Shown here: one piece after another, positions 1-64,000 of the stretch
Layout of the letters: each line of letters begins with the position of its first letter
How positions within the stretch are numbered: position 1 is the first letter of the stretch
Origin: an uncultured Rhodothermales bacterium
Lineage (GTDB): Bacteria > Bacteroidota > Rhodothermia > Rhodothermales > VXPQ01
Direction of reading: 5' to 3'
NCBI GenBank assembly: GCA_964554105.1
Contig: CAZKNF010000004.1
Coordinates: forward strand, 38,195-102,194
DNA: 64,000 nt
Notes under the pieces: generated by a model
What the model was told of the DNA's origin: nothing
The model's input: only the letters and a program-made list of their open reading frames with translations
Databases searched by the model: none
Made by a program: the position numbers and the translations under genes

Positions 1-845
1 ATCAACGGCTCCAGTCCGGCCAGAGCCAGCCATTTGTGAATGTTGGCGTTTCCCTCCATTACCGTGACCTCCGATCCTGCCTGACCCAACCATTCCCCGG
101 TTAAGGTCAGGAGGCCCGCGCCCTGAAAGGTGGACGCCAGAATGGAAAGTATGCCGTACCCAAGCACTACGAAAATCATCGGCCGGAGCCTGCCGGGAAG
201 TACGCACACGATCCAGAAAAAAGGCACGGAGAGGGTCGGCTTTACCAGCGCGGAAAGAAGAAGCGTTGCGGCGAACAAATCTTCCCACCAGCGGCCGCGG
301 CAACGGTGAAGCCATACGAGTCCCACCAACAACATTGCCATGACGTGGAGTCCGACCTGGCCCACGAAGACGTTCATCTGCGTGGGATACATCGAAAAAA
401 TTAGCAGCGCGGCGAAAATACGCTGTATGCGTGTGTTCGCACCACTCTCCCGCACGGTGATCAGGGCAAGTACGCCCGCTGCCACGGCTATGCCGGCAGC
501 CCACAGCCAGCGTGCGGAGGTGAGGGGGAGCCATCCCAGCCATGGCCAGAGGATTACATAACTTGCAGGTGGATAGTCGGCATTTTCGATGATGCCGTAC
601 AGCGGACGTCCGGCGAACCACCTGTGCACCTCCACATAGCGGTTCTTCAAGTCGACGGCAGCCCAGGGTTCAACGTCAGAGACCAGAAAGGGAAATGCAT
701 ACAAGAGCCGCCCTGCGGCCGCGACAACCATATATGCGGCCGCAACGATCAGGATATTCCGGCCGTGTCTGATCCACGTCCGACCCAGCCAAGGAACGAT
801 CACTTCGTCCCAGCCTTTCTGCAGGGATGTTCTGGCATATCTCAT
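1..845 (-). CDS. Integral membrane glycosyltransferase, GT87/DUF2029-like (GT-C fold). The N-terminal ~281 aa lie in the window and the gene runs off the left edge.
   Basis: My own translation from the ATG at 845-843 gives MRYARTSLQKGWDEVIVPWLGRTW...VEVHRWFAGRPLYGIIENADYPPASYVILWPWLGWLP...LVKPTLSVPFFW. It is clearly paralogous along its length to the 845..2122 product. It is absent from the ORF track because no stop codon falls in the window. Its start overlaps the upstream stop (TGATG). Confidence 0.6.
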   Translation of the reverse strand, partial: MRYARTSLQKGWDEVIVPWLGRTWIRHGRNILIVAAAYMVVAAAGRLLYAFPFLVSDVEPWAAVDLKNRYVEVHRWFAGRPLYGIIENADYPPASYVILWPWLGWLPLTSARWLWAAGIAVAAGVLALITVRESGANTRIQRIFAALLIFSMYPTQMNVFVGQVGLHVMAMLLVGLVWLHRCRGRWWEDLFAATLLLSALVKPTLSVPFFWIVCVLPGRLRPMIFVVLGYGILSILASTFQGAGLLTLTGEWLGQAGSEVTVMEGNANIHKWLALAGLEPL

Positions 846-2122
846 CAATCCGGAACGGTCGCTGATGCAGTCGGTCCCGAGGCTTTGTAAAGCAGGAAGC
901 CTAGCACAGCCAACCAAACGACTGTCTGTCCAAGTTCGACGAGCACCCGCAGGAGGAACGGAGCTCCATCGAAGAATACCCAATACGGCAAGAGGGTTGT
1001 CGCCCACGTCGCAGTCAAAAGCATGCCGGCCGCCACATCACTTCCGTCTGGTAACGAAGGAGTTTTGGCCAGCCGAAAAAGCGCGATCATCGGCAAGAGG
1101 ATTAGAATGTCATCATAAACGCGGTGATGGATCCAGAGGCGCGCCACCAGCGCCGCGACGCCAACGAGCAGCCAGATCTCAGCGCTTCGGTGCCTAGCCG
1201 TCCACAGCCCTAGTGCCCCAAGTATCAGCAGCGACACCGGCAACAGCCACTCCTCGAGTCCGACGAAGGCCAGCCACTTGTGAACATTGACCGTTCCCCT
1301 GTGCAATGTCAACATGGAGCCCTGCCCCAGCCACTGCTGCATCAAAGTGGTAAGTCCGGCTTGTTGAAAGAGGGCCCCAAACGCTGAGAGCGCCCCGTAT
1401 CCTATCACCACAAACGTGATTGGGCGCCACCTTCCCGTTACAAATAGCGGAATCCAGAAAAAAGGGACGGACAGCGTCGGCTTCACGAGTGAAGCCAGGA
1501 GCAACACGGATATAGCGACGTCTTCCCACCACGCACCACGGCTTCGGTAGAGGCAAACCAGACCCGCAGCTAGCGGAACGATAACATGAAGACCTAGCTG
1601 ACCAAGCCAGATCGTCAGCTGGGTGGCGTACATCGGCAACACCAGCAGCGCCATGAACAGTCGCTCCGGAACAGTTCGAGCCGCGCTTTCGCGCACGACT
1701 AGATAGATGAGCGCCCCGAGAAGAATGGCCGCCGAGGCAGCCCAGAGCCACCGGGCTGATTCGAGCGGCAGCCACCCCAGAAGGGGCCAGAGCATCACAT
1801 AGCTTGCAGCCGGATAGTCGGCACTTTCGACCACTCCATAAAGGGGAAGACCGGCGAACCAGCGGTGCACCTCGAGGTAGCGGCTCTGCAGATCGATCGC
1901 TTCTTCGGGAATCGACGTAAGAGCGAGAAAGGCATATCTCAGGCGCAGAATGCCCGTGATGCCCATATATACGGCCGCGAGTATGAGCAGCCTTCGACCA
2001 TGGACCGACCACTGCGCCCGCACCCATGGCGCTATTTTGGTAGCCCACCCTGCGACAAGAGCGTTCACGAGTTCGATCGGCTTCTTGCAGCGCGGTGCCG
2101 AACTGTACCCGCCATCCTTCAA
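845..2122 (-). CDS. Integral membrane glycosyltransferase, GT87/DUF2029-like (GT-C fold)
   Basis: 425-aa polytopic ORF. The first loop motif DLQSRYLEVHRWFAGLPLYG..ADYPAASYVMLWPL resembles the D..Y....G..LY....YPP signature of DUF2029/GT87 proteins. The TTG start overlaps the stop of the FAD gene (TTGA). An alternative GTG start lies at 2068. Confidence 0.6.
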   Translation of the reverse strand: MKDGGYSSAPRCKKPIELVNALVAGWATKIAPWVRAQWSVHGRRLLILAAVYMGITGILRLRYAFLALTSIPEEAIDLQSRYLEVHRWFAGLPLYGVVESADYPAASYVMLWPLLGWLPLESARWLWAASAAILLGALIYLVVRESAARTVPERLFMALLVLPMYATQLTIWLGQLGLHVIVPLAAGLVCLYRSRGAWWEDVAISVLLLASLVKPTLSVPFFWIPLFVTGRWRPITFVVIGYGALSAFGALFQQAGLTTLMQQWLGQGSMLTLHRGTVNVHKWLAFVGLEEWLLPVSLLILGALGLWTARHRSAEIWLLVGVAALVARLWIHHRVYDDILILLPMIALFRLAKTPSLPDGSDVAAGMLLTATWATTLLPYWVFFDGAPFLLRVLVELGQTVVWLAVLGFLLYKASGPTASATVPD

Positions 2123-3543
2123 TCCTCCACAACGTGAGCTTCAAAAATGCTCCGATACGTATCCCATTTGTCCGTATCAAAAGCCCCGTCGGCCAGGCAA
2201 TCTACCGCCGCGTACGCCATGGCAAGGGCATGGTGCGTGTTGTCGTGGGCAAAAAGACCCTGCCTGCCGTAGCTGAGAAGACGCGGCAGTCCGCCTACCC
2301 ATGCGTCGAGTACATCAAAGTACTGTTCGTAGCCTTGTTCGTAGATAGGATACGCGTGATGCAGCCGCTTTACGTGAATCGCAGAAGGTGGTCGGGGGAG
2401 AGGAATTTTCGCAAGCGCCAGATCGTCCGCGACAATTCGACCGAGCTCGGTGTCCGTCATCGACCAGTATTCGTCGTCGATAGAACAGGGCAGCTCCGCA
2501 CAAAGCGTCGTCTGCGCTCGCGGATGCATCGAGCCGGCATAGTTTTTAGGTTCGGATAGGCGGGTAATCGAAATTTTAGCACCGGGAAAGTAGTGCGCGT
2601 CGTATTCCGTGAATCGATCGACAGGTAGTTGAAGATAAATGAGAAGCATCGCACGATACCGCAGCGACGCCGCAGCCTTCAGAACCGCGGCCGGCGGAGG
2701 CGGCTCTACCATTCGAGCTAACAAACTCACCGGGATGGTGGACCAGACATAATCCGGCTCGAAGGTCTGCTGCTCACCGTCTCGTTCAGCTATCACCTTC
2801 CATTTCCGGTTTAAGGTGCCCGGCTCCACCAACTTCTCTACCTTCCACCCGAGCAGGAACGCGGCGCCGTCATCGCGAGCGGCATCAGCAAAGGCCTCGC
2901 TGATCTGCCCATATCCGTGACGCGGATAAAAAAACCGGCCCTTGCCATCCTTCTTCAAGCCCGGTAGCTGAGCGGCCACTTTGCGCAGGAGCTTACCGAA
3001 GGAGCCGGCCGAAACCCGGCGCCGTGCCTGAATGGCTGAAAGCTCCTCCGGCTCGCGTCCCCAGATCTTTCGGGCGTACGGAAAATAGAAAGAATCACAA
3101 ATCGTAGGCCCCAGGTTCGCGCGCAGCACCGACGCAAAGGTATCGCCCTCCGTTTGCGTCCTCTTCACGAGTCCGGCCACCATGTCCCACGTCGTACGCA
3201 GCGCAAAACCTCGGTCCATGTGGAGCAGCATGTCCAGCGGCTTCAGCGGAAAGTGAATCCACTTTCCCCTGAGATTGATGCGACCGTGCCGAGGCCTATC
3301 GACCAGATCTCCTCCAAGCAAGTTCTTGATATCTGCAAGGATGTTGAGATCCGTGGCGGGATGCAGGCGATGACTGCCGTAGTCCAGGCGCTGGCCTCCC
3401 ATCTCGAAACTGCCGGCATTGCCGCCAACGACGTCGCGCTGTTCGACGATTGTGACATCGGCCCGATCTAACGATCGAAGCCGGTAGGCCGCTCCCACTC
3501 CAGCGGGACCTGCACCTAGTATCATGATATGCGGCTTACTCAT
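2119..3543 (-). CDS. FAD/NAD(P)-binding oxidoreductase, UDP-galactopyranose-mutase/amine-oxidase-like fold
   Basis: N-terminal Rossmann motif MILGAGPAGVGAAYRL, followed by EQRDVVGGNAGS...DYGSHRLH. It is a diverged paralog of 17563..19023. It overlaps the upstream gene by 8 nt. Confidence 0.75.
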   Translation of the reverse strand: MSKPHIMILGAGPAGVGAAYRLRSLDRADVTIVEQRDVVGGNAGSFEMGGQRLDYGSHRLHPATDLNILADIKNLLGGDLVDRPRHGRINLRGKWIHFPLKPLDMLLHMDRGFALRTTWDMVAGLVKRTQTEGDTFASVLRANLGPTICDSFYFPYARKIWGREPEELSAIQARRRVSAGSFGKLLRKVAAQLPGLKKDGKGRFFYPRHGYGQISEAFADAARDDGAAFLLGWKVEKLVEPGTLNRKWKVIAERDGEQQTFEPDYVWSTIPVSLLARMVEPPPPAAVLKAAASLRYRAMLLIYLQLPVDRFTEYDAHYFPGAKISITRLSEPKNYAGSMHPRAQTTLCAELPCSIDDEYWSMTDTELGRIVADDLALAKIPLPRPPSAIHVKRLHHAYPIYEQGYEQYFDVLDAWVGGLPRLLSYGRQGLFAHDNTHHALAMAYAAVDCLADGAFDTDKWDTYRSIFEAHVVED

Positions 3544-4507
3544 GAAAACCTCGAGTCGAACCTAGGAGCGAAAACGATGTACGTTCGCCCGCGGGCGAGC
3601 GACTCTGGATCCACCAAATCATTCCACCAATCAAGCCTCCCGCAATTAGCACCGAATACCATACGAGGGAAACTACTAGACCCTGCGTTGCGGGCACGCC
3701 AAAAGGCACAAGAAGAGCCGCGAGTGTTGCATCTCGGACGCCCAGTCCACCGATGCTTACGGGCAGCAGTCCGGCTGCCTTTGCCAGCGGCCACGCCAAA
3801 AACCAGACCGCCAGAGGCACATCTATGCCGAGAGAACGGCCCAACCAGGCATTCAATAACACGAAACTGCTCTGCATCAATAGGGCGAGAAGGAAGGCGC
3901 TTGCGGTAATGCCCGGGCTACGCCATAGCCTGCGGAGTGAGACCAGAACTCGCCCGATTCGGCGCCTATATTTTGTAGGCCAGCGATGAAGCGGCCGGCG
4001 CAGCAACAATGGCAGCATCATGGCGCCTGCACCAACTGCTAAAATACCCGCGAGAACAGCGATCTGCGTGCTCCAACCAGAAAGGACGCTACCGGCGAGG
4101 AGACCTCCGCCTGCAATCAGGACTCCCAACGCTGCCGTGTCGATCATCCGATCCGCAAGCCCCCCAAGTACGACGGCCTCAGGTTCTGCGGTTCGCTTTC
4201 CTGCCAGCGTTGCCCTGAGAACGTCCCCACCCACCAGGCTCGGAAGGCATAGGTTCGCGAAAAGACCCGCAGCATAGAAACCGCTCGCGTCGAAAAGACG
4301 AAGCGGTGAACGACCGGTATTCGCGTTGACAATCATGCGCCACTTGATGACGCCTAAGAAATGAACGACGCCGAATCCTGCCAGGACCCACATCCATACC
4401 GACAGCGAGACGTCGTGCCATGCCTCCAGCACCTGCTGCCAGGGCAGCAGCAGGAAAAGCAGCCCCAGAATCGAAACGCTGACCAAAAGTCGCAGCCAGA
4501 ATTTCAT
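3536..4507 (-). CDS. UPF0104 / lysylphosphatidylglycerol-synthase-TM-like (flippase-like) membrane protein
   Basis: Multi-TM protein with KWRMIV and LPSLVGGDVLRA motifs typical of the family. I chose the start at MKFWLRLL (4507) because it forms an ATGA overlap with the GT2 stop. The ORF track extends to 4579. Confidence 0.7.
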   Translation of the reverse strand: MKFWLRLLVSVSILGLLFLLLPWQQVLEAWHDVSLSVWMWVLAGFGVVHFLGVIKWRMIVNANTGRSPLRLFDASGFYAAGLFANLCLPSLVGGDVLRATLAGKRTAEPEAVVLGGLADRMIDTAALGVLIAGGGLLAGSVLSGWSTQIAVLAGILAVGAGAMMLPLLLRRPLHRWPTKYRRRIGRVLVSLRRLWRSPGITASAFLLALLMQSSFVLLNAWLGRSLGIDVPLAVWFLAWPLAKAAGLLPVSIGGLGVRDATLAALLVPFGVPATQGLVVSLVWYSVLIAGGLIGGMIWWIQSRSPAGERTSFSLLGSTRGFHE

Positions 4508-5451
4508 GACGATCTCTGGATCCGTGCATTCTGTGAATGTATGCGGGCGTTTTGATCGGCCAACAGACCGACGGACCAAACGATTAAGGCGCCAAGCAGT
4601 CCCAGAATCGCGCTTTCGGAAAGATTGTCCTGCGTCACGTCGTAGACAAACTTCGCGATCCCCATCGTAGCGAAGATGAGGCCTGCGGGAATGAAGACTT
4701 TGAGTGGATTGAAGAACACGATCGTGCGCAGAATCAACAGCAGAAAGTCATAAGCATGCCGTGGTCGGATTTTTGATTTTCCAAGCCGAGCATGGTAGTT
4801 GATCGGCACGTACTTGACGTCGTGGTCATTGCAGGCGGCTGCGAGCGTGATTGTAGTGGTAAACGAGAAGCCGGAAGGCAGCAGATGATGGTAGGCTTCT
4901 ACCAGATCCTTACGCATCAGGCGGAGCCCCGAATTCAGGTCCGGGAGCTTTCGGCCAGCGAGATAGCTCGCGAGTCCACCGAGTAGCCACTTTGCCGGCC
5001 GGCGCACTAACGGTATTTTCGCAATCTTGCCCGTGCGTGCGCCTACGACCATCTCGTGGCTGTCAGCATGTTCCAGGAGACGCGGAATGGCGGAGCACGG
5101 ATAGGTGCCGTCGGCGTCGGTGATCAGGATCCAATCGAATTGTGCGGCGGCGATGCCTCGCTTGAGCGCCGCCCCGTATCCCTGATTATGGCTGTGTCGC
5201 AGCACCCGAATCCCCTCTGCCGCAGCATTCGCGCCCGTATCATCCAGCGATCCATCGTCGACGACCAAAATTTCGTACGCCCATCCAGATTGATCCATGA
5301 CCTCGGTGATTGCCTGGACCTGACTCGCAATGTGTGCACCTTCGTTGAAGGCCGGTATGATTACCGTCACTGCTTTGGGTAGCTCGTGTTCGCGAACTTC
5401 CTGAATTTCCTCGATGAGACGTGGTAAAGCAGATGGCGTGTTCTCCGTCAT
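4504..5451 (-). CDS. GT2 polyprenol-phosphate glycosyltransferase (DPM1/ArnC/GtrB-like)
   Basis: Motifs VTVIIPAFNE, ILVVDDGSLDDT and ITDADGTY (DxD), plus two C-terminal TM helices (FFNPLKVFIPAGLIFATMGIA, ILGLLGALIVWSVGLLA). This is the typical architecture of lipid-phosphate sugar synthases. Confidence 0.8.
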   Translation of the reverse strand: MTENTPSALPRLIEEIQEVREHELPKAVTVIIPAFNEGAHIASQVQAITEVMDQSGWAYEILVVDDGSLDDTGANAAAEGIRVLRHSHNQGYGAALKRGIAAAQFDWILITDADGTYPCSAIPRLLEHADSHEMVVGARTGKIAKIPLVRRPAKWLLGGLASYLAGRKLPDLNSGLRLMRKDLVEAYHHLLPSGFSFTTTITLAAACNDHDVKYVPINYHARLGKSKIRPRHAYDFLLLILRTIVFFNPLKVFIPAGLIFATMGIAKFVYDVTQDNLSESAILGLLGALIVWSVGLLADQNARIHSQNARIQRSS

Positions 5452-6503
5452 CGCGTGCTCTCAGTTTTGGCCGAAACGAGTACGATCGAGCCGTAAATAC
5501 CGGTGGCGAGAAGGATCACAAACACGTAGTCCAGGACGTGTTCGAAAGCGTGCCCTGCCACCATCGCCGCCAGTCCTTGTTTGGACTGACCAACGTCCAT
5601 AAGATCGCCCGAGAATGAAACCACCGAGAGGAAGACTGGAATGGCGAAGACCAGTACGAGAGCGATCCATGTATTGCGTTCAAGAGGAGGTATCGGCTTC
5701 GCATTTTCGCCTCTTAAGCTTCGATCACGTCGCAAGAGCATCGACACCGCGTGCAAGGATCCCAGTCCAAAGAGAACGGTGATCGGCCCGTGGGTCAGGA
5801 TCTCTCTGGCTTGATGTCCGGTGTACCTTACGTCCATAAAGATATTGGACGAGAGCCCGAAAAGAAGAGTAAGCGCGGCAACGTACATCCACGGCAGCCA
5901 CTTGACCGTCCGAGGCACTGAAGACGCGTTGTCCGCGGGATAACCGAGTACTACGGTCGAAAATGGTATATACAGCATCGTAGCCGCACCAAACCAGATT
6001 GTACTCAGCCAGTGAAAGTGCCAGTGAGATCCATACGCGATTAGATCGTCGCGCGTTCGAAACTGGAAGAGGTCATAGATCGCGCTCTGGAGTCCTTGTT
6101 GCAGCGATACCGCCGCCATCGCAGCCCCTGCGAGCGTAACGCCGGCAATCAGTGTCACCCCCGTAATGATCGCCGCGAGATGGCGGTCTGTGGACTCTTT
6201 TATGCCGAGGATGCCCTCCGCTGTGGCAAAGCTCGTCGCGAGAAACAAAGCATAGGCGAAATCGACCGGAATTTCGCGGAGGAAATGACTGTAGTAGAAG
6301 ATTGTACCCTGCAGAGAATAGCGGCCGCTTTCGTGGACGACTGCGTTCCAGAGCTGCAGCGTACCATGATCGACAGCAAGCCACACGTATGCGCCGAGTA
6401 GCAGCGTGATCGGAACGCCGAAGCAGGCTGCAAGAAGTAGATGCACGCGAGTCCGGAGCAAACTTGACGCCTCTGCTGCCAACTTATCATCTCGCATGAT
6501 CAT
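5448..6503 (-). CDS. Polytopic membrane protein of unknown family with conserved-looking His motifs
   Basis: The ORF is 5448..6554, with a probable start at MIMRDD (6503 or 6497), overlapping the GT39-like stop at 6487. It has roughly 9-10 hydrophobic segments. Motifs are VHESGRY, YGSHWHFHW, TGHQAREILTHGP and AGHAFEHVLDY. I recognise no family. Confidence 0.55.
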   Translation of the reverse strand: MIMRDDKLAAEASSLLRTRVHLLLAACFGVPITLLLGAYVWLAVDHGTLQLWNAVVHESGRYSLQGTIFYYSHFLREIPVDFAYALFLATSFATAEGILGIKESTDRHLAAIITGVTLIAGVTLAGAAMAAVSLQQGLQSAIYDLFQFRTRDDLIAYGSHWHFHWLSTIWFGAATMLYIPFSTVVLGYPADNASSVPRTVKWLPWMYVAALTLLFGLSSNIFMDVRYTGHQAREILTHGPITVLFGLGSLHAVSMLLRRDRSLRGENAKPIPPLERNTWIALVLVFAIPVFLSVVSFSGDLMDVGQSKQGLAAMVAGHAFEHVLDYVFVILLATGIYGSIVLVSAKTESTR

Positions 6504-8451
6504 ATGGTTCCACCTTTTCGAGGGTGAAGGGAGCGAGCTCTGACGCGACTTCATCTTTCGCGTAGAGGACTGCGCGGCTGCGAAGTGCTCGAACTTCCCT
6601 CCGTGGCTTGTACTCCGACAAGGCGGCGCTCATTTCATCATTTGTCGTTCTATAAGGCCCCCATCGGGCACTGTCGAAAAAAAGAAGCCAGACGCGAGCT
6701 TGCGGGTTGTCAGTAACCGCGCCGATATAGTCATCTGCTACGTATTCCGGAGAAAGACGGTCGATGTAATAAAAAAGCGGCGTGAAAACCCAGCTCTGAG
6801 GTACGACAAAAACTAGATCGCCCCGCTCAAAGTGCGAGGTCATCTTCTGACCAAGAACGGCATAGTTTCTCGCCTCGGTCGGAAACTGCCGAAAGTGGGC
6901 GATTCCAGAGTAGTGAACAACAATTAATGCCGCGCCCAGAACGATTGCGACTGAACGATGCTTCGAGAGATGCAAGATGCCCGAAGCAATCAAAATCAAT
7001 AGGTACGGAACGAACATTGCGAAGGCGCGCGGAGTCAGCATTGACGTCCAGAACGATAGCATCAAGACGGCTGCGGGCGGTAATAAAGAAAGCACCGCAG
7101 GCAATGACACACTCGTTCGTAGCTGCGAGAAAGCATTCATGCTCGTCTGATCTCCGCCATATCGGAAAAGAACGGACTTCAGTACACCGAGAGCCGGCCC
7201 CAGGACGAGCCCCAAAAACGGCACGATCGCGACAAACGCGATAAGAGATTCACGGCGGTGGGCGGCCGCCGAAAACGCCAGGACGATAAGCGCCGATCCG
7301 CAGGCAATTGGGAGCAGGCTCCGAAGATTGAATAGCTCCGCATGGCAGCATCGGGGGGACAAAACCAGACGGTTTGAGCGCGATCGGACGCAGCAAACCA
7401 GGGCGAGTGCCAGGAGAAAAAGACTTGAGATCGCCGAAAACGTCCGGGCGGGAATCGAAAGGAAATCCGGCTGGAAAAGAAAGCCGAATGAAAGATACTG
7501 AGCGACAAACGACACCGAAGGAGCCGGAAGCGTTACGTCATCGCCAAGATACACGATGTGGGCAAGCGAGGCCGCACCGAGAATGATGACGAGCTGTTGA
7601 ATGCCCAGCGTTCTGCGCGTCCCGCTCGAAGACGCCGGCGGACCGAGCCCGACCCACAGCATTTGACCAGCAAGAACCGTCCAGAAGAATGTTTGAGTAT
7701 AAATTGCCAGCCATGAGGAGATGAGGTATGCAAGCTCCCACCAATGCCGCTTTTCCGAGTTACGCACAACGTGGAGTAGTGTATACGTCGACACCAGTGC
7801 CAGAAAACAGCCCATCATGTACATCCGGGCAAACTGGCTCCAAAAAATGAGAAATCCGCTGAAAGCCACGAGTGCCGCGCTCATCAAGCCCACACGACGG
7901 TCGTACGACAGCGAGGCAACCCCATAGACCAGTACGATGCATCCGATGCCGAATAGGGCGGACGGTAGCCGAAGAGCCGTGAGACCGACGCCGAACAGCT
8001 TTGTCCACCCCCACATGAAAAAGTAGTAGACCTCGGGATGCCCCTCGCTATGAAAGTGCCACCAAAAGGTATCATAGAACGATAGACGAGCCGGTGGCCA
8101 CGATATGTCCGCAGGCCACTCAATGTTCGGAACGATGGCTTCGGTGTGTGTGAGGGTCTTCCGTGTCAGATCATCTAGTCTGAGCACCGACCCGCACGCC
8201 ACGACAACCATCAGCGCGACAATGACTCTCCGGCGACTACGGATCTCATTCTTGGCAGGAATCTGAAGAGCACCCGAACCCGCCTCAAGCGTAGGAGATG
8301 TCTGGCGTTCTCTTCGGCGGCGTGACAAGGTTTGCACCAGGAGACGCAGCAACCCAAAGCCGACCAGCGCTGCCCCCATCGCAAAGAGTCCCGCCATGGC
8401 GACTTGCCGCGTGGATGCCCCTGCTGCCAGTTCGAATATCAGCTGGAGCAC
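6487..8451 (-). CDS. GT-C glycosyltransferase, GT39/ArnT/PMT-like
   Basis: 654-aa polytopic protein. The segment GHPEVYYFFMWGWTKLFGVGLTALRLPSALFGIGCIVLVY matches the HPPLYY...W..LFG...R.....G pattern of ArnT/PMT_2-type enzymes. It also has a C-terminal soluble domain. Confidence 0.7.
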   Translation of the reverse strand: MLQLIFELAAGASTRQVAMAGLFAMGAALVGFGLLRLLVQTLSRRRRERQTSPTLEAGSGALQIPAKNEIRSRRRVIVALMVVVACGSVLRLDDLTRKTLTHTEAIVPNIEWPADISWPPARLSFYDTFWWHFHSEGHPEVYYFFMWGWTKLFGVGLTALRLPSALFGIGCIVLVYGVASLSYDRRVGLMSAALVAFSGFLIFWSQFARMYMMGCFLALVSTYTLLHVVRNSEKRHWWELAYLISSWLAIYTQTFFWTVLAGQMLWVGLGPPASSSGTRRTLGIQQLVIILGAASLAHIVYLGDDVTLPAPSVSFVAQYLSFGFLFQPDFLSIPARTFSAISSLFLLALALVCCVRSRSNRLVLSPRCCHAELFNLRSLLPIACGSALIVLAFSAAAHRRESLIAFVAIVPFLGLVLGPALGVLKSVLFRYGGDQTSMNAFSQLRTSVSLPAVLSLLPPAAVLMLSFWTSMLTPRAFAMFVPYLLILIASGILHLSKHRSVAIVLGAALIVVHYSGIAHFRQFPTEARNYAVLGQKMTSHFERGDLVFVVPQSWVFTPLFYYIDRLSPEYVADDYIGAVTDNPQARVWLLFFDSARWGPYRTTNDEMSAALSEYKPRREVRALRSRAVLYAKDEVASELAPFTLEKVEPYDHAR

Positions 8452-8603
8452 GCCTGCCCGCCCCCACCACTCCGGCGAACCTGTTCCATATCGACCTCAT
8501 GATGCTTGAATCCTTCCATAAATGACGCTGCAAGAGTCCTCGTCATAAACGGTTCGTGATCTTCGCGGTAATCACGTTTGTGAAGAGAACAGGGGTGAGA
8601 TGG

Positions 8604-9530
8604 TCAAGAGTCGCTCCGCTGCGTAAGGAGCCATCGCGTTAGCCCGTAGCCCAGGGCTACGAGGTACGTTATTTCTCCGGTAGCTCGAGTGGGCTTGCGC
8701 ATTAGATATGTGAGTACCCGCAGTAGGCGGACCCTTACTTCCCTCACGAGCCGACCCAGCATGTAGCGGTCCTGCAAGTTCAAGTGCTTCGCGTAGTACT
8801 GCCCCTGTCCGCGGCCATAACTCCAGCGCAAGGATAGATATTCTCGATCCGAACGCCATGCTCTATGATAGAGGACTGCATCCGGCCTGTACAGGATACG
8901 ATACCCGGCCTCTAGAAGACGAAATGCGAATTCATTATCCTCGGCGTTGACGAGTCGCACGTCGAATGCACCGACCTCATCAATTGCCGATCGAAAGAGT
9001 GCCATGTTATTGGAGTAAAGAATGTCTTCACCAATCCGACCCTCATAGTCGACGGGCATCTGGTCCGTCCTGGTGGAAGGCACGAATCCGCCTGCCTTAC
9101 CTGACGGCGCCGGCATCACGCGGCCGGTAACCACGCTGCGAGGACCTGCATTGAGAAGCGCATCGACCAGCTCACGGAGCCAGGACCTAGTAACCAAAAC
9201 ATCGTCATCCGTGAACACCAGTATGTGATAGCGTGCCTCGGCGATGCCGAGATTCCGGGCACGGCTCGCTCCCATTGAGGCGTCGTGCAGATAGCGGACA
9301 TTACACCTCCGACTGGTCGTGAGCGCTGCCAGATGTTCATTCGGCGCGTCACTCTGATCGACCACAATTAATTCTGCCGGTACTTCCTCTCCCTGAAGAA
9401 TGGAGTCCACCGTTTCGGCGAGTAGCTCGGGCCGATTACGGGACGGAATGATAAGCGACAGCAAGGTACGACCGTCATTATCTCTAAGAATTTGCGGCTG
9501 CTCTCCGGGCATTTGTTTGATGTCACTCAT
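8604..9530 (-). CDS. GT2 family glycosyltransferase
   Basis: Motifs LSLIIPSRNRPELLAETVDSIL, LIVVDQSD and VFTDDDVLV (DxD). I chose the start at MSDIKQ (9530), 4 nt after the upstream stop. The ORF track extends to 9653, inside the upstream gene. Confidence 0.8.
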   Translation of the reverse strand: MSDIKQMPGEQPQILRDNDGRTLLSLIIPSRNRPELLAETVDSILQGEEVPAELIVVDQSDAPNEHLAALTTSRRCNVRYLHDASMGASRARNLGIAEARYHILVFTDDDVLVTRSWLRELVDALLNAGPRSVVTGRVMPAPSGKAGGFVPSTRTDQMPVDYEGRIGEDILYSNNMALFRSAIDEVGAFDVRLVNAEDNEFAFRLLEAGYRILYRPDAVLYHRAWRSDREYLSLRWSYGRGQGQYYAKHLNLQDRYMLGRLVREVRVRLLRVLTYLMRKPTRATGEITYLVALGYGLTRWLLTQRSDS

Positions 9531-9534
9531 CCGA

Positions 9535-10869
9535 CTATTCCTTACCCGAAGTGGCGCTTGAGACCCGTCCGTAGGTCCTTCTGATATCATCTGCGAATTT
9601 ACGGGCCTGCGCATAGCGGATTCCTCCAACAAGCGCACCGCGAAGTTCTGCAAGAATTAGATCAGGCGGAAATCCAGGCGAGCGCATCAAACTCCTCAGA
9701 AGGCGTTGTGCCTGCGTCCAAAACTGTCGGATACCGATCGACATAAGGCGAATACGCTGGTCTGGAAAGCTCCTGGCACTGGAAAACAGGCTCGCGTAGA
9801 AGCCGCTGCCCCAGCTCTCGATCTGCTTCCGCAGTTGTTCATACCCGCGTCGATGGCGATGACGTGCGATTGCACCAGGTTCGTACTGCAGAGCATACCC
9901 ATTTTGCAAAACCCGATAGAACATCTCGACATCGCCTCCGCCGTTTGTGACAGTACCGGCATCTAAGGCTGGATCAAACAAACCGACCCGGTCGAATACG
10001 TTACGACGAAAAGCCATGCTGGCTCCTGTTCCGCACTCGGCCCAGGCGCCGGGAAAATAGTCGGTCTGACCGTTGCGCCCGCCGCAAACGGAATAACGAC
10101 GGCGTTCGAAACCGCAACCAAAGCCGCCATAACGCTCAAAGAAGATCTGCGCGCACGTCTCGAGCTCAAGTGGAACAACAAGGCCGGTCGTCGCGCCAAT
10201 TTCATCGTCCTCAACAAAGGCAGCAGTTAGAGCGGCCACCCACCCCTCGTCAACCACGACATCATCATCCGTAAATGCGATAATCTCACCGCGAGCTTCA
10301 AGGATAGCTCGATTCCTCGCCCAATTCAGGCCCGGACGTGGCTCGTGAACGTATCGCACGGAGGGGTACTCCTCAAAAACCAACCGGGCGGTCTGACTCG
10401 TAGCTGGTGCATTGTCGACCACTAGCAGGTCCAGATCAGGATAATCCTGCAACTTGAGCGCATCCAAAGTAAGAGCAAGATCTTCCGCATTATCTCGTGT
10501 ACAAACAGCAACTGTAACCGCCTGATTGTAGCTGGACGACGGTGTGTACACCTTCGAATCGCGTCCATCGATACCTGACATCAAGTATTCGACAGCATCC
10601 GTGGATTGCATCAGTCGCTCAAGCGCGGCCTGATGCTGATCCAGAACTGCTTCCCGAAGATCTCCGGCCGTAATCCATTCACCTGCAGCGGGCAGTGCGA
10701 CGTACCCTATCGGCGTACCTCTAACGCGGACCAACGCCTGCAAGGCATCGTAGCCACCGATGTCGGTCACATCTTGCAGTGGCTCATCCCATTCAATATC
10801 GATGACTTTTATGCGTTTGCTCATATAATGGCTTTCCGGAGGGCATTCAAGACCTGAAATCTCGTCCAC
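9535..10869 (-). CDS. GT2 family glycosyltransferase with an extra N-terminal ~115-aa domain
   Basis: Motifs VTVAVCTRDNAEDLALTLDAL, LLVVDNAP and AFTDDDVVVDEGW. An alternative ATG start at 10824 gives MSKRIKV. Confidence 0.8.
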   Translation of the reverse strand: MDEISGLECPPESHYMSKRIKVIDIEWDEPLQDVTDIGGYDALQALVRVRGTPIGYVALPAAGEWITAGDLREAVLDQHQAALERLMQSTDAVEYLMSGIDGRDSKVYTPSSSYNQAVTVAVCTRDNAEDLALTLDALKLQDYPDLDLLVVDNAPATSQTARLVFEEYPSVRYVHEPRPGLNWARNRAILEARGEIIAFTDDDVVVDEGWVAALTAAFVEDDEIGATTGLVVPLELETCAQIFFERYGGFGCGFERRRYSVCGGRNGQTDYFPGAWAECGTGASMAFRRNVFDRVGLFDPALDAGTVTNGGGDVEMFYRVLQNGYALQYEPGAIARHRHRRGYEQLRKQIESWGSGFYASLFSSARSFPDQRIRLMSIGIRQFWTQAQRLLRSLMRSPGFPPDLILAELRGALVGGIRYAQARKFADDIRRTYGRVSSATSGKE

Positions 10870-10894
10870 CGGAAATCTCTTAATGCATCATCTG

Positions 10895-11935
10895 CTAACG
10901 CTGAAAGTACGTCTCCAATTCTCGGGAGAATGCCTCGCCGTTTGCATTCGTGACGTCGACACGTGGCAATAGATACTGCTGGCTATCCCGACGCACCGGC
11001 CCACCAAGACAGGCGCACGCAAACTTGTAGCCCGCATGGCGTACCTCAGAGACTGTGTCCTCCGAAAAAAGGCCGTAGGGATACGCAAAGCTCTGAATTG
11101 GGTGTCCCAGCCACTGCTCTAACGTGACCTTGCATTGGCTTATCTCATTACGCTGTACGTGCAATGGACATTCTGTCAGATCTGGATGATCGATCGTGTG
11201 ACCACCAACCTCAACGAGGTTGCCTTCATCCAGAGTCAATACCTCCTCGGCCTCTAGTGCGCGATGTGTCGGGCGAACCGTCGGCTCTCGCCCGGTCCAA
11301 TCCTGCAACTTGTCGAGAACATTAGTCCGCTCGGCACCGCTCATAGAGCGCATCAGCGGATAAATTGACTTCAGTGCGGCATGCCGCGACGTCGGGGGAT
11401 CCTGATCGATCACGCTCCACGTGTGCAGCCCGTTCGACTTTGCGTTCTCCGTTGCTGCCGTTCCATTTAGATCGAAGACCAAAGAGTGCCCTTTGATTTC
11501 GATCTCCAGCCGAGAGGGCAGTGACCGTGCATCAAGAAATATGGCCTCGAGTTCATCCCACCAGAACTCCCGGTCTCGACCTACACGTCCGGTCGTCATA
11601 AAGACTGTAGCAGGTATGTCATACCGCTCAAGCAAGGGCCGGGCGGCGTACAGATTATCTTGATATCCATCATCGAATGTGACGCACACCGCGCGATCCG
11701 GCAGTTTACCATTCCGTACACAACCAGCAAGCTCGCTCAAGGGCACTGGCGTCCCCAGGTCGCGGATGACCTGTAAATGCTCCTCAAAATGTTTCGGCGA
11801 AACGCAGAGTCGGTAAACGTCCGAAGACGGCTCGGCGATGCGGTGGTAGAGCAAGACCACGCAATGTGGCCCGAATCTGCCACGAATCCGAAGCATCGTT
11901 TGCTGCAGCATTTTTGGAAGCGGGCTCACGAGCAT
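10895..11935 (-). CDS. Polysaccharide deacetylase (CE4 / NodB homology domain)
   Basis: Motifs VCVTFDDGYQDN, ATVFMTTG and GGHTIDHPDL. Confidence 0.85.
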   Translation of the reverse strand: MLVSPLPKMLQQTMLRIRGRFGPHCVVLLYHRIAEPSSDVYRLCVSPKHFEEHLQVIRDLGTPVPLSELAGCVRNGKLPDRAVCVTFDDGYQDNLYAARPLLERYDIPATVFMTTGRVGRDREFWWDELEAIFLDARSLPSRLEIEIKGHSLVFDLNGTAATENAKSNGLHTWSVIDQDPPTSRHAALKSIYPLMRSMSGAERTNVLDKLQDWTGREPTVRPTHRALEAEEVLTLDEGNLVEVGGHTIDHPDLTECPLHVQRNEISQCKVTLEQWLGHPIQSFAYPYGLFSEDTVSEVRHAGYKFACACLGGPVRRDSQQYLLPRVDVTNANGEAFSRELETYFQR

Positions 11936-11966
11936 TGCTGCGGAAGAACTGTTAGAACGGGCATCA

Positions 11967-12824
11967 TCATGACGCTACCTTTTGGGCGCGGACCGTTATG
12001 AGCAATTCGTAATCCGGGTCATGATAGTCCAACTCATTCCTTGTAAGTTCACCGCGACCTAACCCGTACAGGAACGACGCCGCGGCTAGGACATTGCCAT
12101 GAGACGTGACATCTAAACCCTCCACATGAAAGTGCTCGCCGAAGAGCCGCCGCATGGAGAGTACGGTAAAGTTCCAGCACCAGTAGTCTCCCCACGGCTC
12201 CGTATCATGCCGATTGATCTGAGAAATACCAGGAACGGTAATCAGGGCGACCCCCCCGGGCTTTAGTATTCGATGGATAGTCTGGATCGCCGCATGTACG
12301 TCGTATATGAGCTGCAGGGTCTGAGTGACGATCACGCAGTCAAAGGTATCTGAAGGGATGTGATCGGCGGTCGAAAGATCGCCGACAATCGTGGCTGCCT
12401 CGTGCTCTCTTTTCTGGTACACGAGGATGTCGATCTGACGCACGCGATCTTTGCCGAACCATCGGGTGTACGTATCTTCTGCAATCTCCATGACGCGCCC
12501 ATGGACATCGGATCGGTTTTCCTTCAGAAAACGCTCAATATAGTACCGGTCGATCGGCCCTCCCCTGTCATCCCCCCATTCACGACTTATCGGATTGACA
12601 CGACGCAGACTTCCAAACCTCACGAGCCCGACGGGCGGGATGTCGCCAGTGCCCTCCCACCGCCCACGAAACCATCTGCGAACCGGGGGCAGCGTGGCAT
12701 TGAACACAAGCTTGCGTACACCACGTTTAGCTCGCGTCAGAACATGCTTTAGAGACATACCTGCAAGGATCTTGCTTGTGTAAATATGGATAGCCCCGCA
12801 TTCCGCCAACAGCCGCCAATGCAC
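11967..12824 (-). CDS. Class I SAM-dependent methyltransferase
   Basis: Motifs VMEIAEDTYTRWFG and FDCVIVTQTLQLIYD...LKPGGVALITVPG. The N-terminal FGSLRRVNPISREWGDDRGGPIDRYYIE segment is common in methyltransferases of glycan clusters. An alternative start lies at 12758. Confidence 0.8.
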   Translation of the reverse strand: MHWRLLAECGAIHIYTSKILAGMSLKHVLTRAKRGVRKLVFNATLPPVRRWFRGRWEGTGDIPPVGLVRFGSLRRVNPISREWGDDRGGPIDRYYIERFLKENRSDVHGRVMEIAEDTYTRWFGKDRVRQIDILVYQKREHEAATIVGDLSTADHIPSDTFDCVIVTQTLQLIYDVHAAIQTIHRILKPGGVALITVPGISQINRHDTEPWGDYWCWNFTVLSMRRLFGEHFHVEGLDVTSHGNVLAAASFLYGLGRGELTRNELDYHDPDYELLITVRAQKVAS

Positions 12825-12827
12825 GTG

Positions 12828-13904
12828 CTATGTGCGATCAGTCCCTAAGTATCGCCTGAGAAACCGAGACCATAACCATTCACGTATAGGGGCCGGTACG
12901 ATCATCCGACCAATCCGGAACAATGCCGCAAGGACCTCCTCCCACAGAAACCCCTTGAGCGTGTCTGATAAGGCTCGAAACTGAAATACCAGACGCTGCG
13001 TCACGGGATTTTGATAATACCACAACTCTCGCCGCAGCAACTTCAATGCTTGCGAGTCCTCCGCCAGGTGCTCCGAAAGATAGCTGTCCAGCCACTCGAG
13101 AAATGACTGATGTGCGGGATGCGGCCTCTCAGCATCGTACTCACCTGCTTCCATTGCCAGCATGCAGTTTGAGTCGGGATGCTGTCGGTAGAGGTCCCAC
13201 GACTCGCTCGTGACGAACGCGGATGAGGCAAGAAATATCTTTGCGAAGAACGCCTGATCTTCGTAGAGGCCTTTAAATCGCGGTTCAAAGCCGCCCACGC
13301 TATCGATGATGTCGCGCCGCATCAGGACGCTGCAAGTTGCCGGTGTAGTAGCCTTTCGCTTCAAAAATTCTATGAGAAGCGTCGGGGGTTCATACAACCG
13401 ACCTGGCCGGACTCCCGGCCTGCGCCAATCGTCTCGGATTGCATCCTCAGGTCTTCCGGTCCAGCTGTGCCATAACTTCGTCGGTCCGTAAACCATGTCC
13501 GCCTCTGGATGCTGCTTAAACAGCGACATTTGACGCTCGAGTTTTTCAGGTAACCAGATGTCGTCGGCATCCAGAAATGCTACAAATGCTCCTTGCGCGT
13601 GCTTAATTCCAAGATTACGTGACGCGCTCATTCCGCGATTCTCGTGTCCATCGTGCTCTAGATAGCATATGGTCCCCGAATGTGCGGACGCATACTTCTT
13701 CGCCACCTGCGTGCTTCCGTCGGTCGAGCCGTCGTCAACCAAGTGCAATTCCCAGTGATCATACGTTTGTGCGATCACGCTCTCTACCGCCTGCGCAAGA
13801 AACCGCTCCTCGTTAAGGAAAGTGATGACAACAGAGATGAGCCGTTGTCGACGTTTCGCATCGATGTTCATCTCAGGAGAGCGTTGAAAATGAGGTTGAT
13901 GCAT
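12828..13904 (-). CDS. GT2 family glycosyltransferase
   Basis: Motifs ISVVITFLNEERFLAQAVESV, LHLVDDGSTDGS and AFLDADDIW. An alternative start at 13871 gives MNIDAK. Confidence 0.85.
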   Translation of the reverse strand: MHQPHFQRSPEMNIDAKRRQRLISVVITFLNEERFLAQAVESVIAQTYDHWELHLVDDGSTDGSTQVAKKYASAHSGTICYLEHDGHENRGMSASRNLGIKHAQGAFVAFLDADDIWLPEKLERQMSLFKQHPEADMVYGPTKLWHSWTGRPEDAIRDDWRRPGVRPGRLYEPPTLLIEFLKRKATTPATCSVLMRRDIIDSVGGFEPRFKGLYEDQAFFAKIFLASSAFVTSESWDLYRQHPDSNCMLAMEAGEYDAERPHPAHQSFLEWLDSYLSEHLAEDSQALKLLRRELWYYQNPVTQRLVFQFRALSDTLKGFLWEEVLAALFRIGRMIVPAPIREWLWSRFLRRYLGTDRT

Positions 13905-14024
13905 CGGACAAAACGTTGCCGATTAACTCCGGATTTCTGCGAATTGTCTTGTCTGACGCAACCAGCACATGCCCTGAACGGCTCTGAGTATCCATTCATG
14001 TGCTCCTGACGCGGAACACGTGTG

Positions 14025-15305
14025 TCAAACCGGCCCCGCCAATCGGGAAATCCTCCTATACGCTTCATGACTCAGATCGACCTGATGCCTGGCGGCGGTG
14101 AGCAATCTATCTCTAACACTCTCTGCCTCCTGCCAGGCGTGTACTATCGCTTCGGCGAGGACAGAGGAGAGGTCGGGATCGCTAAGACGGACCACCGTAC
14201 AACCCACACCAAACTGATCGGCTAAACCTTCAAACTTGCTGATATAGTAGGCTGAATTGACCAATCCAACGGCAGGAATTCCCGACGATAAGGCGAATAC
14301 GGCTGCATGATAGCTACCTGCTACCACGACACGACACCGGTGGACCTGTTCGATTACTTTGCGCGTGGTATCCAACCCTGCTCCACCGTCGGAATCATCG
14401 TCGTAGCCAATCATCAGTTGCCGTATTGTGTCGGAATCTTGCTCACCCGGGACTCGTGAGATCGGAATGGGAATCAAAGGAGCGTTCAATAATTTCGCCG
14501 CTCCATGCAAAATCGGGCGAATTTCATCCGTCAAATGCTGGTTGACATCCGCATAGCCAGACGATCGAAGATTGATGCCTAACCCTGTCCCCGGCCGTTC
14601 CGGTTGCTTCCCGAAAGCCAACTCAATGGCATCATCACCTGTCGTCATTACCCGATCTGGTGAGACTTGAAGCGCCTGGAGGAGTGGCGCACCGGCCTTC
14701 TTTTCTCGCAGCGAGATGAAGTCGACTCGCGGTAGGACAGACGTTGCCAACGCTCGCAGTTTCGGATCTTCGAGTGGCCCCATCCCCTGCCCTACCATTG
14801 CCGACCGTGCTCCGTTGTGGAGCGCCAACCGAAATACTTCAAGAAGCTCGGTAGCATACTCGGGGAACGTATCCGAAATACCACCCATGCCGTTCGCCAC
14901 AATCATATCGGCTCCTGCAACGGTCCCATAGAAGTCTTCCAAGTCATTGACCGGTTTACCTCGTAGCCGTAGGCTCATCCTTAACAACGAGTACGCGAGC
15001 GTTGGGAAGTACCGCTTGAGAAATCGCTCAATCTTGTGAAGGCGCTCCCTGAGGATACTCGGGATATTCAGCGATAGAACTGATTCGAAGATCGATTCCT
15101 CAAACCACATGCGGCGCCCAGACGAATCGAGAGGTACCACATTGGGACCATAGCAAGGAAACGTACTTGGTACGTCCGTGAATACCTGGATCGTTGCTTT
15201 CGGCCACATTGTGCTCATACGAGACAGAGCTACCTCAAGCATTGCGGTATCGCCGATATTCCGTATGATGTAGTCACTAGGCTCCACGAGAACGCGCACT
15301 GCCAC
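14025..15305 (-). CDS. Polysaccharide pyruvyl transferase family protein (WcaK/CsaB-like)
   Basis: N-terminal NIGDTAMLEVAL and C-terminal VVAGSYHAAVFALSSGIPAVGL are typical of PS_pyruv_trans proteins. Confidence 0.7.
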   Translation of the reverse strand: MAVRVLVEPSDYIIRNIGDTAMLEVALSRMSTMWPKATIQVFTDVPSTFPCYGPNVVPLDSSGRRMWFEESIFESVLSLNIPSILRERLHKIERFLKRYFPTLAYSLLRMSLRLRGKPVNDLEDFYGTVAGADMIVANGMGGISDTFPEYATELLEVFRLALHNGARSAMVGQGMGPLEDPKLRALATSVLPRVDFISLREKKAGAPLLQALQVSPDRVMTTGDDAIELAFGKQPERPGTGLGINLRSSGYADVNQHLTDEIRPILHGAAKLLNAPLIPIPISRVPGEQDSDTIRQLMIGYDDDSDGGAGLDTTRKVIEQVHRCRVVVAGSYHAAVFALSSGIPAVGLVNSAYYISKFEGLADQFGVGCTVVRLSDPDLSSVLAEAIVHAWQEAESVRDRLLTAARHQVDLSHEAYRRISRLAGPV

Positions 15306-15314
15306 TCTTTCCTC

Positions 15315-16577
15315 CTACGGATGCACCCAACGATGATGAAAGAGTACATTTCCGAAGCCCTCGGCCGCAACGGCAGATCGACCGCCTATTGAACCTTGCT
15401 CAACCATAAAGAACGCCGCTCCCTCCACATGATCCTGGAGGCCCTCGCTCGTCCACAGTGCCGCGTTGATCCGGTATCGGCCTGGCACAAGCATAAGTTC
15501 ATCAATTCGACAGATAAATCTCGCACCATCTCCGGAATCGCGACTGTCTCGGGTGGACTGAACCGTGCTGTTTAGATGGGTAATTGGCTGACCTATGTAG
15601 TCGTATATTGTGAACGCGCATGCCATAGCTGGGCGAACGTCGGAGACGCGAAAAATAAACCGAGCCGGCTGCCCCGTGGAGAGGACGGATGAGGAATTTG
15701 CTTCACTTTGTCCTATTTCGATCGACTTGAATCGAATCTGACCCACTCCGGTGCGATCCTGCCTGTCAAAGAGATCGTTCGAGATTGTACCCTCTAGCAT
15801 TGCGAGGTATTCGGAAACGGTTTCGGCTGCAGGGCCATCCGAAAAAATTCTTCCTTGCCGAAGCATAATTGCTCGGCTGCACAGGCTTCGGATCGCACTC
15901 ACATTATGGCTTACGAAAACTACCGTGCGTCCCTGCCGTGCGACTTCACCCATCTTTCCAAGGCACTTCTTCTGAAAAGCCGTGTCTCCAACGGCGAGCA
16001 CTTCATCCACCAATAAGATCTCCGGCTCAAGATGGGCCGCCACCGCAAAGGCCAGGCGCACGTACATCCCGGACGAATACCGCTTGACAGGAGTATCGAG
16101 GAACTTCTCGATCTCGGCAAATGAGACAATCTCGTCGAACTTCCTTCGGATTTCGGCACGGGTCATGCCCAGAATCGCACCATTCAGGAAGATATTCTCC
16201 CTGCCAGTAAGCTCCGGATGAAAGCCGGTGCCAACCTCCAGTAAACTTCCTACTCGACCGTACATTTCCACACGTCCATTCGAAGGCTCCGTGATGCGGG
16301 AGAGTATCTTAAGCAGCGTGCTTTTTCCGGCACCGTTGCGACCGATAAGCCCCAGCACCTCTCCCGCTTCCACCTCAAAGGAAACATCCTCGAGCGCGAG
16401 GAAAATCTGTTCGGCAGGCGGCTGCTTAACACCGTTAATGCGGGACCGTAACTTCTGCGCCGGACGCGACATGGCGTTTGCAAGCATCTCGCGCAGCGTA
16501 CTGTGGGTGTTCAACTCACCAATGCGATACCGCTTACTTACATTTGCTACCCGTATGGCAACTTCACTGGCACTCAT
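15315..16577 (-). CDS. wzt: Polysaccharide/O-antigen ABC exporter ATP-binding protein with a C-terminal glycan-binding-type extension (Wzt-like)
   Basis: Walker A GRNGAGKST, signature YSSGM, Walker B ILLVDE. A ~170-aa extension follows the ATPase core and is consistent with a Wzt_C beta-sandwich. The start forms an ATGA overlap with wzm. Confidence 0.9.
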   Translation of the reverse strand: MSASEVAIRVANVSKRYRIGELNTHSTLREMLANAMSRPAQKLRSRINGVKQPPAEQIFLALEDVSFEVEAGEVLGLIGRNGAGKSTLLKILSRITEPSNGRVEMYGRVGSLLEVGTGFHPELTGRENIFLNGAILGMTRAEIRRKFDEIVSFAEIEKFLDTPVKRYSSGMYVRLAFAVAAHLEPEILLVDEVLAVGDTAFQKKCLGKMGEVARQGRTVVFVSHNVSAIRSLCSRAIMLRQGRIFSDGPAAETVSEYLAMLEGTISNDLFDRQDRTGVGQIRFKSIEIGQSEANSSSVLSTGQPARFIFRVSDVRPAMACAFTIYDYIGQPITHLNSTVQSTRDSRDSGDGARFICRIDELMLVPGRYRINAALWTSEGLQDHVEGAAFFMVEQGSIGGRSAVAAEGFGNVLFHHRWVHP

Positions 16578-17506
16578 ATCACATCCGCCATCGTCTTCTC
16601 CATTCGCTTGAAGTAGAACAGGCCGCCTACCAACAGCAGAATGACGACTAAAACCGATACCAGCATCGACAGATTCAGTGCTTCCGACTTGCCCAGCAGA
16701 GCCCAGCGAAATCCTTCAACGACTCCGACCATTGGGTTAAGTCCGTAGAGAATCCGCCATTCTTCCGGGATAAGGCTGACGGGATAGGCAATGGGTGTGG
16801 CAAACAGCCAGAATTGTGAAAGAAAGGTGATGGTATATCGGACGTCTCGGTATTTCGCATTGAGCGCCGACAACCAGAGCCCCACGGCCAAGGCCGTCAT
16901 ACACGCAAAGACTACGAGCAGTGGCAGTGCAAGAACGGCCAGCGTAGGAACGATGCCGTAGAAATACATCAAGCCCAGTAAGACGAAGAACGAAATGCCG
17001 AAGTCGACGAGTCCAGCCAGTACCGCCGCAAGAGGCATCACCAGTCGAGGGAAGTAGACCTTCGTTACCAGCTCCTGATTCGTTACGAGGCTGTTGCCCG
17101 ATTCTGTAAGTGCATGAGAAAACAGCTGCCACGGCAAGAGTGCCGTATACGTGAACACCGGGTACGGAACGCCGTCCGATGGAATGTTCGCGAGCTTGCC
17201 AAAAAAAACGCTGAAGACCACCATCGTCAGGACTGGCTGCAGTACCGCCCACGCCGCCCCCAACAGCGTCTGCTTATAGCGAACTTTAACGTCTCGCCAG
17301 ATGAGGAAGAAAAGCAGTTCTCGGTAGGTCCACAAAGAATGGAGCTGCAGTGCAGTCCACCCCCGAGAAGGTTCGATTACGAAGAGCGGCTCTCTCGTTT
17401 CTACCGCGTCAGCGCGGCGGTCGTCGTCTTCACCACGTTGCGCAACTAGCTCGGCGCTAACTTCCATCTGGCTCAGCTCCGCCATTATATTCCGTCTCGT
17501 TGACAC
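16574..17506 (-). CDS. wzm: ABC-2 type polysaccharide exporter permease (Wzm-like)
   Basis: Six TM segments. The segment LLFFLIWRDVKVRYKQTLLGAAWAVLQP is the hallmark of ABC-2 O-antigen/teichoic acid permeases. An alternative start lies at 17485. Confidence 0.9.
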   Translation of the reverse strand: MSTRRNIMAELSQMEVSAELVAQRGEDDDRRADAVETREPLFVIEPSRGWTALQLHSLWTYRELLFFLIWRDVKVRYKQTLLGAAWAVLQPVLTMVVFSVFFGKLANIPSDGVPYPVFTYTALLPWQLFSHALTESGNSLVTNQELVTKVYFPRLVMPLAAVLAGLVDFGISFFVLLGLMYFYGIVPTLAVLALPLLVVFACMTALAVGLWLSALNAKYRDVRYTITFLSQFWLFATPIAYPVSLIPEEWRILYGLNPMVGVVEGFRWALLGKSEALNLSMLVSVLVVILLLVGGLFYFKRMEKTMADVI

Positions 17507-17562
17507 GGCACGCCGCAGTAGGAAAACCTCAGCCGGTCGATCGACCGACTACGCACCGCAAA

Positions 17563-19023
17563 TCATGCCGCATCGACCACGAGGGCCGATGATCTAGCGG
17601 CTTTCTTTTCGGCCAACGTGAACTGTTCGTGATAGGAACGGTCTACGTTCACGTTCCACAGATCGTGGTCCTCTCCAAGGATATTTCGTGCAGCGAGCAT
17701 GGCGGTGAGCATCGAGTGATCCTGATTATTGTAGCGATGCATGCCGGCTCGTCCGACGGTCCAAAGATTCTCGAACCCGGCTAGATAGTCCTTAATCACC
17801 TCTAAATGCTGAAGGTACGTCTCGTCGTAAACAGGATACGCCCTCCGTTGCCGGATGACGGTCCCATCGACGATGTCGTCTTCGTCGGCCAGACCAATCT
17901 GCGCCAGCTCGCGTGCGGCGAGGTTCTGCAACTCAGCATCCGAAAGATCCCACAAGTCGTCACCGAGCGAGCAGAAATACTCCATCCCCAGGCAGGTTGT
18001 CGACGCGTCCGGCACCATGGCTGCACTCCAGTTTTTGAAGTTCTGGATGCGGCCGACCGTGACGTCCGGACTGTGGACGTATATCCAGTTGTCGGGGAAA
18101 AGATGGTCGCGATCGAGAATGAGTGCAACGACTATAAAGTCACGGTACGAAAGGCCGTTCACGGCCTCGATGACGTGGGGCGGAGCCGCGGGAGACATAC
18201 GTGAAACCAGCTCCGTGATCGGCATGCTGGAGACATAATGATCCGCCGCAATCCTGAAATGCTCCTCCGTCGACCCCTGCGTCCGTGCGGTTACCTCCAC
18301 GACCCGTTCGCCATCGTGATGCAGGCGTTCAACAGCCGTGTTGAGTCGAACCTCGCCGCCCTGTTCCTCCACCCGCTCGTGAAAACGCTCCCACATCATG
18401 CCGGGTCCGTGAACCGGATAGCGGAAGCGCTCAATTAAGGACGTGGCATCGCTCTTCTTGATGAGAGCGTTGAGGACCGCACGCTTTAACGAAAGTCCCT
18501 GAATCCGCTGTGCTGCCCAGTCCGCACGGATCTTACTGCAGGGGATTCCCCACACCTTCTCCGTATACGTCTTAAAAAACATCTCATACAGCCGCTCACC
18601 AAACTTGTTGACGACCCAGTGTTCCAGACTTTCCTCTTTCGGATACGGAACCTGAAGCTTAGCCTCGAGATAGCTGAAGAGGACTCGAGTGCTCTCCACC
18701 GGCCCAAGATTCGAAAGGGTGTTCCAGAGCCGAATTGGATACTGGTAAAACTTTCCTCCGTAATAAATGCGAGAGAGACGCTCCACTTCGATGAATTCTG
18801 AACCGAGCACCTCGTGCCATAGCTCCTCGACCTCGGTGACCTTCGTGAAAAACCGGTGTCCGCCGATATCGAACCTGTACCCCTTGTACTTCTCCGTACG
18901 CGATATTCCTCCGACCTGATTCTCCTTCTCCAACACCAAAACCGGCATATCGGCCTTGAGGAGCTGGTATGCTCCCGTAAGACCGGCGGGTCCGGCTCCG
19001 ATCACTACCGTAGGTTGGGTCAT
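17563..19023 (-). CDS. FAD/NAD(P)-binding oxidoreductase, UDP-galactopyranose-mutase/amine-oxidase-like fold
   Basis: Motifs VVIGAGPAGLTGAYQL and LEKENQVGGISRT...DIGGHRFF. The start forms a 4-nt ATGA overlap with the upstream GT2. Confidence 0.75.
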   Translation of the reverse strand: MTQPTVVIGAGPAGLTGAYQLLKADMPVLVLEKENQVGGISRTEKYKGYRFDIGGHRFFTKVTEVEELWHEVLGSEFIEVERLSRIYYGGKFYQYPIRLWNTLSNLGPVESTRVLFSYLEAKLQVPYPKEESLEHWVVNKFGERLYEMFFKTYTEKVWGIPCSKIRADWAAQRIQGLSLKRAVLNALIKKSDATSLIERFRYPVHGPGMMWERFHERVEEQGGEVRLNTAVERLHHDGERVVEVTARTQGSTEEHFRIAADHYVSSMPITELVSRMSPAAPPHVIEAVNGLSYRDFIVVALILDRDHLFPDNWIYVHSPDVTVGRIQNFKNWSAAMVPDASTTCLGMEYFCSLGDDLWDLSDAELQNLAARELAQIGLADEDDIVDGTVIRQRRAYPVYDETYLQHLEVIKDYLAGFENLWTVGRAGMHRYNNQDHSMLTAMLAARNILGEDHDLWNVNVDRSYHEQFTLAEKKAARSSALVVDAA

Positions 19024-20087
19024 TTCGCTTCCGCCCAGATGCTGTGAGATACAGTTTTGGATACTCCGTTTGACCCGTTCGAATCGGACGGATTTACATC
19101 GACTTTCGAGCGCAGGCGATTTCGTAGAAAGCGTGAGACGCCAATCAAAAATCCCACGCCGCTATAAAAGTAAAATAGACAGTGCCACGGAATTGAAAGT
19201 GCCGTAAAGAACGTCCCATGCTTCCGCCGCAATAATCGATAAAAATCACGATTCAACGCAATGAGAGCTAATATTGAAACTCCCGCAACAAAAAGTAGTG
19301 GAGGAAATGCAAAGCTAAATAGCATCAACCCCAATGTGACGTAAACAAGAACGACGCTTGCCCTGTTCTCAGCACGAAGATTCAAGTCGAGGGGCAACGC
19401 GCGATACGAAAGCATCAACTCCGTCCAGGGAACAGCCCTGTCGAACAGATCCGTGCGGATCATGTTGACGGCCGTCCACCGTTTCAGATGCTTAACCTGA
19501 ATATCCTTTCTCAACTTGATCCGATAACCGGAGTGCTTCAACCGGCATCCGAGCTCAATGTCCTCGATGCATGCTCGAGCAAAGGTATCGTCAAAGCCAC
19601 CAACGTCCTTAAACACGTCGCTCCGTATAGCACCACACCCTCCCCAAAATGTACTAGCCTCTTCTTCGGCTCGTTGGTGCGTGAAATGATGCAGCAGATT
19701 GCGGTACTGGGAAAGCAGCGTAGACGCGGCCGGCTCATCATCATAAGACCCAAACAAAGCGGCTAGATCTAAGTCCGCTTCAAAAGCACCCCTGACGAGA
19801 TCGACCGTGTTCCGCTGGACGCAGACGTCCGCATCGATAAATAGCAGAATCTCGCTTTTCGCAGCCCGAGCACCAACATTCCTAGCGACAGCCGGTCCCC
19901 TGCTCGTCGGGTTGACCAGGACTCGAGCTCCCGTGCCATATGCCCGACGCCACATGCCGTCCGTCTCCCCATCCGCTACGACGATAATCTCATCGACGTC
20001 AGAGGTGGCGTGCGTGAGGCTCTCAAGGCAGCTGAGAAAGGCCTCGCCCCCATTGTGGACAGGTACGACTACTGAAATTGAAAGCAT
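19020..20087 (-). CDS. Membrane-anchored GT2 glycosyltransferase. It is the first gene of the glycan locus.
   Basis: Motifs SISVVVPVHNGGEAF, IIVVADGETDG and LFIDADVCV, plus a C-terminal block of TM helices (VVLVYVTLGLMLFSFAFPPLLFVAGVSILALIAL, FYFYSGVGFLIGV). Confidence 0.8.
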   Translation of the reverse strand: MLSISVVVPVHNGGEAFLSCLESLTHATSDVDEIIVVADGETDGMWRRAYGTGARVLVNPTSRGPAVARNVGARAAKSEILLFIDADVCVQRNTVDLVRGAFEADLDLAALFGSYDDEPAASTLLSQYRNLLHHFTHQRAEEEASTFWGGCGAIRSDVFKDVGGFDDTFARACIEDIELGCRLKHSGYRIKLRKDIQVKHLKRWTAVNMIRTDLFDRAVPWTELMLSYRALPLDLNLRAENRASVVLVYVTLGLMLFSFAFPPLLFVAGVSILALIALNRDFYRLLRRKHGTFFTALSIPWHCLFYFYSGVGFLIGVSRFLRNRLRSKVDVNPSDSNGSNGVSKTVSHSIWAEAK

Positions 20088-20501
20088 AACTGACGGTTAT
20101 TCCGAGCTAGAACTAAATGTCGATCAACGAATGCCGCAAAATCCTTCATGACGGCAGCACCTAGAAACTACCAAGATGCATACGACGATACTATCAGCAT
20201 AAATGATGCCGATAGCATCGCTAAACGTACGAGTCAGCTGAGATACGTCCCGGCAAAAGCGGGCGCTGTACACCTGCGCCTTTGGAACGTACTCGATCAT
20301 CTTCCGCTCCATATCCGGGCTATCATCCAAACCAATACGCTGATACCAACGCCTCACGGCATAACCTGAAGGCGGCGAAGGTTCACGACAGGTCGAAGAG
20401 AATCTGCAATCCGGGACACGGAAACAGACTTTTTCGACGAAACTGATTGTTGTTTCCGGCTTTGTAACAAACCATTGAGTTATCGATTTCCTCGAGCAGT
20501 T

Positions 20502-22250
20502 ATGAAAGCAATCCGCTCCTATTTGCCGGTCGTGCTTCTCACAGCGCTGTTCCCGTGGACATTGTTCGCGCAGTCGGCGGAGATCACGCTTTCCGAATCG
20601 ACGCCCACCGTATTCGAGGACCCCGCGCTCGTCCAACGGTATCAGGCAACCATTACTCCCGAGCATCTGGCGGCGCAGCTCTACCTCTTCTCGTCTGACT
20701 ACTTTGAGGGGCGCGAGACGACTACGCGCGGCCAAAAGTTGGCGGCCCACTATCTCGCCTCACAGTATCGCAAGCTTGGATTGCTGCCGAAGGGCACGAC
20801 TCCTACGACGAATTCGTACGCGCCTGAAGCGTACTTCCAACCGTTCACCGTGCACGGCCAGAAATTACGGCGGGCGCAGCTCACGGTGGATATTCAAGAG
20901 GAACAGATCGCGACAAGCTCATTCTCCTCTGCTCAGCAGGATGACGACTCCTATTTCTTGCTGGGATCGCGACCTGAGGTCGAAGGCAGCGTCGTTTTTG
21001 CCGGATACGGAATATCGGACGCCGAACTCGGCTATGACGACTATTTGGCACTCGAAGATCGTGGCATCTCGATTGCCGGAAAGTGGATGCTCATCATCCG
21101 CGATGAGCCACTTGCCGATGAGTCCACCAGCCTCCTGTCATCTCGCAGCGGTGCTCGCACGGTCTGGTCGAAGAGCATACATCAGAAGCTGCGCGCCGCA
21201 TACCGTCACGGCGTTCCTAAAGGCTTTCTGATCGTTGCCGACGTGGGCCCGCGAGGCACGCAGCCGGTCGCCGACCTCGCGCAGCGCGCCGCGAAGGGAC
21301 TTGACGCTGTCGGCAGCCTCTCTCTCGTGGAATCGAGTGCGGCGCGCCCGCCTGCATATATGATTTCGAGTAATCTGGCGAACGAGATACTTGCACCTTC
21401 CGGTCGGACGATCGACGAAATCCGAAACCGGATCGATGAGACACTTTCGCCGGAAGTCTTTGAGCTCCCCGGCGTCGTAGTGCGCAGTACGCTCGAGTTC
21501 GAGTCGTACTCGGAATCTACCGAAAACGTATTGGCTTTCATCGAAGGAGTGGATCCTGCGCTGAAGGACGAGGTCTTGGTGATATCCTCCCATTACGATC
21601 ACATCGGCGTCGATCTTACTGAAGAGGGAGATCAGATTAATAACGGTGCAGACGACGACGCTTCGGGTACGGTGACGATGCTCGAGGTGGCAGAAGCATT
21701 CATGAAGGCAAAGCTGGATGGAGTCGGGCCGCGGCGCTCTCTCCTGTTTCTCAATGTGTCAGGAGAAGAAAAAGGTTTATTGGGCTCTGAATACTTCGCC
21801 GACGTGGAGCCGGTGATTCCGCTTGAGAAGATCGTAGCGAATTTGAATATCGACATGATCGGCCGGTATGATCCTACCTACACGGGCGATCATCCGGAAA
21901 ATTATGTCTACATCATCGGCTCGAACCTGATTTCGGAAGAGCTTCATGACGTAAACGTGAGAACAAATCAGGTGATGGGCCTCGGTCTGGAGCTGAATGA
22001 GCGATTTAATTCGAAAGACGATCCAAACCAGTTCTATGCACGCTCAGATCACTGGAACTTTGGAAAACACGGCATTCCGTTCATCTTCTTTTTTACGGGG
22101 ACGCATGACGATTATCATCGGCCGGGCGATGAAGCAGACAAGATCGACTACGAGCGGTTGACCCGAATCGCGAAGCTAATTTTCGCCACTTCGTGGCAGA
22201 TTGCAAATCAGGATCAGCCCCCCGCCGTGAGTGGTTCGGGCTTCCATTGA
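20502..22250 (+). CDS. M28 family metallo-aminopeptidase with PA domain, secreted
   Basis: Signal peptide MKAIRSYLPVVLLTALFPWTLFAQS. Motifs SSHYDHIGV, NNGADDDASGTV and SGEEKGLLGSEYF. The ORF track begins at a TTG at 20475. Confidence 0.85.
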   Translation: MKAIRSYLPVVLLTALFPWTLFAQSAEITLSESTPTVFEDPALVQRYQATITPEHLAAQLYLFSSDYFEGRETTTRGQKLAAHYLASQYRKLGLLPKGTTPTTNSYAPEAYFQPFTVHGQKLRRAQLTVDIQEEQIATSSFSSAQQDDDSYFLLGSRPEVEGSVVFAGYGISDAELGYDDYLALEDRGISIAGKWMLIIRDEPLADESTSLLSSRSGARTVWSKSIHQKLRAAYRHGVPKGFLIVADVGPRGTQPVADLAQRAAKGLDAVGSLSLVESSAARPPAYMISSNLANEILAPSGRTIDEIRNRIDETLSPEVFELPGVVVRSTLEFESYSESTENVLAFIEGVDPALKDEVLVISSHYDHIGVDLTEEGDQINNGADDDASGTVTMLEVAEAFMKAKLDGVGPRRSLLFLNVSGEEKGLLGSEYFADVEPVIPLEKIVANLNIDMIGRYDPTYTGDHPENYVYIIGSNLISEELHDVNVRTNQVMGLGLELNERFNSKDDPNQFYARSDHWNFGKHGIPFIFFFTGTHDDYHRPGDEADKIDYERLTRIAKLIFATSWQIANQDQPPAVSGSGFH

Positions 22251-23464
22251 TGCTCCAGACCATGCGTGAGCGCATTCGAAAGATAAACGATGATTTGTTC
22301 GATGAAGTCGTGCGGCTGCGCCGGAAGATCCACCAGGATCCGGAGCTGGCCTTCGAAGAGGAGAAGACGGCCCGGCTCGTCATCGAGACGCTTGAGCCGT
22401 TAGACCTCGAGCTGCGCACGAAGGTCGCAAAAACGGGCGTCGTAGCGACATTGGAGGGAGCACACCCCGGCCCCACGGTTGCTCTTCGTGGCGATATGGA
22501 TGCCCTTCCGATTCACGAAGAGAATGATTTCGAGTTCGCCTCCCAAATCGCAGGTAAGATGCACGCCTGCGGCCACGATGCGCATACGTCGTCCCTTCTC
22601 GGCACCGCGATGATTCTCGCACGACTTCGTGAGGACCTCCACGGTCGCATCCGCTTCCTCTTCCAGCCCAGCGAAGAGCGTCTTCCCGGAGGTGCCAGGC
22701 CGATGATCGACGAGGGTGTGCTGAATGGTAATGATTCACCGCGCGCCGTCTTTGGCCAGCATGTCCAGCCCGATCTTCCTGCAGGACAAATTGGAGTGCG
22801 AAGCGGCATGTATATGGCCTCATCTGATGAAATCTACATTACAATAAAAGGGGCCGGAGGCCACGCGGCAGCTCCGCACATGCTGTCAAGCGACGCCGTC
22901 CTGGCCGCATCACACGTCGTAATCGCGCTTCAGAGCGTCGTCAGCCGCAATTGTCCGCCCGACGTACCGAGCGTGCTCACGATAGGCCGTCTGATCGCGG
23001 ACGGTGCAACCAACGTCATTCCCGAGCAAGTTGTGCTCGAAGGGACGTTTCGGGCCATGGATGAGACGTGGCGATCCAGCGCCCATGAGTTGATTCACAG
23101 AGTCGCCGTCGGAACCGCCCGGGCGTACGGTGCGGAAGCCGAAGTTAAGATCGTAGTCGGCTATCCCGCCTTGTACAACCATCCCGCGGAGACCGACTTC
23201 GTGCGTGACGCGGCCGCTGATTATGTCGGCGCCGAAAACGTCGTCGAGCTCGACCAGTGGTTTGCTTCGGAGGACTTCGCGTGGTATCTGAAGCACGTGC
23301 CGGGCTCGTTTTATCGAATCGGCACGGGTAATAAGGAGAAAGGCATCGTCCACGGACTGCATACACCGCGGTTCACGATCGATGAAGATGCACTGCGGAC
23401 CGCTCCCGGATTCATGGCGTATCTTGCCTGGAAGTATACTTCGAGCCTGTCCGGATCTGAATGA
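22250..23464 (+). CDS. M20 family amidohydrolase (N-acyl-amino acid amidohydrolase/hippuricase-like)
   Basis: Motifs MHACGHDAHT, LFQPSEE and GGHAAAPH. I chose the ATG at 22250, which overlaps the M28 stop (TGATG). The ORF track begins at 22193. Confidence 0.85.
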   Translation: MLQTMRERIRKINDDLFDEVVRLRRKIHQDPELAFEEEKTARLVIETLEPLDLELRTKVAKTGVVATLEGAHPGPTVALRGDMDALPIHEENDFEFASQIAGKMHACGHDAHTSSLLGTAMILARLREDLHGRIRFLFQPSEERLPGGARPMIDEGVLNGNDSPRAVFGQHVQPDLPAGQIGVRSGMYMASSDEIYITIKGAGGHAAAPHMLSSDAVLAASHVVIALQSVVSRNCPPDVPSVLTIGRLIADGATNVIPEQVVLEGTFRAMDETWRSSAHELIHRVAVGTARAYGAEAEVKIVVGYPALYNHPAETDFVRDAAADYVGAENVVELDQWFASEDFAWYLKHVPGSFYRIGTGNKEKGIVHGLHTPRFTIDEDALRTAPGFMAYLAWKYTSSLSGSE

Positions 23465-24039
23465 AGCTCTTCTCTTTCGTCCTCCTTAGCCTTGTCGTTT
23501 TCACCACCGGCTGTTCATCGACAGAGGAAATCGAGACATCACGTCCACGTACGCCTGAAGGTTCGACGAGCGAGGAAACACCTGCCGACCGGCAAGCACA
23601 GCTCGTGGTCACGCTCGCGCAAGGAGAAAGTGCTCTTCCGGACGATATCGAGCGACTCGAGTTTCGCATATCTGAAGTTCGGGTACACCGGGCAGATGGA
23701 GAGTGGGTCCGGCTCCCATCAGACATGCGTCAGTTCACCATGTCGCAGCGACAGTCGGAGCCTCGTAGAACGGTCATCGAGACGAGCGTACCTCCTGCGG
23801 AATATGATTCGGTGGCGTTCGCGTTCAACAGCATCTTCGCCACCTTCAATGCGAATGCCGGCGCGCCGCTAACAGCGCCGGACGATGCACCACTGCGGAT
23901 GGCACTCAATTTGAATCCGTCGCTTGAAGACCGAACTGTGCTCGCACTTTTATTCGAGCCGGGCGCATCTCTTCGACGCTCGCCTGATTGCCGCTGGTTC
24001 TTTGTGCCGGTGATCCGCACTGAGACGGTTGCTCCCTAG
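23461..24039 (+). CDS. Lipoprotein, possibly DUF4382-like
   Basis: Lipobox LVVFTTGCSS. The segment IERLEFRISEVRVHRADGEWVRLP resembles the DUF4382 core. The start forms an ATGA overlap with the M20 gene. Confidence 0.5.
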   Translation: MKLFSFVLLSLVVFTTGCSSTEEIETSRPRTPEGSTSEETPADRQAQLVVTLAQGESALPDDIERLEFRISEVRVHRADGEWVRLPSDMRQFTMSQRQSEPRRTVIETSVPPAEYDSVAFAFNSIFATFNANAGAPLTAPDDAPLRMALNLNPSLEDRTVLALLFEPGASLRRSPDCRWFFVPVIRTETVAP

Positions 24040-24114
24040 GGGATGACCGGGGGATCGGTAGGACTCGGACGACGGATACGCAAAAGTTTGGGAGAGGCGC
24101 TGCTCGGCGTCGTC

Positions 24115-24417
24115 TCAGTATGCGGCGGGCGCATTGACAGCTTCGACGCGGGAAATTTGCGGTACAGAGCGCTTGAGCGCCTGTTCGATGCCGGCACGAA
24201 GCGTCATCGTGCTCATTGGACAGGATCCGCATGCACCGAGAAGTTCAAGCTCGACCACCAGGTCCGGCGTGATATTCAACAAACGCACGGACCCACCATC
24301 CGCCATTAGATAAGGGCGGATCATATCAAGAGACTCCTCGATCTGACTGCGAAGCTCCGAATCCGCACCAGGATCAAACTCGTCCGAATATGATGTCTGG
24401 TCGTTATTCTCAGGCAT
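24115..24417 (-). CDS. NifU-like Fe-S cluster assembly domain protein (Nfu type)
   Basis: The sequence IRPYLMADGGSVRLL...ELELLGACGSCPMSTMTLRAGIEQAL contains the CxxC Nfu motif. Confidence 0.85.
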   Translation of the reverse strand: MPENNDQTSYSDEFDPGADSELRSQIEESLDMIRPYLMADGGSVRLLNITPDLVVELELLGACGSCPMSTMTLRAGIEQALKRSVPQISRVEAVNAPAAY

Positions 24418-24517
24418 TGGGCAGGTGCGGCGGGTTGATGAACCCGATATATAGTCGTATCAACGTCGGAAACGATGAAAAGCGCGCGGGGATCCCAGCA
24501 CTACATATTCCGGGGGA

Positions 24518-25636
24518 TTACTTGTATAGAATCTCAACCTTTTGCGTTGGCTCAATCTCCGCATTGCGGATGGTCACCTGCTCCACGACGCGGTCAGCGA
24601 GATCGCGGAATGCTGTCGAAGAAATACTGTCGGGATGGGAAACCACCATCGGCTCACCCCTGTCACTCGTTTCACGAAGCGCTTGCTCGATCGGAATCTC
24701 TGCCAGCAGACCTACACCCAGTTCTTCGGCAAGTTGCCTCGCTCCACGCTCTCCGAATAGGAAGTATTTCCGGTCCGGTAAATCAGGCGGTGTGAAATAC
24801 GCCATATTTTCGACGATACCTAGTACCGGCACGTTCACGTTCTCGAACATCGCCACTCCCTTTCTCGCGTCAGCGAGGGCAACTTTCTGCGGTGTGGATA
24901 CGATAACCGCCCCCGTCAAGGCGACCGTCTGTACGATAGTAAGCTGGATGTCGCCCGTACCCGGTGGGAGATCGAGAATAAGATAGTCGAGCTCACCCCA
25001 TTCAGCCTCCCCAAGGAACTGACGAACGGCATTCGAGACCATCGGGCCACGCCAGATCACCGCCTTCGCCGGATCCACCATCATACCCATCGAAAGCAGT
25101 CGGACACCATGTCGCTCGAGCGGAACGATTTTTCGGTGTTCGTTGACGCGGGGCTTTTCGTCCTCCACGCCAAACATCGTGGGGACCGAAGGACCGTACA
25201 TGTCGGTGTCCACCAAACCGACGTCGAACCCCTTCTGCGCTAAGGCGACAGCGAGATTCGATGCCACGGTGCTCTTGCCGACCCCTCCCTTGCCGGATGC
25301 TACGGCGATGAAGTTGACCACGCCCTTCGGCTGGGCCGACTGCTTACCTCCAGACCCGTCGCCCTCTAGCTGCTCGCCGAGGGAAATCATCTCGTTGTCT
25401 AATGCAACATCGACGCGGACGTCTGAACCCGCTTCCTTCTTGATCGCCGAAGCACAGAGCTCGGTGACGCGTTCCGCGAACGGGGCACCCGGGTTCCTGA
25501 GCACGACCGTGAAAGTTACGTGGTTGCCGGCGATCCGAAGGCCCTTGACCATGTTGAGACGCAGCACGTCCCGTCCGCTCTCCGGCTCAATAACATGAGA
25601 GAGTGCGTGGAGAACCTGTTCTCGCGTAACGGCCAT
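24518..25636 (-). CDS. mrp: Mrp/NBP35 (ApbC) family Fe-S cluster carrier ATPase
   Basis: N-terminal DUF59-like domain, deviant Walker A ASGKGGVGKSTV, and ILDLPPGTGD. Confidence 0.9.
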   Translation of the reverse strand: MAVTREQVLHALSHVIEPESGRDVLRLNMVKGLRIAGNHVTFTVVLRNPGAPFAERVTELCASAIKKEAGSDVRVDVALDNEMISLGEQLEGDGSGGKQSAQPKGVVNFIAVASGKGGVGKSTVASNLAVALAQKGFDVGLVDTDMYGPSVPTMFGVEDEKPRVNEHRKIVPLERHGVRLLSMGMMVDPAKAVIWRGPMVSNAVRQFLGEAEWGELDYLILDLPPGTGDIQLTIVQTVALTGAVIVSTPQKVALADARKGVAMFENVNVPVLGIVENMAYFTPPDLPDRKYFLFGERGARQLAEELGVGLLAEIPIEQALRETSDRGEPMVVSHPDSISSTAFRDLADRVVEQVTIRNAEIEPTQKVEILYK

Positions 25637-25777
25637 TTTTCAACTAGAGAATTGGTGTTCGGACTCCGCTGGGTTGGGACAGTGGGTTGTATCGATTGTT
25701 CCTATCGTACGCCGTCCTGGAACGCGACGATGAAAGGTAATCTCCGAGGATTCTCGGTGAGAGAAATGGCCTTTAAG

Positions 25778-26620
25778 CTACTGGTCAGCACGCCTTAAAG
25801 CGCCGGCCCACCAATCATTCTCAATCCGTTCGTCTACCAGATTGAAACCGTGACCATGAGAGATCTGCAGGAGCCGATCGCGATCCATACGGAGCACACC
25901 CGATACGAGAAGCGATCCATTCTCCGCGAGCCTCTCGCCGAACTCAGAAAGTAATCCCGCGATCACATTGAAATTTATGTTCGCTAAGATGACGTCGAAC
26001 CCGTTCTCGTATACCGTCTCAATCGAGCCCGACCGCATCTCGGCACGATCGGCGACACGGTTCAGATAGAAATTCTCCACGGCATTCGTCTGAGACCACG
26101 GATCGGTATCGAACGCTACTGCCGTCGACGCGCCAACTTTAATAGCCGCCACTGCAAGGATCCCGGTGCCTGTGCCTGCATCAAGGACGTTGTCCCCTGC
26201 ATGCACATAGTCCGGCAGCATGCGCAGCAGTAAACGCGTGGACTCGTGATAACCTGTCCCGAAACTCATCTTCGGATCGATTTCCAGAAGCGTCAAAGTC
26301 TCGCTCGCGGACGGCGTACTGTGCCACGTGGGCTTGACTAGAAAGGGTCCGACGACCACAGGTCGGATCGTTTCTTCCCAGCGCCGATTCCAGTTTTCTT
26401 CGGCAATGACCTCCTCTGCTATCGGCGTGTGAACGTCGTGCTGCGTGAGCCACCGCTCGATGCTTTCACGTGCTACGTCATTCCACCTTGCCGCTGGTAT
26501 GTACGCGATGATGCAGTCGTCATGCTGCTCGAATGCATCGAAGTCGAGGTCAGAGAGCTCGGCGATCAGAATCTCCTGATATGCATCGGGGACGTGAATT
26601 GTCAGGGCAATAGTCTGCAC
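25778..26620 (-). CDS. prmA: Ribosomal protein L11 methyltransferase
   Basis: Motifs IDPKMSFGTGYHESTRL and VLDAGTGTGILAVAA. Confidence 0.85.
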   Translation of the reverse strand: MQTIALTIHVPDAYQEILIAELSDLDFDAFEQHDDCIIAYIPAARWNDVARESIERWLTQHDVHTPIAEEVIAEENWNRRWEETIRPVVVGPFLVKPTWHSTPSASETLTLLEIDPKMSFGTGYHESTRLLLRMLPDYVHAGDNVLDAGTGTGILAVAAIKVGASTAVAFDTDPWSQTNAVENFYLNRVADRAEMRSGSIETVYENGFDVILANINFNVIAGLLSEFGERLAENGSLLVSGVLRMDRDRLLQISHGHGFNLVDERIENDWWAGALRRADQ

Positions 26621-26692
26621 GTGATAGCGATTCTTTTCCGTCGCCGACGGGCGGCGATACTGAGCGACTGTAGCGGACCGGCCGACGCCGTT

Positions 26693-28498
26693 CTAAAGTT
26701 TAGATATCCGAATACCCCAATTCTGCGGATCGATAGGTGCCTCGTCGCCGAAATCGCCGTACGCGTGGGAGAAGTCTGATCGATAGTGAACCGTATAGGT
26801 ACCGGCATCGAGCGTGACCGTGCCGTCGAATCGACGGTTCCGGTCAGCACCGCCGGCCGGCCGCGTGTTCTGCCACGTCATCTCCCATACGATCTCTCCG
26901 GTTTCGGTATTCTCTATCCAAGCATAGTCGTACCGTCCACTGATCGAAATCTCACCCATTGCCTGCACGTGCAGATTTGACTGTTCGTCGAGAACTATCG
27001 ATTCGCTCCTGCGCGTTTCATTCCCGACCTCAGAGAAAGTAAGTATCGTCGTCCCGGGAAGATCGGGCGTGGCAGACGGTGCAGGCGGCGGCGGGGGACG
27101 CATATCGTCGTTTTCTAACGTCGATTGTTCATAGCCGAGCACCTCCACAATGGTGGAATCAACGTCCTCTTCAACAGGAAAGAGACTCACCCCCCAACGA
27201 TTCGGATGCTCCGGCAGGGCGTGCCGCCACGAATCGAACGCGTGTGAGTCATCCGTTTCGTAGCCCAGCGTGTACGCACCCGGTTCAAGGTGGAAAAACG
27301 CCATCTCAGCGCGATTATTGTCATGGTCGCCTGTGCGTCGCGAGTTCTCCCACGTCATCTCCCAGACGCTCTCTTGCGACTCGTTGTTGCGAAGCCATGC
27401 CCAGTCATAGCGACTACCTTCACCGATCTCTCCAACTGCATTGGCGACCACGTGCACCGGCTCGTTGACCCGAAACTGCGCACGCCGCCGTTCATCGTTG
27501 CCAACCCTGGTGAGTTCGATTATAGGACTGCGCGTCGTGACCGGGTCAAATGCAGTGACAGCGGAGACCGGATCCGCCGATAACGTGATACCCCAGCCTG
27601 CGGCGTCGAAGGGCGGATTCCCTACCCAGTCACCCCAGCTTTGCAGCGCATCCGTTTCGTAGACGGCACGATAGATACCCGGCTCGATACTTAGTGTGTC
27701 GCTATAGACCCGGTTGACGTTCCATCCGCCCGCGTGATCGGTGTTCGCGATGGTCATCTCCCAGAGCCGCTCTCCAGCAAGCACGTTCTCGATTATGCCG
27801 TAGTCCATCTGCTCGTCACCGATCTCTCCTACGGCGTACACGAACAACCTGGCGGAATCCGCCACACGGAATACGTACTCCTCGTTCTGTCGGCCCCTCA
27901 TTGGCGCCGTACTCCAGACGGCGTTTGGCGGCTGGGGCGCAAGTTGATCGTCCGGCTCCTCTTCCAACCGTTCAACTGCCGTCCGTTCGCCGTCCGACAT
28001 CCGAACGACCATCCTCCACTCGCTGTCGTCGTTGCGCCATCCTGACTCATTACCAAAGATGCGGTCGAGAAGTGAGATCCCGAAACGAGAGCTGTTGCGG
28101 TTGCCGAAGGAGCTGAAATAGATGTCGTAGATTCCAGGGTCCAGCTCCACGGTGTCTCGCGCCGTTGCGACGCTTCCGCGGTCACGCGTCGAGGTCTCCG
28201 GTTCCATACGCCAGACTACCTCACGATCTTTACGATCCAGCACCCATCCGTACGCGGCAAGTGAGGCGTTTCCGTCGGTCGACTCGTACGAACCCACCGC
28301 TTCGATCGCGATGCGAGCAGGACGATCGAGCGAAAAAGCAGCGTGGCGCAGTCGTTCGGGCTCGATATCGGAAAGCACGACAACACCTTCCGGCTCGGGA
28401 GGGCCTTGCGAAATTCGATATGCTAAGAGCAGTGTAACCAGAGCGAGCAGAATCAGCTCAACTCGAACCAACTTCTTACGGTTCATAGAGGCGAACAT
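26693..28498 (-). CDS. Secreted or membrane-anchored protein with four ~115-aa internal repeats and unknown function
   Basis: N-terminal hydrophobic anchor LILLALVTLLLAY. The repeats fall at roughly aa 45-165, 195-307, 325-440 and 483-599. They share AxGEI....YDxAWIxN....ExVWEMT..N....GG...NR.......L.PGxYxxxYxxDxSH....W....P..P..WGI. Confidence 0.7.
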   Translation of the reverse strand: MFASMNRKKLVRVELILLALVTLLLAYRISQGPPEPEGVVVLSDIEPERLRHAAFSLDRPARIAIEAVGSYESTDGNASLAAYGWVLDRKDREVVWRMEPETSTRDRGSVATARDTVELDPGIYDIYFSSFGNRNSSRFGISLLDRIFGNESGWRNDDSEWRMVVRMSDGERTAVERLEEEPDDQLAPQPPNAVWSTAPMRGRQNEEYVFRVADSARLFVYAVGEIGDEQMDYGIIENVLAGERLWEMTIANTDHAGGWNVNRVYSDTLSIEPGIYRAVYETDALQSWGDWVGNPPFDAAGWGITLSADPVSAVTAFDPVTTRSPIIELTRVGNDERRRAQFRVNEPVHVVANAVGEIGEGSRYDWAWLRNNESQESVWEMTWENSRRTGDHDNNRAEMAFFHLEPGAYTLGYETDDSHAFDSWRHALPEHPNRWGVSLFPVEEDVDSTIVEVLGYEQSTLENDDMRPPPPPAPSATPDLPGTTILTFSEVGNETRRSESIVLDEQSNLHVQAMGEISISGRYDYAWIENTETGEIVWEMTWQNTRPAGGADRNRRFDGTVTLDAGTYTVHYRSDFSHAYGDFGDEAPIDPQNWGIRISKL

Positions 28499-28776
28499 GA
28501 CATGGGCAGTCCCCGCGTGTACGAATTCACCTTAGCGAAGTTACAGCCGTCGCTGAACGGAGATTCATCTCGCGACCACTGGGCGCCTGTAACATAAATT
28601 CGCTTTTTCAGTAGTATGGCAGTTAGTTCGTCCGCGCCGGCTTCGGCCTGGCAGGAACGCACTTCAACTTGGCGAAAAACCGGTGTGCGCCTGGGTTCAG
28701 ATCCGGAGGGGAGCATCACGGCTCTTACGATGTATCCGTGGTTTATCAGCCGTTTGGCAGGCCGTTTACGGTAAGC

Positions 28777-31020
28777 ATGTTCTCGCATCTCATCGCTAGA
28801 TCACCACATGGACCGGCGTCGTCCCTGCTAAGCAGCCGGGCCCGCCGCATCGCCGTGGCTGTTGGCGCAGGGCTGAGCTACGTGGTTGCGGTGGCGCTAA
28901 ATTTAATACAGTGGCAATCCGGCCTACCTTTGTCGCTCTGGGGCAATGCAGCGTACGAGATCGTCGTCATATTTGGCTTTCTTCTGCTGTGGCTCCTCAT
29001 CTCCCATGCCTTTCGCCAACGGCAAATCGCGCCGTTGAAGATATTCTGGACCACGCTTGTCGTTGGTATTCTGCTGATTCTGTTTGCCCGCCTTGTGGTA
29101 GGTATGGCCGAGCCGCAGGGAGTCGAGATCAATCCCAGTACACTTGGATTTGAGTATGGCACAGGCGTCCCGCTCACGCTGGCAACCGTAGTTAAGATGA
29201 GCCTGCTCAGCCTTCTCAAGGCTGCCTTCGCGTTCTTCCTGCTCCTCCGCTTTCGCGATCTTGTACTCTACAAGCGGACCCGGCGCAGCCTGCGCAACTG
29301 GTACCTTATGATTGGTCTCATGGCGGCTGGAGCGTTGTCCGCGTTCTTTAAAGATCCGGCGACCGACAGCAGTGCATTTCAGATTATCGCTCTGGCGCCG
29401 GCCGGCATCCTGATGACGATCAATGCATTCCGCGTTTCGTGGATCGTCTTCCTTTCATTCAGAGAGAAGGCGGCGGGAATCGGATTGTCGATTCTTCTCA
29501 TGGGAGTCCTCGGCGTCGCACTCGGCTCCGATGAGACGCTGCCGGGCCTCGAGGCGTACGTTCGGCATTACAGCTATCCGCTGGAGCTCTTCACGGATCT
29601 CGCCATCGGTTTCGGGATGCTGTACTGCGTGACATCGTTCCTTTTCCTGCTGTTTCACCTGCCGACCACGAGTGACTTCCAGAGGAAAGCCGGCGAGGTA
29701 ACTGCGATGCACGGACTCACGAATCTCGTGAGTCAGGTATTCGATTCCGACAAGCTTTTCTTCACGATCACGGCGACACCGGTCGAAGCCGGGAATGCGG
29801 AAAAGGCGTGGCTGGCGGTCGCCGATCCGAGAAGTGGATCCCTCAAGCCCAGAATTGCCTCCTCATTTAATATTACCAGGGCGAAGATCGCGGAGTGCGT
29901 CGACCTGGCCGCCCTGTATGAGGATCTCGATAGCAGGCGCGAGCCTGTCTTGATAAACGAGGCACCGGCCGATCATCGCTTCCAGGCTCGTGCCGGCGAC
30001 GATCTTGGGAGCCTGCTGATGGTCCCGCTCATCGCGCGCAATGAAATGCTCGGGGGCCTCTTCGTCACTCGCGATGTGACCCACGGATTCGAGAAGGACG
30101 ATATCGAAACGATCAGCGTCTATGCCGCCCAGGCCGCGATCGCCATCGAAAATGCACAATTGTTTGAGGAGCGCGTCGAAAAGGAACGGCTTTCACGAGA
30201 GCTCGATATCGCTCGAGAAGTGCAGCGAAAGTTGCTCCCGCAGAACGTTCCGGTTGTCAGCGGACTCACAATCGCGGCGTCGAGCGCATCGGCCCTCGAA
30301 GTCGGAGGGGACTACTATGATTTCCTTCAGCTCGACGAAAACCGCCTGGCCTTCATTATCGCCGACGTTTCGGGTAAAGGCACGTCTGCAGCATTTTACA
30401 TGGCTGAGCTGCAGGGAATTTTCAGATCCGTCAGCAGACTCACGTCTTCTCCAGTGGAATTCCTCGATCATGCGAACAGGGCGCTTGCATCCGCTCTCGA
30501 ACGCCACGTTTTCGTTTCGGTGATCTACGGGATTGTCAACGTAGAGGAAGAAACGCTGGTGATCGCGCGCGGCGGCCACTGTCCCGCTGCCATGATCAAT
30601 CTGGACGGCGAGGCTCGGTTCATCCGTACGCAGGGTCTTGGGCTCGGCCTCGACAGAAGCGATCTCTTTAGGCAATCGCTTGTCGAGGAGAGGATTAACC
30701 TAGAACCCGGCGATGTTTTCGTACTTTATACGGACGGCGTAGTCGAGAGCCGGGACGCCGAAGGAACGGAATACGGATACGACCGGCTGTTGAACTCGCT
30801 GCGTGAGGTCCGGCACGAAGACGCGCCGGAGCTTCATAAATCGCTGTTGTCAGACCTTAATGAATTTCTCGACGAGACCGATTATGATGATGATCTTTCA
30901 CTCGTCGTATTGAAGTGGCACGGAATTGCGGTACCTGGTGTTGTCACCGGCCGCTCCGAGTCGACGGAAACACGTTCCATACCCTCCGAAAGTATCGAAC
31001 AGGAAGTGCAAACCGATTAA
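28777..31020 (+). CDS. Membrane-bound GAF-domain PP2C (SpoIIE/RsbU-type) serine phosphatase
   Basis: Roughly 8 TM helices, then a GAF-like region (LLMVPLIARNEMLGGLFVTRD), then PP2C motifs (REVQRKLLP, GGDYYDF, IADVSGKGTSAA, LYTDGVVE). I chose the ATG at 28777. The ORF track begins at 28669. Confidence 0.85.
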   Translation: MFSHLIARSPHGPASSLLSSRARRIAVAVGAGLSYVVAVALNLIQWQSGLPLSLWGNAAYEIVVIFGFLLLWLLISHAFRQRQIAPLKIFWTTLVVGILLILFARLVVGMAEPQGVEINPSTLGFEYGTGVPLTLATVVKMSLLSLLKAAFAFFLLLRFRDLVLYKRTRRSLRNWYLMIGLMAAGALSAFFKDPATDSSAFQIIALAPAGILMTINAFRVSWIVFLSFREKAAGIGLSILLMGVLGVALGSDETLPGLEAYVRHYSYPLELFTDLAIGFGMLYCVTSFLFLLFHLPTTSDFQRKAGEVTAMHGLTNLVSQVFDSDKLFFTITATPVEAGNAEKAWLAVADPRSGSLKPRIASSFNITRAKIAECVDLAALYEDLDSRREPVLINEAPADHRFQARAGDDLGSLLMVPLIARNEMLGGLFVTRDVTHGFEKDDIETISVYAAQAAIAIENAQLFEERVEKERLSRELDIAREVQRKLLPQNVPVVSGLTIAASSASALEVGGDYYDFLQLDENRLAFIIADVSGKGTSAAFYMAELQGIFRSVSRLTSSPVEFLDHANRALASALERHVFVSVIYGIVNVEEETLVIARGGHCPAAMINLDGEARFIRTQGLGLGLDRSDLFRQSLVEERINLEPGDVFVLYTDGVVESRDAEGTEYGYDRLLNSLREVRHEDAPELHKSLLSDLNEFLDETDYDDDLSLVVLKWHGIAVPGVVTGRSESTETRSIPSESIEQEVQTD

Positions 31021-31035
31021 GAATAGAACTGAGAC

Positions 31036-31395
31036 ATGAGCAATTTTTCTGTTGGTTTTCGCACCAGCGATGAGATTCAGATACTCGATCTGAAAGGCGA
31101 GCTCGACGCGCATACGGCCTCCGAGCTCGAAGCAGCCTTACAGAAATGCCAGGATGATTCTCACGTTCTGATCGTTGTGAACGGCGAAAACCTCCAATAC
31201 ATCTCGAGCGCGGGGCTCGGGGTATTCATGGCATACATCGAAGAAGTCCGATCTCAGGGCGGGGACATTAAAATCGCCGCGCTGCAACCAAAAGTATTCA
31301 ATGTTTTCGACTTACTCGGTTTTCCGATGTTGTTTGACATCGTGAAGACGGAAGAAGAGGCGGTACACAAGTTCGAGAGCGCGAACGAGGCATAG
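31036..31395 (+). CDS. STAS-domain anti-sigma-factor antagonist (RsbV/SpoIIAA-like)
   Basis: 119 aa. The segment LQYISSAGLGVF carries the conserved phosphorylatable Ser context. Confidence 0.85.
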   Translation: MSNFSVGFRTSDEIQILDLKGELDAHTASELEAALQKCQDDSHVLIVVNGENLQYISSAGLGVFMAYIEEVRSQGGDIKIAALQPKVFNVFDLLGFPMLFDIVKTEEEAVHKFESANEA

Positions 31396-31437
31396 TTCGT
31401 CGCTGCTGCAGTCTATCCATAGCCACACCGTCGAATC

Positions 31438-31863
31438 GTGTCGCGATCCGTTCACACACTCAGCATCCCCAGCTCAACAAGCCACCTGGCAGAGGTGAGG
31501 CGATTTGTTGCGGAGTACGCCCGTGAGGCGGAATTCCCGGATACGACAATCGAGAAATTCAAGATTGCCGTAGATGAGGCGTGTACGAACATCATCAAAC
31601 ACGCCTACAAGGGGGATACTACGCATACGATCGATCTCGCCGTTATTATCGAAGACGAGCGCTTCATCGTTCGCATCCGTGACGAAGGACGTGCATTCGA
31701 CGCACAGAAGTACACCGAACCCGACATTTTTCACCTTGCGGAGGATCGGAGGGCCGGCGGCTTCGGCGTTCAGATCATGCGTCGACTCATGGATCTCGTC
31801 GAATACCGCACCAGTGGCACGGTTAACGAGGTGACCCTCGTGAAGCTGAGGAATGGTACATGA
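31438..31863 (+). CDS. Anti-sigma regulatory factor Ser/Thr kinase (RsbW/SpoIIAB-like, HATPase_c)
   Basis: Motifs VDEACTNIIKHAY (N-box) and GGFGVQIMRRLMD (G-box). GTG start. Confidence 0.8.
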   Translation: MSRSVHTLSIPSSTSHLAEVRRFVAEYAREAEFPDTTIEKFKIAVDEACTNIIKHAYKGDTTHTIDLAVIIEDERFIVRIRDEGRAFDAQKYTEPDIFHLAEDRRAGGFGVQIMRRLMDLVEYRTSGTVNEVTLVKLRNGT

Positions 31864-31900
31864 GAGGCGGGTGAGCGAACAGACATGACGTATGTCGCAG

Positions 31901-32656
31901 TCAGCTCTTTTTAGGTGCCGCACCCCGTTTAGCCGGTTTGCGTGCCGAGTACAGCGACGCAATCCCGAACGTTAAGGGCAGCGTTTCCACATCCACGTAC
32001 CCTGATCCATGCAGGCGATCTAAAAACTGCTCGCCGGACGGAAACACATCGACAGAGGCGGGCAGGTATCGGTACGCATCCTCATTCTTTGATACGAGGC
32101 GTCCGACCACGGGCAGGACGACGTGCGAATAGAATCGGTATAAATGGTTGATAGGAAAAGCATGCGGCTGGCTGAATTCTAGTATCACCAGTCGCCCCCC
32201 TGGGGCCAGGACCCTTCGTATCTCCCGAAGGCCGCGCTCAAGATCTTCGAAATTCCGGACACCGAACGCCACGAGTGCGGCGTCGAACTGAGAATCCGAA
32301 AACGGAAGTTTCTCCGCGTCGCCAACCTGCAGCGTGATACGATCGCCGAGGTCACGCTCCTCAATCTTCTTACGACCCCGCGCCAGCATCTCCTCCGAAA
32401 TATCGACGCCGACGATCTTCGCGGGATCGACATCCAGTGCCTTGATGGCGAGATCGCCGGTGCCGGTGGCCACGTCCAGAATCCGACGAGGACTGTCCTC
32501 TTTGAGCAGTTCAACTGCTTTCTGCCGCCATTGCTGATCGATGCCGAAGCTGAGCATTCGATTCAGCAAATCGTATCGCGGCGCAATGTCGTCAAACATT
32601 GCCGCGACCGCTTCCTTCTTCCCGGGCGCCTCCCCGGCTGGGGGCTGTGTGCTCAT
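31901..32656 (-). CDS. ubiE: Demethylmenaquinone/ubiquinone C-methyltransferase
   Basis: Motifs MFDDIAPRYDLLNRMLSFGIDQQWR and ILDVATGTGDLA. Confidence 0.9.
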   Translation of the reverse strand: MSTQPPAGEAPGKKEAVAAMFDDIAPRYDLLNRMLSFGIDQQWRQKAVELLKEDSPRRILDVATGTGDLAIKALDVDPAKIVGVDISEEMLARGRKKIEERDLGDRITLQVGDAEKLPFSDSQFDAALVAFGVRNFEDLERGLREIRRVLAPGGRLVILEFSQPHAFPINHLYRFYSHVVLPVVGRLVSKNEDAYRYLPASVDVFPSGEQFLDRLHGSGYVDVETLPLTFGIASLYSARKPAKRGAAPKKS

Positions 32657-32661
32657 GGTAA

Positions 32662-33645
32662 TTAGCTCAGGAGCTGGGTGAGCCGAAGCAGTTCATAGTT
32701 GATATTTTTTTTGCGGCTCCAGACGTTTCGAAGCGGCGTGAGCTTTGTCTCGTTGTTGACGAGTCCGACCATCACGTTCTCGTGGCCCGCGATCAGCGCC
32801 TCGACTGCAGAGGACCCTAGGCGGCTCGCCAGAACGCGGTCTCTGGCAGTCGGCGAACCACCGCGCTGCGTGTGCCCCAGTATGCATATTCGCAGATCTA
32901 TCTGGCCAAACGCCTCATCCGCGCGAAGCGCCGCTTCGATCGTCTGGGCACCGCCGTGCTCGTCGCCTTCAGCCACAACGACAATCGACGACCGCGACTG
33001 AGCCGTCATTAACGAAAGGATGCGCGCCTTGATGTCCTCCATCTCAGTAAACGTCTCGGGGACAAGGACGAGCTCGGCGCCGCCGCCAATGCCGCAATTA
33101 AGAGCGATGAAGCCCGCATCGCGACCCATGACTTCAACCAGAAAAAGTCGATCATGCGCGTCGGCCGTATCACGGATCCGATCTATATTTTCTATTGCCG
33201 TGTTCAGCGCTGTGTCGTAGCCTATTGTCTCGTCGGTGCCGAACAGATCGTTGTCGATTGTACCAGGGCAGCCGACGGTAGCCACGGAATGCTCATCATA
33301 TAAAATTGCCGCTCCGCGGAACGTGCCGTCGCCGCCAATACCGACCAGACCATCGATGCCGGCCTCCTGAAGTGCCTCCGCGGCCTTCTGCCTGCCCTCC
33401 GGTGTCCGAAACTCGTCGGAACGCGCACTCTTGAGGATCGTGCCGCCTTTCTGGAGGATGTTCGAGACAGATCGCCCGTCCATTTCCACGTAATCGCCAT
33501 CGATCATCCCGGCGAAGCCGCGTCGAATACCGATTACTTCGAGATCATGGGCTAGACAGGCCCTAACGGCCGCTCGGACGCACGCATTCATGCCCGGCGC
33601 ATCGCCGCCACTCGTGAAAACGCCGATTCTTCTCGGATTGACCAT
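32662..33645 (-). CDS. pfkA: ATP-dependent 6-phosphofructokinase
   Basis: Motifs RIGVFTSGGDAPGMN, GIGGDGT, PGTIDND and MGR. I chose the start at MVNPRR (33645). The ORF track begins at 33699. Confidence 0.9.
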   Translation of the reverse strand: MVNPRRIGVFTSGGDAPGMNACVRAAVRACLAHDLEVIGIRRGFAGMIDGDYVEMDGRSVSNILQKGGTILKSARSDEFRTPEGRQKAAEALQEAGIDGLVGIGGDGTFRGAAILYDEHSVATVGCPGTIDNDLFGTDETIGYDTALNTAIENIDRIRDTADAHDRLFLVEVMGRDAGFIALNCGIGGGAELVLVPETFTEMEDIKARILSLMTAQSRSSIVVVAEGDEHGGAQTIEAALRADEAFGQIDLRICILGHTQRGGSPTARDRVLASRLGSSAVEALIAGHENVMVGLVNNETKLTPLRNVWSRKKNINYELLRLTQLLS

Positions 33646-33695
33646 CTTGTAGCCCATCTGCCGGTGACCGCCGGGAAAAACCGAGTGTTCGATAC

Positions 33696-34628
33696 TCACG
33701 AGGAACTCGGCTCCAGTGGTCTTGCCACAATGATACCAATGGTAGCTCCGACACCCTGCACATAGGATTGAAGATCCGGCGAAACTTTGACGCCTTCGCT
33801 AGTGGATGCATGAAGAAGTCCCATCGTGCCGTCTTCATTGGCGTAGGCAAGCCCAGTGTGGGTCACGTCGAGTCCCTCAATGTGCGTGGCCGTCGCGATG
33901 ATGTCGCCGTCCCTGAGTTCATCGTAACTATCGGCGATTCGGTCCTGCGGAATGTAGAATAGCTCCATGTCTCGAAGGCGATCTTCGCTTTCCTGGATGC
34001 ACTGAAACAAACTGTCATCTGCAGCAAAGCGGGGATAACTCTCACGATTATCCGACATGAAAGATATCTCCTTGTCGTACTCCGCGCCGCCGATCTCTTC
34101 AGTGATGTTTTCGACAGTACCTCTGCGTTCGTTGTCGGCGATCCACTCAGTAAAGTAGTGGAGCCGACTGCAGTAGCCCTCCATCTGGCCAGCTCGATAG
34201 CGCTGTTCCCGGATGAGATTCGCATACGTCGAGTAGTCGTAGTCGTGCATTTTCACGGCCCGCGCCAGCGCAAGTGTCGCCTCGACGAATGTCACACAGT
34301 CAAACGCGTCGAGCCGGCAGATCAGCGTCTCTTCGTCCGGCTCGTCGAGCAAACCTGCCGCGTACGGCGAGTCAGCAAAGCGCTCTCCTAGGGCGGTCAT
34401 GATCTCTCCCATCGGCCGCTCATCGAGATCATTCGCTCGCGCATAGTCCATCGTCTCATCGAAAAGTCGCAGCGTCATGGAGTCCGGCGCAGGCACCGGC
34501 TGATCCAGCGACGAGAGTTCTCCGTCTGTCGTCGATTGCAGCGCCCCGTCCGACTGATCTATATCCTGCCCGTTGCACCCGGATGTCACCAGCAGCACGA
34601 GACCGACCAATATCAACAGCTGTTTCAT
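33696..34628 (-). CDS. DUF1460-like lipoprotein (amidase-like fold family)
   Basis: Lipobox LLVTSGCNG. The segment SPYAAGLLDEPDEETLICRLDAFDCVTFVEATLALA resembles the DUF1460 core. The start is at MKQLL (34628). Confidence 0.55.
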   Translation of the reverse strand: MKQLLILVGLVLLVTSGCNGQDIDQSDGALQSTTDGELSSLDQPVPAPDSMTLRLFDETMDYARANDLDERPMGEIMTALGERFADSPYAAGLLDEPDEETLICRLDAFDCVTFVEATLALARAVKMHDYDYSTYANLIREQRYRAGQMEGYCSRLHYFTEWIADNERRGTVENITEEIGGAEYDKEISFMSDNRESYPRFAADDSLFQCIQESEDRLRDMELFYIPQDRIADSYDELRDGDIIATATHIEGLDVTHTGLAYANEDGTMGLLHASTSEGVKVSPDLQSYVQGVGATIGIIVARPLEPSSS

Positions 34629-34663
34629 TATACTCCCCATAAATGAACGATCGTTCTGCACGG

Positions 34664-35275
34664 CTAAACTTCCCTCGTCCCGGTATATTCCCCATCTTGC
34701 CACCAGGCCGCTTCCTTCGCCACTGCCTCCTCCAGAAGCTTAATGTACTTCTCGCGAGAAATCTGCTTGAGGCCGAACTGCTCCAGATGCGGTGTCGCGT
34801 ACTGCGTGTCGAGAAGTACGTAGCCTCCGCGGCGAAGCCGACGAACTAGATGAACGAGCGCCACCTTCGAGGCGTCCGTCTCTCTATGAAACATCGACTC
34901 TCCAAAGAACGCGCCTCCGAGCGCTACACCGTAAAGGCCACCGACAAGGCGGCCGTCGAGCCAACACTCCACACTGTGCGCGAATCCCTGTTCGTTCAAC
35001 TCCGAATAAACTCGAACCAGTTCGTCGGAGATCCACGTCGAATCGCGCTCAGCACAGGCACGGATAACGGCTTTGAAATCCCGGTCGCTTACCACCTCAA
35101 ACGGCTCACGCCTGACGAGTTTCTTCAGATTCCTCGGAACGTGAAAGGTGTCGAGCGGCAGAACCGCACGAGGGTTCGGTGAATACCAGTAAATCTCGTT
35201 GTCGTCATCAGGGTGCGCCATCGGGAAGACGCCGATCCGATATGCGTACAAAACCACTTCCGGTGTGAGTCGCAT
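34664..35275 (-). CDS. aat: Leucyl/phenylalanyl-tRNA--protein transferase
   Basis: Motifs AYRIGVFPM, WYSPNPRAVL and FFGESMFH. I chose the start at MRLTPE. The ORF track begins at 35314. Confidence 0.85.
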   Translation of the reverse strand: MRLTPEVVLYAYRIGVFPMAHPDDDNEIYWYSPNPRAVLPLDTFHVPRNLKKLVRREPFEVVSDRDFKAVIRACAERDSTWISDELVRVYSELNEQGFAHSVECWLDGRLVGGLYGVALGGAFFGESMFHRETDASKVALVHLVRRLRRGGYVLLDTQYATPHLEQFGLKQISREKYIKLLEEAVAKEAAWWQDGEYTGTREV

Positions 35276-35376
35276 CACGTCACGATTCATCAATTCCAAG
35301 GCACCACGTCTCAATTCTCACGCTCTACGGCCACTTTGTATCTTGCACTCTCTCATTCGATCCAGGACGCAGAATT

Positions 35377-35895
35377 ATGGGCGCGCAAAGACGGCGGAAG
35401 AAGTACCACGCAGTCGTAGGTGGCCGCACGATCGAGGTCGAAATCGGTGACGACGATGTAGTCATAGATGGTGCGACCCACTCGTTCAGCGCTGGCCGCA
35501 TCTCGAGTTCTCACTTCTCGCTCATCATCGACGGACGCAGTGTTCCCGCCCTCGTCTATTCGACAGAGAATGGAAACTACGCCGTGCATGTGGGCGGCTT
35601 TGAATTCGAAGTTGTCTTGAAGGATGAGAAGGATTTGCTCCTCGAACAGTTTGGATTCGTTGATGCGGCAGCAGGAGGATTGCGGGAGATCCGAGCACCC
35701 ATGCCGGGCCTCGTGCTGTCCCTACTCATAGAGCCGGGCCAGGTAGTAAAGCCGGGAGACGGCCTGGTCGTTCTCGAAGCAATGAAGATGGAGAATGAGC
35801 TGCGCGCCGAGGTCGAAGGCATCGTCAAAACAGTTCACGTCGAGCAAGGGGATGCCGTCGGAAAGAACGACCTGCTGATGGAGATTGAAGCCTGA
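35377..35895 (+). CDS. Biotin/lipoyl-attachment domain protein (biotin carboxyl carrier type)
   Basis: The C-terminal sequence VLEAMKMENELRAEVEGIVKTVHV contains the biotinylation motif AMKM. Confidence 0.75.
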   Translation: MGAQRRRKKYHAVVGGRTIEVEIGDDDVVIDGATHSFSAGRISSSHFSLIIDGRSVPALVYSTENGNYAVHVGGFEFEVVLKDEKDLLLEQFGFVDAAAGGLREIRAPMPGLVLSLLIEPGQVVKPGDGLVVLEAMKMENELRAEVEGIVKTVHVEQGDAVGKNDLLMEIEA

Positions 35896-36890
35896 TGTCG
35901 AAGATATTCGTAACCGGGGCCACCGGTCTGCTAGGATCCACTCTCACGCGGCTCCTGGTCAGATCCGGCGAAGATGTCCGAATTTTTCGTAGAGTTTCGT
36001 CCAGACTCGATCTGATCGAAGACGTCTCCCGATCCGTGGAGCACGTAGTGGGTGATCTGAACGATGCCGTCGCGTTGCGGGAAGCCATGAGCGGTGTCGA
36101 TCGCGTCTATCATGTTGCCGCACAGGTAGGAATCGGCGGCCCGGCCGACAGAATTCGGATGATGCGAGTTAACGTCGACGGCACTGCATCTGTCGCGAAT
36201 GCCGCGCTTGAAAGCGGGGTCGAGCGCCTCGTTCATACATCCAGCATGGCTGCTTTCGGACGACCTGAGAAGCCGGATGCTGTGATCGACGAGGATGCCG
36301 AATGGAGGCGATCGAAGGCTAACTCTGTTTACGCACAATCGAAACACCTGTCCGAACTGGAGATTCACCGTGCAGTTGCCGAGGGCCTCGATGCCGTAAT
36401 CGTCAACCCGGCGCTTATTTTCGGACTGGGCCGCGAAGGGCAGAATACACGGCGAATCGTGGACCGCGTCAGAACTGGCCGTCTGCTGGCAATACCGGCC
36501 GGAGGTACCAATGTTGTCGACGTGCTCGACGTAGCAGAGGGAATGATCCGGGCTATGGACCGCGGCGCCACAGGCGCTCGCTATTTTCTGGGCAGCGAAA
36601 ATCTATCGTGGATGCGGATCATTCACACACTTGCGGACGCGTTCGGAAGCCGACCACCGCGATGGATTCTCTCGCGATCGCCGGCAGTGGCGCTCGGCTA
36701 CTTCTCAGAAGCAGTGTCCACGATCACTCGCACAAGACCCTTCATCACGCGAGCGCATGCCCGAAGCATGTCCAGATTTTACGAGTACAGCAACCGGATG
36801 GCCGTCGAAGAGCTCGGCTGCTCGTTCAGATCGTTCGAAGCAACGGCCAAGCGCCTGTCGCAGGAATTGACCAGACCAAAGCCGAAATGA
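35895..36890 (+). CDS. NAD-dependent epimerase/dehydratase family SDR
   Basis: Motifs IFVTGATGLLGS and YAQSK (YxxxK). The start overlaps the preceding stop (TGATG). Confidence 0.8.
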   Translation: MSKIFVTGATGLLGSTLTRLLVRSGEDVRIFRRVSSRLDLIEDVSRSVEHVVGDLNDAVALREAMSGVDRVYHVAAQVGIGGPADRIRMMRVNVDGTASVANAALESGVERLVHTSSMAAFGRPEKPDAVIDEDAEWRRSKANSVYAQSKHLSELEIHRAVAEGLDAVIVNPALIFGLGREGQNTRRIVDRVRTGRLLAIPAGGTNVVDVLDVAEGMIRAMDRGATGARYFLGSENLSWMRIIHTLADAFGSRPPRWILSRSPAVALGYFSEAVSTITRTRPFITRAHARSMSRFYEYSNRMAVEELGCSFRSFEATAKRLSQELTRPKPK

Positions 36891-36915
36891 CAGGCGCTCC
36901 TGCAGCACCGCAAAA

Positions 36916-36935
36916 CCGTGCCGTGCCGTGCCGTG
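36916..36935. repeat. Perfect pentanucleotide microsatellite (CCGTG)x4
   Basis: Read directly from the sequence: ccgtgccgtgccgtgccgtg, in the convergent gap between the SDR gene and the M23 peptidase gene. Confidence 0.9.
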
Positions 36936-36943
36936 ACCGATTC

Positions 36944-38200
36944 TCACCAGGTTCGGATTCGATCATCTTCCGGCGCATTGACTCTACGCATAACCGATCG
37001 ATCGCCATCGGATTCGGCTTCCTTGCCGTCGAGATCGGAATTTGTCTGATGACGATCTCCGTCCGACCGGCCAACGCCAGCATCGGCCTGATCGACATTT
37101 TCGGGAGCGCGACGTGAGGCCGCTCGATATACGTCGGTAAAGGGGCGGTCCTCACCAATCAACGTCAGTAAAGCAGCGTAGCGATGACCAGACTTGCTGA
37201 GATAATATCTGTCGCCGCTTCCCGCCAGTCGACCCTTGGTCATGTAGCCGTACGCTGCCGGCGCCTTTGCCGCCATCGTGACCGTAGGCTTGGAAACAGA
37301 CCGTGACGACGGCTCGACCCGCACCGGCAGACCATCCGCCGTAAACGAGATTTCCCAGCTGGAAACGTCGCTCGTAAGCGTCTCGCTACCTTGATCGAGC
37401 CAACCGTAACGGTAGAATAAATCAAGATGACCGTTATTGGGTACGGACACGTTGTAGAAGATCTCGCGGCTCAGTACAAACTGATCGATCGTCAACGCAG
37501 GATCGCGCTGCAGAGACAGGTATAATTCGGAGACATCTAAACCCGCGAGGTTGATGCCATTGTATACGTCGTGTCGATTTGTAGATCGATAATGCCCGTC
37601 AAACCACTCCGAAAACGACTGGTTGAGCATCATATTGATCTCGAAATGCAGATGCGCTCGAGTCTTGTTGAGACCACGCCCTGTATATCCGATGCGTCCA
37701 AGTCTATCACCCTGGGCAACCGTTTCGCCGATCTGCACGTGTACGTCGTTTAGATGAGCGTACAGGCTGTAGAATGGCGATCCGCTCCACCAGTGCTCCA
37801 CCACGACGTACTTCCCGTAGCTCGAATAACCCTCTACTGTATTAATGTGGACGACATAGCCGTCGTCGATCGTACGCACCGTATCGAGAGGCTCACCGCG
37901 CCAGTCGCGGTACACCGGTTTGATGTCGACGCCTTCGTGAAAACGGGTATAGATGATACCCGCCGAAGTATGTCTGGGATTACGTACAAATCCGTACTTC
38001 CCTCCTTGCCACGGCTTCGACCGTACTCCGTTGAACGTTCGATTGGTATACTGATAAAACGAGGGGCCGTCATTTCGTAAAAGCGCGTCATTGCTCGTCG
38101 GCAGAATCAGATCCAGCGGCTGGCTGCTCGCTGGAAATGCAATGATCGATACGACCACGGCTAAGGCGGCTGCCATGGAAAGCGACCTGTGGATCTGCAT
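36944..38200 (-). CDS. M23 family (LytM-type) metallopeptidase, secreted
   Basis: Signal peptide MQIHRSLSMAAALAVVVSIIAFPASS. Motifs HEGVDIKP (HxxxD) and RAHLHFEI (HxH). The ORF track begins at 38254. Confidence 0.8.
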   Translation of the reverse strand: MQIHRSLSMAAALAVVVSIIAFPASSQPLDLILPTSNDALLRNDGPSFYQYTNRTFNGVRSKPWQGGKYGFVRNPRHTSAGIIYTRFHEGVDIKPVYRDWRGEPLDTVRTIDDGYVVHINTVEGYSSYGKYVVVEHWWSGSPFYSLYAHLNDVHVQIGETVAQGDRLGRIGYTGRGLNKTRAHLHFEINMMLNQSFSEWFDGHYRSTNRHDVYNGINLAGLDVSELYLSLQRDPALTIDQFVLSREIFYNVSVPNNGHLDLFYRYGWLDQGSETLTSDVSSWEISFTADGLPVRVEPSSRSVSKPTVTMAAKAPAAYGYMTKGRLAGSGDRYYLSKSGHRYAALLTLIGEDRPFTDVYRAASRRAPENVDQADAGVGRSDGDRHQTNSDLDGKEAESDGDRSVMRRVNAPEDDRIRTW

Positions 38201-38380
38201 AACTATCTGCCCGTCAGTACTGTCGTTGGAATGCCTCTTATTGATTTGCTCCACAAAAGAATATCGTACCGTAGTACAAACTCTCTGAAAAACGGCGGTA
38301 AAAACAAGCCGTAATTTTTACCCGCAAATTGCAAAACTGATTCGTTATTTCGACACGTACATACCTGTACACATCTCCGT

Positions 38381-38698
38381 ATGTCAAAAAAGGACAATAG
38401 TGGGTCAACAGCCGAGACGCCTCAGGCCGAATCCACATCGAAAGTCGGCCGGACCAGGCGTGCGTTGAAATGGCTTCTTATCATCATCGCACTTCTCTTC
38501 TTCTTGTCCGTACTTCGCGAGGCATTCGATCCTTTCGGGGATAATCCGTACCTGGAGATCTCACACGGCGACCACGTCCATTATGTGCCTGAAGACCGCG
38601 ATCCGAACGTCCCGATAGGCCGCTTTCCAACATCGGAGCCCGCCGCGGACGAGCGCATCACACCAGATGGCCGGATCGTCAAAAAGAACCAGGAGTAG
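38381..38698 (+). CDS. Small single-pass membrane protein with one histidine-triad (HxxHxH) motif
   Basis: TM helix WLLIIIALLFFLSVL. The sequence EISHGDHVHYVPEDRD (nt 38564-38590) closely resembles the streptococcal Pht triad context HGDHYHYIP. No competing ORF exists on the other strand. Confidence 0.55.
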   Translation: MSKKDNSGSTAETPQAESTSKVGRTRRALKWLLIIIALLFFLSVLREAFDPFGDNPYLEISHGDHVHYVPEDRDPNVPIGRFPTSEPAADERITPDGRIVKKNQE

Positions 38699-38711
38699 CG
38701 TTGTAGCCTCC

Positions 38712-39524
38712 TCACGATGATGGCCTCATCAAACGCCTACCGACCATGACAGCGAGGCAAAACAATACAGCCTGCACCAGAATAATCGTCGCCCCGCTCG
38801 GAATGTCTAGTCCATACGATAGGAGAAGTCCCGCGATCGCACTCAACACCCCGATCAGGACCGAGACGAGGGACATCGCAAAGAACGTACGGCTCAGCAG
38901 GCGTGCTGCGGCGGCCGGAATTACTAGAAATGCAGCCACCAGCAGAATGCCGACTACTTTCACAGCGACGACCACCGTTACGGCGAGGAGCACGGATAGA
39001 AGATAATCGTGGCGCACCACGCGAAGCCCATCCGCCATGGCCAGTTCGGAGTCGAACGTCGCGTACGCCCAGCGACCCCACATGGGAATGAGCAATGTCG
39101 CCACAACCGTGACAAGAACTGTGACCCAGATATCGGCGACCGTCACGGCCAAAATTGAACCGAACAGATACGCAAATGCGTCGGCCGTGTAATCCTGCCG
39201 TAAGGAGAGGAACACGACGCCCAGTGCTACGGCGACAGAGAAGAAGATCCCAATGGCGGTATCGCCGGTAAGCCCGGTCGATGTGCGGATCCAATTAATG
39301 CCGACGGCGACGAGCGCCGTGAACGGCGCCGCGATCCAGAGTGGCTCCGTCTGGAGAAGCAGGCCCAACGCCACGCCTCCGAACGCAGCGTGAGCAAGGC
39401 CAGTCCCCAGAAAACTAAGCCGGCGCTGCACGACGAAGGCTCCGAAATAACTCGCCAGAAATCCGACCAGACAACCGGCGACGACTGCACGCTGCATGAA
39501 AGGCATGCTGAGCAGATCAATCAT
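38712..39524 (-). CDS. znuB: Metal (Zn/Mn) ABC transporter permease, ABC-3 family
   Basis: Roughly 8 TM helices, with N-terminal MPFMQRAVVAGCLVG typical of ZnuB/TroC. The start forms an ATGA overlap with znuC. Confidence 0.85.
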   Translation of the reverse strand: MIDLLSMPFMQRAVVAGCLVGFLASYFGAFVVQRRLSFLGTGLAHAAFGGVALGLLLQTEPLWIAAPFTALVAVGINWIRTSTGLTGDTAIGIFFSVAVALGVVFLSLRQDYTADAFAYLFGSILAVTVADIWVTVLVTVVATLLIPMWGRWAYATFDSELAMADGLRVVRHDYLLSVLLAVTVVVAVKVVGILLVAAFLVIPAAAARLLSRTFFAMSLVSVLIGVLSAIAGLLLSYGLDIPSGATIILVQAVLFCLAVMVGRRLMRPSS

Positions 39525-40330
39525 CCCTCTCGCTCCATCTCACTCGCAAGATAGGACATGCCGTGCGCGTGACCGACGTGCCCGAAAGCCTGCCTGAGAT
39601 TCGCCTCCGTCAGTACGTCATTTGGAGTTCCGAACCCTATCTGCCGCCTGTTTAGTAGGAGAACGTGCGAGGCATGGTGGTAGGCAACCTGCCAGTCGTG
39701 TGTCACCATAAGCACCGTCGCGCCATGGTCTTTCTGGTATTGCTCCAGCAGCTCGTATAGATCCGACGCGCCTGCCACGTCAATTCCAGCTGCCGGTTCA
39801 TCCAGCATCACAAGTTCCGGTTGACGAATCAAACTTCGTGCTAGAAAGACGCGCTGAAGCTCGCCGCCGGAAAGTGCGTTAAGCGATCGCTCTGCAAGAT
39901 GGGCAGCACCAACGCGGTCCAAGATCGCCATGGCGCGCTCCTTCTCGTCAGTCCGAATCCTTGCCGGCCATCGCCTTCGCTCTCCTGAGACAACCAACTC
40001 CATCGCCAGCGCCGGGAATGTCCGCTCCATCGTTTTAACCTGCGGCACATATCCGATTCGGGTCGGATCAACTCTGCCAGCGGGGCGGCCGAAAACCTCG
40101 AGATCTCCGGAAGTGGGGGTGATTACACCCAGGAACGTCTTTATGAGCGTGGTTTTTCCCGATCCATTCGGACCGATGATCGCAACAAAACTACCCTCCT
40201 CAACTGAAAACCGCGTGTGGTACACGGCTTCACGTGCGCCGTAGCGAACGATCAGATCCTGTGCTTTGATAACGCTCTGAGCCACGTGGTCCGCCTGTTT
40301 GCGTAGTGAAGCGACAGATAGAGCCATCAC
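39521..40330 (-). CDS. znuC: Metal (Zn/Mn) ABC transporter ATP-binding protein
   Basis: Walker A GPNGSGKTT, signature LSGGELQR, Walker B LVMLDEP. Confidence 0.9.
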   Translation of the reverse strand: MMALSVASLRKQADHVAQSVIKAQDLIVRYGAREAVYHTRFSVEEGSFVAIIGPNGSGKTTLIKTFLGVITPTSGDLEVFGRPAGRVDPTRIGYVPQVKTMERTFPALAMELVVSGERRRWPARIRTDEKERAMAILDRVGAAHLAERSLNALSGGELQRVFLARSLIRQPELVMLDEPAAGIDVAGASDLYELLEQYQKDHGATVLMVTHDWQVAYHHASHVLLLNRRQIGFGTPNDVLTEANLRQAFGHVGHAHGMSYLASEMEREG

Positions 40331-41271
40331 CTCGACCGCTCACGGCCAGGATGGTCCGATGCGGGCGTAAGAGCCTGCCGGAGTGTGTGCGCATTATATA
40401 AAATTAGATCCTCATACGTCATTCGGCCGTCCACACCTCCGATCGGGTCGAGTTCGATCACCGGGATGCTGAGCGTCTCCGATACGATTCGTGCCGCACG
40501 GTCGGGTGTCTGCGACAAAACGAGAACCGCGTCGGCGCCGGATTCGCGAACGTCATTCACGATGCGCAACATATCGTGTGCAGTCGGTTCCGAACCGGGT
40601 ATCCCCTCCACAACTCCCGCCAAACGCATTCCGTACCGCCCAAGAAAGTAGCCGAGAAAGGGATGCGAGAGCAAGACTGACCGACTCGCGACAGGCGCGA
40701 TCAATGCCTTGACGCTGTCGTGCAGCGCCGAGAGCCGTTCGGAGAAAAATCCTGCGTTCTCCGTGTACTCCGTACAATAGGTTGGGTCTGCCGCACACAG
40801 GGTATCTACCAGGACGGGAAGAAGGGCATCAACCGTGAGCGGATCCATCCAGAAATGTGGATCACGTCCCGTGGAATGCCCATGCGCAGCCCCTCCCGCA
40901 TCCTGCCGAGAGTGCAGATCACGTACCATCGAGTCGGGTAGCATATCGATCAGAGTGACCGTACGCTCGGAAGCGAGTCGCGCGCCCCAGGCGTCCAGTT
41001 CCGGTGCGCCGTAGTACAGCACTAATGCGTTGGCAGCGGCCCTAGCGTCGGATGGCCTGGGATCGTACGTGTGCGGTGACGCGCCCGCCGGCAGAAGATT
41101 GCGTACGGAACCGCGCTCACCCACGATCGGCTCCAGAATAGATCGAAAGGGATAAATGGTCGTCGCAAAGAGCAGACCGTCCGCGTCCTCATCTGTTGTT
41201 GCCGTATCCTGGCAGCCGAAGCTGATAAGAGCCAGGCATGAAAGCAGGATCGCGAGCCGAAAGAAGCGCAC
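40327..41271 (-). CDS. znuA: Metal (Zn/Mn) ABC transporter substrate-binding lipoprotein, ZnuA/TroA family
   Basis: Lipobox LISFGCQ. Motifs ASPHTYDP and DPHFWMDP, plus a short His-containing loop AAHGHSTG. The metal specificity is not proven. Confidence 0.8.
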   Translation of the reverse strand: MRFFRLAILLSCLALISFGCQDTATTDEDADGLLFATTIYPFRSILEPIVGERGSVRNLLPAGASPHTYDPRPSDARAAANALVLYYGAPELDAWGARLASERTVTLIDMLPDSMVRDLHSRQDAGGAAHGHSTGRDPHFWMDPLTVDALLPVLVDTLCAADPTYCTEYTENAGFFSERLSALHDSVKALIAPVASRSVLLSHPFLGYFLGRYGMRLAGVVEGIPGSEPTAHDMLRIVNDVRESGADAVLVLSQTPDRAARIVSETLSIPVIELDPIGGVDGRMTYEDLILYNAHTLRQALTPASDHPGRERSR

Positions 41272-41275
41272 AGAC

Positions 41276-43492
41276 TTAAAAGAAAAGTTTGTAGAGCAGC
41301 TTGATGTTGCGTCCTGGCTCGGGCATGACGCTTTTCACACGCGAGAGATGGTCACGATATTCAGAGTGGGTCATGTTTTCGACGACTGCGTCAACCGTAT
41401 GCAAAACCGAACCCGTTGTGAAATGATACTGAGCATAAGCTCCAACGACAATGTAGCCGTCGGTGGGCTGTTCGAGGGCGGCGACACGGTCCTGCTCGGC
41501 GGCGGCCACGAACGTGGCGCCAATCGTGTAGTCCCCGGATCGCACGCTCGCGTCCAACTTTCCCGTGAGCGGCGGCATCCACGGGAGCGGCTCCCCTGCA
41601 TCCGAAAGCGTCCCGCGAGTATAGCTTGTCGATGCACCCACTCTGACCATTCGATGGGGACGGATCTCAAGCGCCGCCTCTGTACCGAGCATTTCCGCCT
41701 CAGCCCCCGTCTGCTGAAAGATCGGCAAGAGCGTCCGTACATCGGTCGTGCCGGTATTACGAGGATAAATGAAGTTTTGGATGTGATTGTAATAGAAGGC
41801 AAGCGAAGCGGTCCAGCGCGGTCCGGCGTACCGGCCGAATGTCTCCAAACCCCATCCTATCTCCTTGCCGAGGTCCGGATTTCCAATCTCGAACGAGTAT
41901 GCCGCCAGGTGCGGACCTTCTGAATAGAGCTCTTCAATCCCGGGTACTCTAAGCGAACGCATGACAGTCGCCCCTACCGATGCACCTTCCATTGGATGCA
42001 GCATGCCTCGAAGCGATGCCGAAATTCCTCCGAAGCCTCGCTTACGAACATCGCCAATTGAGCTGTCCGAGGTTTCGAGCGGCGTGATCTGCTGGTAGTC
42101 ATATCTAATGCCAGCCTGCAGCGTCGTCCAATCAAAATGAATATCCTGAAACCCGAACCCCGCGATCGACCATTCCTCCGAGTTCGGCGTGAAGGAATAA
42201 CCTCCCGAAGCAAAATTCCGGTACGAGCCCCGTAAGCCTACAATTCCCTTCCTCACGTGCTCGTTGGAGTGGACGTGAAAGAGCGCTGCGCCGTCATAGG
42301 TCAACAGTCCGTACTCGATACCGAGCGTATTCTCGTCTTCGAACTCACGATGATGGTACCGCGAAAGTGACCCGCGCAGCTCGAGTCGAGGCACGAGGCG
42401 CATGGGCTCTACAATTTCGGCCCTGGCTTCGAGGTGCGATCGATCCATTTCGATGTTCACCCCGTTGGGATGGGCACCCACAAACCCCCCTGGAATGCCG
42501 TAATCGGATGCGTAATAGCTTACAGCGGCGCCTCCTGTGCCCCACCCGCCGCTTATACTGCTGCCCACAGAACCGTTCACAGTGGTAAGATCGGTATTCT
42601 GAAGAGGGCCCGCAGGGGTCGCCACATCACCGGCCGAACGCATGCTCCCGTCAGCCTTTAAGGCGAATGGCCCCACGGGTACGGTCACACCGAGCCCACC
42701 GGAAACGCCGCTGTTCACCGATTGCCCCTGAAGCGAAGCGGCCGTAAAAGCACGCCGTGGACGGGAGCTCGGAATATATCCACGTACCACATTGACCACG
42801 CCTCCGAGAGTGTTCGACCCGTAGACCAGCGCGGCGGGTCCACGGACGATCTCGATGCGTTCTGCCATCAGCGGATCGATCACAACGGCGTGATCGGTCG
42901 ATGTCGCTGACAGATCGCCCGTTCGCCCGCCGTCTTCCAAGACTAGTAGACGCTCGCCCCCAAGTCCTCTAAGCACCGGCCGCGCAGGCGCAGGACCCAT
43001 CGACCGCATTGCAAATCCCGGTTCGTCCGCAAGCGTCTCGGCGATCGTGGTGCCGAGCTTCTGGCGCAGCATACGCCCTTCCATCTCCATCGCAGCATCG
43101 GTGAGCTGTCGAGTGTCAGCTCGATCGCTTTCGACAACCACTTCACCGGACTCCAGAGGGGATTCGGTCATTCTGAGGCGCAGCATGAGGGTGTCTCCTG
43201 CCGGAACGGCTATAGACTCGATGAGCGGCTCGTATCCAATTCGATAGGCCTTCAACGTGTACGAATCTGCTGGTATGAACCGGATTTCGAATCGCCCGGA
43301 GGCATCGGCTGCAATAGACCGGTTCACTTCCTCAAGCAAAATCTGGGCGAAGGCGACCGGCTCACCCGTGGACGCGTCCGACACCATCCCCGCAACCGTA
43401 CCAGCATTCCCCTGGGCGCGCACGGCGGCAACATGGAATAAAGCTGCCGCAAGCATCACAAAGATGAGGCCCCTCTGAGTTGGACACTTCAT
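41276..43492 (-). CDS. TonB-dependent outer membrane receptor with N-terminal CarboxypepD_reg-like domain
   Basis: Signal peptide, then GTVAGMVSDASTGEPVAFAQILL (carboxypeptidase-regulatory-like). Plug-domain motifs follow (IEIVRGPAALVYGSNTLGGVVNVV), and the protein ends with the terminal F of a beta-barrel. Confidence 0.9.
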   Translation of the reverse strand: MKCPTQRGLIFVMLAAALFHVAAVRAQGNAGTVAGMVSDASTGEPVAFAQILLEEVNRSIAADASGRFEIRFIPADSYTLKAYRIGYEPLIESIAVPAGDTLMLRLRMTESPLESGEVVVESDRADTRQLTDAAMEMEGRMLRQKLGTTIAETLADEPGFAMRSMGPAPARPVLRGLGGERLLVLEDGGRTGDLSATSTDHAVVIDPLMAERIEIVRGPAALVYGSNTLGGVVNVVRGYIPSSRPRRAFTAASLQGQSVNSGVSGGLGVTVPVGPFALKADGSMRSAGDVATPAGPLQNTDLTTVNGSVGSSISGGWGTGGAAVSYYASDYGIPGGFVGAHPNGVNIEMDRSHLEARAEIVEPMRLVPRLELRGSLSRYHHREFEDENTLGIEYGLLTYDGAALFHVHSNEHVRKGIVGLRGSYRNFASGGYSFTPNSEEWSIAGFGFQDIHFDWTTLQAGIRYDYQQITPLETSDSSIGDVRKRGFGGISASLRGMLHPMEGASVGATVMRSLRVPGIEELYSEGPHLAAYSFEIGNPDLGKEIGWGLETFGRYAGPRWTASLAFYYNHIQNFIYPRNTGTTDVRTLLPIFQQTGAEAEMLGTEAALEIRPHRMVRVGASTSYTRGTLSDAGEPLPWMPPLTGKLDASVRSGDYTIGATFVAAAEQDRVAALEQPTDGYIVVGAYAQYHFTTGSVLHTVDAVVENMTHSEYRDHLSRVKSVMPEPGRNIKLLYKLFF

Positions 43493-43944
43493 TCGACGAC
43501 GACGGCTATATCCGGCGTGGTAAAGTCGGGATGACTTAGGTGCATCAACTGGAGCGTGAACGCGGTCGTATCCACCCTCAACCCAGCGATCTTAAACGTC
43601 CACCGACCCTCTCGGACTACCGCCAGCACGTCGTCGTCCCGCACGGTCCAGTCCAGAGAAAAATCGTCATCAAAATCTTCACTGTGGATTCGATCGCCGT
43701 CCTGATCCAAAAATTCGACCTCGTACGCCTGGGACGTGTCACCTATCGCCGCGCGCAGAGTGTCGCTAACTTGCGCGCCCTGCACCGTGAGCACCGTGGC
43801 GGCACCCTGTTCGAGAACCAGCCCTGCGGCCTGAGCATGATCATGATTGTCGTCTTCCACCGGATTATCACATCCCGCGGTGATAAACATTGCAGCGGTG
43901 AAAATAAGTATGATGTATGGATACATGGGACCTCTCTTTGACAT
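43489..43944 (-). CDS. Small His/Asp-rich lipoprotein, translationally coupled to the TonB receptor
   Basis: Lipobox FITAGCDN followed by PVEDDNHDHAQA. The C-terminal region carries LMHLSHPDF. Its stop forms an ATGA overlap with the receptor start. Confidence 0.6.
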   Translation of the reverse strand: MSKRGPMYPYIILIFTAAMFITAGCDNPVEDDNHDHAQAAGLVLEQGAATVLTVQGAQVSDTLRAAIGDTSQAYEVEFLDQDGDRIHSEDFDDDFSLDWTVRDDDVLAVVREGRWTFKIAGLRVDTTAFTLQLMHLSHPDFTTPDIAVVVE

Positions 43945-44017
43945 CGAAACACAGCCTGTATGAACACGGCAGCGCTTACTCGCGCGGCGCGCTCAACGTT
44001 TACCTGGTTAGGGTTAT

Positions 44018-44040
44018 TCCGTACGGTCACCCCGTACGGA
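44018..44040. promoter_or_regulatory. Duplicated palindromic octamer CCGTACGG-N5-CCGTACGG (9-bp hairpin, or a dimer-binding site)
   Basis: Read directly from the sequence: tCCGTACGGtcaccCCGTACGGa, in the 135-nt gap upstream of the lipoprotein/TonB/znu genes. No U-tract follows it on the minus strand. Confidence 0.3.
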
Positions 44041-44079
44041 TGTCCTCTATTCGTCGCAACGGCGCGACGACGGACGATA

Positions 44080-44457
44080 TCAGACTATGATAGGAGGAGC
44101 TCTGATCGAGAGATGATCGACGGATCGGCTGGATGGCTGGGTATACGGTTGATCCGAAAACGATTCGAGCGATGGCGGGGGGACAGGTGACTCCTTCTCG
44201 AGCGGTGAGCTGCACGCTAATCGTGCACAGAGCTGACATTGTATATCGACGGGCGGCGTACGCTCTTCGACGAGCCTTTTGGCGAGAAGTGCATGCGATT
44301 CGCCCACGCTTTGGACGATGTACGGGGCCGGGTCACCGTGTTGATGCGTCGCGGCGCGCACGTGCTCGAATTTGTGCAGTACAGGCGCGCCAACTCCGCC
44401 CACCACGAATATGGCAAGCAGGATAAGGGCAATCGATGGCTTGGTCTCGCGCATCAC
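44080..44457 (-). CDS. Small membrane-anchored protein with His and Cys motifs (DUF2946-like theme)
   Basis: N-terminal TM helix SIALILLAIFVVGGV, then HKFEHVRAATHQHGD, ESH and CQLCARLAC. The family assignment is tentative. Confidence 0.45.
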   Translation of the reverse strand: MMRETKPSIALILLAIFVVGGVGAPVLHKFEHVRAATHQHGDPAPYIVQSVGESHALLAKRLVEERTPPVDIQCQLCARLACSSPLEKESPVPPPSLESFSDQPYTQPSSRSVDHLSIRAPPIIV

Positions 44458-44532
44458 GTCAGGTTCGGATGTCGGCTTTGAGTCGAAGAGGGCGGCGACA
44501 CGACAGGCCTTCCACAGGAATTTACAGGCCCG

Positions 44533-45105
44533 TCAGGCCGCATGCGTCGTATAGAGTGGGTAATCCGCCTCTACGTCGCCCCTCGCCATCTCGCGCAGTT
44601 TTCGCCGAAGAAGTCGGCGCCGGAAGGAGCTAATGTGATCGACAAATAGGATGCCTTCAAGATGATCGTATTCATGTTGAATTACCCGCGCCACCACGTC
44701 GCTTACCTCCAGTTCCCGGGACTTAAACTCACGATCGAGATACTGCAGTCGAACCTTTTCGGGGCGAACAACAAGTTCTCGAATGTCAGGTATTGAAAGG
44801 CAGCCTTCTTCAAATTCGCTTTCCTCCTCACTCTCCCAGGTAATCTCAGGATTGACGAATACCATCGGTTGCGAAGGTAAATCGGGGTCGATCTCCTCAG
44901 AATCATCGTACATCGGCGTGATATCTGCGACGAAAATGCGTTCACTTCGGCCGACCTGGGGCGCCGCCAGACCGACTCCTTCCGCGGAACCCATGGTCTC
45001 GATCATGTCATCGATGAGGCGCTGGACGTCGTCCGAGTTCTCCGTGACATTTATCGTCTTTTCGCGCAGAACGGAATCGCCGTAGACCCGAATAGGTAAT
45101 ATCAT
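44533..45105 (-). CDS. def: Peptide deformylase
   Basis: Motifs GVGLAAPQVG, EGCLS and QHEYDHLEG. Confidence 0.92.
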   Translation of the reverse strand: MILPIRVYGDSVLREKTINVTENSDDVQRLIDDMIETMGSAEGVGLAAPQVGRSERIFVADITPMYDDSEEIDPDLPSQPMVFVNPEITWESEEESEFEEGCLSIPDIRELVVRPEKVRLQYLDREFKSRELEVSDVVARVIQHEYDHLEGILFVDHISSFRRRLLRRKLREMARGDVEADYPLYTTHAA

Positions 45106-45224
45106 ACGCTGCCTGATATAGTCCGCCTTTTACCCGTGCAGAGGCCATCCTGCACTCACTCCGGAAGTCGCCCGGTGCTAATAGAACAGGGCAAAAGCAT
45201 AAAAAGTGCCGCGTTCGTCGGATA

Positions 45225-45653
45225 TTAAACGCTGCTTAGCTGATCGAGATACTCCTGCAAAATGACGGCTGCAGCCGCCGCGTTGACACGATTCTTACTG
45301 CGTCGCGCCTTCTTCGAGACGCCCGCATTGAATAGCGCTTGTTTTGCACTTTCCGACGAAAACCGCTCATCCCATTTAACGATCATAGTATCCGGAAAGC
45401 GGCTCTCAAGCCTATTTATGAAAGGTTGCACCATCGCCATGGCGGTGGCATCGTCGTCTTGTGGATTTGCCGGCCATCCCACAATGATGGATGCTACACC
45501 TGATTCATCCATGATCGCAGCTATGCGATCTAAGACCTCTCGAGGTCGGCACGTATCGAGCGGCTGTGCGAACAGATGTAATGGATCGGAGATGGCGATT
45601 CCCACTCGCTTTGTACCGTAGTCGATTCCTACGATGCGGGCCCGGCTTTGCAT
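45225..45653 (-). CDS. ruvX: Holliday junction resolvase-like / pre-16S rRNA nuclease RuvX (YqgF)
   Basis: The sequence IVGIDYGTKRVGIAISD...DERFSS is characteristic. Confidence 0.9.
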   Translation of the reverse strand: MQSRARIVGIDYGTKRVGIAISDPLHLFAQPLDTCRPREVLDRIAAIMDESGVASIIVGWPANPQDDDATAMAMVQPFINRLESRFPDTMIVKWDERFSSESAKQALFNAGVSKKARRSKNRVNAAAAAVILQEYLDQLSSV

Positions 45654-45693
45654 CAGGGAGGTCTCACATCTGGCAGTGAGAGCAGGAACAGAT

Positions 45694-45732
45694 CAGACAA
45701 AGAAAGCGGAACAGGGCATCCCCGTCCCGCTT
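45694..45732 (-). terminator. Rho-independent terminator downstream of the HU-like gene
   Basis: The minus-strand RNA reads AAGCGGGACGGGG-aug-CCCUGUUCCGCUU followed by UCUUUGUCUG. That gives a stem of about 13 bp including G-U pairs. Confidence 0.5.
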
Positions 45733-45765
45733 CTCAATCTCACGAATAGTTGATCGGTTTCGCCC

Positions 45766-46161
45766 CTAGGATACGGATCCGTTTGTCGCGAATTCAGTGT
45801 GGACGACGTGATCTGCGCTTCCCGTCGGGATATTGTAGTTAAGTTCGTCGAGAGGTGTTTGTAGTACCTCCTTAAGCCGTTTGCTTGGCTTGAAATGTGT
45901 CTTCCGGCGGCTTGGGATGAATACGGTCTCGTTCGTCTTCGGATTTCGTGCCTTGGGCTTCGCTTTCGTCTTCTTCACCTCAAAAACACCAAAATCCCGC
46001 AGCTCGATGCGAACTTCAGGATCGGCTTCCAGCATAAGATCGCCGATGGCGCTGATTACTGCGCTGACCCACGGCTCACTCTTATAGATCGGCTGATCCA
46101 TTTTGTCGGCCACGCGTCGTGCCACATCCTTCTTCGTCAGTGTGTCTGAACGTTTGGGCAT
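45766..46161 (-). CDS. HU/IHF family DNA-binding protein with terminal extensions
   Basis: The sequence IELRDFGVFEVKKTKAKPKARNPKTNETVFIPSRRKTHFKPSKRLKE is the beta-arm region of HU/IHF. Confidence 0.8.
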   Translation of the reverse strand: MPKRSDTLTKKDVARRVADKMDQPIYKSEPWVSAVISAIGDLMLEADPEVRIELRDFGVFEVKKTKAKPKARNPKTNETVFIPSRRKTHFKPSKRLKEVLQTPLDELNYNIPTGSADHVVHTEFATNGSVS

Positions 46162-46378
46162 AGTATAAAGCTCCGAAAAATAGGCCTCTACTGTGATGGG
46201 GATGGACGAAGCTTTTTACCGTCAGACACGCCGAGTTTCCCGAACGGTGCAACGCGGCACCAAAATGCCTACAAAGCAAGTACCAAGCTTCTATCTTCTA
46301 ACCTAGTATTTTTAACGATTTACCGCCAAAAACGCGATCAGTATACTAAAAACGTCAGGCAATTGACAACGAAAAAAA

Positions 46379-48631
46379 TCACTCCTCGAAGCGATAGACG
46401 CCGTGGATGCCGTCAATCCGTTTGATGCGCTCGATGACCCGCCGCAGATGCTCTAGGTCGGTCACGTAGCAGACGATCGTTCCTTCGAATACGCCGTCAT
46501 CGGAATCCACGGTGATCGATCGGATATTGGTCTTCAGATTTTTGGAGATGACGGTCGTAATGTCACTGACGATTCCCACCCTGTCTTCTCCCATTATGCG
46601 CAGCGCCGATATGAACTGTACGTCTTTTTGGCGGCTCCATTCGACCGGAACGATGCGATCGGGATGATTGATGAGGAGGTGAGGCGCATTCTTGCAGTTC
46701 ACGCGATGAATTTTGATGCCGCCGCTCCGGCTCACATATCCGAAGACCTCGTCGCCGGGAATTGGATTGCAGCATGAGGCATATTTCGTGACGATATCCG
46801 TGTGGAGCTCGCCGTCGATCTTGAGTGCCGGCTGCGCAGAAGAATGGGCCGAATCGAGGAAGTTTTCGTATTCGAGACGAAGCGCCTCCTCCTCTTTCTT
46901 TTCCGAGTCGGGATGTTCGTCCGGACGTTTCCCTCCTGCGCCGTTCTTAACATAGCTGACGAAATCCTGCACATCGTAAAGCCCCACGCCGATTTCGTAG
47001 AACATCTGCTGCGGATTTGGAAACTTGAGCGCAGAAGCGATCTTGCTGAGATCCTGTTCATCGATTTGAAGCCCTGCTCTGGATACCCTCTTTTCCCAGA
47101 TCTCCCGTCCGAGATCGACGGCCCGACGGCGCTTCTCGTTGATCCAATGACGGATGCGGCTTCGCGCCTTGTGCGTCACAACGAACTTCATCCAGTCCGG
47201 ATTGGGCGTTTGTTTCTTCGACGTGATGACTTCGACCTGGTCGCCGCTCTTGAGCTTATTTGAGAGCGGTACCATCTTGCCGTTGACTTTGGAGCCGATG
47301 CAATGTAATCCGACCTCCGTATGTACCTGAAATGCAAAGTCAACCGGCGTTGCGCCGGACGGCAGCGTCATCAGATCGCCTTTCGGCGTAAATACGTAGA
47401 TTTCCTCATCATATAGATTGAGCTGAAACTCCTTAACGAATTCCGTCGCATGCTCCGGCCTCGGATTCTCGAGGAGATCGCGAACCCAGAACAGGAACCG
47501 CTCCATCTCCTGATCTTGATCTATCACACCCTCTTTATACTTCCAATGCGCCGCGAAACCACGTTCAGCTATCTCGTGCATCTCCTCGGAGCGAATCTGC
47601 ACCTCAACGCGGCGCCCTTCCGGACCAAGTACGGTTGTATGGAGGCTCTGATATCCGTTCGACTTCGGCACAGACAGGAAGTCTCGGAATCGCTCAGGAA
47701 GCGGTTTGTACAGGTCTGTGATAATCGAATACACCCGCCAGCAATCTTCCTTCCCTTTATTCCCCGTGCTCTTGAGCACGATGCGAATCGCGAATAGATC
47801 GTAGATTTCGTCCAGAGGCTTATTCTGCCGCCTCATCTTTCGAAAGATCGAGTATATATTTTTCGATCTTCCGTAGATATCGAAGTCGAAATTCTCTCCG
47901 TTCAGCCGATCCGACAACGGTTCGACGAACCGGTTGATGTAATGAGCACGCTCCTGCTTCGATGCTCGCAGCCCACGCACAATCGCGTAGTAGTCATCGG
48001 GATTCAACGCCTTGAGAGACAGGTCTTCGAGTTCGCTCTTGACGGCGTGCAATCCGAATCGGTGGGCGAGTGGAGCGAAGAGCTCGAGCGTCTCAGAGGC
48101 AATCTTAAGTTGTTTGTGCTTGGGTAAAGAATCGATGGTCCGCATGTTGTGAAGCCGGTCGGCGAACTTCACGAGGATGACACGGATGTCGGTTGCCATC
48201 GAGAGCATCAATTTTCGCACGTTCTCTGCCTGCCCAAGCTCTCGGCTGGAGAACACGTCGCTGATTTTCGTCAGGCCATTTATAATGTTCGCCATTGACT
48301 CGCCGAATTCCTCGCGGATGAGATCGAGTGAAAATTCGGTGTCTTCGACGGTATCGTGAAGCAGTGCTGCCGCGACGCTGATGTCATCGAATCCGATGTC
48401 GCGTGCTACGATCCTAGCAACCTCGATCGGATGCGTGATATACCGCTCGCCGGAAACGCGGAGATCATTTCGGTGCGCCCAGTATCCGAGCCTAAACGCC
48501 CTGCGGATCATATCCTCATCAACTGACGGGAGACAGTTGCGGCAGAGATCAAGCAGTTCACCGAGACGTTGATCGAACTCGGGCTCGATCTGCAGCTCCG
48601 TATTCTTTAGAATGGAAGACGCGTGAAGCAT
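46379..48631 (-). CDS. rel: Bifunctional (p)ppGpp synthetase/hydrolase (RelA/SpoT homolog)
   Basis: HD hydrolase domain (HPIEVA...LLHDTVEDT), synthetase domain (GRSKNIYSIFRKM, YQSLHTTV), and TGS and ACT domains. Confidence 0.95.
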   Translation of the reverse strand: MLHASSILKNTELQIEPEFDQRLGELLDLCRNCLPSVDEDMIRRAFRLGYWAHRNDLRVSGERYITHPIEVARIVARDIGFDDISVAAALLHDTVEDTEFSLDLIREEFGESMANIINGLTKISDVFSSRELGQAENVRKLMLSMATDIRVILVKFADRLHNMRTIDSLPKHKQLKIASETLELFAPLAHRFGLHAVKSELEDLSLKALNPDDYYAIVRGLRASKQERAHYINRFVEPLSDRLNGENFDFDIYGRSKNIYSIFRKMRRQNKPLDEIYDLFAIRIVLKSTGNKGKEDCWRVYSIITDLYKPLPERFRDFLSVPKSNGYQSLHTTVLGPEGRRVEVQIRSEEMHEIAERGFAAHWKYKEGVIDQDQEMERFLFWVRDLLENPRPEHATEFVKEFQLNLYDEEIYVFTPKGDLMTLPSGATPVDFAFQVHTEVGLHCIGSKVNGKMVPLSNKLKSGDQVEVITSKKQTPNPDWMKFVVTHKARSRIRHWINEKRRRAVDLGREIWEKRVSRAGLQIDEQDLSKIASALKFPNPQQMFYEIGVGLYDVQDFVSYVKNGAGGKRPDEHPDSEKKEEEALRLEYENFLDSAHSSAQPALKIDGELHTDIVTKYASCCNPIPGDEVFGYVSRSGGIKIHRVNCKNAPHLLINHPDRIVPVEWSRQKDVQFISALRIMGEDRVGIVSDITTVISKNLKTNIRSITVDSDDGVFEGTIVCYVTDLEHLRRVIERIKRIDGIHGVYRFEE

Positions 48632-48808
48632 GTGCTGTCGTTGGCTGAAAAAGGGAACTGCACCTGCAGCTTTACCTCGTATATTTACAAGTAGTTACGC
48701 ATATATCATGCCATATTAAACCTACCGCTTCCGTACTGTTTCCTTTGCTGGGGCCGACCGTCGGCGGCACAGCGCATCCTACCGCGGAGCGAAAGCCACT
48801 CCCACCCT

Positions 48809-50581
48809 TTATTCGTTCGCGGCGCTCTGATGGATTGGTAGATCAAGGATGAACCTCGACCCGCGCCCGGGTGTGCTTGTTACATCGATGGTGCCCTGAT
48901 GACGTTCCACAATGCGCCTGCAGATTGCCAGGCCCATGCCCGTGCCTTCGTATTGCATATGCAGCCGCTGAAACGGAGCGAAAATACGTTCGGCATACCG
49001 ATCGTCAATTCCGATCCCGTTGTCTTCTACGATAAGGCGGCATAGCCAACTGGCGCCGGAGCCCCGGCCTTCGGTTTTCTCCTCATAGACGAGTACTTCC
49101 GGTCTCGCATCCTCACGTCGAAATTTTAGGGCGTTGCTGATCAGATTCTGAAAGAGCTGACGCATTTGCGTAGGATCAGCATCGATCGAGGGTAGCTTTT
49201 CCACGCTTAGCTGCCCTTCCACCTCCTGAATTCTGATCTCAATATCATTTCGAACAAATTCGACGATCTCATTGAGGTCGACTCTTTGAAATGTCTGGCC
49301 AGCCGTCTTAATGCGCGAAAATTGAAGCAGATCATCAATGAGGGCCGTCATTCGCGACGCAGAATCCTGCATTCGCTCGATATAAAACCCTGCGTCATCG
49401 CTGAGCTGATCGCCACAATCGTATCGCAGCAGATCGGCGAACGTACTGATCTTTCTTAGCGGTTCCTTTAAATCGTGCGATGCCACGTACGCAAATTCCT
49501 GCAGCTCGCGATTGCTTCGTTTGAGTTTGTTGTTTACCTGGGCCAGCTCCCGTTCCGTCCGCGTCCGTTCCAGAATTTCGCCCTTCAGCATAGCGTTTGC
49601 TTTCTGCAGTTCAGATGTCCGCTCGTCCACGCGCAGCTCCAGATTCTCGGTCAGTTTTCGCAACTCGCGTTCTGCACGTCTTCGCTCCACCAACTCCACC
49701 TGAGCTGACAATTCAGCTGTCTTGCGAGCGGTGACGTCCTGCACGGTTCCCGCAATACGAACAGGGCGGCCCTCGGCGTTTGAATAAATTCTGCCCTTGA
49801 CTTCAAGCCAGACGTAAGCTCCTTTAGGCAGCCAAAATCGGTACTCGATTTCGTAGTCTTCGCCCGTGCTAAGCGCGTTTCGGATGATCTCCTCAATCGC
49901 TTCCACGTCATTGGGGTGTACACGTTCGACGAGCAACAAGTAGTTGTCGAACGGGCTTTCGAACTCCTCGCGCTGGATACCGTGAAGACGATAAACCTGG
50001 TCAGACCAAAATATCGTCGAATCACGCACGTTCCAGTCCCATACGCCCATTTTGGCAGCATCGAGTGCGAGCTGGAGCCGTTCCTCGGTAAGATTCTGTG
50101 ACTCGCTAACATCTCGATGTATTGAGAGTATGCCCCTGACCTTGTCTCGGTCATCCGAGCTCTTGCGGTTGAGGGCAAAAAGACCCCGAAGCCGAATCTC
50201 CTCACGATCGGCGCAAAACGCACGAAACTGTATTTCAACAGGTGACTGATCGTACAGGCGGGCGAGCTTGGCAACCACAAATTCGAGGTCGTCTCCATGC
50301 ACGAATTCGCTTGTGAAAAAGCCTTGCCGGTGCCAGTGTCCCGGCTCATAGCCGAGAAGACGTTCGACGACGACTGCATTCGCATCAACAACCTGCAGGG
50401 TTTCCGGATCAGCCTCAATAACGATGCATCCGAGGTCGTCGAGAAATCCGCGATCCGATCGATCAATCATGAGGCCTAAGATCTTGGATGTTTGCTTCGT
50501 CAGTCGATCAGGTGACAAGTCGCACGAAGCGACATGTTCATCAGCAGCTGATAGAATAGCGGACTGGCAAGATACCAACAA
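48809..50581 (-). CDS. Cytoplasmic PAS-PAS sensor histidine kinase (orphan)
   Basis: Two PAS-like regions and a coiled coil, followed by the HisKA H-box ASHDLKEPLRKI. The HATPase N/G boxes are SNALKF, VEDNGIGI and GTGMGLAI. No TM helix is present and no adjacent response regulator. Confidence 0.9.
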   Translation of the reverse strand: MLVSCQSAILSAADEHVASCDLSPDRLTKQTSKILGLMIDRSDRGFLDDLGCIVIEADPETLQVVDANAVVVERLLGYEPGHWHRQGFFTSEFVHGDDLEFVVAKLARLYDQSPVEIQFRAFCADREEIRLRGLFALNRKSSDDRDKVRGILSIHRDVSESQNLTEERLQLALDAAKMGVWDWNVRDSTIFWSDQVYRLHGIQREEFESPFDNYLLLVERVHPNDVEAIEEIIRNALSTGEDYEIEYRFWLPKGAYVWLEVKGRIYSNAEGRPVRIAGTVQDVTARKTAELSAQVELVERRRAERELRKLTENLELRVDERTSELQKANAMLKGEILERTRTERELAQVNNKLKRSNRELQEFAYVASHDLKEPLRKISTFADLLRYDCGDQLSDDAGFYIERMQDSASRMTALIDDLLQFSRIKTAGQTFQRVDLNEIVEFVRNDIEIRIQEVEGQLSVEKLPSIDADPTQMRQLFQNLISNALKFRREDARPEVLVYEEKTEGRGSGASWLCRLIVEDNGIGIDDRYAERIFAPFQRLHMQYEGTGMGLAICRRIVERHQGTIDVTSTPGRGSRFILDLPIHQSAANE

Positions 50582-50601
50582 AGCGCCGCTGCAGTACTGT
50601 G

Positions 50602-50645
50602 GTAGTCGAATTGCGTCTACAGCCCGGTACGTGCCTTTCGACTAC
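50602..50645. promoter_or_regulatory. 9-bp inverted repeat GTAGTCGAA-N26-TTCGACTAC just upstream of the histidine kinase gene
   Basis: Read directly from the sequence. It lies between the rplQ terminator and the kinase start at 50581. Confidence 0.3.
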
Positions 50646-50680
50646 AAAAAAGGCGCTGCCGCATCGGGAGCGACAGCGCC
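50645..50680 (-). terminator. Strong rho-independent terminator after rplQ
   Basis: The minus-strand RNA reads GGCGCUGUCGC-ucccgau-GCGGCAGCGCC followed by UUUUUUG. Confidence 0.85.
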
Positions 50681-50708
50681 TTTCAAAAGAATCATGAAAC
50701 GATAGTAC

Positions 50709-51449
50709 TTATTTGGACTTGTCGTCATCAGCGGACTCGCCGGTCGATGAAGCCTCATCATCCGGTTCCGGTTCATCAGCTGTATCTGCGTCTGCCTTCG
50801 TGATCTCGCTGGTTGGTTCTTCCACCACCTCGTCCGAAGCGTTAGCGGCATCCGGTCTCGGCTCGTCATTCTGTTCTTTGGAGGCCGCTGATTCCGTCGG
50901 CTCGTTACCCACCGCCTCGACGTCATCCACCGAATCTCCGACCGTCGGGTCCTGTTCTTCGGATGATGTTGAGGTATCTGAGGCAACAGCTTCCTGCGTC
51001 TCGGTACTCTTTGATCGGCTCCGTCGACGCCCTTTGCCTCTTCCTCGCCGCGTGCGCTTTGCACTTCGTCCCGTCTCTTCAGGCTGAACGTCGTTGTAGT
51101 CAACCAGCTCTATCATCGCCATCGCCGCACCGTCCCCGGCTCGGCGACCCAACTTCACAACGCGCGTGTATCCACCCGGCCGATCGCCAACCTGCGCGGA
51201 TACATCCGTGAATAACTCGGAGACCGTTTCGTTGTCCTGCAGCCGGCGAAAAACCTGACGCCGATTGTGGGACGTATCTTCCTTCGCGCGCGTGATCAGG
51301 GGTTCGATATATACGCGCAGCGCCTTCGCCTTAGGAACCGTGGTCGTGATCCGCTTATGCCGAATGAGCGCGGTGCCCAGCGCCGCCAGTGTCGCCTTAC
51401 GGTGCGACGTACTCCGACCCAGCTTATGCCGCTTCTTCTGATGTCTCAT
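50709..51449 (-). CDS. rplQ: 50S ribosomal protein L17 with a ~120-aa basic-then-acidic C-terminal extension
   Basis: The sequence [37 protein letters not shown] is the L17 core. The 246-aa total is about twice the usual length. Confidence 0.95.
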
Positions 51450-51540
51450 ATGTCAATACGTTCAGAGTCCGAGTTTCAATGTTCAGAGTATCAAGAACGA
51501 TCGCCGAACTGACTCTCGTCCTCTGAATGGTGCACATCGA

Positions 51541-52530
51541 TTACGCTTCTTCCATATACTTGTCGACTTCCATACCGAAATGCAGGCCTCTCTCTTCGAG
51601 CACCTGAATCAGCTCTTGGAGCGACTTGCGCCCGAAGTTGCGGAACTTCAGCATCTCGGACTCTTCGCGGCGAACGAGATCGCCGATGTTCTTGATGTTC
51701 GCAGCCTTGAGACAGTTGTGTGCGCGGACGGAGAGATCGAGCTCATCGACCGGTTGCGATAGAAGCTCCCGAATACGCTGAACCTCGGCGTCGACTTCTT
51801 TCTCCTCTTCAGTAGGCTGCGGCTCGCCTTCCATCGAAATAAAGAGGTTGACATGATCGCGAAGTATAGATGCCGCCTGCGCGAGTGCGTCCTCCGCCGT
51901 CACGGAACCGTCAGTCTCGACCTCCATCATTAATTTTTCGTAGTCGATCTTCTGGCCTACACGCGTAGGTTTAACGGTGTACTTCACGTTCTGAATCGGC
52001 GTAAAAATCGCGTCGATTGCGATGACCCCGATGGGGTCGTCAGCCTTTTTGTTTTCGTCTGCAGGTACGTAACCGCGGCCATATTCAACGCGCAACTCAA
52101 TGCTGAGAGCCGCATCATCTCCAAGCGTAGCAATGGGATGATCGGGGTTCAGAATCTCGAAATCGTTCGTGGCTTTGCCGATGTCGCTCGCCGTCCATTC
52201 TCCAGGACCGTTCAGAGATAGATGGATATTGTTGTCGGCGCCTTCGACTGCCCGGAAGCGCACCCCCTTCAAGTTGAGAATAATGTCTGCCACATCCTCG
52301 GAGACGCCAGGAATCGTCGAAAACTCATGTTGCACACCGTCTATTTTCAACGCGGTGATCGCGACTCCTTCGAGCGAGGAAAGCAGGACTCGGCGCAAGG
52401 CATTCCCTATGGTCACTCCGTATCCGCGCTCAAGCGGCTGGACGACAAAACGCCCGTGAAATTCCGAGGCTTCCTCGACCTGAATGCCTTCCGGCATCTG
52501 TATAGCGTGGTTGCTCATATCCGTCTGCAT
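51541..52530 (-). CDS. rpoA: DNA-directed RNA polymerase subunit alpha
   Basis: Motif PLERGYGVTIGNALRRVLLSSL, plus a C-terminal domain ELDLSVRAHNCLKAANI. I chose the ATG at 52530 (alternative 52518). The ORF track begins at 52593. Confidence 0.95.
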   Translation of the reverse strand: MQTDMSNHAIQMPEGIQVEEASEFHGRFVVQPLERGYGVTIGNALRRVLLSSLEGVAITALKIDGVQHEFSTIPGVSEDVADIILNLKGVRFRAVEGADNNIHLSLNGPGEWTASDIGKATNDFEILNPDHPIATLGDDAALSIELRVEYGRGYVPADENKKADDPIGVIAIDAIFTPIQNVKYTVKPTRVGQKIDYEKLMMEVETDGSVTAEDALAQAASILRDHVNLFISMEGEPQPTEEEKEVDAEVQRIRELLSQPVDELDLSVRAHNCLKAANIKNIGDLVRREESEMLKFRNFGRKSLQELIQVLEERGLHFGMEVDKYMEEA

Positions 52531-52619
52531 GTCAAATATCTGAATCTGAAATTTCGGCTCGCGTATCCCGGAGAGATCGAGCAGGCCGCCCATACACCAC
52601 CGATTCGATGGTGTCGCAC

Positions 52620-53222
52620 TTATTTCGAGTACAGCTCCACAATGAGCTGCTCGCGAATATTCTCAGGAATATCCTCTCGCGCCGGGTAATCAAGGAATTT
52701 GCCGCGCCGCTGATTGCGGTCAACTTCCAGCCACGCAAACGTCCGCTTATTACGCTTCACTGAATCGCTCACAACGTCGAGATTCCGGCTCCTCGGACGC
52801 ATGGCAATCGTTTCACCGGGTCTGAGCTGGTACGATGGAATATCGACCACCTGGTCATTGACCATGATATGCCCGTGTGTCACGAGCTGGCGCGCCTGAC
52901 GCCGGGTTCGGGCGAAGCCTAAACGGTACACCGTATTATCGAGCCGAGCTTCAAGAAACCTCAGGAGATTCTCGCCTGTGACGCCCTTCTTCCGGGATGC
53001 CTTCTCAAATACGTTTCGGAATTGGCGCTCCAGCAGGCCATACGTGTACTTCGCCTTCTGCTTCTCTTTTAGCTGGACTGAGTATTCGCTCTCTTTGGAG
53101 CGCCGCCCTCGGCCATGCTGCCCAGGAGGGAAGGGCTTACGTTCTAGCGCTTTACTGGGACCAAATATCGGTTCCTTAAAGCGACGGGCTATCTTCTGCT
53201 TTGGGCCTCTGTATCGGGCCAT
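52620..53222 (-). CDS. rpsD: 30S ribosomal protein S4
   Basis: The start is at [15 protein letters not shown] (53222). The ORF track extends upstream to a TTG at 53330. Confidence 0.95.
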
Positions 53223-53382
53223 TGTAGTTATTTCCTCTCGTTTGTTGGCTAATAGAACAAACGTACAAGCCGTCTCTCTGCGACTTGTAGCCGGTCTTAG
53301 ACCGAAGCGCTCGTTTTGCACGCGGTACAATATTCGAGGTCAGAACCCAGAGCATCGCACTCTGAGATCAGATCCTGAGCAG

Positions 53383-53784
53383 TTACACGCGGCGGCGCTT
53401 CGGAGGCCGGCAGCCGTTGTGCGGAATAGGGGTCATGTCACGGATCGTCGCAATCTCGAGTCCGGCCCCGGCGAGAGCACGAATCGCAGACTCTCGTCCA
53501 GATCCCGGCCCCTTTACGTATACATCGACGCGGCGCAGTCCGAGGTCATGCGCTTCACGCGCCGCTGCCGTCGCCGCAACCTGTGCGGCATAAGGCGTAT
53601 TCTTGCGGCTGCCTCGAAAGCCCATCTTGCCGGAACTTGCCCACGAAATCGTGTTGCCGTACTGATCAGTGAGCGTCACGATCACGTTGTTGAACGTGGC
53701 CTTCACGTGCGCCTGTCCGTTCGACTCGACGATGACATTTTTTTTGCGGACCGAGCGGCCGCCTCGCTGTTGCCTTTTCGCCAT
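53383..53784 (-). CDS. rpsK: 30S ribosomal protein S11
   Basis: Motifs [16 protein letters not shown] and [13 protein letters not shown]. Confidence 0.97.
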
Positions 53785-53859
53785 TTCCCTATTGTATTAC
53801 CATTCAATTGATCATTTATGACGATCGTCGCGCCGACACACCATCACACCCATAATTGA

Positions 53860-54240
53860 TTACTTGCGGGGCGCCTGCTTCTTGCCGGCGACCGTTCTAC
53901 GCCGACCCTTGCGAGTCCGCGCATTCGTGCGCGTACGCTGCCCTCTGACGGGCAGACCGCGTCGATGACGAAGACCCCTGTAACAACCGATATCCATCAG
54001 ACGCTTTATGTTCATCTGCGTCTCGGAGCGAAGCTGACCCTCAACCTGATAGTCATCCTCGATGATGCGTCGCACGCTCCGGGTCTGTTCTTCGGTCCAT
54101 GCGTCGGGATGGAGGCTGTAATCGACTTCGGCGCGATCCAAAATTTGTCGCGCACGCGAGCGACCGATACCATAGATCGAAGTCAGTGCTATCTCACTCC
54201 GCTTCTGCAGGGGTAGGTCTACTCCGGCTATTCGTGGCAT
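53860..54240 (-). CDS. rpsM: 30S ribosomal protein S13
   Basis: The N-terminus reads [10 protein letters not shown]...[10 protein letters not shown]. Confidence 0.97.
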
Positions 54241-54368
54241 ATAATCTCTACGATACTCTGTCTATCCTGTCAGTCGTCTTACCGCTTCTCTTTCCGCAGA
54301 ACTGGATGATCACGAGCCGTGCTCGGGGCGTCCACCTACTCACTTCGAGAGAAGAATCATTCGAATGT

Positions 54369-54485
54369 TTAACCCTGACGCTGCTTGTGCTTAGGGTTCT
54401 TCTTATTGATCACGTAAATGCGGCCCTTCCGGCGAACAATCTTGTCCTCCGGACTCCGCTTCTTAACACTGGATCGTACTTTCAT
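54369..54485 (-). CDS. rpmJ: 50S ribosomal protein L36 (Cys-less form)
   Basis: This gene is not in the ORF track because it is under 60 aa. My own translation gives [38 protein letters not shown] followed by a stop. Confidence 0.9.
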
Positions 54486-54697
54486 CGAGGCCTCCGTACA
54501 TTTCGGTCTTTTCAGGGGAAATACTGGTGTTATTACCCTGCCCGTGTCGCGCCGCTATCGGCACAAATTTCAGATCGACGGCATACCCGTTCGAGCAAAG
54601 CCTTTAAATAACGTCACATTTTGCTTTATGTTCGTCAATATTGTATGGAGGCCGCTTGCCGCTATGCCGTCCATCCGACGCCTACGGCAACAGCCGT

Positions 54698-55510
54698 TCA
54701 GCCATTCGTGATGACCTCCGTGTAGGGTGCGTCAATTACTTCTTCAATATGTTCAAATGTGCTCAGCACTTCTGCTGCGCCGCCCCGGACGACCACCATG
54801 TGCTCATAGTGAGCGGACGGTAAACCGTCATCCGCCCGTATAGTCCAGCCATCCGGATCCGCCTTGACTTCCCAAGACCCCTGATTAATCATCGGCTCGA
54901 TACATAGCGTCAGACCACTTCGCAATTTTCGTCCTGTCCCCCGCCGTCCGAAATTCGGGATCTGCGGGTCCTCGTGGAGACTCTTACCAATGCCGTGGCC
55001 CACCAGATCACGCACGACGCCGAACCCTCGCTCCTCACAATAGCTCTGCACGGCGTGCGAGATATCACCTACGCGCCGCCCTGCGATTGCCTGCTCGATC
55101 CCCCTGTTGAGGGACTCGTAGGTGACTGCGCAGAGCTCGCGGTTCTGCGGCGAAATATCGCCCACCGCGAATGTGTATGCACTATCACCGTAATATCCGT
55201 TGAGAAGCACACCGCAATCGATCGATACGAGATCGCCTTCCGAGAGCGGATTGTCGTCGGGTATGCCGTGCACCACCACGTCGTTCACTGACGTGCACAA
55301 CGTGTTTGGAAAAACAAGCTCTCCGACCTGGTAGCCTTTGAAAGCAGGCGTTCCATTGTTCTTGAGAATGAACTCCTCAGCCACGGCATCGAGCTCAGCC
55401 GTCGTGACGCCCGGCCGCACGTGATACGCCACCTCCGCCAGCGCACGTCCCACCAGGTTTGCACTCTCGCGCAATCGATCGATTTCGCGCCGACTCTTGA
55501 GGTGAATCAT
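54698..55510 (-). CDS. map: Type I methionine aminopeptidase
   Basis: Motifs VHGIP, DCGVLLNGYYGD, GHGIG and EPM. Confidence 0.95.
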   Translation of the reverse strand: MIHLKSRREIDRLRESANLVGRALAEVAYHVRPGVTTAELDAVAEEFILKNNGTPAFKGYQVGELVFPNTLCTSVNDVVVHGIPDDNPLSEGDLVSIDCGVLLNGYYGDSAYTFAVGDISPQNRELCAVTYESLNRGIEQAIAGRRVGDISHAVQSYCEERGFGVVRDLVGHGIGKSLHEDPQIPNFGRRGTGRKLRSGLTLCIEPMINQGSWEVKADPDGWTIRADDGLPSAHYEHMVVVRGGAAEVLSTFEHIEEVIDAPYTEVITNG

Positions 55511-55612
55511 CGTTTCGGTGATTTCAATGTTCAGTCGACTACGTGCGGATTCACCTACACGCAGCGTGACTCTGCTCTCCCGATTCCAAGCCTGGCCTTG
55601 TACGTTATCCGG

Positions 55613-56929
55613 CTACATATATCGGCCGCGAACCCTGCCGCTCTTCATGAAGCCGTCGTAATGGCGCATCAATAAGTGACTTTCAATCTGTTGAAGCGTG
55701 TCCAGCGTAACACCCACCAGGATGAGGAGACTCGTGCCTCCGAAAAACAACGCGAATCCAGCGGACACTCCTGCCTGCATGGCAAATGCCGGCAGAATTG
55801 CGACGAACCCTAGGAAGATGGAGCCTGGCAGCGTGATCTTCGTCAAGATGTTGTCGATGAACTCGCTGGTCTGCTTGCCTGGTCGAATACCTGGAATGAA
55901 GCCGCCCTGACGCTTCATCGTATCGGCCATTTCCTTCGGATTCACCGCGATTGCCGTATAGAAGTACGTGAAGAAGACGCAGATCACAAAGAAGACGGTC
56001 GAATAGCCCCACCCTGCGATATCGGAAAACCACCGCCCGAACTCCTGCATGAAGGCACTGTCAGGGAAGAAGGATGCGATCGTTGCAGGGACGAACATAA
56101 TTGACTGCGCAAAGATAATGGGCATCACCCCAGCGGCGTTGACGCGGAGCGGGAGGTACTGCGTCGTTCCACCGTAGACCTTGCGGCCGACGACGCGCTT
56201 GGCGTACTGTACGGGAATCCGACGCATACCCTGCGTAACCAGCACCACGCCCAGGGTCACAAGTCCGAAAATGCCGATCTCCATCAGGAAGATGAAGAGG
56301 TTGTTCGTCAGCGAGAACTCATTGAAGAGGGCCTGTGGGAAGAACGCTATTATACCGATCATGATGACCAGTGAGATACCGTTGCCGATCCCATTCTCAC
56401 TAATGCGTTCGCCAAGCCACATGACGAAGACAGTACCCGCCGTGAGTACGATGACCGTCGAGATCATGAAAAATGTAGAGCCGATCACGATAGCCTGACC
56501 TGTCGCACCGTACTGCAAATTAATCGTGTATCCGATCGACTGAAAAAATGTGATGCCGACCGTGCCGTAACGCGTCAGCTGCGTAATCTTCCGGCGTCCC
56601 TCCTCGCCCTCACGCTGCAGCTTCTGAAAATACGGCAGAACGGCGCCGAGAAGCTGAATGATGATGGATGCCGTAATGTAAGGCATGATGCCCAGGGCAA
56701 AGATGCCGGCCTGGCTGAAGGCACCTCCTACGAACATGTCGAGGAATCCGAAGATATCATTCGGATCACTGCCCGCATTCACGTCAGCCAGAATACTCGC
56801 ATCGACGCCCGGAAGCGTTACGTACGCACCGATTCGATAGATGATGAGCAAGCCGAGCGTATAGAGTATTCGCCGACGAAGCTCGTCAATTTTCCAAATG
56901 TTGCGAAGGCTCTCGCCAAGAGTCGCCAT
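55613..56929 (-). CDS. secY: Preprotein translocase subunit SecY
   Basis: 438 aa with 10 TM helices. Motifs GIMPYITASIIIQLL and IPGIRPG. Confidence 0.97.
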   Translation of the reverse strand: MATLGESLRNIWKIDELRRRILYTLGLLIIYRIGAYVTLPGVDASILADVNAGSDPNDIFGFLDMFVGGAFSQAGIFALGIMPYITASIIIQLLGAVLPYFQKLQREGEEGRRKITQLTRYGTVGITFFQSIGYTINLQYGATGQAIVIGSTFFMISTVIVLTAGTVFVMWLGERISENGIGNGISLVIMIGIIAFFPQALFNEFSLTNNLFIFLMEIGIFGLVTLGVVLVTQGMRRIPVQYAKRVVGRKVYGGTTQYLPLRVNAAGVMPIIFAQSIMFVPATIASFFPDSAFMQEFGRWFSDIAGWGYSTVFFVICVFFTYFYTAIAVNPKEMADTMKRQGGFIPGIRPGKQTSEFIDNILTKITLPGSIFLGFVAILPAFAMQAGVSAGFALFFGGTSLLILVGVTLDTLQQIESHLLMRHYDGFMKSGRVRGRYM

Positions 56930-56972
56930 GATTTCGGATGTGATTGATAACGGACGTAAAAGTCCGTCCGTG

Positions 56973-57434
56973 TTACTTGATCAGGGTGACTGTGCCGCCG
57001 GCCGCTTCTATTTTCTCCCTGGCCGACTTGCTGAATGCGTGCGCGGAAATTTTCAACGCCGCCGTAAGTTCGCCACCACCGAGGATTTTCACGAGCTCCG
57101 ATTTCCGAGCAATACCTGCCTCGACGAGGAGTGAAGGTGTGACCTCAAGAGAGTCGTCGATCATTTCGTCCTCGACCATCCTGGAGAGTCGCGACAGATT
57201 GACCGCACGATATTCTGTGCGGAATCGATTGTGGAAGCCGAACTTCGGAACGCGCCGCTGCAGAGGCATCTGACCTCCTTCAAACCAGGCGGGAATTTTT
57301 GCGCCGGCGCGGCTCTTCTGTCCCTTGTTTCCTTTCGTGGAGCTGTGGCCGCCGTACCCGGATCCCACCCCGCGTGCGATACGCTTCTTCTTTTGAGTCG
57401 AACCCTTAGCGGGTTTGAGATTACTTAAATCCAT
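56973..57434 (-). CDS. rplO: 50S ribosomal protein L15
   Basis: The start is at MDLSNLKPAKGS. Motif GRGVGSGYGGHSSTKGNKGQKSR. The ORF track begins at 57458. Confidence 0.95.
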   Translation of the reverse strand: MDLSNLKPAKGSTQKKKRIARGVGSGYGGHSSTKGNKGQKSRAGAKIPAWFEGGQMPLQRRVPKFGFHNRFRTEYRAVNLSRLSRMVEDEMIDDSLEVTPSLLVEAGIARKSELVKILGGGELTAALKISAHAFSKSAREKIEAAGGTVTLIK

Positions 57435-57529
57435 GTCTTCTGTCGCTATGACGCCCATCTCACGAGATGGACTCGCTGTTAAAATTACCGGATGCGAGAT
57501 ATCTGCTCAATCGCGCAGATGTCCCGCAC

Positions 57530-57712
57530 CTACTTCAGTTTCTCGACTTCGACCAGGTGTGTCACTTTCTCGAGCATGCCGCGAATCTGGGGCGTGTCAT
57601 CCTGCTCGACAGATTGGTGCATTCGCCTGATGCCCAGTGCTTCCAGCGATCGTCGTTGGCGCCGAGGAGATCCGATTACAGATTTTGTCTGCGTGATTTT
57701 AAGCTTTGCCAT
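57530..57712 (-). CDS. rpmD: 50S ribosomal protein L30
   Basis: The N-terminus reads MAKLKITQTKSVIGSPRRQRRSLEALGI. Confidence 0.95.
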   Translation of the reverse strand: MAKLKITQTKSVIGSPRRQRRSLEALGIRRMHQSVEQDDTPQIRGMLEKVTHLVEVEKLK

Positions 57713-57778
57713 GACGCTGCGTATGGTTTAAACAAGTTCAGTGGCACGAGCACCGTTCCTCCGAACTCGAAACTCTGA

Positions 57779-58306
57779 TTATCCTTCAAACACTTTCTTA
57801 AGGGGGATACCCCGACGTTTCGCTACTTCGAGCGGATCTTCGAGACGTTCGAGCGCATCCATCGTCGCCGCCACCTGATTATGTGGATTGCTCGATCCGA
57901 GGGATTTGGATAGTATGTCCCGGACACCCGCACACTCCAGCACGGCACGTACGCCACCACCGGCGATCACGCCTGTACCTGCTGCAGCGGGCTTCAGAAG
58001 CACCTTACCTGCATCTTGCCGTCCAACGACGGGGTGGGGAATTGATCCCTCTTTCAACGGAACGCGAACCAGATTCTTTTTCGCGTCGTCCGTGCCTTTC
58101 GAGATAGCATCAGCGACCTCGTTGGCTTTGCCGAGTCCTGCACCCACCGTTCCATTGCCGTCGCCAACAACGACGACCGCATTGAACGAAAATCGACGTC
58201 CCCCTTTAACAACTTTCGCTACTCGCGAAACGGATACAAGGCGTTCTTGCCAGTCCTGTCCTTCGCCGGCCTCACGTCTGCGACGATTCTTTCTTCCTTT
58301 CGCCAT
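57779..58306 (-). CDS. rpsE: 30S ribosomal protein S5
   Basis: Motif [29 protein letters not shown]. Confidence 0.97.
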
Positions 58307-58349
58307 CTGAGTATTGCTTCAATGGATTCGTTAATTGCGGAGAGAATCG

Positions 58350-58703
58350 TTAGAGCTTGAGACCGGCTTCCCGAGCGCCTTCGGCAAGGGCGAGAACCCG
58401 GCCGTGATAGCGGTATCCGTTTCGATCGAACACGGCTTTGTCGATGCCTTGCTCCTTCGCACGTGCAGCGATACGTTCGCCGACCGTCTTGCTTACATCG
58501 ACAGGCTTCTTGTCATCCGCACTCTCTTCAAGGCTGGACGCTGCAGCCATCGTCCGACCTTCCCGATCGTCGATCAACTGTGCGTAAATATGCCGATTTG
58601 ATCGAAAGACCGTCAGTCGAGGACGTTCGGTCGTACCTTCGATCTTGCCCCGTATGCCACGCTTCACTCGTGCGCGTCGCTCTTGCTTCTTGTTCCTTGC
58701 CAT
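58350..58703 (-). CDS. rplR: 50S ribosomal protein L18
   Basis: Motifs [20 protein letters not shown] and [11 protein letters not shown]. Confidence 0.97.
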
Positions 58704-58741
58704 GATGTCGTTTAATTCTCGTTGGCCGATGTCGGCACTGT

Positions 58742-59296
58742 CTATCGAGCCGCTGTCTTGCCCGCCTTACGACGGACGTATTCATCTACATATCGGACGC
58801 CCTTTCCTTTGTAAGGCTCCGGCGGACGCAGGCCGCGAATCTTTGCAGCAACCTGACCGACCATTTGTTTATCCGAGCCATCGATTACGATGACCGGATT
58901 CTTTCCGCGCTTTGCGTCGACATCAATGGTAATACCCTTCGGTGGCACGAAGTAAATCGGATGCGAAAAACCGAGCGCGAGCTCGAGAACGCCGTTGCTA
59001 ATAGCTGCTCGATACCCGACGCCTATCACTTCGAGCTCCTTTCGATATCCTTCCGTGACGCCGACGACGGCATTATCGATCAGCGACCGATAGAGCCCAT
59101 GCCCCGACTTATGTCGTTTCTGATCACTGGGACGCGAGACGAGCACATGCCCGTTCTCAAGTTTAACGGTCATCTCCGGATCAATTTGAACCGAGATTTC
59201 TCCTCGAGGACCCTTTACTGTGACCAGATTGTTCGCAGCGACGTCCACCGAAACTTTGTCGCCGATCTCAATCGGCTGATTGCCAATACGAGACAT
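58742..59296 (-). CDS. rplF: 50S ribosomal protein L6
   Basis: Motifs MSRIGNQPI and GVGYRA. Confidence 0.97.
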
Positions 59297-59347
59297 TTTC
59301 TTATTTCCAGTTAGGTCTGAACTCCTGACGATCTTGCAGCGGACGCC

Positions 59348-59749
59348 CTAATAAACGTACGCAAGTACTTCGCCGCCCACATGAACCCGTCGGGCTTCCT
59401 TGTCCGTCATCATGCCGCGCGAGGTTGAAAGGATGGCGACGCCAAGACCGTTTTTCACGCGGGGCAAGTCATCTGCACTGACGTACCGGCGAAGCCCCGG
59501 AGTTGAAACGCGCTCCAGCATGTGGATGACAGGCGTGCCTTCCACATCGTACTTCAGGTAGACGCGCAGCAAGCCTTGTTTGCCGTCGTCGATATTTAAA
59601 TAATTACGGATGTACCCTTTCTCGAGCAAGATCTGCGTGAGTGCACGCTTCTGCTTCGAGGCGGGAATATCCGCGAACTTATGATTAGCCCGCTGCGCAT
59701 TCCGAATGCGCGCCAGGTAATCCGCCACTGGATCTGTTATTCCACTCAT
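59348..59749 (-). CDS. rpsH: 30S ribosomal protein S8
   Basis: The start is at MSGITDPVADYLARIRNA (59749). The ORF track extends upstream to 59929, into rpsN. Confidence 0.95.
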   Translation of the reverse strand: MSGITDPVADYLARIRNAQRANHKFADIPASKQKRALTQILLEKGYIRNYLNIDDGKQGLLRVYLKYDVEGTPVIHMLERVSTPGLRRYVSADDLPRVKNGLGVAILSTSRGMMTDKEARRVHVGGEVLAYVY

Positions 59750-59846
59750 ATCGTGTTCATTATCTGTTTCGCTGCCCCGCAGCCATTGCTCACACGTCGC
59801 AGGGCGGAGGAGAAGTTTCGATGTCGGTACGCCACAAACTTCCGCC

Positions 59847-60116
59847 CTACCAGCTCGCTTTCCTGACGCCCGGAATTTTACCTGCCAATGCCATTTCCCG
59901 GAAGACAATGCGCGAGACTCCGAAGTCACGCACGAATCCTCGCGTGCGGCCGGTAAGCGGACAGCGATTATTGAGTCGTACGGGGCTCGAATCGCGCGGG
60001 AGCTTTTGGAGTCCCACCCAATCGCCTTCTTCTTTCAGCTTGCGACGTCTATCAGCGTACTGCGCAACGAGGCGTCGACGCTTCTTCTCGCGAGCCATCC
60101 AACTTTTCTTAGCCAT
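59847..60116 (-). CDS. rpsN: 30S ribosomal protein S14 (long, non-zinc type)
   Basis: Motifs [17 protein letters not shown] and [11 protein letters not shown]. Confidence 0.97.
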
Positions 60117-60152
60117 ATAATCTTTCGTCTCTCAATTACAAACAAACAGTCG

Positions 60153-60734
60153 TTATGCGGCAGCCGAGTCCTCAGTCTGAGTTTCTCGACGAAAAAAGGG
60201 CATGCCGAGTGCCTTCAACAATGCGTACGCCTCCTCATCGCTTTCTGCCGTCGTCACAATCGTCACATCCATTCCATTGACTCGATCCACCTTCTCCATG
60301 TTGATTTCCGGAAAGATGATCTGCTCCTTTACACCGAGCGTGTAGTTCCCACGTCCATCGAAGCTTCGATCGGGAACGCCGCGAAAGTCGCGCACGCGCG
60401 GCAATGCGAGCGTGATGAGCCGATCCAGGAATTCATACATCCTGGCGCCCCTGAGCGTAACAAAACAGCCGATCGGCATGCCTTGCCGAAGCTTAAAGTT
60501 CGAAACGCTCTGTCGAGCCTTGGTAATGGCGGGATGCTGCCCCGTAATACGTCGGACCTCATCCACCGCACCATCGAGGACCTTCTGATTCTCGGCGGCT
60601 TCACCGACTCCCTTATTGAGTACGACTTTCTCAATGAGTGGCACTTCCATGACGTTGCTGTACTCGAACTGCTTTCTCAGTTCGGGAATGACCTCGTCTT
60701 GGTACTTCTTTCTGAGTCTAGGTATGTAAGCCAT
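60153..60734 (-). CDS. rplE: 50S ribosomal protein L5
   Basis: Motifs [15 protein letters not shown] and [20 protein letters not shown]. Confidence 0.97.
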
Positions 60735-60908
60735 CGTTCAGGAGGCGGAAATATGTATAAGTTCAAGGCAGAAGCTGCAACCTATCTAAACGGCAGCTCC
60801 CTTTTGTAGATTCAGTAAATACAGGTACATACGGTGGAACACACACTGTCTTCATGTGCCCGCCAGCATCGCAGACCGTTCGCAAGCGCTCATCGACTCG
60901 AACGGTGA

Positions 60909-61265
60909 TCATACGTCCAGTTCCTCCCCTGTAGTCTTGGCATACCGGATCCATTGTCCACGTCCGGTTTCGGGGTCTTCGATACGTTTTCGACCCGTAC
61001 GCGTCGGCTCACCATTCGAGTCAAGAGGCATCACATTTGATGCGTGAATCGGCACCTCCTTCTCAATGCGCCCGCCTTGAGGATTCGCTGCACTAGGTTT
61101 GGTGTGATGAAACCGCAGGTTCACCCCTTCTACGATCACGCGCTCCTTCTCCGGGAAGACAACCAGGACTTTGCCCTCTGCGCCTTTGTAGTTCCCAGCA
61201 AGGACGCGGACGCGATCACCTTTCTTTACGTGGAGCTTTCGCTGCTTGTTGTATTTTCGAGGCAT
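60909..61265 (-). CDS. rplX: 50S ribosomal protein L24
   Basis: Motifs [22 protein letters not shown] and IHASNVMPL. Confidence 0.95.
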
Positions 61266-61373
61266 GATGTGCTCGGTGTTCGGTCTTCAATTCAGAGTTC
61301 AGCGAATCAATTCGGAGCTTTGTAAACTGGAGCTCTCGTTTATGCTGAACAGCGTAATATTGGTCGCGCCGAC

Positions 61374-61742
61374 TTAAAGGACTTCCGGTGCGAGGGAGAC
61401 GATGCGCATGAACTGCCTTTCCCGCAGTTCGCGAGCGACAGGGCCGAAAATACGCGTCCCACGCGGCTCGTCCTGTGCGTTGAGCAGCACCGCCGCATTT
61501 TCATCAAACCGAATATAGGAGCCGTCCTTTCGCCGAAACTCCTTTCTTGTTCGTACGACAACGGCAGGTGAAACTTCACCTTTTTTCACAGCACCGCCAG
61601 GTATGGCCGACTTCACGGACACGATGATTTTGTCACCGATTCTAGCGTATCGTCGGCCGCTGCCGCCGAGAACACGAATACAGAGCACCTCTTTGGCGCC
61701 GCTGTTGTCGGCAACGGAAAGTCTCGATTCTTGCTGAATCAT
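61374..61742 (-). CDS. rplN: 50S ribosomal protein L14
   Basis: The N-terminus reads [27 protein letters not shown]. Confidence 0.98.
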
Positions 61743-61871
61743 GGCTCGTCTATTCTAGCACCTATATAGAGTGGTGCGTTGTCAAAAGTTGTGTGTGTTT
61801 TCGCTTCTCCGTGGGCGAATGGCGACATCGAACGTCGTAGATCTTCCCGATTCTCGCTTGTGGATCCGCGT

Positions 61872-62147
61872 CTATTTCGCCCGCTCGACGATTTCCGTCA
61901 GACGCCAGCGTTTGTTCTTGCTTATAGGTCTCGTTTCCATGATTCGCACGGTATCACCTTCATTCGCTTCATCGGCCTCATCATGCGCCATCAGTTTGGT
62001 GGTACGCTTGATGAACTTCCCATAGATCGGGTGCTGAATCTGACGCTGCACAGCAACGAGAATGCTCTTCTCCATCTTGCTGCTGACTACGATGCCGACG
62101 CGCTCTTTCCGCGTCGTCACGCGCTGTGCTGTTTCCTTAGCTTCCAT
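61872..62147 (-). CDS. rpsQ: 30S ribosomal protein S17
   Basis: Motifs [20 protein letters not shown] and [13 protein letters not shown]. Confidence 0.97.
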
Positions 62148-62199
62148 CTTTCATAAACTCGTTCTACTCTCCCGATCTCAAAATTGAGTTTTGAATGCC

Positions 62200-62406
62200 T
62201 TATGTATCTATGCCCTTCCGCTCGTTCTCACTCAGAATCGTTCGCAATCGTGCCACCAGCTTACGTTTCTCACGAAGCAGCATCGGATTTTCGATGTGCG
62301 CTATCGCGTGTTGAAAGCGGAGCTGCCGAAGCTGGTCCTCTTCCTCGTCAATGCGAGAACGGATTTCCTCGTTGCCTAACTCTCTAATCTCTTTAGCCTT
62401 TAACAT
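62200..62406 (-). CDS. rpmC: 50S ribosomal protein L29
   Basis: The N-terminus reads MLKAKEIRELGNEEIRSRIDEEEDQLRQLRFQ. Confidence 0.95.
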   Translation of the reverse strand: MLKAKEIRELGNEEIRSRIDEEEDQLRQLRFQHAIAHIENPMLLREKRKLVARLRTILSENERKGIDT

Positions 62407-62436
62407 GTTGACTCACAGTCTTAAAGTCGGTACCCG

Positions 62437-62880
62437 CTACCGCTTGCCTACCACTTCGGCAGCCTTGTAGTCAGGTCGTACGACAAACTTTGTTCGAATG
62501 GGGAGCTTGTGCTGCGCCAGACGAAGCGCTTCACGTGCAAGCTCCTCAGAAATACCACCGCCAATTTCGAATAGGACGCGACCCGGCCGAACCGGTGCGA
62601 CCCAGAACTCGGGTGAGCCTTTCCCTTTGCCCATACGAGTCTCGGCCGGCTTTTTCGTAATTGGCTTATCCGGAAAAATTCGAATCCAGACTTTGCCGAC
62701 GCGCTTCATGCGCCGCGTCATCGCGATCCGGGCCGCTTCAATCTGGCGACTGGTAATCCGTCCAGGCTCCAGTGCTTTCAGTCCGAAATCACCGAAGTTT
62801 ACGCGCGTTCCTCGCGTCGCATTCCCTTTAATGCGACCCTTCTGATACTTGCGAAATTTCGTGCGTTTGGGCATTAACAT
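62437..62880 (-). CDS. rplP: 50S ribosomal protein L16
   Basis: Motifs [14 protein letters not shown] and [12 protein letters not shown]. Confidence 0.97.
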
Positions 62881-62935
62881 GGGATTACCCTTCTATTAAC
62901 TAACTGATCATTGTCTCTATGAGAAAAGCGCCGCC

Positions 62936-63694
62936 TTATGACGAGCGCTTTCCCCGACCTCCTCCCCTTCCGCCACCGCCTCCACGACCACGGCGCTTCC
63001 GGGCGGGGGGTTGTGTCTGCTGCTGCATCTGCTGACGCTGTGCCTGTACATTTGGGCTGAGATCTGGCTTGCCTAGAATCTCGCCTCGATAGATCCAGGC
63101 TTTCACGCCCGTGGTGCCGTAGATCGTGAATGCCGTGGCCTGCGCATAATCGATGTCAGCGCGAATCGTGTGCAGCGGGACACGGCCTTCGAGGTACTGC
63201 TCTGTGCGGCCCATCTCAGCACCGCCGAGGCGGCCCGAAACACGAATGCGGATTCCCTCTGCACCCATGCGCATGGCGGCAGTAATTGCCTGCTTCATGG
63301 CGCGTCGGAATGATACACGGCCCTCCAGCTGCTGCGCGATATTCTGTGCGACCAGGCTCGCATCGAGCTCAGGACGCTTTATCTCGCTGATATTTATCTG
63401 AATATCTTTGTTCGTGAGCTTTTTCAGCTCCTCACGCAGTTTCTCTACCTCGCTGCCACCACGCCCGATTACTACACCGGGACGACTCGTGTGCAGCGTG
63501 AGGATAACTCGCTTCGGAGTACGCTCGATAACACACCGGCTCAGCCCCGCGCGCTTTAAACGCGCGGCTAAATACCGACGAATTTCTTCGTCCTCGACGA
63601 GTTTCTCCGGAAGATCCTGCTCAGCATACCAGTTGGAATCCCAACCGCGAATAATGCCCAGACGAAAGCCGACTGGATGCGTTTTTTGACCCAA
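62936..63694 (-). CDS. rpsC: 30S ribosomal protein S3 with a Gln-rich plus RGG-rich C-terminal tail
   Basis: The core begins (M)[12 protein letters not shown], encoded from a TTG start. The C-terminus reads [34 protein letters not shown]. Confidence 0.97.
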
Positions 63695-63759
63695 TGTCTT
63701 ATCCCTTACGTTTAAGTATATCTCTCAAATTTTCTATCGTCCTTGGCGCGCCTACCTTT

Positions 63760-64000
63760 TCACTCCTCAACGATCTCCTCGGAAGCGGTGCCTACTACCA
63801 CGGTCAGATGGCACGTGCGTTTCTGAATCGGATGCGCGCGTCCTCGTGGTGCAGGTCGAAAGCGCTTGAAGCGAGGGCCATCGTCGACGCGTATTTCTCG
63901 AACAATGAGTTCGCCTTCGTCCAGCCGTTCGTCCGGATTCTGGTCCATCAAGTTGTAGACCGCCGAGTGGATTGCAAGTTCAATCGGGCGCGTGGCCTTG
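63760..64000 (-). CDS. rplV: 50S ribosomal protein L22, C-terminal part. The gene continues past the right edge, and there is an apparent 1-nt frame discontinuity near 63961-63963.
   Basis: The sequence VDDGPRFKRFRPAPRGRAHPIQKRTCHLTVVV is the L22 C-terminal core. The last 40 nt of the window read KATRPIELAIHSA in a different frame from VYNLMDQN (see findings). Confidence 0.85.
   Translation of the reverse strand, partial: KATRPIELAIHSAVYNLMDQNPDERLDEGELIVREIRVDDGPRFKRFRPAPRGRAHPIQKRTCHLTVVVGTASEEIVEE

Follow-up and report, generated by a model that had tools for sequence, protein, structure and literature searches.

A UGM-like triad and a GT87-g6 pair in a Wzm/Wzt surface-polysaccharide operon of a Rhodothermales-like bacterium

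GT-C enzymes need a lipid-phosphate-sugar donor, and the general logic of three-component extracytoplasmic glycosylation is already known. In the periplasm, ABC-transporter O antigens receive decorations, furanoses included, from three-component systems (PMC11127046). UPF0104 as the flippase of GT2 and GT-C neighbourhoods was predicted in 2015 for the archaeal AglD type (PMC5898192). The window, which is the whole stretch of 64,000 nucleotides analysed here, begins with the 3' part (1-8451) of a Wzm/Wzt surface-polysaccharide operon of about 17 genes (1-20087, about 20 kb) from a Rhodothermales-like bacterium. It is likely, with a probability of about 0.7, that 1-8451 serves this ABC-transporter-dependent operon as its extracytoplasmic decoration arm and works through g5, g3, g4 and the GT-C enzymes with g6, as described below. 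The module shares its setting, within a Wzm/Wzt locus and in the same orientation, with periplasmic O-antigen decoration systems that are proven (PMC11127046).

Seven co-directional ORFs, g1 to g7, occupy 1-8451, all on the minus strand. All six junctions were checked base by base, and the reading agrees with the seven overlapping genes described in the earlier note. The g7 stop and g6 start overlap by 17 nt (6487-6503), the g6 stop and g5 start share ATGA at 5448-5451, the g5 stop and g4 start share ATGA at 4504-4507, and the g4 stop and g3 start overlap by 8 nt (3536-3543). The g3 stop and g2 start form TTGA at 2119-2122, with TTG as the g2 start codon, and the g2 stop and g1 start form TGATG at 843-847, with the g1 ATG at 845. 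The TTG start is used by the deposited protein P0241, and alignments of relatives begin at residue 2-9 from it. The g6 ATG at 6503 has AGGTGG 6 nt upstream and agrees with the deposited 351-aa protein P0001. The start of g7 is uncertain (GTG 8451, ATG 8397 or ATG 8379). Compact operons often have such overlaps; what goes beyond chance is the gene content and order kept across phyla, not the overlaps as such. The Logan contig L033 (3.1 kb), which includes window 1-200 exactly, extends g1 to 420 aa and adds another overlapping membrane-protein gene past the left edge. The module, already suspected to be cut there, continues beyond the left window edge.

The g5 protein (4504-5451) is a membrane-anchored GT2 of the polyprenyl-phosphate glycosyltransferase class (DPMS/ArnC/GtrB/AglJ-like), with two C-terminal hydrophobic helices and 93 bits for Pfam Glycos_transf_2. 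Its best PDB matches are 5mlz (DPMS), 9hwj, 9bhc and 8vxh (ArnC) and 5ekp (GtrB), and its best NCBIfam matches, AglJ, Dol-P hexose transferase, PpgS and ArnC, are all below cutoff. The g4 protein (3536-4507) is a stand-alone UPF0104/LPG_synthase_TM protein of the MprF flippase-domain family and a candidate flippase. It scored 98.2 bits for PF03706 (LPG_synthase_TM; cutoff 33.4) and 37.5 on TIGR00374, below the cutoff of 43.2. In the loci compared, the g4-type gene always lies between the GT2 and FAD genes. The last gene of this triad, g3 (2119-3543), encodes a cytoplasmic UGM-like FAD enzyme of the PRK07208 type (Amino_oxidase 79.5 bits, NAD_binding_8 52.5 bits; NF005547 249.7 bits, below the cutoff of 380). 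The solved structures nearest to it are those of UDP-galactopyranose mutases, with the eukaryotic-type UGMs 4dsg and 3ute as best PDB matches, and its scores are below the curated UGM cutoffs (Pfam GLF 23.5 vs 26.3; TIGR00031 39.6 vs 303.75). The His loop G56-S57-H58 and R176, R328, Y318 and Y335 of g3 align with H63, R182, R327, Y317 and Y334 of AfUGM. However, at the substrate-contact positions of fungal UGM, W315 and N163 are replaced by Ala and Q107 by Lys, and the C-terminal motif differs. More than 6766 homologues of g3 were found, the closest 120 at 63-70% identity. The GT2, UPF0104 and UGM-like assignments proposed from the sequence thus stand.

The same is true of the three proposed GT-C enzymes, two of GT87 and one of PMT_2/ArnT type. 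The window holds the first 282 of the 420 aa of g1 (1-845), and protein P0243 and L033 supplied the full length. The g1 protein belongs to the GT87 family (39.3 bits vs a cutoff of 25) and is a paralogue of g2, with 57% identity. The g2 protein (845-2122, 425 aa) scored 19.8 bits for Pfam GT87, under the cutoff of 25, and its assignment comes from identity to g1 and a PimE-like fold. In a Foldseek search its AlphaFold2 model (pLDDT 90.9) matched PimE best (9dm7/9dm5, TM 0.62-0.71, probability 1.00), with other GT-C enzymes next. In the GT87 family around g2, D77, K214 and H333 are invariant and W330 is near-invariant; the spacing of these four residues is the same as that of the catalytic D58, K195, W319 and H322 of PimE (PMC12041525). 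The g7 protein (6487-8451) is a PMT_2-type GT-C (ArnT/PMT-like) with a C-terminal soluble domain (PMT_2 41.1 bits vs a cutoff of 26.1; TIGR03663, Agl23, 34.8, below the cutoff of 126). Membership of transporter families was ruled out for the GT-C proteins by the PimE fold match of g2 and the PMT_2 score of g7. The g7 gene is missing from L007, L012, L013 and L016, several of which are otherwise colinear with the window, and PMT_2 proteins adjoin the triad in L004, L034 and L035 and lie beside a variant set in L001. It is an optional extra of the module.

The most novel part of the module turns out to be g6 (5448-6503), a 351-aa membrane protein with eight helices that represents an undescribed family and is a putative partner of GT87. 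The earlier note could not assign it, and no Pfam or NCBIfam match was found. Its AlphaFold2 model is of high confidence (pLDDT 91.9, pTM 0.92); Foldseek gave no PDB match at E<0.001 (best TM about 0.2), and the family profile gave no match among PDB sequences at E<=10. The family comprises 423 clusters. A His/Glu/Arg cluster is invariant in g6 and is predicted by the positive-inside rule to lie on the periplasmic face. Because of this, g6 probably binds metal or phosphate, as a catalytic subunit or one that handles substrate. In two cases, P0366 and P0373, GT87 and g6 are fused into one protein.

The rest of the operon is on the same minus strand. Its cytoplasmic polymer-building set consists of GT2 genes (8604-9653, 9535-10869 and 12828-13904), a polysaccharide deacetylase (10895-11935) and a SAM methyltransferase (11967-12824), all assigned by Pfam, and is kept together with the module in L005, L007, L008, L012, L013 and L016. 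A pyruvyl transferase (14025-15305; PS_pyruv_trans 78.9 bits) lies beside the transporter genes, which are Wzt (15315-16577; ABC_tran 83.5, Wzt_C 45.6 bits), an ABC ATPase whose Wzt_C domain binds glycan, and the Wzm permease (16574-17506; ABC2_membrane 67.9 bits). The reported link to a Wzm/Wzt locus is real. A second UGM-like/GT2 pair, which the earlier note had not tied to the module, stands at the operon head. It comprises a FAD enzyme (17563-19023) and, with a 4-nt overlap, a GT2 with C-terminal membrane helices (19020-20087). This FAD enzyme scored 698 bits on NF005548 (above the cutoff of 389) and retains the UGM GGH loop, the R182 equivalent and the C-terminal GRxGxxRY..NQDHS motif. 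Among solved structures it is closest to UGMs, and its His loop and two catalytic arginines align with theirs, as do those of g3, to which it is 27% identical. In Blastocatellales a head-type GT2/FAD pair stands in for g5/g3 beside g6, UPF0104 and GT87.

Synteny was compared in 24 non-redundant loci from several phyla. Syntenic genes were found in Rhodothermales, Gemmatimonadota/Longimicrobiales, Acidobacteriota, an Anaerolineae-labelled MAG and an Alphaproteobacteria MAG. A g3-like gene is carried by 10 non-redundant loci, and each of them, including three picked via g3 alone, has g5-like and g4-like genes directly upstream of it in unchanged order. Triad members share 50-77% identity across phyla, and an 8-nt ATGnnTRA overlap is common to seven of the 10 loci. 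The triad is accompanied by a nearby GT-C gene, of GT87 or PMT_2 type, in the window, L004, L007, L012, L016, L034 and L035, and by PMT_2-like fragments in L005; no recognisable GT-C gene was found within 10 kb of the L013 and L030 triads. Of 21 loci, 13 have GT87 no more than 10 kb from g6. In L008, L012, L013 and L016, Wzm/Wzt, methyltransferase, deacetylase and GT2s accompany the module. There are thus two conserved cores, the colinear triad GT2-UPF0104-UGM-like FAD enzyme and the pair GT87 and g6. Co-occurrence of the genes, which the earlier note had proposed as a check, holds for these cores, with order conserved in relatives of several phyla, but the seven are not one indivisible set, and g7 is absent from several colinear loci.

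Since g3 is altered at UGM substrate-contact positions, it may be an oxidoreductase or take another substrate. The lipid-linked sugar logic could be right and g3 a true oxidoreductase, oxidising the lipid-linked sugar (DprE1-like, as the first half of epimerisation or amination) or saturating or desaturating the polyprenyl chain (CrtI/RetSat-type). CrtI/RetSat-type enzymes share the amine-oxidase/PPOX/CrtI flavoprotein superfamily with g3, and DprE1/E2 remodel the lipid-linked donor in mycobacterial arabinan synthesis. Another auxiliary enzyme that remodels a lipid-linked donor is the ORF13 epimerase (PMC11127046). However, the similarity of g3 to UGM runs through the substrate domain, with the His loop, both catalytic arginines and two tyrosines, whereas it ends at residue 170 for plant PPOX (1sez), is full-length but weak for B. 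subtilis PPOX (3i6d; E 7e-8 vs 4e-20 for UGM), and is confined to the dinucleotide-binding N-terminus for CrtI-type desaturases. Module loci contain no conserved partner reductase, and we regard an oxidoreductase as doubtful. It is somewhat less probable still that the sugar goes not to the exported polymer but to a protein (PMT-type O-glycosylation), to lipid A/LPS core (ArnT-type) or to another lipid (PimE-type glycolipid elongation). In the window, L008, L012, L013 and L016 the module lies co-directionally inside a Wzm/Wzt locus, like the proven O-antigen decoration systems (PMC11127046). Yet enzymes acting on proteins and on lipids are known in the PMT_2 and GT87 families (PMC12041525; family descriptions), GT87 and g6 stand by themselves in L003, L014, L015, L018, L019 and L022, where the 10 kb around them contain no polysaccharide genes, and Wzm/Wzt was not found within 10 kb of the triad and PMT_2 in L034 and L035.

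Stand-alone UPF0104 genes that were studied experimentally occur only in synthase-deacetylase-flippase glycolipid operons (PMC10128005, PMC12713373). GT2 and UPF0104, perhaps with the deacetylase, might likewise, in the manner of HexSDF and GpgSDF, synthesise a membrane glycolipid (an amino-sugar lipid, for example) as an end product and flip it, the GT-C genes then belonging to an unrelated pathway. This is improbable. HexS is annotated as MGDG-synthase-type and acts on a diradylglycerol glycolipid, and GpgS is annotated as GT4 and acts on phosphatidylglycerol, whereas g5 is a GT2 and all its nearest solved relatives use polyprenyl phosphate. GT-C genes accompany the triad in most loci. The polysaccharide deacetylase is conserved in module loci and adjoins the triad in L025, but it is located among the cytoplasmic GT2 genes, outside the triad. 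Chance juxtaposition of seven unrelated membrane proteins, to which the frequency of overlaps in compact operons and the lack of conservation of g7 with the rest might point, is hardly credible and is refuted by order-conserved synteny over at least five phylum-level lineages, shared overlap sequences and the gene fusions.

With gene structure, family and fold assignments, synteny and fusion proteins established directly, the preferred reading of 1-8451 as a decoration arm implies the following pathway. On the cytoplasmic face, g5 would transfer one sugar from a nucleotide sugar to a lipid carrier, which we infer to be polyprenyl phosphate. The g3 enzyme, always encoded with g5 and g4, would prepare or edit this sugar, most likely by pyranose-to-furanose ring contraction on the nucleotide sugar or the lipid-linked sugar. 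The lipid-linked sugar would be moved to the outer leaflet by g4. In the periplasm, the GT87 paralogues g2 and g1 would put the sugar on the Wzm/Wzt-exported polymer together with g6, a presumably dedicated partner presenting its His/Glu/Arg cluster, and g7 may carry out an additional sugar transfer to the same polymer. The earlier note did not recognise this combination of genes. UPF0104 as flippase had already been predicted beside GT2 and GT-C genes (PMC5898192), but no earlier description seems to exist of either the UGM-like triad or the GT87-g6 pair.

Every long open reading frame of positions 1-20087 lies on the minus strand, and the direction of transcription is thus from about 20087 towards and beyond position 1. 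By Pfam and NCBIfam, the operon is headed by a gene for a GT2 glycosyltransferase with C-terminal membrane helices (19020-20087), which overlaps by 4 nt a gene for a UGM-like FAD enzyme (17563-19023), called here the upstream paralogue. The next genes encode the Wzm permease (16574-17506; ABC2_membrane, 67.9 bits) and the Wzt ATPase with a Wzt_C domain (15315-16577; ABC_tran, 83.5 bits; Wzt_C, 45.6 bits against a cutoff of 30.4), and these two overlap each other by 4 nt. After Wzt follow, in transcription order, genes for a pyruvyl transferase, a GT2, a methyltransferase, a polysaccharide deacetylase and two more GT2 enzymes. The arrangement that defines a Wzm/Wzt pathway, an ABC-2 permease and a Wzt_C-tailed ATPase sharing an operon with glycosyltransferases, is found here. 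Because Wzm/Wzt and the polymer-building genes lie upstream on the same strand, the seven genes of 1-8451 are the 3' third of one ABC-transporter-dependent polysaccharide locus. The remainder of the window is ordinary chromosome, with SecY, RpoA, RelA/SpoT and a TonB-dependent receptor with a CarboxypepD_reg domain.

Numbered against the order of transcription, the seven minus-strand genes are g7 (6487-8451), g6 (5448-6503), g5 (4504-5451), g4 (3536-4507), g3 (2119-3543), g2 (845-2122) and g1 (1-845, cut by the window edge). The earlier note had described them as packed and co-directional with overlapping starts and stops, and this was confirmed as written by base-by-base inspection of the junctions: TGATG at g2/g1, TTGA at g3/g2, 8 nt at g4/g3, ATGA at both g5/g4 and g6/g5, and 17 nt at g7/g6. 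The ATG start of g6 at 6503 has AGGTGG six bases upstream and agrees with a deposited 351-aa protein (P0001), and the TTG start of g2 agrees with a deposited 425-aa protein (P0241). Upstream of g7, the GT2 reading frames 8604-9653 and 9535-10869 (minus strand) overlap by 118 nt when the longest ORFs are taken. Alignments of homologues with the downstream GT2 (8604-9653) begin only at its residue 66, which probably places its true start near 9512 and makes the overlap an artefact of the longest-ORF choice. Scans for sigma-70 promoters and terminators did not exceed shuffle expectation and gave no operon boundaries; the consensus may not apply to the host phylum. The operon promoter should lie in 20088-20474. 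A 208-aa minus-strand ORF just upstream of the operon (20124-20750) has an odd composition, overlaps the start of an M28 peptidase gene (20475-22250, plus strand) and is probably not a gene. The sole strong terminator-like site within any intergenic gap of the operon is at 17530-17551 (minus strand), where a 9-bp G+C-rich hairpin precedes a T-containing tail; it falls within the 56 nt that separate the upstream FAD gene from Wzm.

The earlier note also supposed that the module might be larger than the part seen, and it does extend beyond the left edge. A contig that holds window positions 1-200 exactly (L033) completes g1 to 420 aa and adds a co-directional gene (L033:1930-3126), overlapping g1 by 8 nt, whose product, a polytopic membrane protein, is at least 399 aa long and matches no Pfam family. 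Homologues of this gene recur in the same loci (L008:11185-13248, L007:11574-12764, L012:14852-15646, L013:15380-16612 and L016:10204-11022), so the module is larger than the window shows. The homologue in L008 has 687 aa, a size and layout reminiscent of GT-C enzymes. The L033 product may be a further enzyme of GT-C-like type, the sole hint from its own sequence being a BLAST alignment (E 0.11) with the PMT_2 region of g7. Exact protein matches led to Logan contigs for g3 (2.3 kb) and g1 (3.1 kb) only; exact-protein look-ups for g5 and g6 gave no contig match.

The family assignments of the earlier note agree with Pfam, NCBIfam and solved-structure searches. The GT2 g5 has as its closest solved relatives the Pyrococcus DPMS (5mlz, E 3e-16), ArnC (3e-15) and GtrB (2e-6), all of which glycosylate polyprenyl phosphate, and like them it has two C-terminal hydrophobic helices. 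By its sequence, g5 would therefore qualify as a polyprenyl-phosphate monosaccharide GT2 with C-terminal helices, the synthase of Gtr-type systems; its best NCBIfam match, AglJ, is far below cutoff. Next to it, g4 encodes a stand-alone LPG_synthase_TM/UPF0104 protein (PF03706, 98.2 bits against a cutoff of 33.4; TIGR00374, 37.5 bits, below 43.2). No gene for a GtrA/SMR-type, MATE or Wzx flippase was found in 1-20087, and g4 occupies the position where a GtrA or ArnE/F flippase would be expected, as the earlier note had pointed out.

The best solved relatives of g3 are the eukaryotic-type UDP-galactopyranose mutases (UGM), and among solved structures both FAD enzymes come closest to UGM (A. fumigatus 3ute, T. 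cruzi 4dsg): the flavin His loop, two catalytic arginines and several tyrosines align. A g3 family profile of 27 homologues aligned with about 350 residues of the T. cruzi and A. fumigatus enzymes (E 4e-20 and 2e-16). Against plant protoporphyrinogen oxidase (1sez) the alignment ended at residue 170, and against that of B. subtilis (3i6d) it was full-length but much weaker (E 7e-8). In g3, G56-S57-H58 aligns with the fungal His loop GGH63, and R176, R328, Y318 and Y335 align with R182, R327, Y317 and Y334 of the A. fumigatus enzyme (AfUGM), of which we take H63 to belong to the flavin His loop and R182 and R327 to be the two catalytic arginines. All these aligned positions, H58, R176, R328, Y318 and Y335 among them, are invariant in the g3 family. 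However, g3 departs from fungal UGM in replacing W315 by Ala, N163 by Ala and Q107 by Lys, and it carries GRQGLFAHDNTHH as the motif at its C-terminus. The upstream paralogue, 27% identical to g3, is nearer to UGM; it keeps GGH, the R182 equivalent and FRYP..G and, in addition, the C-terminal GRxGxxRY..NQDHS, which contains the RY..NQDH motif of UGM. Because both proteins miss the curated UGM cutoffs (g3, Pfam GLF 23.5 against 26.3 and TIGR00031 39.6 against 303.75; upstream paralogue, 16.2 and 44), they are UGM-like rather than UGM. Among PRK07208-type families (NF005545-9), g3 reaches 249.7 bits with NF005547 (cutoff 380) and the upstream paralogue 698.4 bits with NF005548 (cutoff 389), an equivalog named only "hypothetical protein". 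The fixed operon association of g3 with genes for a lipid-phosphate glycosyltransferase and a flippase candidate suggests a substrate other than that of UGM.

Two GT87 proteins and one PMT_2 protein account for the GT-C part of the module. Pfam GT87 (PF09594) matched g1 with 39.3 bits but g2 with 19.8 bits, below the cutoff of 25, although g2 is 57% identical to g1 and most g2 homologues carry PF09594 in precomputed annotation. An alignment of 30 g2 homologues and an AlphaFold2 model (pLDDT 90.9) were used as a check. The top Foldseek matches of the model in the PDB were the mycobacterial GT87 PimE (9dm7_A and 9dm5; TM-score 0.62-0.71, probability 1.00, E 2e-5 and 2.5e-4), followed by PIG-U, GPI mannosyltransferase I, Pmt4, AglB, ArnT, ALG12, AftB and PglB, and transporters appeared at noise level only. 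In the g2 family D77, K214 and H333 are invariant and W330 nearly so. These residues are spaced, by sequence position and not by superposition, as are the catalytic D58, the phosphate-binding K195 and H322, and W319 of PimE (PMC12041525). In a GT-C fold of the PimE type, the catalytic Asp sits at the tip of the first juxtamembrane helix, and Lys and His lie at the donor phosphate. A search of PDB sequences found no relatives for g2, g4 or g7. The g7 protein exceeds the PMT_2 cutoff (PF13231, 41.1 bits against 26.1), and its sole NCBIfam match, Agl23 (TIGR03663), fails at 34.8 bits against 126.25. Thus, the GT-C assignments, which the earlier note would have given up had the proteins fallen among transporter families, are upheld, and GT-C enzymes are encoded with the synthase as in Gtr-type systems. 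In the closest Rhodothermales relative (L005/L006:6416-7660), the g7 homologue covers only g7 residues 46-279 and 484-633; the called genes there are short, and the PMT_2 gene looks truncated or disrupted.

The membrane protein g6 has no assigned family. In an alignment of 35 sequences, H57, E58, H73, R76, E77, Q147, T150, R151, H160, W161, H164, H230, R233, E234, T237, H318, E321, H322 and D325 are invariant, within the motifs VHESGRY, HFLRE, QxRTRDD, GSHWxFHWLS, GHQAREIxTH and HxFEHxLDY. The AlphaFold2 model (pLDDT 91.9, pTM 0.92) consists of eight long helices. Foldseek found no PDB match to it at E<0.001, the best TM-score being about 0.2 and noise such as glutamate transporters about 0.15, and the family profile matched no PDB sequence at E<=10. 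Pfam at E<=5 gave, for the 35 homologues, only a weak match between the last helix and DUF7471, which was seen in 16 of them and is uninformative. The net charge over the alignment is +3.7 on the proposed cytoplasmic loops and -4.2 on the others, which obeys the positive-inside rule, so the predicted topology is N-in, with all conserved motifs on the periplasmic surface of the membrane. Searching 1.84 billion representative proteins with the family profile gave 423 g6 clusters. Two members, P0366 (746 aa) and P0373 (727 aa), are fusions of an N-terminal GT87 with a C-terminal g6 domain through an Arg/Pro-rich linker. They fit an N-in g6 if the C-terminus of GT87 is cytoplasmic, as it presumably is in PimE. 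In four other long g6 forms (P0367, P0085, P0438 and P0105) the N-terminus is extended by 125-185 aa that match no Pfam family. It is plausible, on the basis of these predictions, that g6 provides a periplasm-facing metal- or phosphate-binding site that cooperates with GT87.

For comparison among genomes, 35 related loci were collected through homologues of g6, g3 and g1, leaving 24 after removal of duplicates, and the window proteins were mapped onto them by tblastn. The closest relatives of the locus are in Rhodothermales MAGs (g6, 48-59% identity; g5 and g3, 67-77%), which bears out the earlier guess at an FCB-type organism. The triad g5-g4-g3 is colinear in all 10 loci with a g3-like gene, including three picked through g3 alone (L030, L034 and L035), and its proteins are unusually conserved (50-77% identity). 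The hosts are Rhodothermales, Longimicrobiales/Gemmatimonadota, an Anaerolineae-labelled MAG, an Alphaproteobacteria MAG and large unclassified contigs. The stop of the UPF0104 gene and the start of the FAD gene overlap by 8 nt in the form ATGnnTRA in seven loci (window 3536-3543, L030, L034, L035, with a GTG variant, L004, L005 and L007). Since this form is conserved across phyla, it suggests translational coupling at the junction.

A second conserved unit is the pair of GT87 and g6: a GT87 gene lies within 10 kb of g6 in 13 of the 21 g6 loci, and in 6 of those 13 (L003, L014, L015, L018, L019 and L022) the pair stands with no other module gene nearby. In contrast, g7 is an optional member of the module; it is absent from L007, L012, L013 and L016, where g6 directly follows the upstream GT2, and PMT_2 proteins adjoin the triad in L004, L034 and L035. 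Wzm/Wzt, methyltransferase, deacetylase and GT2 genes accompany the module in L008, L012, L013 and L016. The module genes are thus syntenic across related loci and not a chance juxtaposition, although the seven did not hold as one set: the triad and the pair are conserved, whereas g7 is not. Two further associations were seen. In two unrelated contigs (L004:3433-7592 and L034:1-3630) the triad is accompanied by the same set of four genes, whose products are a CofD-like protein (about 680 aa), a HAD hydrolase, an IspD/NTP-transferase-like protein and a small GT2; the contribution of this set may be an unusual activated sugar or alditol phosphate. Another recurrent protein, about 312 aa long and with only a sub-threshold GT2 match of 20.5 bits (L030:7111-8049), has homologues of 41-47% identity beside the triad or GT87 in L001, L010, L026, L034 and L022.

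Other readings of these proteins were considered. A carotenoid or hopanoid glycoside pathway, built on a GT2 and a CrtI-like FAD enzyme, was rejected: isoprenoid genes are absent nearby, and the similarity of the FAD enzyme to CrtI or HpnE is weak and partial whereas UGM aligned through the substrate domain. Within the UGM-like assignment the flavoenzymes may act as oxidoreductases; judged by their sequence relationships, a mutase-type reaction on a sugar 1-phosphate ester is the most economical reading. The upstream GT2 (19020-20087) was weighed as a second polyprenyl-phosphate synthase, and its solved relatives are ordinary GT2 enzymes. What keeps this candidate alive is only its replacing g5 in Blastocatellales, where the order is PMT_2, upstream-type FAD enzyme, small ORF, 19020-type GT2, g6, UPF0104 and GT87 (L001, L010 and L017) and the upstream-type FAD/GT2 pair stands in for g3/g5. 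As for g6, a PAP2-type phosphatase was rejected, since the spacing of the motifs does not fit and the fold gives no match; nor does a fold match support g6 as a GT-C.

The module shares with Gtr-type systems a probable cytoplasmic polyprenyl-phosphate-sugar synthase, a flippase candidate and a GT-C to decorate an exported polymer. ORF15/ORF14/ORF12 of Citrobacter youngae O1/O2 form, like GtrA/GtrB/Gtr*, a three-component extracytoplasmic system. A recent study has extended this logic to ABC-transporter O antigens that receive pentofuranoses, where the flippase is of the MATE type, the GT-C belongs to GT136 and an epimerase serves as auxiliary enzyme; that study does not mention hexofuranoses, mutases or GT87 (PMC11127046). 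The three-component systems are likewise linked to ABC-transporter O-antigen loci and use auxiliary enzymes to diversify the donor. However, the flippase candidate here is UPF0104 instead of GtrA/SMR or MATE, the GT-C enzymes are GT87 and PMT_2 instead of Gtr* or GT136, a UGM-like flavoenzyme is added as an obligatory fourth part, and GT87 is accompanied by g6. The synthase is a GT2 as in Gtr systems, unlike the phosphoribose synthase of the pentofuranose systems.

In archaea, UPF0104 was predicted to be a flippase from the arCOG00897-arCOG00899-arCOG00563 neighbourhood of AglD, UPF0104 and PMT/STT3-like proteins (Makarova et al. 2015, PMC5898192). There too, a dolichol-phosphate-hexose-type GT2, UPF0104 and a PMT_2-like GT-C are encoded together. 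The present locus differs in being bacterial, in having as separate genes the GT2 and UPF0104 that are fused in AglD, in the presence of the FAD enzyme, GT87 and g6, and in its attachment to a Wzm/Wzt operon instead of an N-glycosylation cluster. Since all NCBIfam scores are far below cutoffs, the present genes are not orthologues of Agl proteins. The mycobacterial envelope is built with Glf and GlfT1/2, Wzm/Wzt-type galactan export, decaprenyl-phosphate-arabinofuranose or PPM donors, and GT-C enzymes including the GT87 PimE. This assembly resembles the present one in combining a UGM-type enzyme and GT2, an ABC-2 exporter, lipid-phosphate donors and GT87-fold transferases outside the membrane. 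By contrast, the present host is Gram-negative and Rhodothermales-like, the locus has no UbiA-type or DprE-type genes, and for UPF0104 and g6 the mycobacterial pathway has no known counterpart.

A general role in lipid translocation has been proposed for the UPF0104 family (bioRxiv 10.1101/2022.03.11.483950). Where its genes stand alone, studies exist only of two glycolipid operons, HexSDF of C. difficile and GpgSDF of P. aeruginosa, where flipping is a proposal (PMC10128005, PMC12713373). These operons likewise combine a stand-alone UPF0104, proposed to flip a glycosylated lipid, with a glycosyltransferase and lie near a deacetylase. However, their synthases are annotated as MGDG-synthase-type and GT4 and act on glycerolipids, their products are end products, and they contain no GT-C, FAD enzyme or g6.

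The interpretation of the earlier note, a lipid-phosphate-sugar and GT-C periplasmic glycosylation module attached to a Wzm/Wzt locus, is supported, and the familiar logic comes with two conserved, widespread and uncharacterised components. What the analysis shows are the gene structure, families, folds, synteny and fusions. From these we propose the following pathway, in which the carrier lipid, the flipping, the furanose chemistry, the acceptor and the role of g6 are inferred. GT2 enzymes would assemble a polymer in the cytoplasm, the methyltransferase would possibly cap it, and Wzm/Wzt would export it; the Wzt_C domain suggests that the cap is read. In parallel, g5 would load polyprenyl phosphate with a sugar that g3 converts either beforehand or on the lipid, our best guess for the conversion being ring contraction to a furanose. 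The product would be flipped by g4, and the exported polymer would receive the sugar through GT87 and g6, together with g7 where it is present. The doubling, within the one operon, of both the GT87 gene and the FAD/GT2 pair suggests two different decorations.

In its full form, this reading holds both that the product made and exported by the triad is a polyprenyl-phosphate-linked hexofuranose such as galactofuranosyl-phosphopolyprenol, with the UGM-like enzyme possibly acting on a lipid-linked instead of a nucleotide-linked sugar, and that g6 is a new GT-C partner enzyme, either a periplasm-facing metalloenzyme or an obligate second subunit of GT87, with a fold unseen in solved structures. 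We regard the two together as tentative, with a probability of about one in four. An incomplete literature search found no paper on the GT2-UPF0104-FAD triad, PRK07208 proteins, lipid-linked galactofuranose donors or a partner protein of GT87. If the joint reading is true, the extramembrane addition of furanoses, found in 2024 for pentoses, extends to hexoses.

Decoration of surface polysaccharides in the periplasm drives antigenic diversity, yet only in a few model systems are the donors, flippases and transferases of this process known. The module described here is widespread in poorly studied environmental phyla, the flavoenzyme g3 alone having more than 6700 homologues. It poses the testable question of whether UPF0104 proteins flip polyprenyl-phosphate sugars. 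It also asks what task is carried out by a UGM-like flavoenzyme locked to a lipid-phosphate glycosyltransferase, where a positive answer would mean a new class of lipid-linked donor, and what a membrane protein with invariant His, Glu and Arg residues contributes to GT-C enzymes, where the answer would add a new component to GT-C enzymology.

Follow-up and report, generated by a model that had tools for sequence, protein, structure and literature searches.

Within the 64,000-nucleotide stretch of Rhodothermales DNA analysed here (the window), a minus-strand gene for a 601-residue protein with four repeats lies directly upstream of prmA and is transcribed divergently from a partner-switching module comprising a membrane phosphatase, a STAS protein, and a kinase (Table 1). 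The module was recognized through Pfam (SpoIIE, 1.4e-43; GAF_2, 6.4e-9; STAS, 3.1e-16; HATPase_c_2, 1e-30). Between the gene and prmA lie 72 nt, in which a scan of the minus strand detected no terminator-like site; the two genes are possibly co-transcribed, and in Rhodothermus marinus they overlap by 20 nt. On the other side, taking TTG 28669 as the phosphatase start gives an intergenic region of 170 bp, and taking ATG 28777 gives 278 bp, the length originally noted for the divergent region shared with the PP2C sensor. A sigma-70 scan of this region, which does not cover Bacteroidota-type promoters, detected no promoter-like site.

Table 1. Positions of the four-repeat gene, its parts, and its neighbors in the window
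Feature	Position	Strand	Basis
Gene for the 601-aa four-repeat envelope protein	26693..28498	(-)	ORF, stop codon counted in
N-terminal hydrophobic helix, aa 7-31	28406..28480	(-)	Model helix, hydropathy, and conserved motif
Repeat 1, aa 39 to about 177	27968..28384	(-)	HMM match at aa 39-139, E 1.3e-15; diverged copy
Repeat 2, aa 192-308	27575..27925	(-)	HMM match, E 1.8e-43; E225, D232, D283 conserved
Repeat 3, aa 323-441	27176..27532	(-)	HMM match, E 8.4e-48; E357, D365, D416, H419 invariant or nearly so
Linker rich in Pro (aa 442-482) joining repeats 3 and 4, disordered in part	27053..27175	(-)	pLDDT <50 at aa 464-474
Repeat 4, aa 483-600	26699..27052	(-)	HMM match, E 7.9e-50; closest to family consensus
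Intergenic region between the gene and the divergent membrane GAF-SpoIIE phosphatase gene	28499..28776		170 or 278 bp
Polytopic-membrane GAF-SpoIIE (PP2C) phosphatase, STAS protein, RsbW-like kinase (partner-switching module)	28669..31863	(+)	Pfam; genomic context only
prmA, directly downstream	25778..26620	(-)	PrmA, 2.5e-49; context

The likely true start of the protein is Met5 (ATG at 28486), a residue that is invariant among close homologs. The top Kyte-Doolittle windows fall within residues 7-31, the sole strongly hydrophobic stretch of the protein, which AlphaFold2 models as a helix; close homologs conserve the anchor motif M.R...VR.(E/Q)L.LLA.VTLLL.YR...GPP. An AxA cleavage site was sought after this motif and none was found, and the helix is read from its sequence as an uncleaved signal anchor. 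Distant homologs carry classic cleavable AxA-type signal peptides instead of the conserved anchor. An extracytoplasmic location is supported by both kinds of targeting signal, in agreement with the earlier description of a secreted protein with an N-terminal anchor. That description also called the repeat rich in Trp and Tyr, which is accurate for Trp (3.3% of residues, an enrichment) but not for Tyr, whose 3.3% is ordinary. The 601 residues include no cysteine. None of 96 full-length homologs has a functional name, and a few are labelled "hypothetical protein."

The four repeats are homologous units of about 120 residues, with pairwise blastp E-values from 2e-7 to 2e-29 (repeats 3 and 4, 1.7e-29; 2 and 4, 2e-20; 2 and 3, 3.8e-16; 1 and 3, 1.9e-7; 1 and 4, 5.7e-7). 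A family HMM derived from repeats 2-4 in 38 homologs matches the protein four times (Table 1), with bounds within a few residues of those first proposed from the DNA (aa 45-165, 195-307, 325-440, and 483-599). Repeat 1 was already recognized as the more diverged copy; it is the weakest of the four HMM matches and lacks the E/D/D signature of the other repeats, its S70, A82, and F130 occupying the E, D, and D positions in the HMM alignment. Its model has strands within aa 40-129 and 162-177 and a helical insertion (aa 142-160) that replaces the long last loop. The linker between repeats 3 and 4 includes the string PPPPPAPSATP. Short blocks of similarity between the copies, reported at the outset, were recovered at the DNA level as well: GTCATCTCCCAKAC, the reverse complement of the codons encoding a conserved VWEMT motif, is present at 26877 and 27354 and, with one mismatch, at 27753, where chance alone would give 0.05 occurrences.

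Sequence searches and distribution of the family

Searches of Pfam, NCBIfam, and the PDB with sequence and profile queries (the whole protein, a 38-sequence alignment, the repeat profile, and 32 single repeats) returned no significant match. At the sequence level, and with respect to these three libraries, the repeat is an undescribed domain family with a familiar fold, as anticipated when it was first found to be assignable to no domain family. Two candidate assignments were rejected. A GH11 (PF00457) match on repeat 1 scored 21.3 bits, below the cut-off of 27, and covered only profile positions 53-117 of 178, which we regard as fold-level noise; PDB xylanases match at E 0.016, a result put down to the shared jelly-roll strand pattern. 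A "faint" Ig_halo match (PF25942) tagged on one homolog, P0078, was gone on rescanning.

The family comprises 1,218 clusters at 50% identity (E ≤ 1e-3), mostly with four matched stretches and a few with five or six. Named records belong to Rhodothermales and to one Calditrichaeota MAG; the family was encountered in dozens of Rhodothermales genomes and occurs frequently in metagenomes. A scan of a genome collection gave a near-exclusively Rhodothermales result, but used Rhodothermales-biased sequence patterns and is therefore no evidence of restriction to that group. A further search with a diverse 31-sequence profile recovered only proteins that had already been found. Homologs in Rhodothermales, including that of R. 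marinus (P0047), have neither a name nor a Pfam domain, and our literature search found no study of them.

Predicted fold and conserved loop residues

Each repeat is confidently predicted to be an eight-stranded jelly-roll beta-sandwich: AlphaFold2 gave pLDDT 89.5 and pTM 0.71 for the full-length protein, and pLDDT 95.4 with eight strands for repeat 4 alone. These models agree with the beta-sandwich originally suggested from strand periodicity. A structure-based search with a single repeat had been proposed as a check; run in Foldseek with repeat 4, it returned Ca2+-binding CUB domains as the leading solved matches and nearest solved folds (probability 1.0), including MAp19 (1szb; TMq 0.53, E 5.8e-4), C1r/C1s (6f1h_C; TMq 0.60), and MASP-1/-2 (TMq 0.49-0.53). 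The E-values of these CUB matches are marginal (about 1e-3), and TM values of 0.5-0.6 denote a shared fold only. In the model, the eight strands run in the same order as those of a Ca2+-binding CUB domain. The full-length model matched CUB1-EGF-CUB2 arrays, the reelin N-terminal region, and enteropeptidase, as well as CBM51, galectin, and CBM32, and a viral structure library yielded only generic jelly-roll matches (TMq 0.47 or less).

Repeats 2-4 share a near-invariant signature, GE…YD…AGG..NR…D-x-S-H…P..P..WG. Across 31 homologs at only 26-38% identity, repeats 3 and 4 keep its E, D, and D without exception, and in repeat 2 D232 is invariant with E225 and D283 at 90% or more; in repeat 4 the invariant residues are E516, D524, and D575, accompanied by S577 and H578 at 90% or more among diverse homologs. 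Among 733 distinct repeat copies, G35, E36, D44, W58, G69, G70, N74, G86, Y88, D95, P108, and G115 are each conserved at 96% or more, and A68, R75, and H98 at 91-93%; W114 is likewise conserved. Conservation is strongest at acidic or polar positions in the loops (Glu, Asp, Asn, Arg, Ser, His) and does not single out an aromatic platform. GE and YD flank the loop after strand 3, AGG..NR lies in the loop after strand 5, and D-x-S-H…P..P..WG follows strand 7; judging from strand alternation and topology, these loops would lie together at one end of the sandwich, the end where CUB domains bind Ca2+ and ligand. In CUB domains, which are eight-stranded jelly rolls, this site is located in the odd-numbered loops L5/L9 (PMC8051872), and in C1s Glu45, Asp98, and Ser100 touch the ligand lysine while Asp53 is essential for the Ca2+ site (PMC4222235). 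The repeat 4 residues E36-x6-Y43-D44…D95-x-S97-H98 have spacing identical to that of E45, Y52, D53, D98, S100, and N101 in C1s CUB1, the sequence of which was checked against 1nzi/6f1c.

The reading that we favor, at about an even chance of being correct, is that of a membrane-tethered, multivalent periplasmic binding protein with tandem CUB-like domains, possibly metal-dependent. The uncleaved N-terminal helix would tether the protein to the inner membrane, with its four jelly-roll domains facing the periplasm. The loop end of domains 2-4 would form the putative binding site, where the Glu/Asp/Asp triad probably holds a divalent cation in CUB fashion and grips the ligand through it, giving three equivalent putative sites per molecule. 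The degenerate, membrane-proximal domain 1 may serve as a spacer or interaction module, and the protein as a whole could act multivalently as a binder of, or scaffold for, some protein or polysaccharide of the envelope. The analysis establishes the gene, its repeats and their conservation, the predicted fold, the absence of matches in the libraries searched, and the extracytoplasmic targeting signals; metal binding, ligand binding, and any connection to the phosphatase are inferred.

The proposal made originally, a carbohydrate- or envelope-binding beta-sandwich, corresponds most closely to an array of carbohydrate-binding modules (CBMs), in which aromatic residues of the four beta-sandwiches would hold a glycan of the envelope or the extracellular space; we consider this possible but unlikely. 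Repeat 4 does match the jelly roll of agarase CBM6 (2cdp/2cdo) at probability 1.0, CBM families and galectin appear among the full-length structural matches, several homologs have weak AMPK1_CBM matches below threshold, and the enrichment in Trp, with W58 and W114 conserved, would suit an aromatic face. However, the TMq of 0.38 to CBM6 (rmsd 8-10 Å) is clearly below the 0.5-0.6 reached with CUB domains, and the CBM models of Pfam gave nothing on the 32 repeats except one AMPK1_CBM match at E 0.13. Pfam also detected no catalytic domain in the protein, and no glycoside hydrolase or other catalytic gene consistently adjoins the family genes in the loci examined. The conservation of polar and acidic loop residues speaks more for a site of CUB type, possibly metal-dependent, than for a classic carbohydrate-binding face. 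Many CBMs are Ca2+-dependent, and to that extent the two readings overlap.

Gene neighborhood and relation to CUB domains

Of the named-genome loci, 34 extend far enough upstream to be assessed, and in 31 of these the phosphatase/STAS/RsbW trio lies divergently upstream of the four-repeat gene; the same holds for three further contigs (P0047, P0065, P0069) whose homologs are at 34-43% identity. The trio does not adjoin the gene in Roseithermus (L014), in L039, or in the Calditrichaeota locus L041, the only assessable locus that is neither Rhodothermales nor an unclassified MAG, and it is missing beside all four examined homologs at ≤33% identity (P0072, P0076, P0083, P0090). The link to the phosphatase is weaker than suggested at first: it holds as adjacency within a Rhodothermales clade, but is missing from the more distant homologs examined and from two Rhodothermales genomes; outside this one clade, the loci examined contain no conserved operon partner.

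This arrangement raises a second alternative, in which the protein acts as a periplasmic co-sensor: the repeats would sense a signal in the envelope and relay it via the anchor helix to the polytopic membrane domain of the GAF-SpoIIE phosphatase, and thence to the phosphorylation state of the STAS protein. In addition to the recurrent adjacency itself, a subgroup of loci (e.g., L016, L021, L026) retains the trio as sole neighbor, with prmA, mrp, nifU, ubiE, and pfk gone. The phosphatase has at least seven hydrophobic segments within aa 61-329 and no periplasmic sensor domain recognized by Pfam, and the clade that shows the adjacency shares a strongly conserved anchor helix containing a polar E/Q, as opposed to the cleavable signal peptides of distant, non-adjacent homologs. 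Against this, many of the linked loci also keep flanking housekeeping genes (pfk and ubiE on one side; prmA, mrp, and nifU on the other), and the adjacency may simply reflect clade-wide gene order; the trio is absent from the exceptions listed above; the genes are divergent and so do not form one operon; and a search of the literature on Rhodothermus partner-switching yielded nothing relevant. Taken together, such a role appears rather improbable.

The favored reading of CUB-like domains concerns fold and site, and a stronger claim would be that the repeats are true, very divergent homologs of CUB domains (Pfam clan CUB) and not only look-alikes. CUB domains are the best structural matches, with colinear strands and an identically spaced five-residue Ca2+/ligand motif; similar local strings occur as well (SDFSH versus SDFSN, RYDYAWI versus AYDSVQI), and the alignment to MASP-1 CUB1 pairs LSPGSFMSVTFRSDFSN with LDAGTYTVHYRSDFSH in the expected register. 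Yet every sequence test fell short of significance. Pfam CUB (PF00431) had no match at E ≤ 10 to the whole protein or to any of the 32 single repeats. Comparison of the repeat with C1s CUB1 alone by hhalign ran in register over 71 columns at E 0.055 and a probability of 1%, and against a 116-sequence CUB alignment only 6-9 columns were aligned (local, global, and low-mact modes); that template was narrow (97 columns, from 120 gathered CUB proteins that were mostly exon-sized C1r/C1s/MASP-like fragments), so this negative profile result is not strong. When a 741-copy repeat profile was aligned to four CUB domains, the registers differed among the four, and shuffled sequences reached the real score in 2 of 100 and 1 of 100 cases for the CUB1s and in 42 of 100 and 8 of 100 for the CUB2s. 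The profile-profile comparison initially recommended as a check gave scores modestly above shuffles, for the CUB1s only, and no significant alignment. The repeats also lack disulfide cysteines, and jelly rolls of the same topology recur in unrelated families, among them GOLD, the KP-43 C-terminal domain, and the haemagglutinin head (TMq 0.35), all of which match repeat 4 too. Our search of the literature on CUB-like periplasmic bacterial proteins found nothing relevant. Overall, we judge true homology to be quite unlikely. Least probable of all is the conjunction of both ideas, in which the repeats would be prokaryotic CUB relatives that keep a Glu-Tyr-Asp…Asp-x-Ser cation/lysine site without disulfides and would also form the periplasmic sensor arm of a Rhodothermales GAF-PP2C pathway.

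Significance and comparison with known systems

A sizeable unannotated family now has domain boundaries, a confident predicted fold, and a short set of near-invariant residues (E, D, D, S, H, N, R) through which the putative binding site can be tested directly by mutagenesis. Should the CUB-like cation site prove real, a mechanism of ligand recognition known mainly from animal extracellular proteins would extend to the bacterial periplasm; if the PP2C link is real, the protein would feed envelope signals into partner switching in a phylum in which no such pathway is known to have been studied. Were both to hold, with the repeats as CUB relatives and sensor arm at once, this would be a large bacterial family of CUB-type recognition proteins and a new input route to partner switching. 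Even with neither confirmed, the family would clearly qualify as a candidate for an entry of its own among domain families.

The 584-aa protein P0047 of R. marinus is a true ortholog (43% identity over 99% of the length), with the same four repeats, anchor, and gene neighborhood, and nothing of substance differs between the two. CBM6 domains (2cdp/2cdo) are likewise jelly-roll sandwiches of similar size that are bacterial, extracytoplasmic, and often repeated; however, their structural similarity to the repeats is lower, with no sequence match, and CBMs are appended to enzymes, whereas the protein described here has no catalytic domain. Relative to the Ca2+-binding CUB domains of C1r, C1s, MASP, and MAp19 (PF00431; 1nzi, 1szb, 6f1h, 3dem), the repeats differ in having no significant sequence or profile similarity and in being cysteine-free, CUB domains normally having two disulfides (four Cys). 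They also carry additional conserved loop motifs, AGG..NR and P..P..WG, outside the CUB signature, and they occur as four copies in a bacterial, membrane-anchored protein without EGF or protease domains. Common to both are the eight strands in two four-stranded sheets, the tandem arrangement in extracytoplasmic proteins, and, on the predicted topology of the repeats, a Glu…Tyr-Asp…Asp-x-Ser-(Asn/His) motif of the same spacing in the loops after strands 3 and 7.

Repeat architecture and relation to known families

The 601-aa product of the minus-strand ORF does contain four related repeats (R1–R4), as the original prediction held. When the protein was cut at the approximate boundaries then proposed, pairwise comparison of the pieces gave E values of 1.7e-29 (R3/R4), 2e-20 (R2/R4), 3.8e-16 (R2/R3), 1.9e-7 (R1/R3) and 5.7e-7 (R1/R4), and a profile of repeats 2–4 from 38 homologs recovered four domains. 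The proposed nucleotide ranges, converted to aa 45–165, 195–307, 325–440 and 483–599, match these domains, and the boundaries were therefore essentially right. DNA-level similarity between copies was also recovered: GTCATCTCCCAKAC occurs at 26877, 27354 and 27753, as against 0.05 occurrences expected by chance, and simply encodes the conserved VWEMT motif. The description of the repeat as Trp/Tyr-rich applies to tryptophan, which is enriched (3.3%), and not to tyrosine, which shows no enrichment. The true start of the gene is probably the ATG at 28486 (Met5) rather than the listed ATG at 28498, because Met5 is the first invariant Met among close homologs, whose proteins start M(N/K/S)R(K/S)K.

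Features of the target protein and its gene neighbourhood (nucleotide positions in the window)
Feature	Position	Strand	Basis or detail
Target ORF	26693–28498	−	601 aa
Repeat 1	aa 39–139		profile match 1.3e-15
Repeat 2	aa 192–308 (27575–27925)	−	profile match within 1e-43 to 1e-50
Repeat 3	aa 323–441		profile match within 1e-43 to 1e-50
Repeat 4	aa 483–600		profile match within 1e-43 to 1e-50
N-terminal helix	aa 7–31		AlphaFold2 model
Helical insertion in repeat 1	aa 142–160		AlphaFold2 model
Disordered Pro-rich linker	aa 464–474		AlphaFold2 model
Four all-beta domains			AlphaFold2 full-length model
GAF-SpoIIE phosphatase	28669–31020	+	hydrophobic segments at aa 61–329
Target–prmA gap	26621–26692		72 nt
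192-aa ORF	23461–24039	+	lipoprotein-like N-terminus

The sole Pfam match was to GH11 on repeat 1, below threshold (21.3 bits; cut-off 27) and covering a third of the model, and this identity was rejected. NCBIfam returned only noise, and a sequence search of the PDB found only GH11-type xylanases, as in Pfam, at E 0.016; neither the whole-protein profile nor the repeat profile matched any PDB chain at E ≤ 10. Querying Pfam with 32 diverse single repeats (E ≤ 10) touched eleven families with one member each, none of them recurrent. The repeat family is absent from Pfam, NCBIfam and the PDB, and its description as unrecognised therefore stands for every library searched. The conserved hypothetical protein carries a domain family that is new, with a fold of a very common class.

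Family distribution and conserved residues

A search of a large protein collection identified 96 homologs, nearly all of 570–640 aa and aligned over 92–99% of the query, none of which is named for a function or has a genuine Pfam domain. Organism-named records among these belong to Rhodothermales/Rhodothermia, including Rhodothermus marinus and Rubrivirga; two named records give no more than "Bacteroidetes bacterium" and "bacterium". In an exhaustive HMMER scan, the repeat profile reached 1,218 clusters (50% identity) at E ≤ 1e-3, and 430 of these reach E ≤ 1e-30. The usual number of matched stretches is four; a few clusters have five or six, which shows that the copy number can vary. Two such five- or six-copy members are P0097 (856 aa, with a classic signal peptide) and P0099, a 652-aa fragment without its N-terminus. 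The genome scan yielded 37 loci, mostly named Rhodothermales, Rhodothermia or Rhodothermaceae and including the isolate Roseithermus sacchariphilus, with three bearing no label beyond "uncultured bacterium" or "Bacteroidetes bacterium" and one Calditrichaeota MAG; its patterns were drawn from Rhodothermales-biased sequences, and this taxonomy sets no bound on the range of the family. Since most of the 241 retrieved family proteins are only 25–40% identical to the window protein over their full length, much of the family, judged by this divergence, falls outside the close clade.

In a set of 31 homologs with only 26–38% identity to the window protein, a Glu and two Asp residues of repeats 3 and 4 never vary. 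Repeat 2 keeps D232 in all of them, and E225 and D283 in at least 90%. The Ser and His that follow the third acid reach at least 90% in repeats 2 and 4, as does His alone in repeat 3, with Ser below that level. The wider family has S-H following the third acidic residue; the Rhodothermales clade has R-Q at that point of repeat 2, or L-Q in the case of the window protein, and the tuning of the repeat-2 site may differ from that in repeats 3 and 4. Among 733 distinct repeat copies, fifteen top positions are each conserved at 91–99%: in repeat-4 numbering, G35, E36, D44, W58, A68, G69, G70, N74, R75, G86, Y88, D95, H98, P108 and G115. Most of them fall within the loops following strands 3, 5 and 7 of repeat 4, or border these loops; from strand alternation, the three loops would share one end of the sandwich. 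In repeat 1 the three acids are replaced by Ser, Ala and Phe in the profile alignment, and the last loop by a helical insertion in the AlphaFold2 model; this repeat therefore looks like a degenerate copy.

Probable membrane anchor and gene neighbourhood

The predicted N-terminal anchor agrees with the sole strongly hydrophobic stretch of the protein (aa 8–31) and with a motif conserved in the Rhodothermales clade, M.R...VR.(E/Q)L.LLA.VTLLL.YR...GPP.P.G, in which a polar Glu/Gln lies inside the helix and no small-residue cleavage site is seen after it. The more distant homologs, at no more than 33% identity, start with ordinary signal peptides whose ends are of AxA type. Together, the conserved anchor and these signal peptides place the family, by its targeting sequences, outside the cytoplasm; for the window protein, the likeliest arrangement is an inner-membrane tether with the repeats in the periplasm. 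The N-termini (28406–28498 on the minus strand of the window) differ by clade, from the apparently uncleaved helix of the Rhodothermales to the AxA-type signal peptide of distant members. Possession of the anchor goes, for the most part, with a neighbouring GAF-SpoIIE gene; Roseithermus keeps the anchor and lacks this neighbour.

Upstream of the target gene, and divergent from it, lies a partner-switching module, a trio encoding a GAF-SpoIIE (PP2C) phosphatase, a STAS protein and an RsbW-like kinase. The phosphatase, whose start is uncertain (TTG at 28669 or ATG at 28777), has at least seven hydrophobic segments but no recognised sensor domain; the segments match no Pfam family and appear to form an undescribed polytopic membrane input domain of a partner-switching phosphatase. 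Downstream, on the target strand, are prmA, an Mrp/ApbC-type ATPase and a NifU-like protein. The target–prmA gap holds no terminator-like site, and in R. marinus the orthologue and prmA overlap by 20 nt (locus L001, 7736–7755); the overlap suggests co-transcription of an envelope-protein gene with a ribosomal-protein methyltransferase. The target and most neighbours (24115–33699) are acidic (pI 4.2–5.3) and several are Lys-poor (target 0.7%, PrmA 1.1%, NifU 1.0%; Arg 6–8.5%), a bias that halophily or some other compositional adaptation of the organism might explain. The 192-aa ORF (N-terminus …FTTGCSS) matches DUF4382 below threshold (21.2 bits; cut-off 25).

Functional linkage to the phosphatase had been proposed, with conserved synteny as its test. 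The trio adjoins the target orthologue in R. marinus, in 31 of 34 named-genome loci with enough upstream sequence, and in two further contigs with homologs at 34% and 37% identity. It is absent beside the gene in Roseithermus (L014), locus L039 and the Calditrichaeota locus L041, and in all four examined homologs at ≤33% identity (P0090, P0076, P0072, P0083). The neighbourhoods of these four have nothing consistent in common (a giant S8 peptidase with cupredoxins; a TonB-dependent receptor with an M19 peptidase; a BACON/Big_2 protein). Part of the adjacency signal is plain clade-wide synteny, since pfk/ubiE and prmA/mrp/nifU are also kept in many linked loci; in one subgroup (e.g., L016, L021, L026) the trio alone remains, which is mild evidence for a specific link. 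Functional linkage is thus only a clade-specific possibility, and a role of the window protein with the phosphatase seems unlikely.

Predicted fold and comparison with CUB domains

The full-length AlphaFold2 model, built with a 38-sequence alignment, had a mean pLDDT of 89.5 and pTM of 0.71; repeat 4 modelled singly reached pLDDT 95.4, with eight strands. Foldseek against the PDB matched the full-length model to strings of beta-sandwiches (CUB1-EGF-CUB2 of C1r/C1s and MASP, the reelin N-terminal region, enteropeptidase and ciliary central-pair proteins). Repeat 4 alone was more specific, matching C1r/C1s (6f1h_C; TMq 0.60), MAp19 CUB1 (1szb; TMq 0.53, with the lowest E value listed, 5.8e-4), MASP-1/-2 CUB (0.49–0.53), a GOLD domain (0.46), the KP-43 protease C-terminal domain (0.43), CBM6 of an agarase (0.38) and the influenza haemagglutinin head (about 0.35); a viral structure library gave generic jelly rolls only. 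By this ranking, the repeat is predicted to be an eight-stranded jelly roll whose closest solved shapes are Ca2+-binding CUB domains, and we hold this architecture and fold with high confidence.

The architecture, the predicted fold, the conservation and the targeting signals are shown here. Most likely, the window protein would be a membrane-tethered periplasmic protein with a degenerate first domain beside the membrane and three equivalent putative binding sites on CUB-like jelly rolls, each formed by conserved loop residues around a Glu/Asp/Asp triad (E516, D524 and D575 in repeat 4) that probably holds a divalent cation. The bound partner would most plausibly be a repeating or multivalent envelope component. 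We infer that the protein depends on metal, binds a ligand or has any part in signalling, and regard a cation-dependent binding site as tentative, somewhat short of an even chance. Another bacterial beta-sandwich repeat would not greatly surprise a specialist; the family is well suited to a new domain entry and to simple experiments, given its size, its sharply conserved site and its CUB-like geometry.

Comparison of a 32-sequence repeat profile with C1s CUB1 (sequence 100% identical to PDB 1nzi/6f1c) in hhalign was colinear over 71 columns, yet with E 0.055 and a probability of 1%. In this alignment, repeat-4 E36, Y43, D44, D95, S97 and H98 fall opposite C1s E45, Y52, D53, D98, S100 and N101, which bind Ca2+ and the ligand lysine (PMC4222235). 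A 741-copy repeat profile aligned with a 116-sequence CUB alignment (from 120 collected CUB proteins) over only 6–9 columns in every mode. Four single CUB domains gave inconsistent registers, the expected one appearing only with MASP-1 CUB1 (…FRSDFSN opposite …YRSDFSH), and scores exceeded shuffles only weakly (observed score reached by 2/100 and 1/100 shuffles for two CUB1s, 42/100 and 8/100 for two CUB2s). The window protein has no cysteine and therefore lacks the disulfides of CUB domains. On these comparisons CUB membership is not established. It is improbable that the repeats are true relatives of CUB in bacteria and provide a partner-switching pathway with its sensor arm. Profile comparisons give no significant match; what likens the repeats to CUB domains is their fold, together with a suggestive motif.
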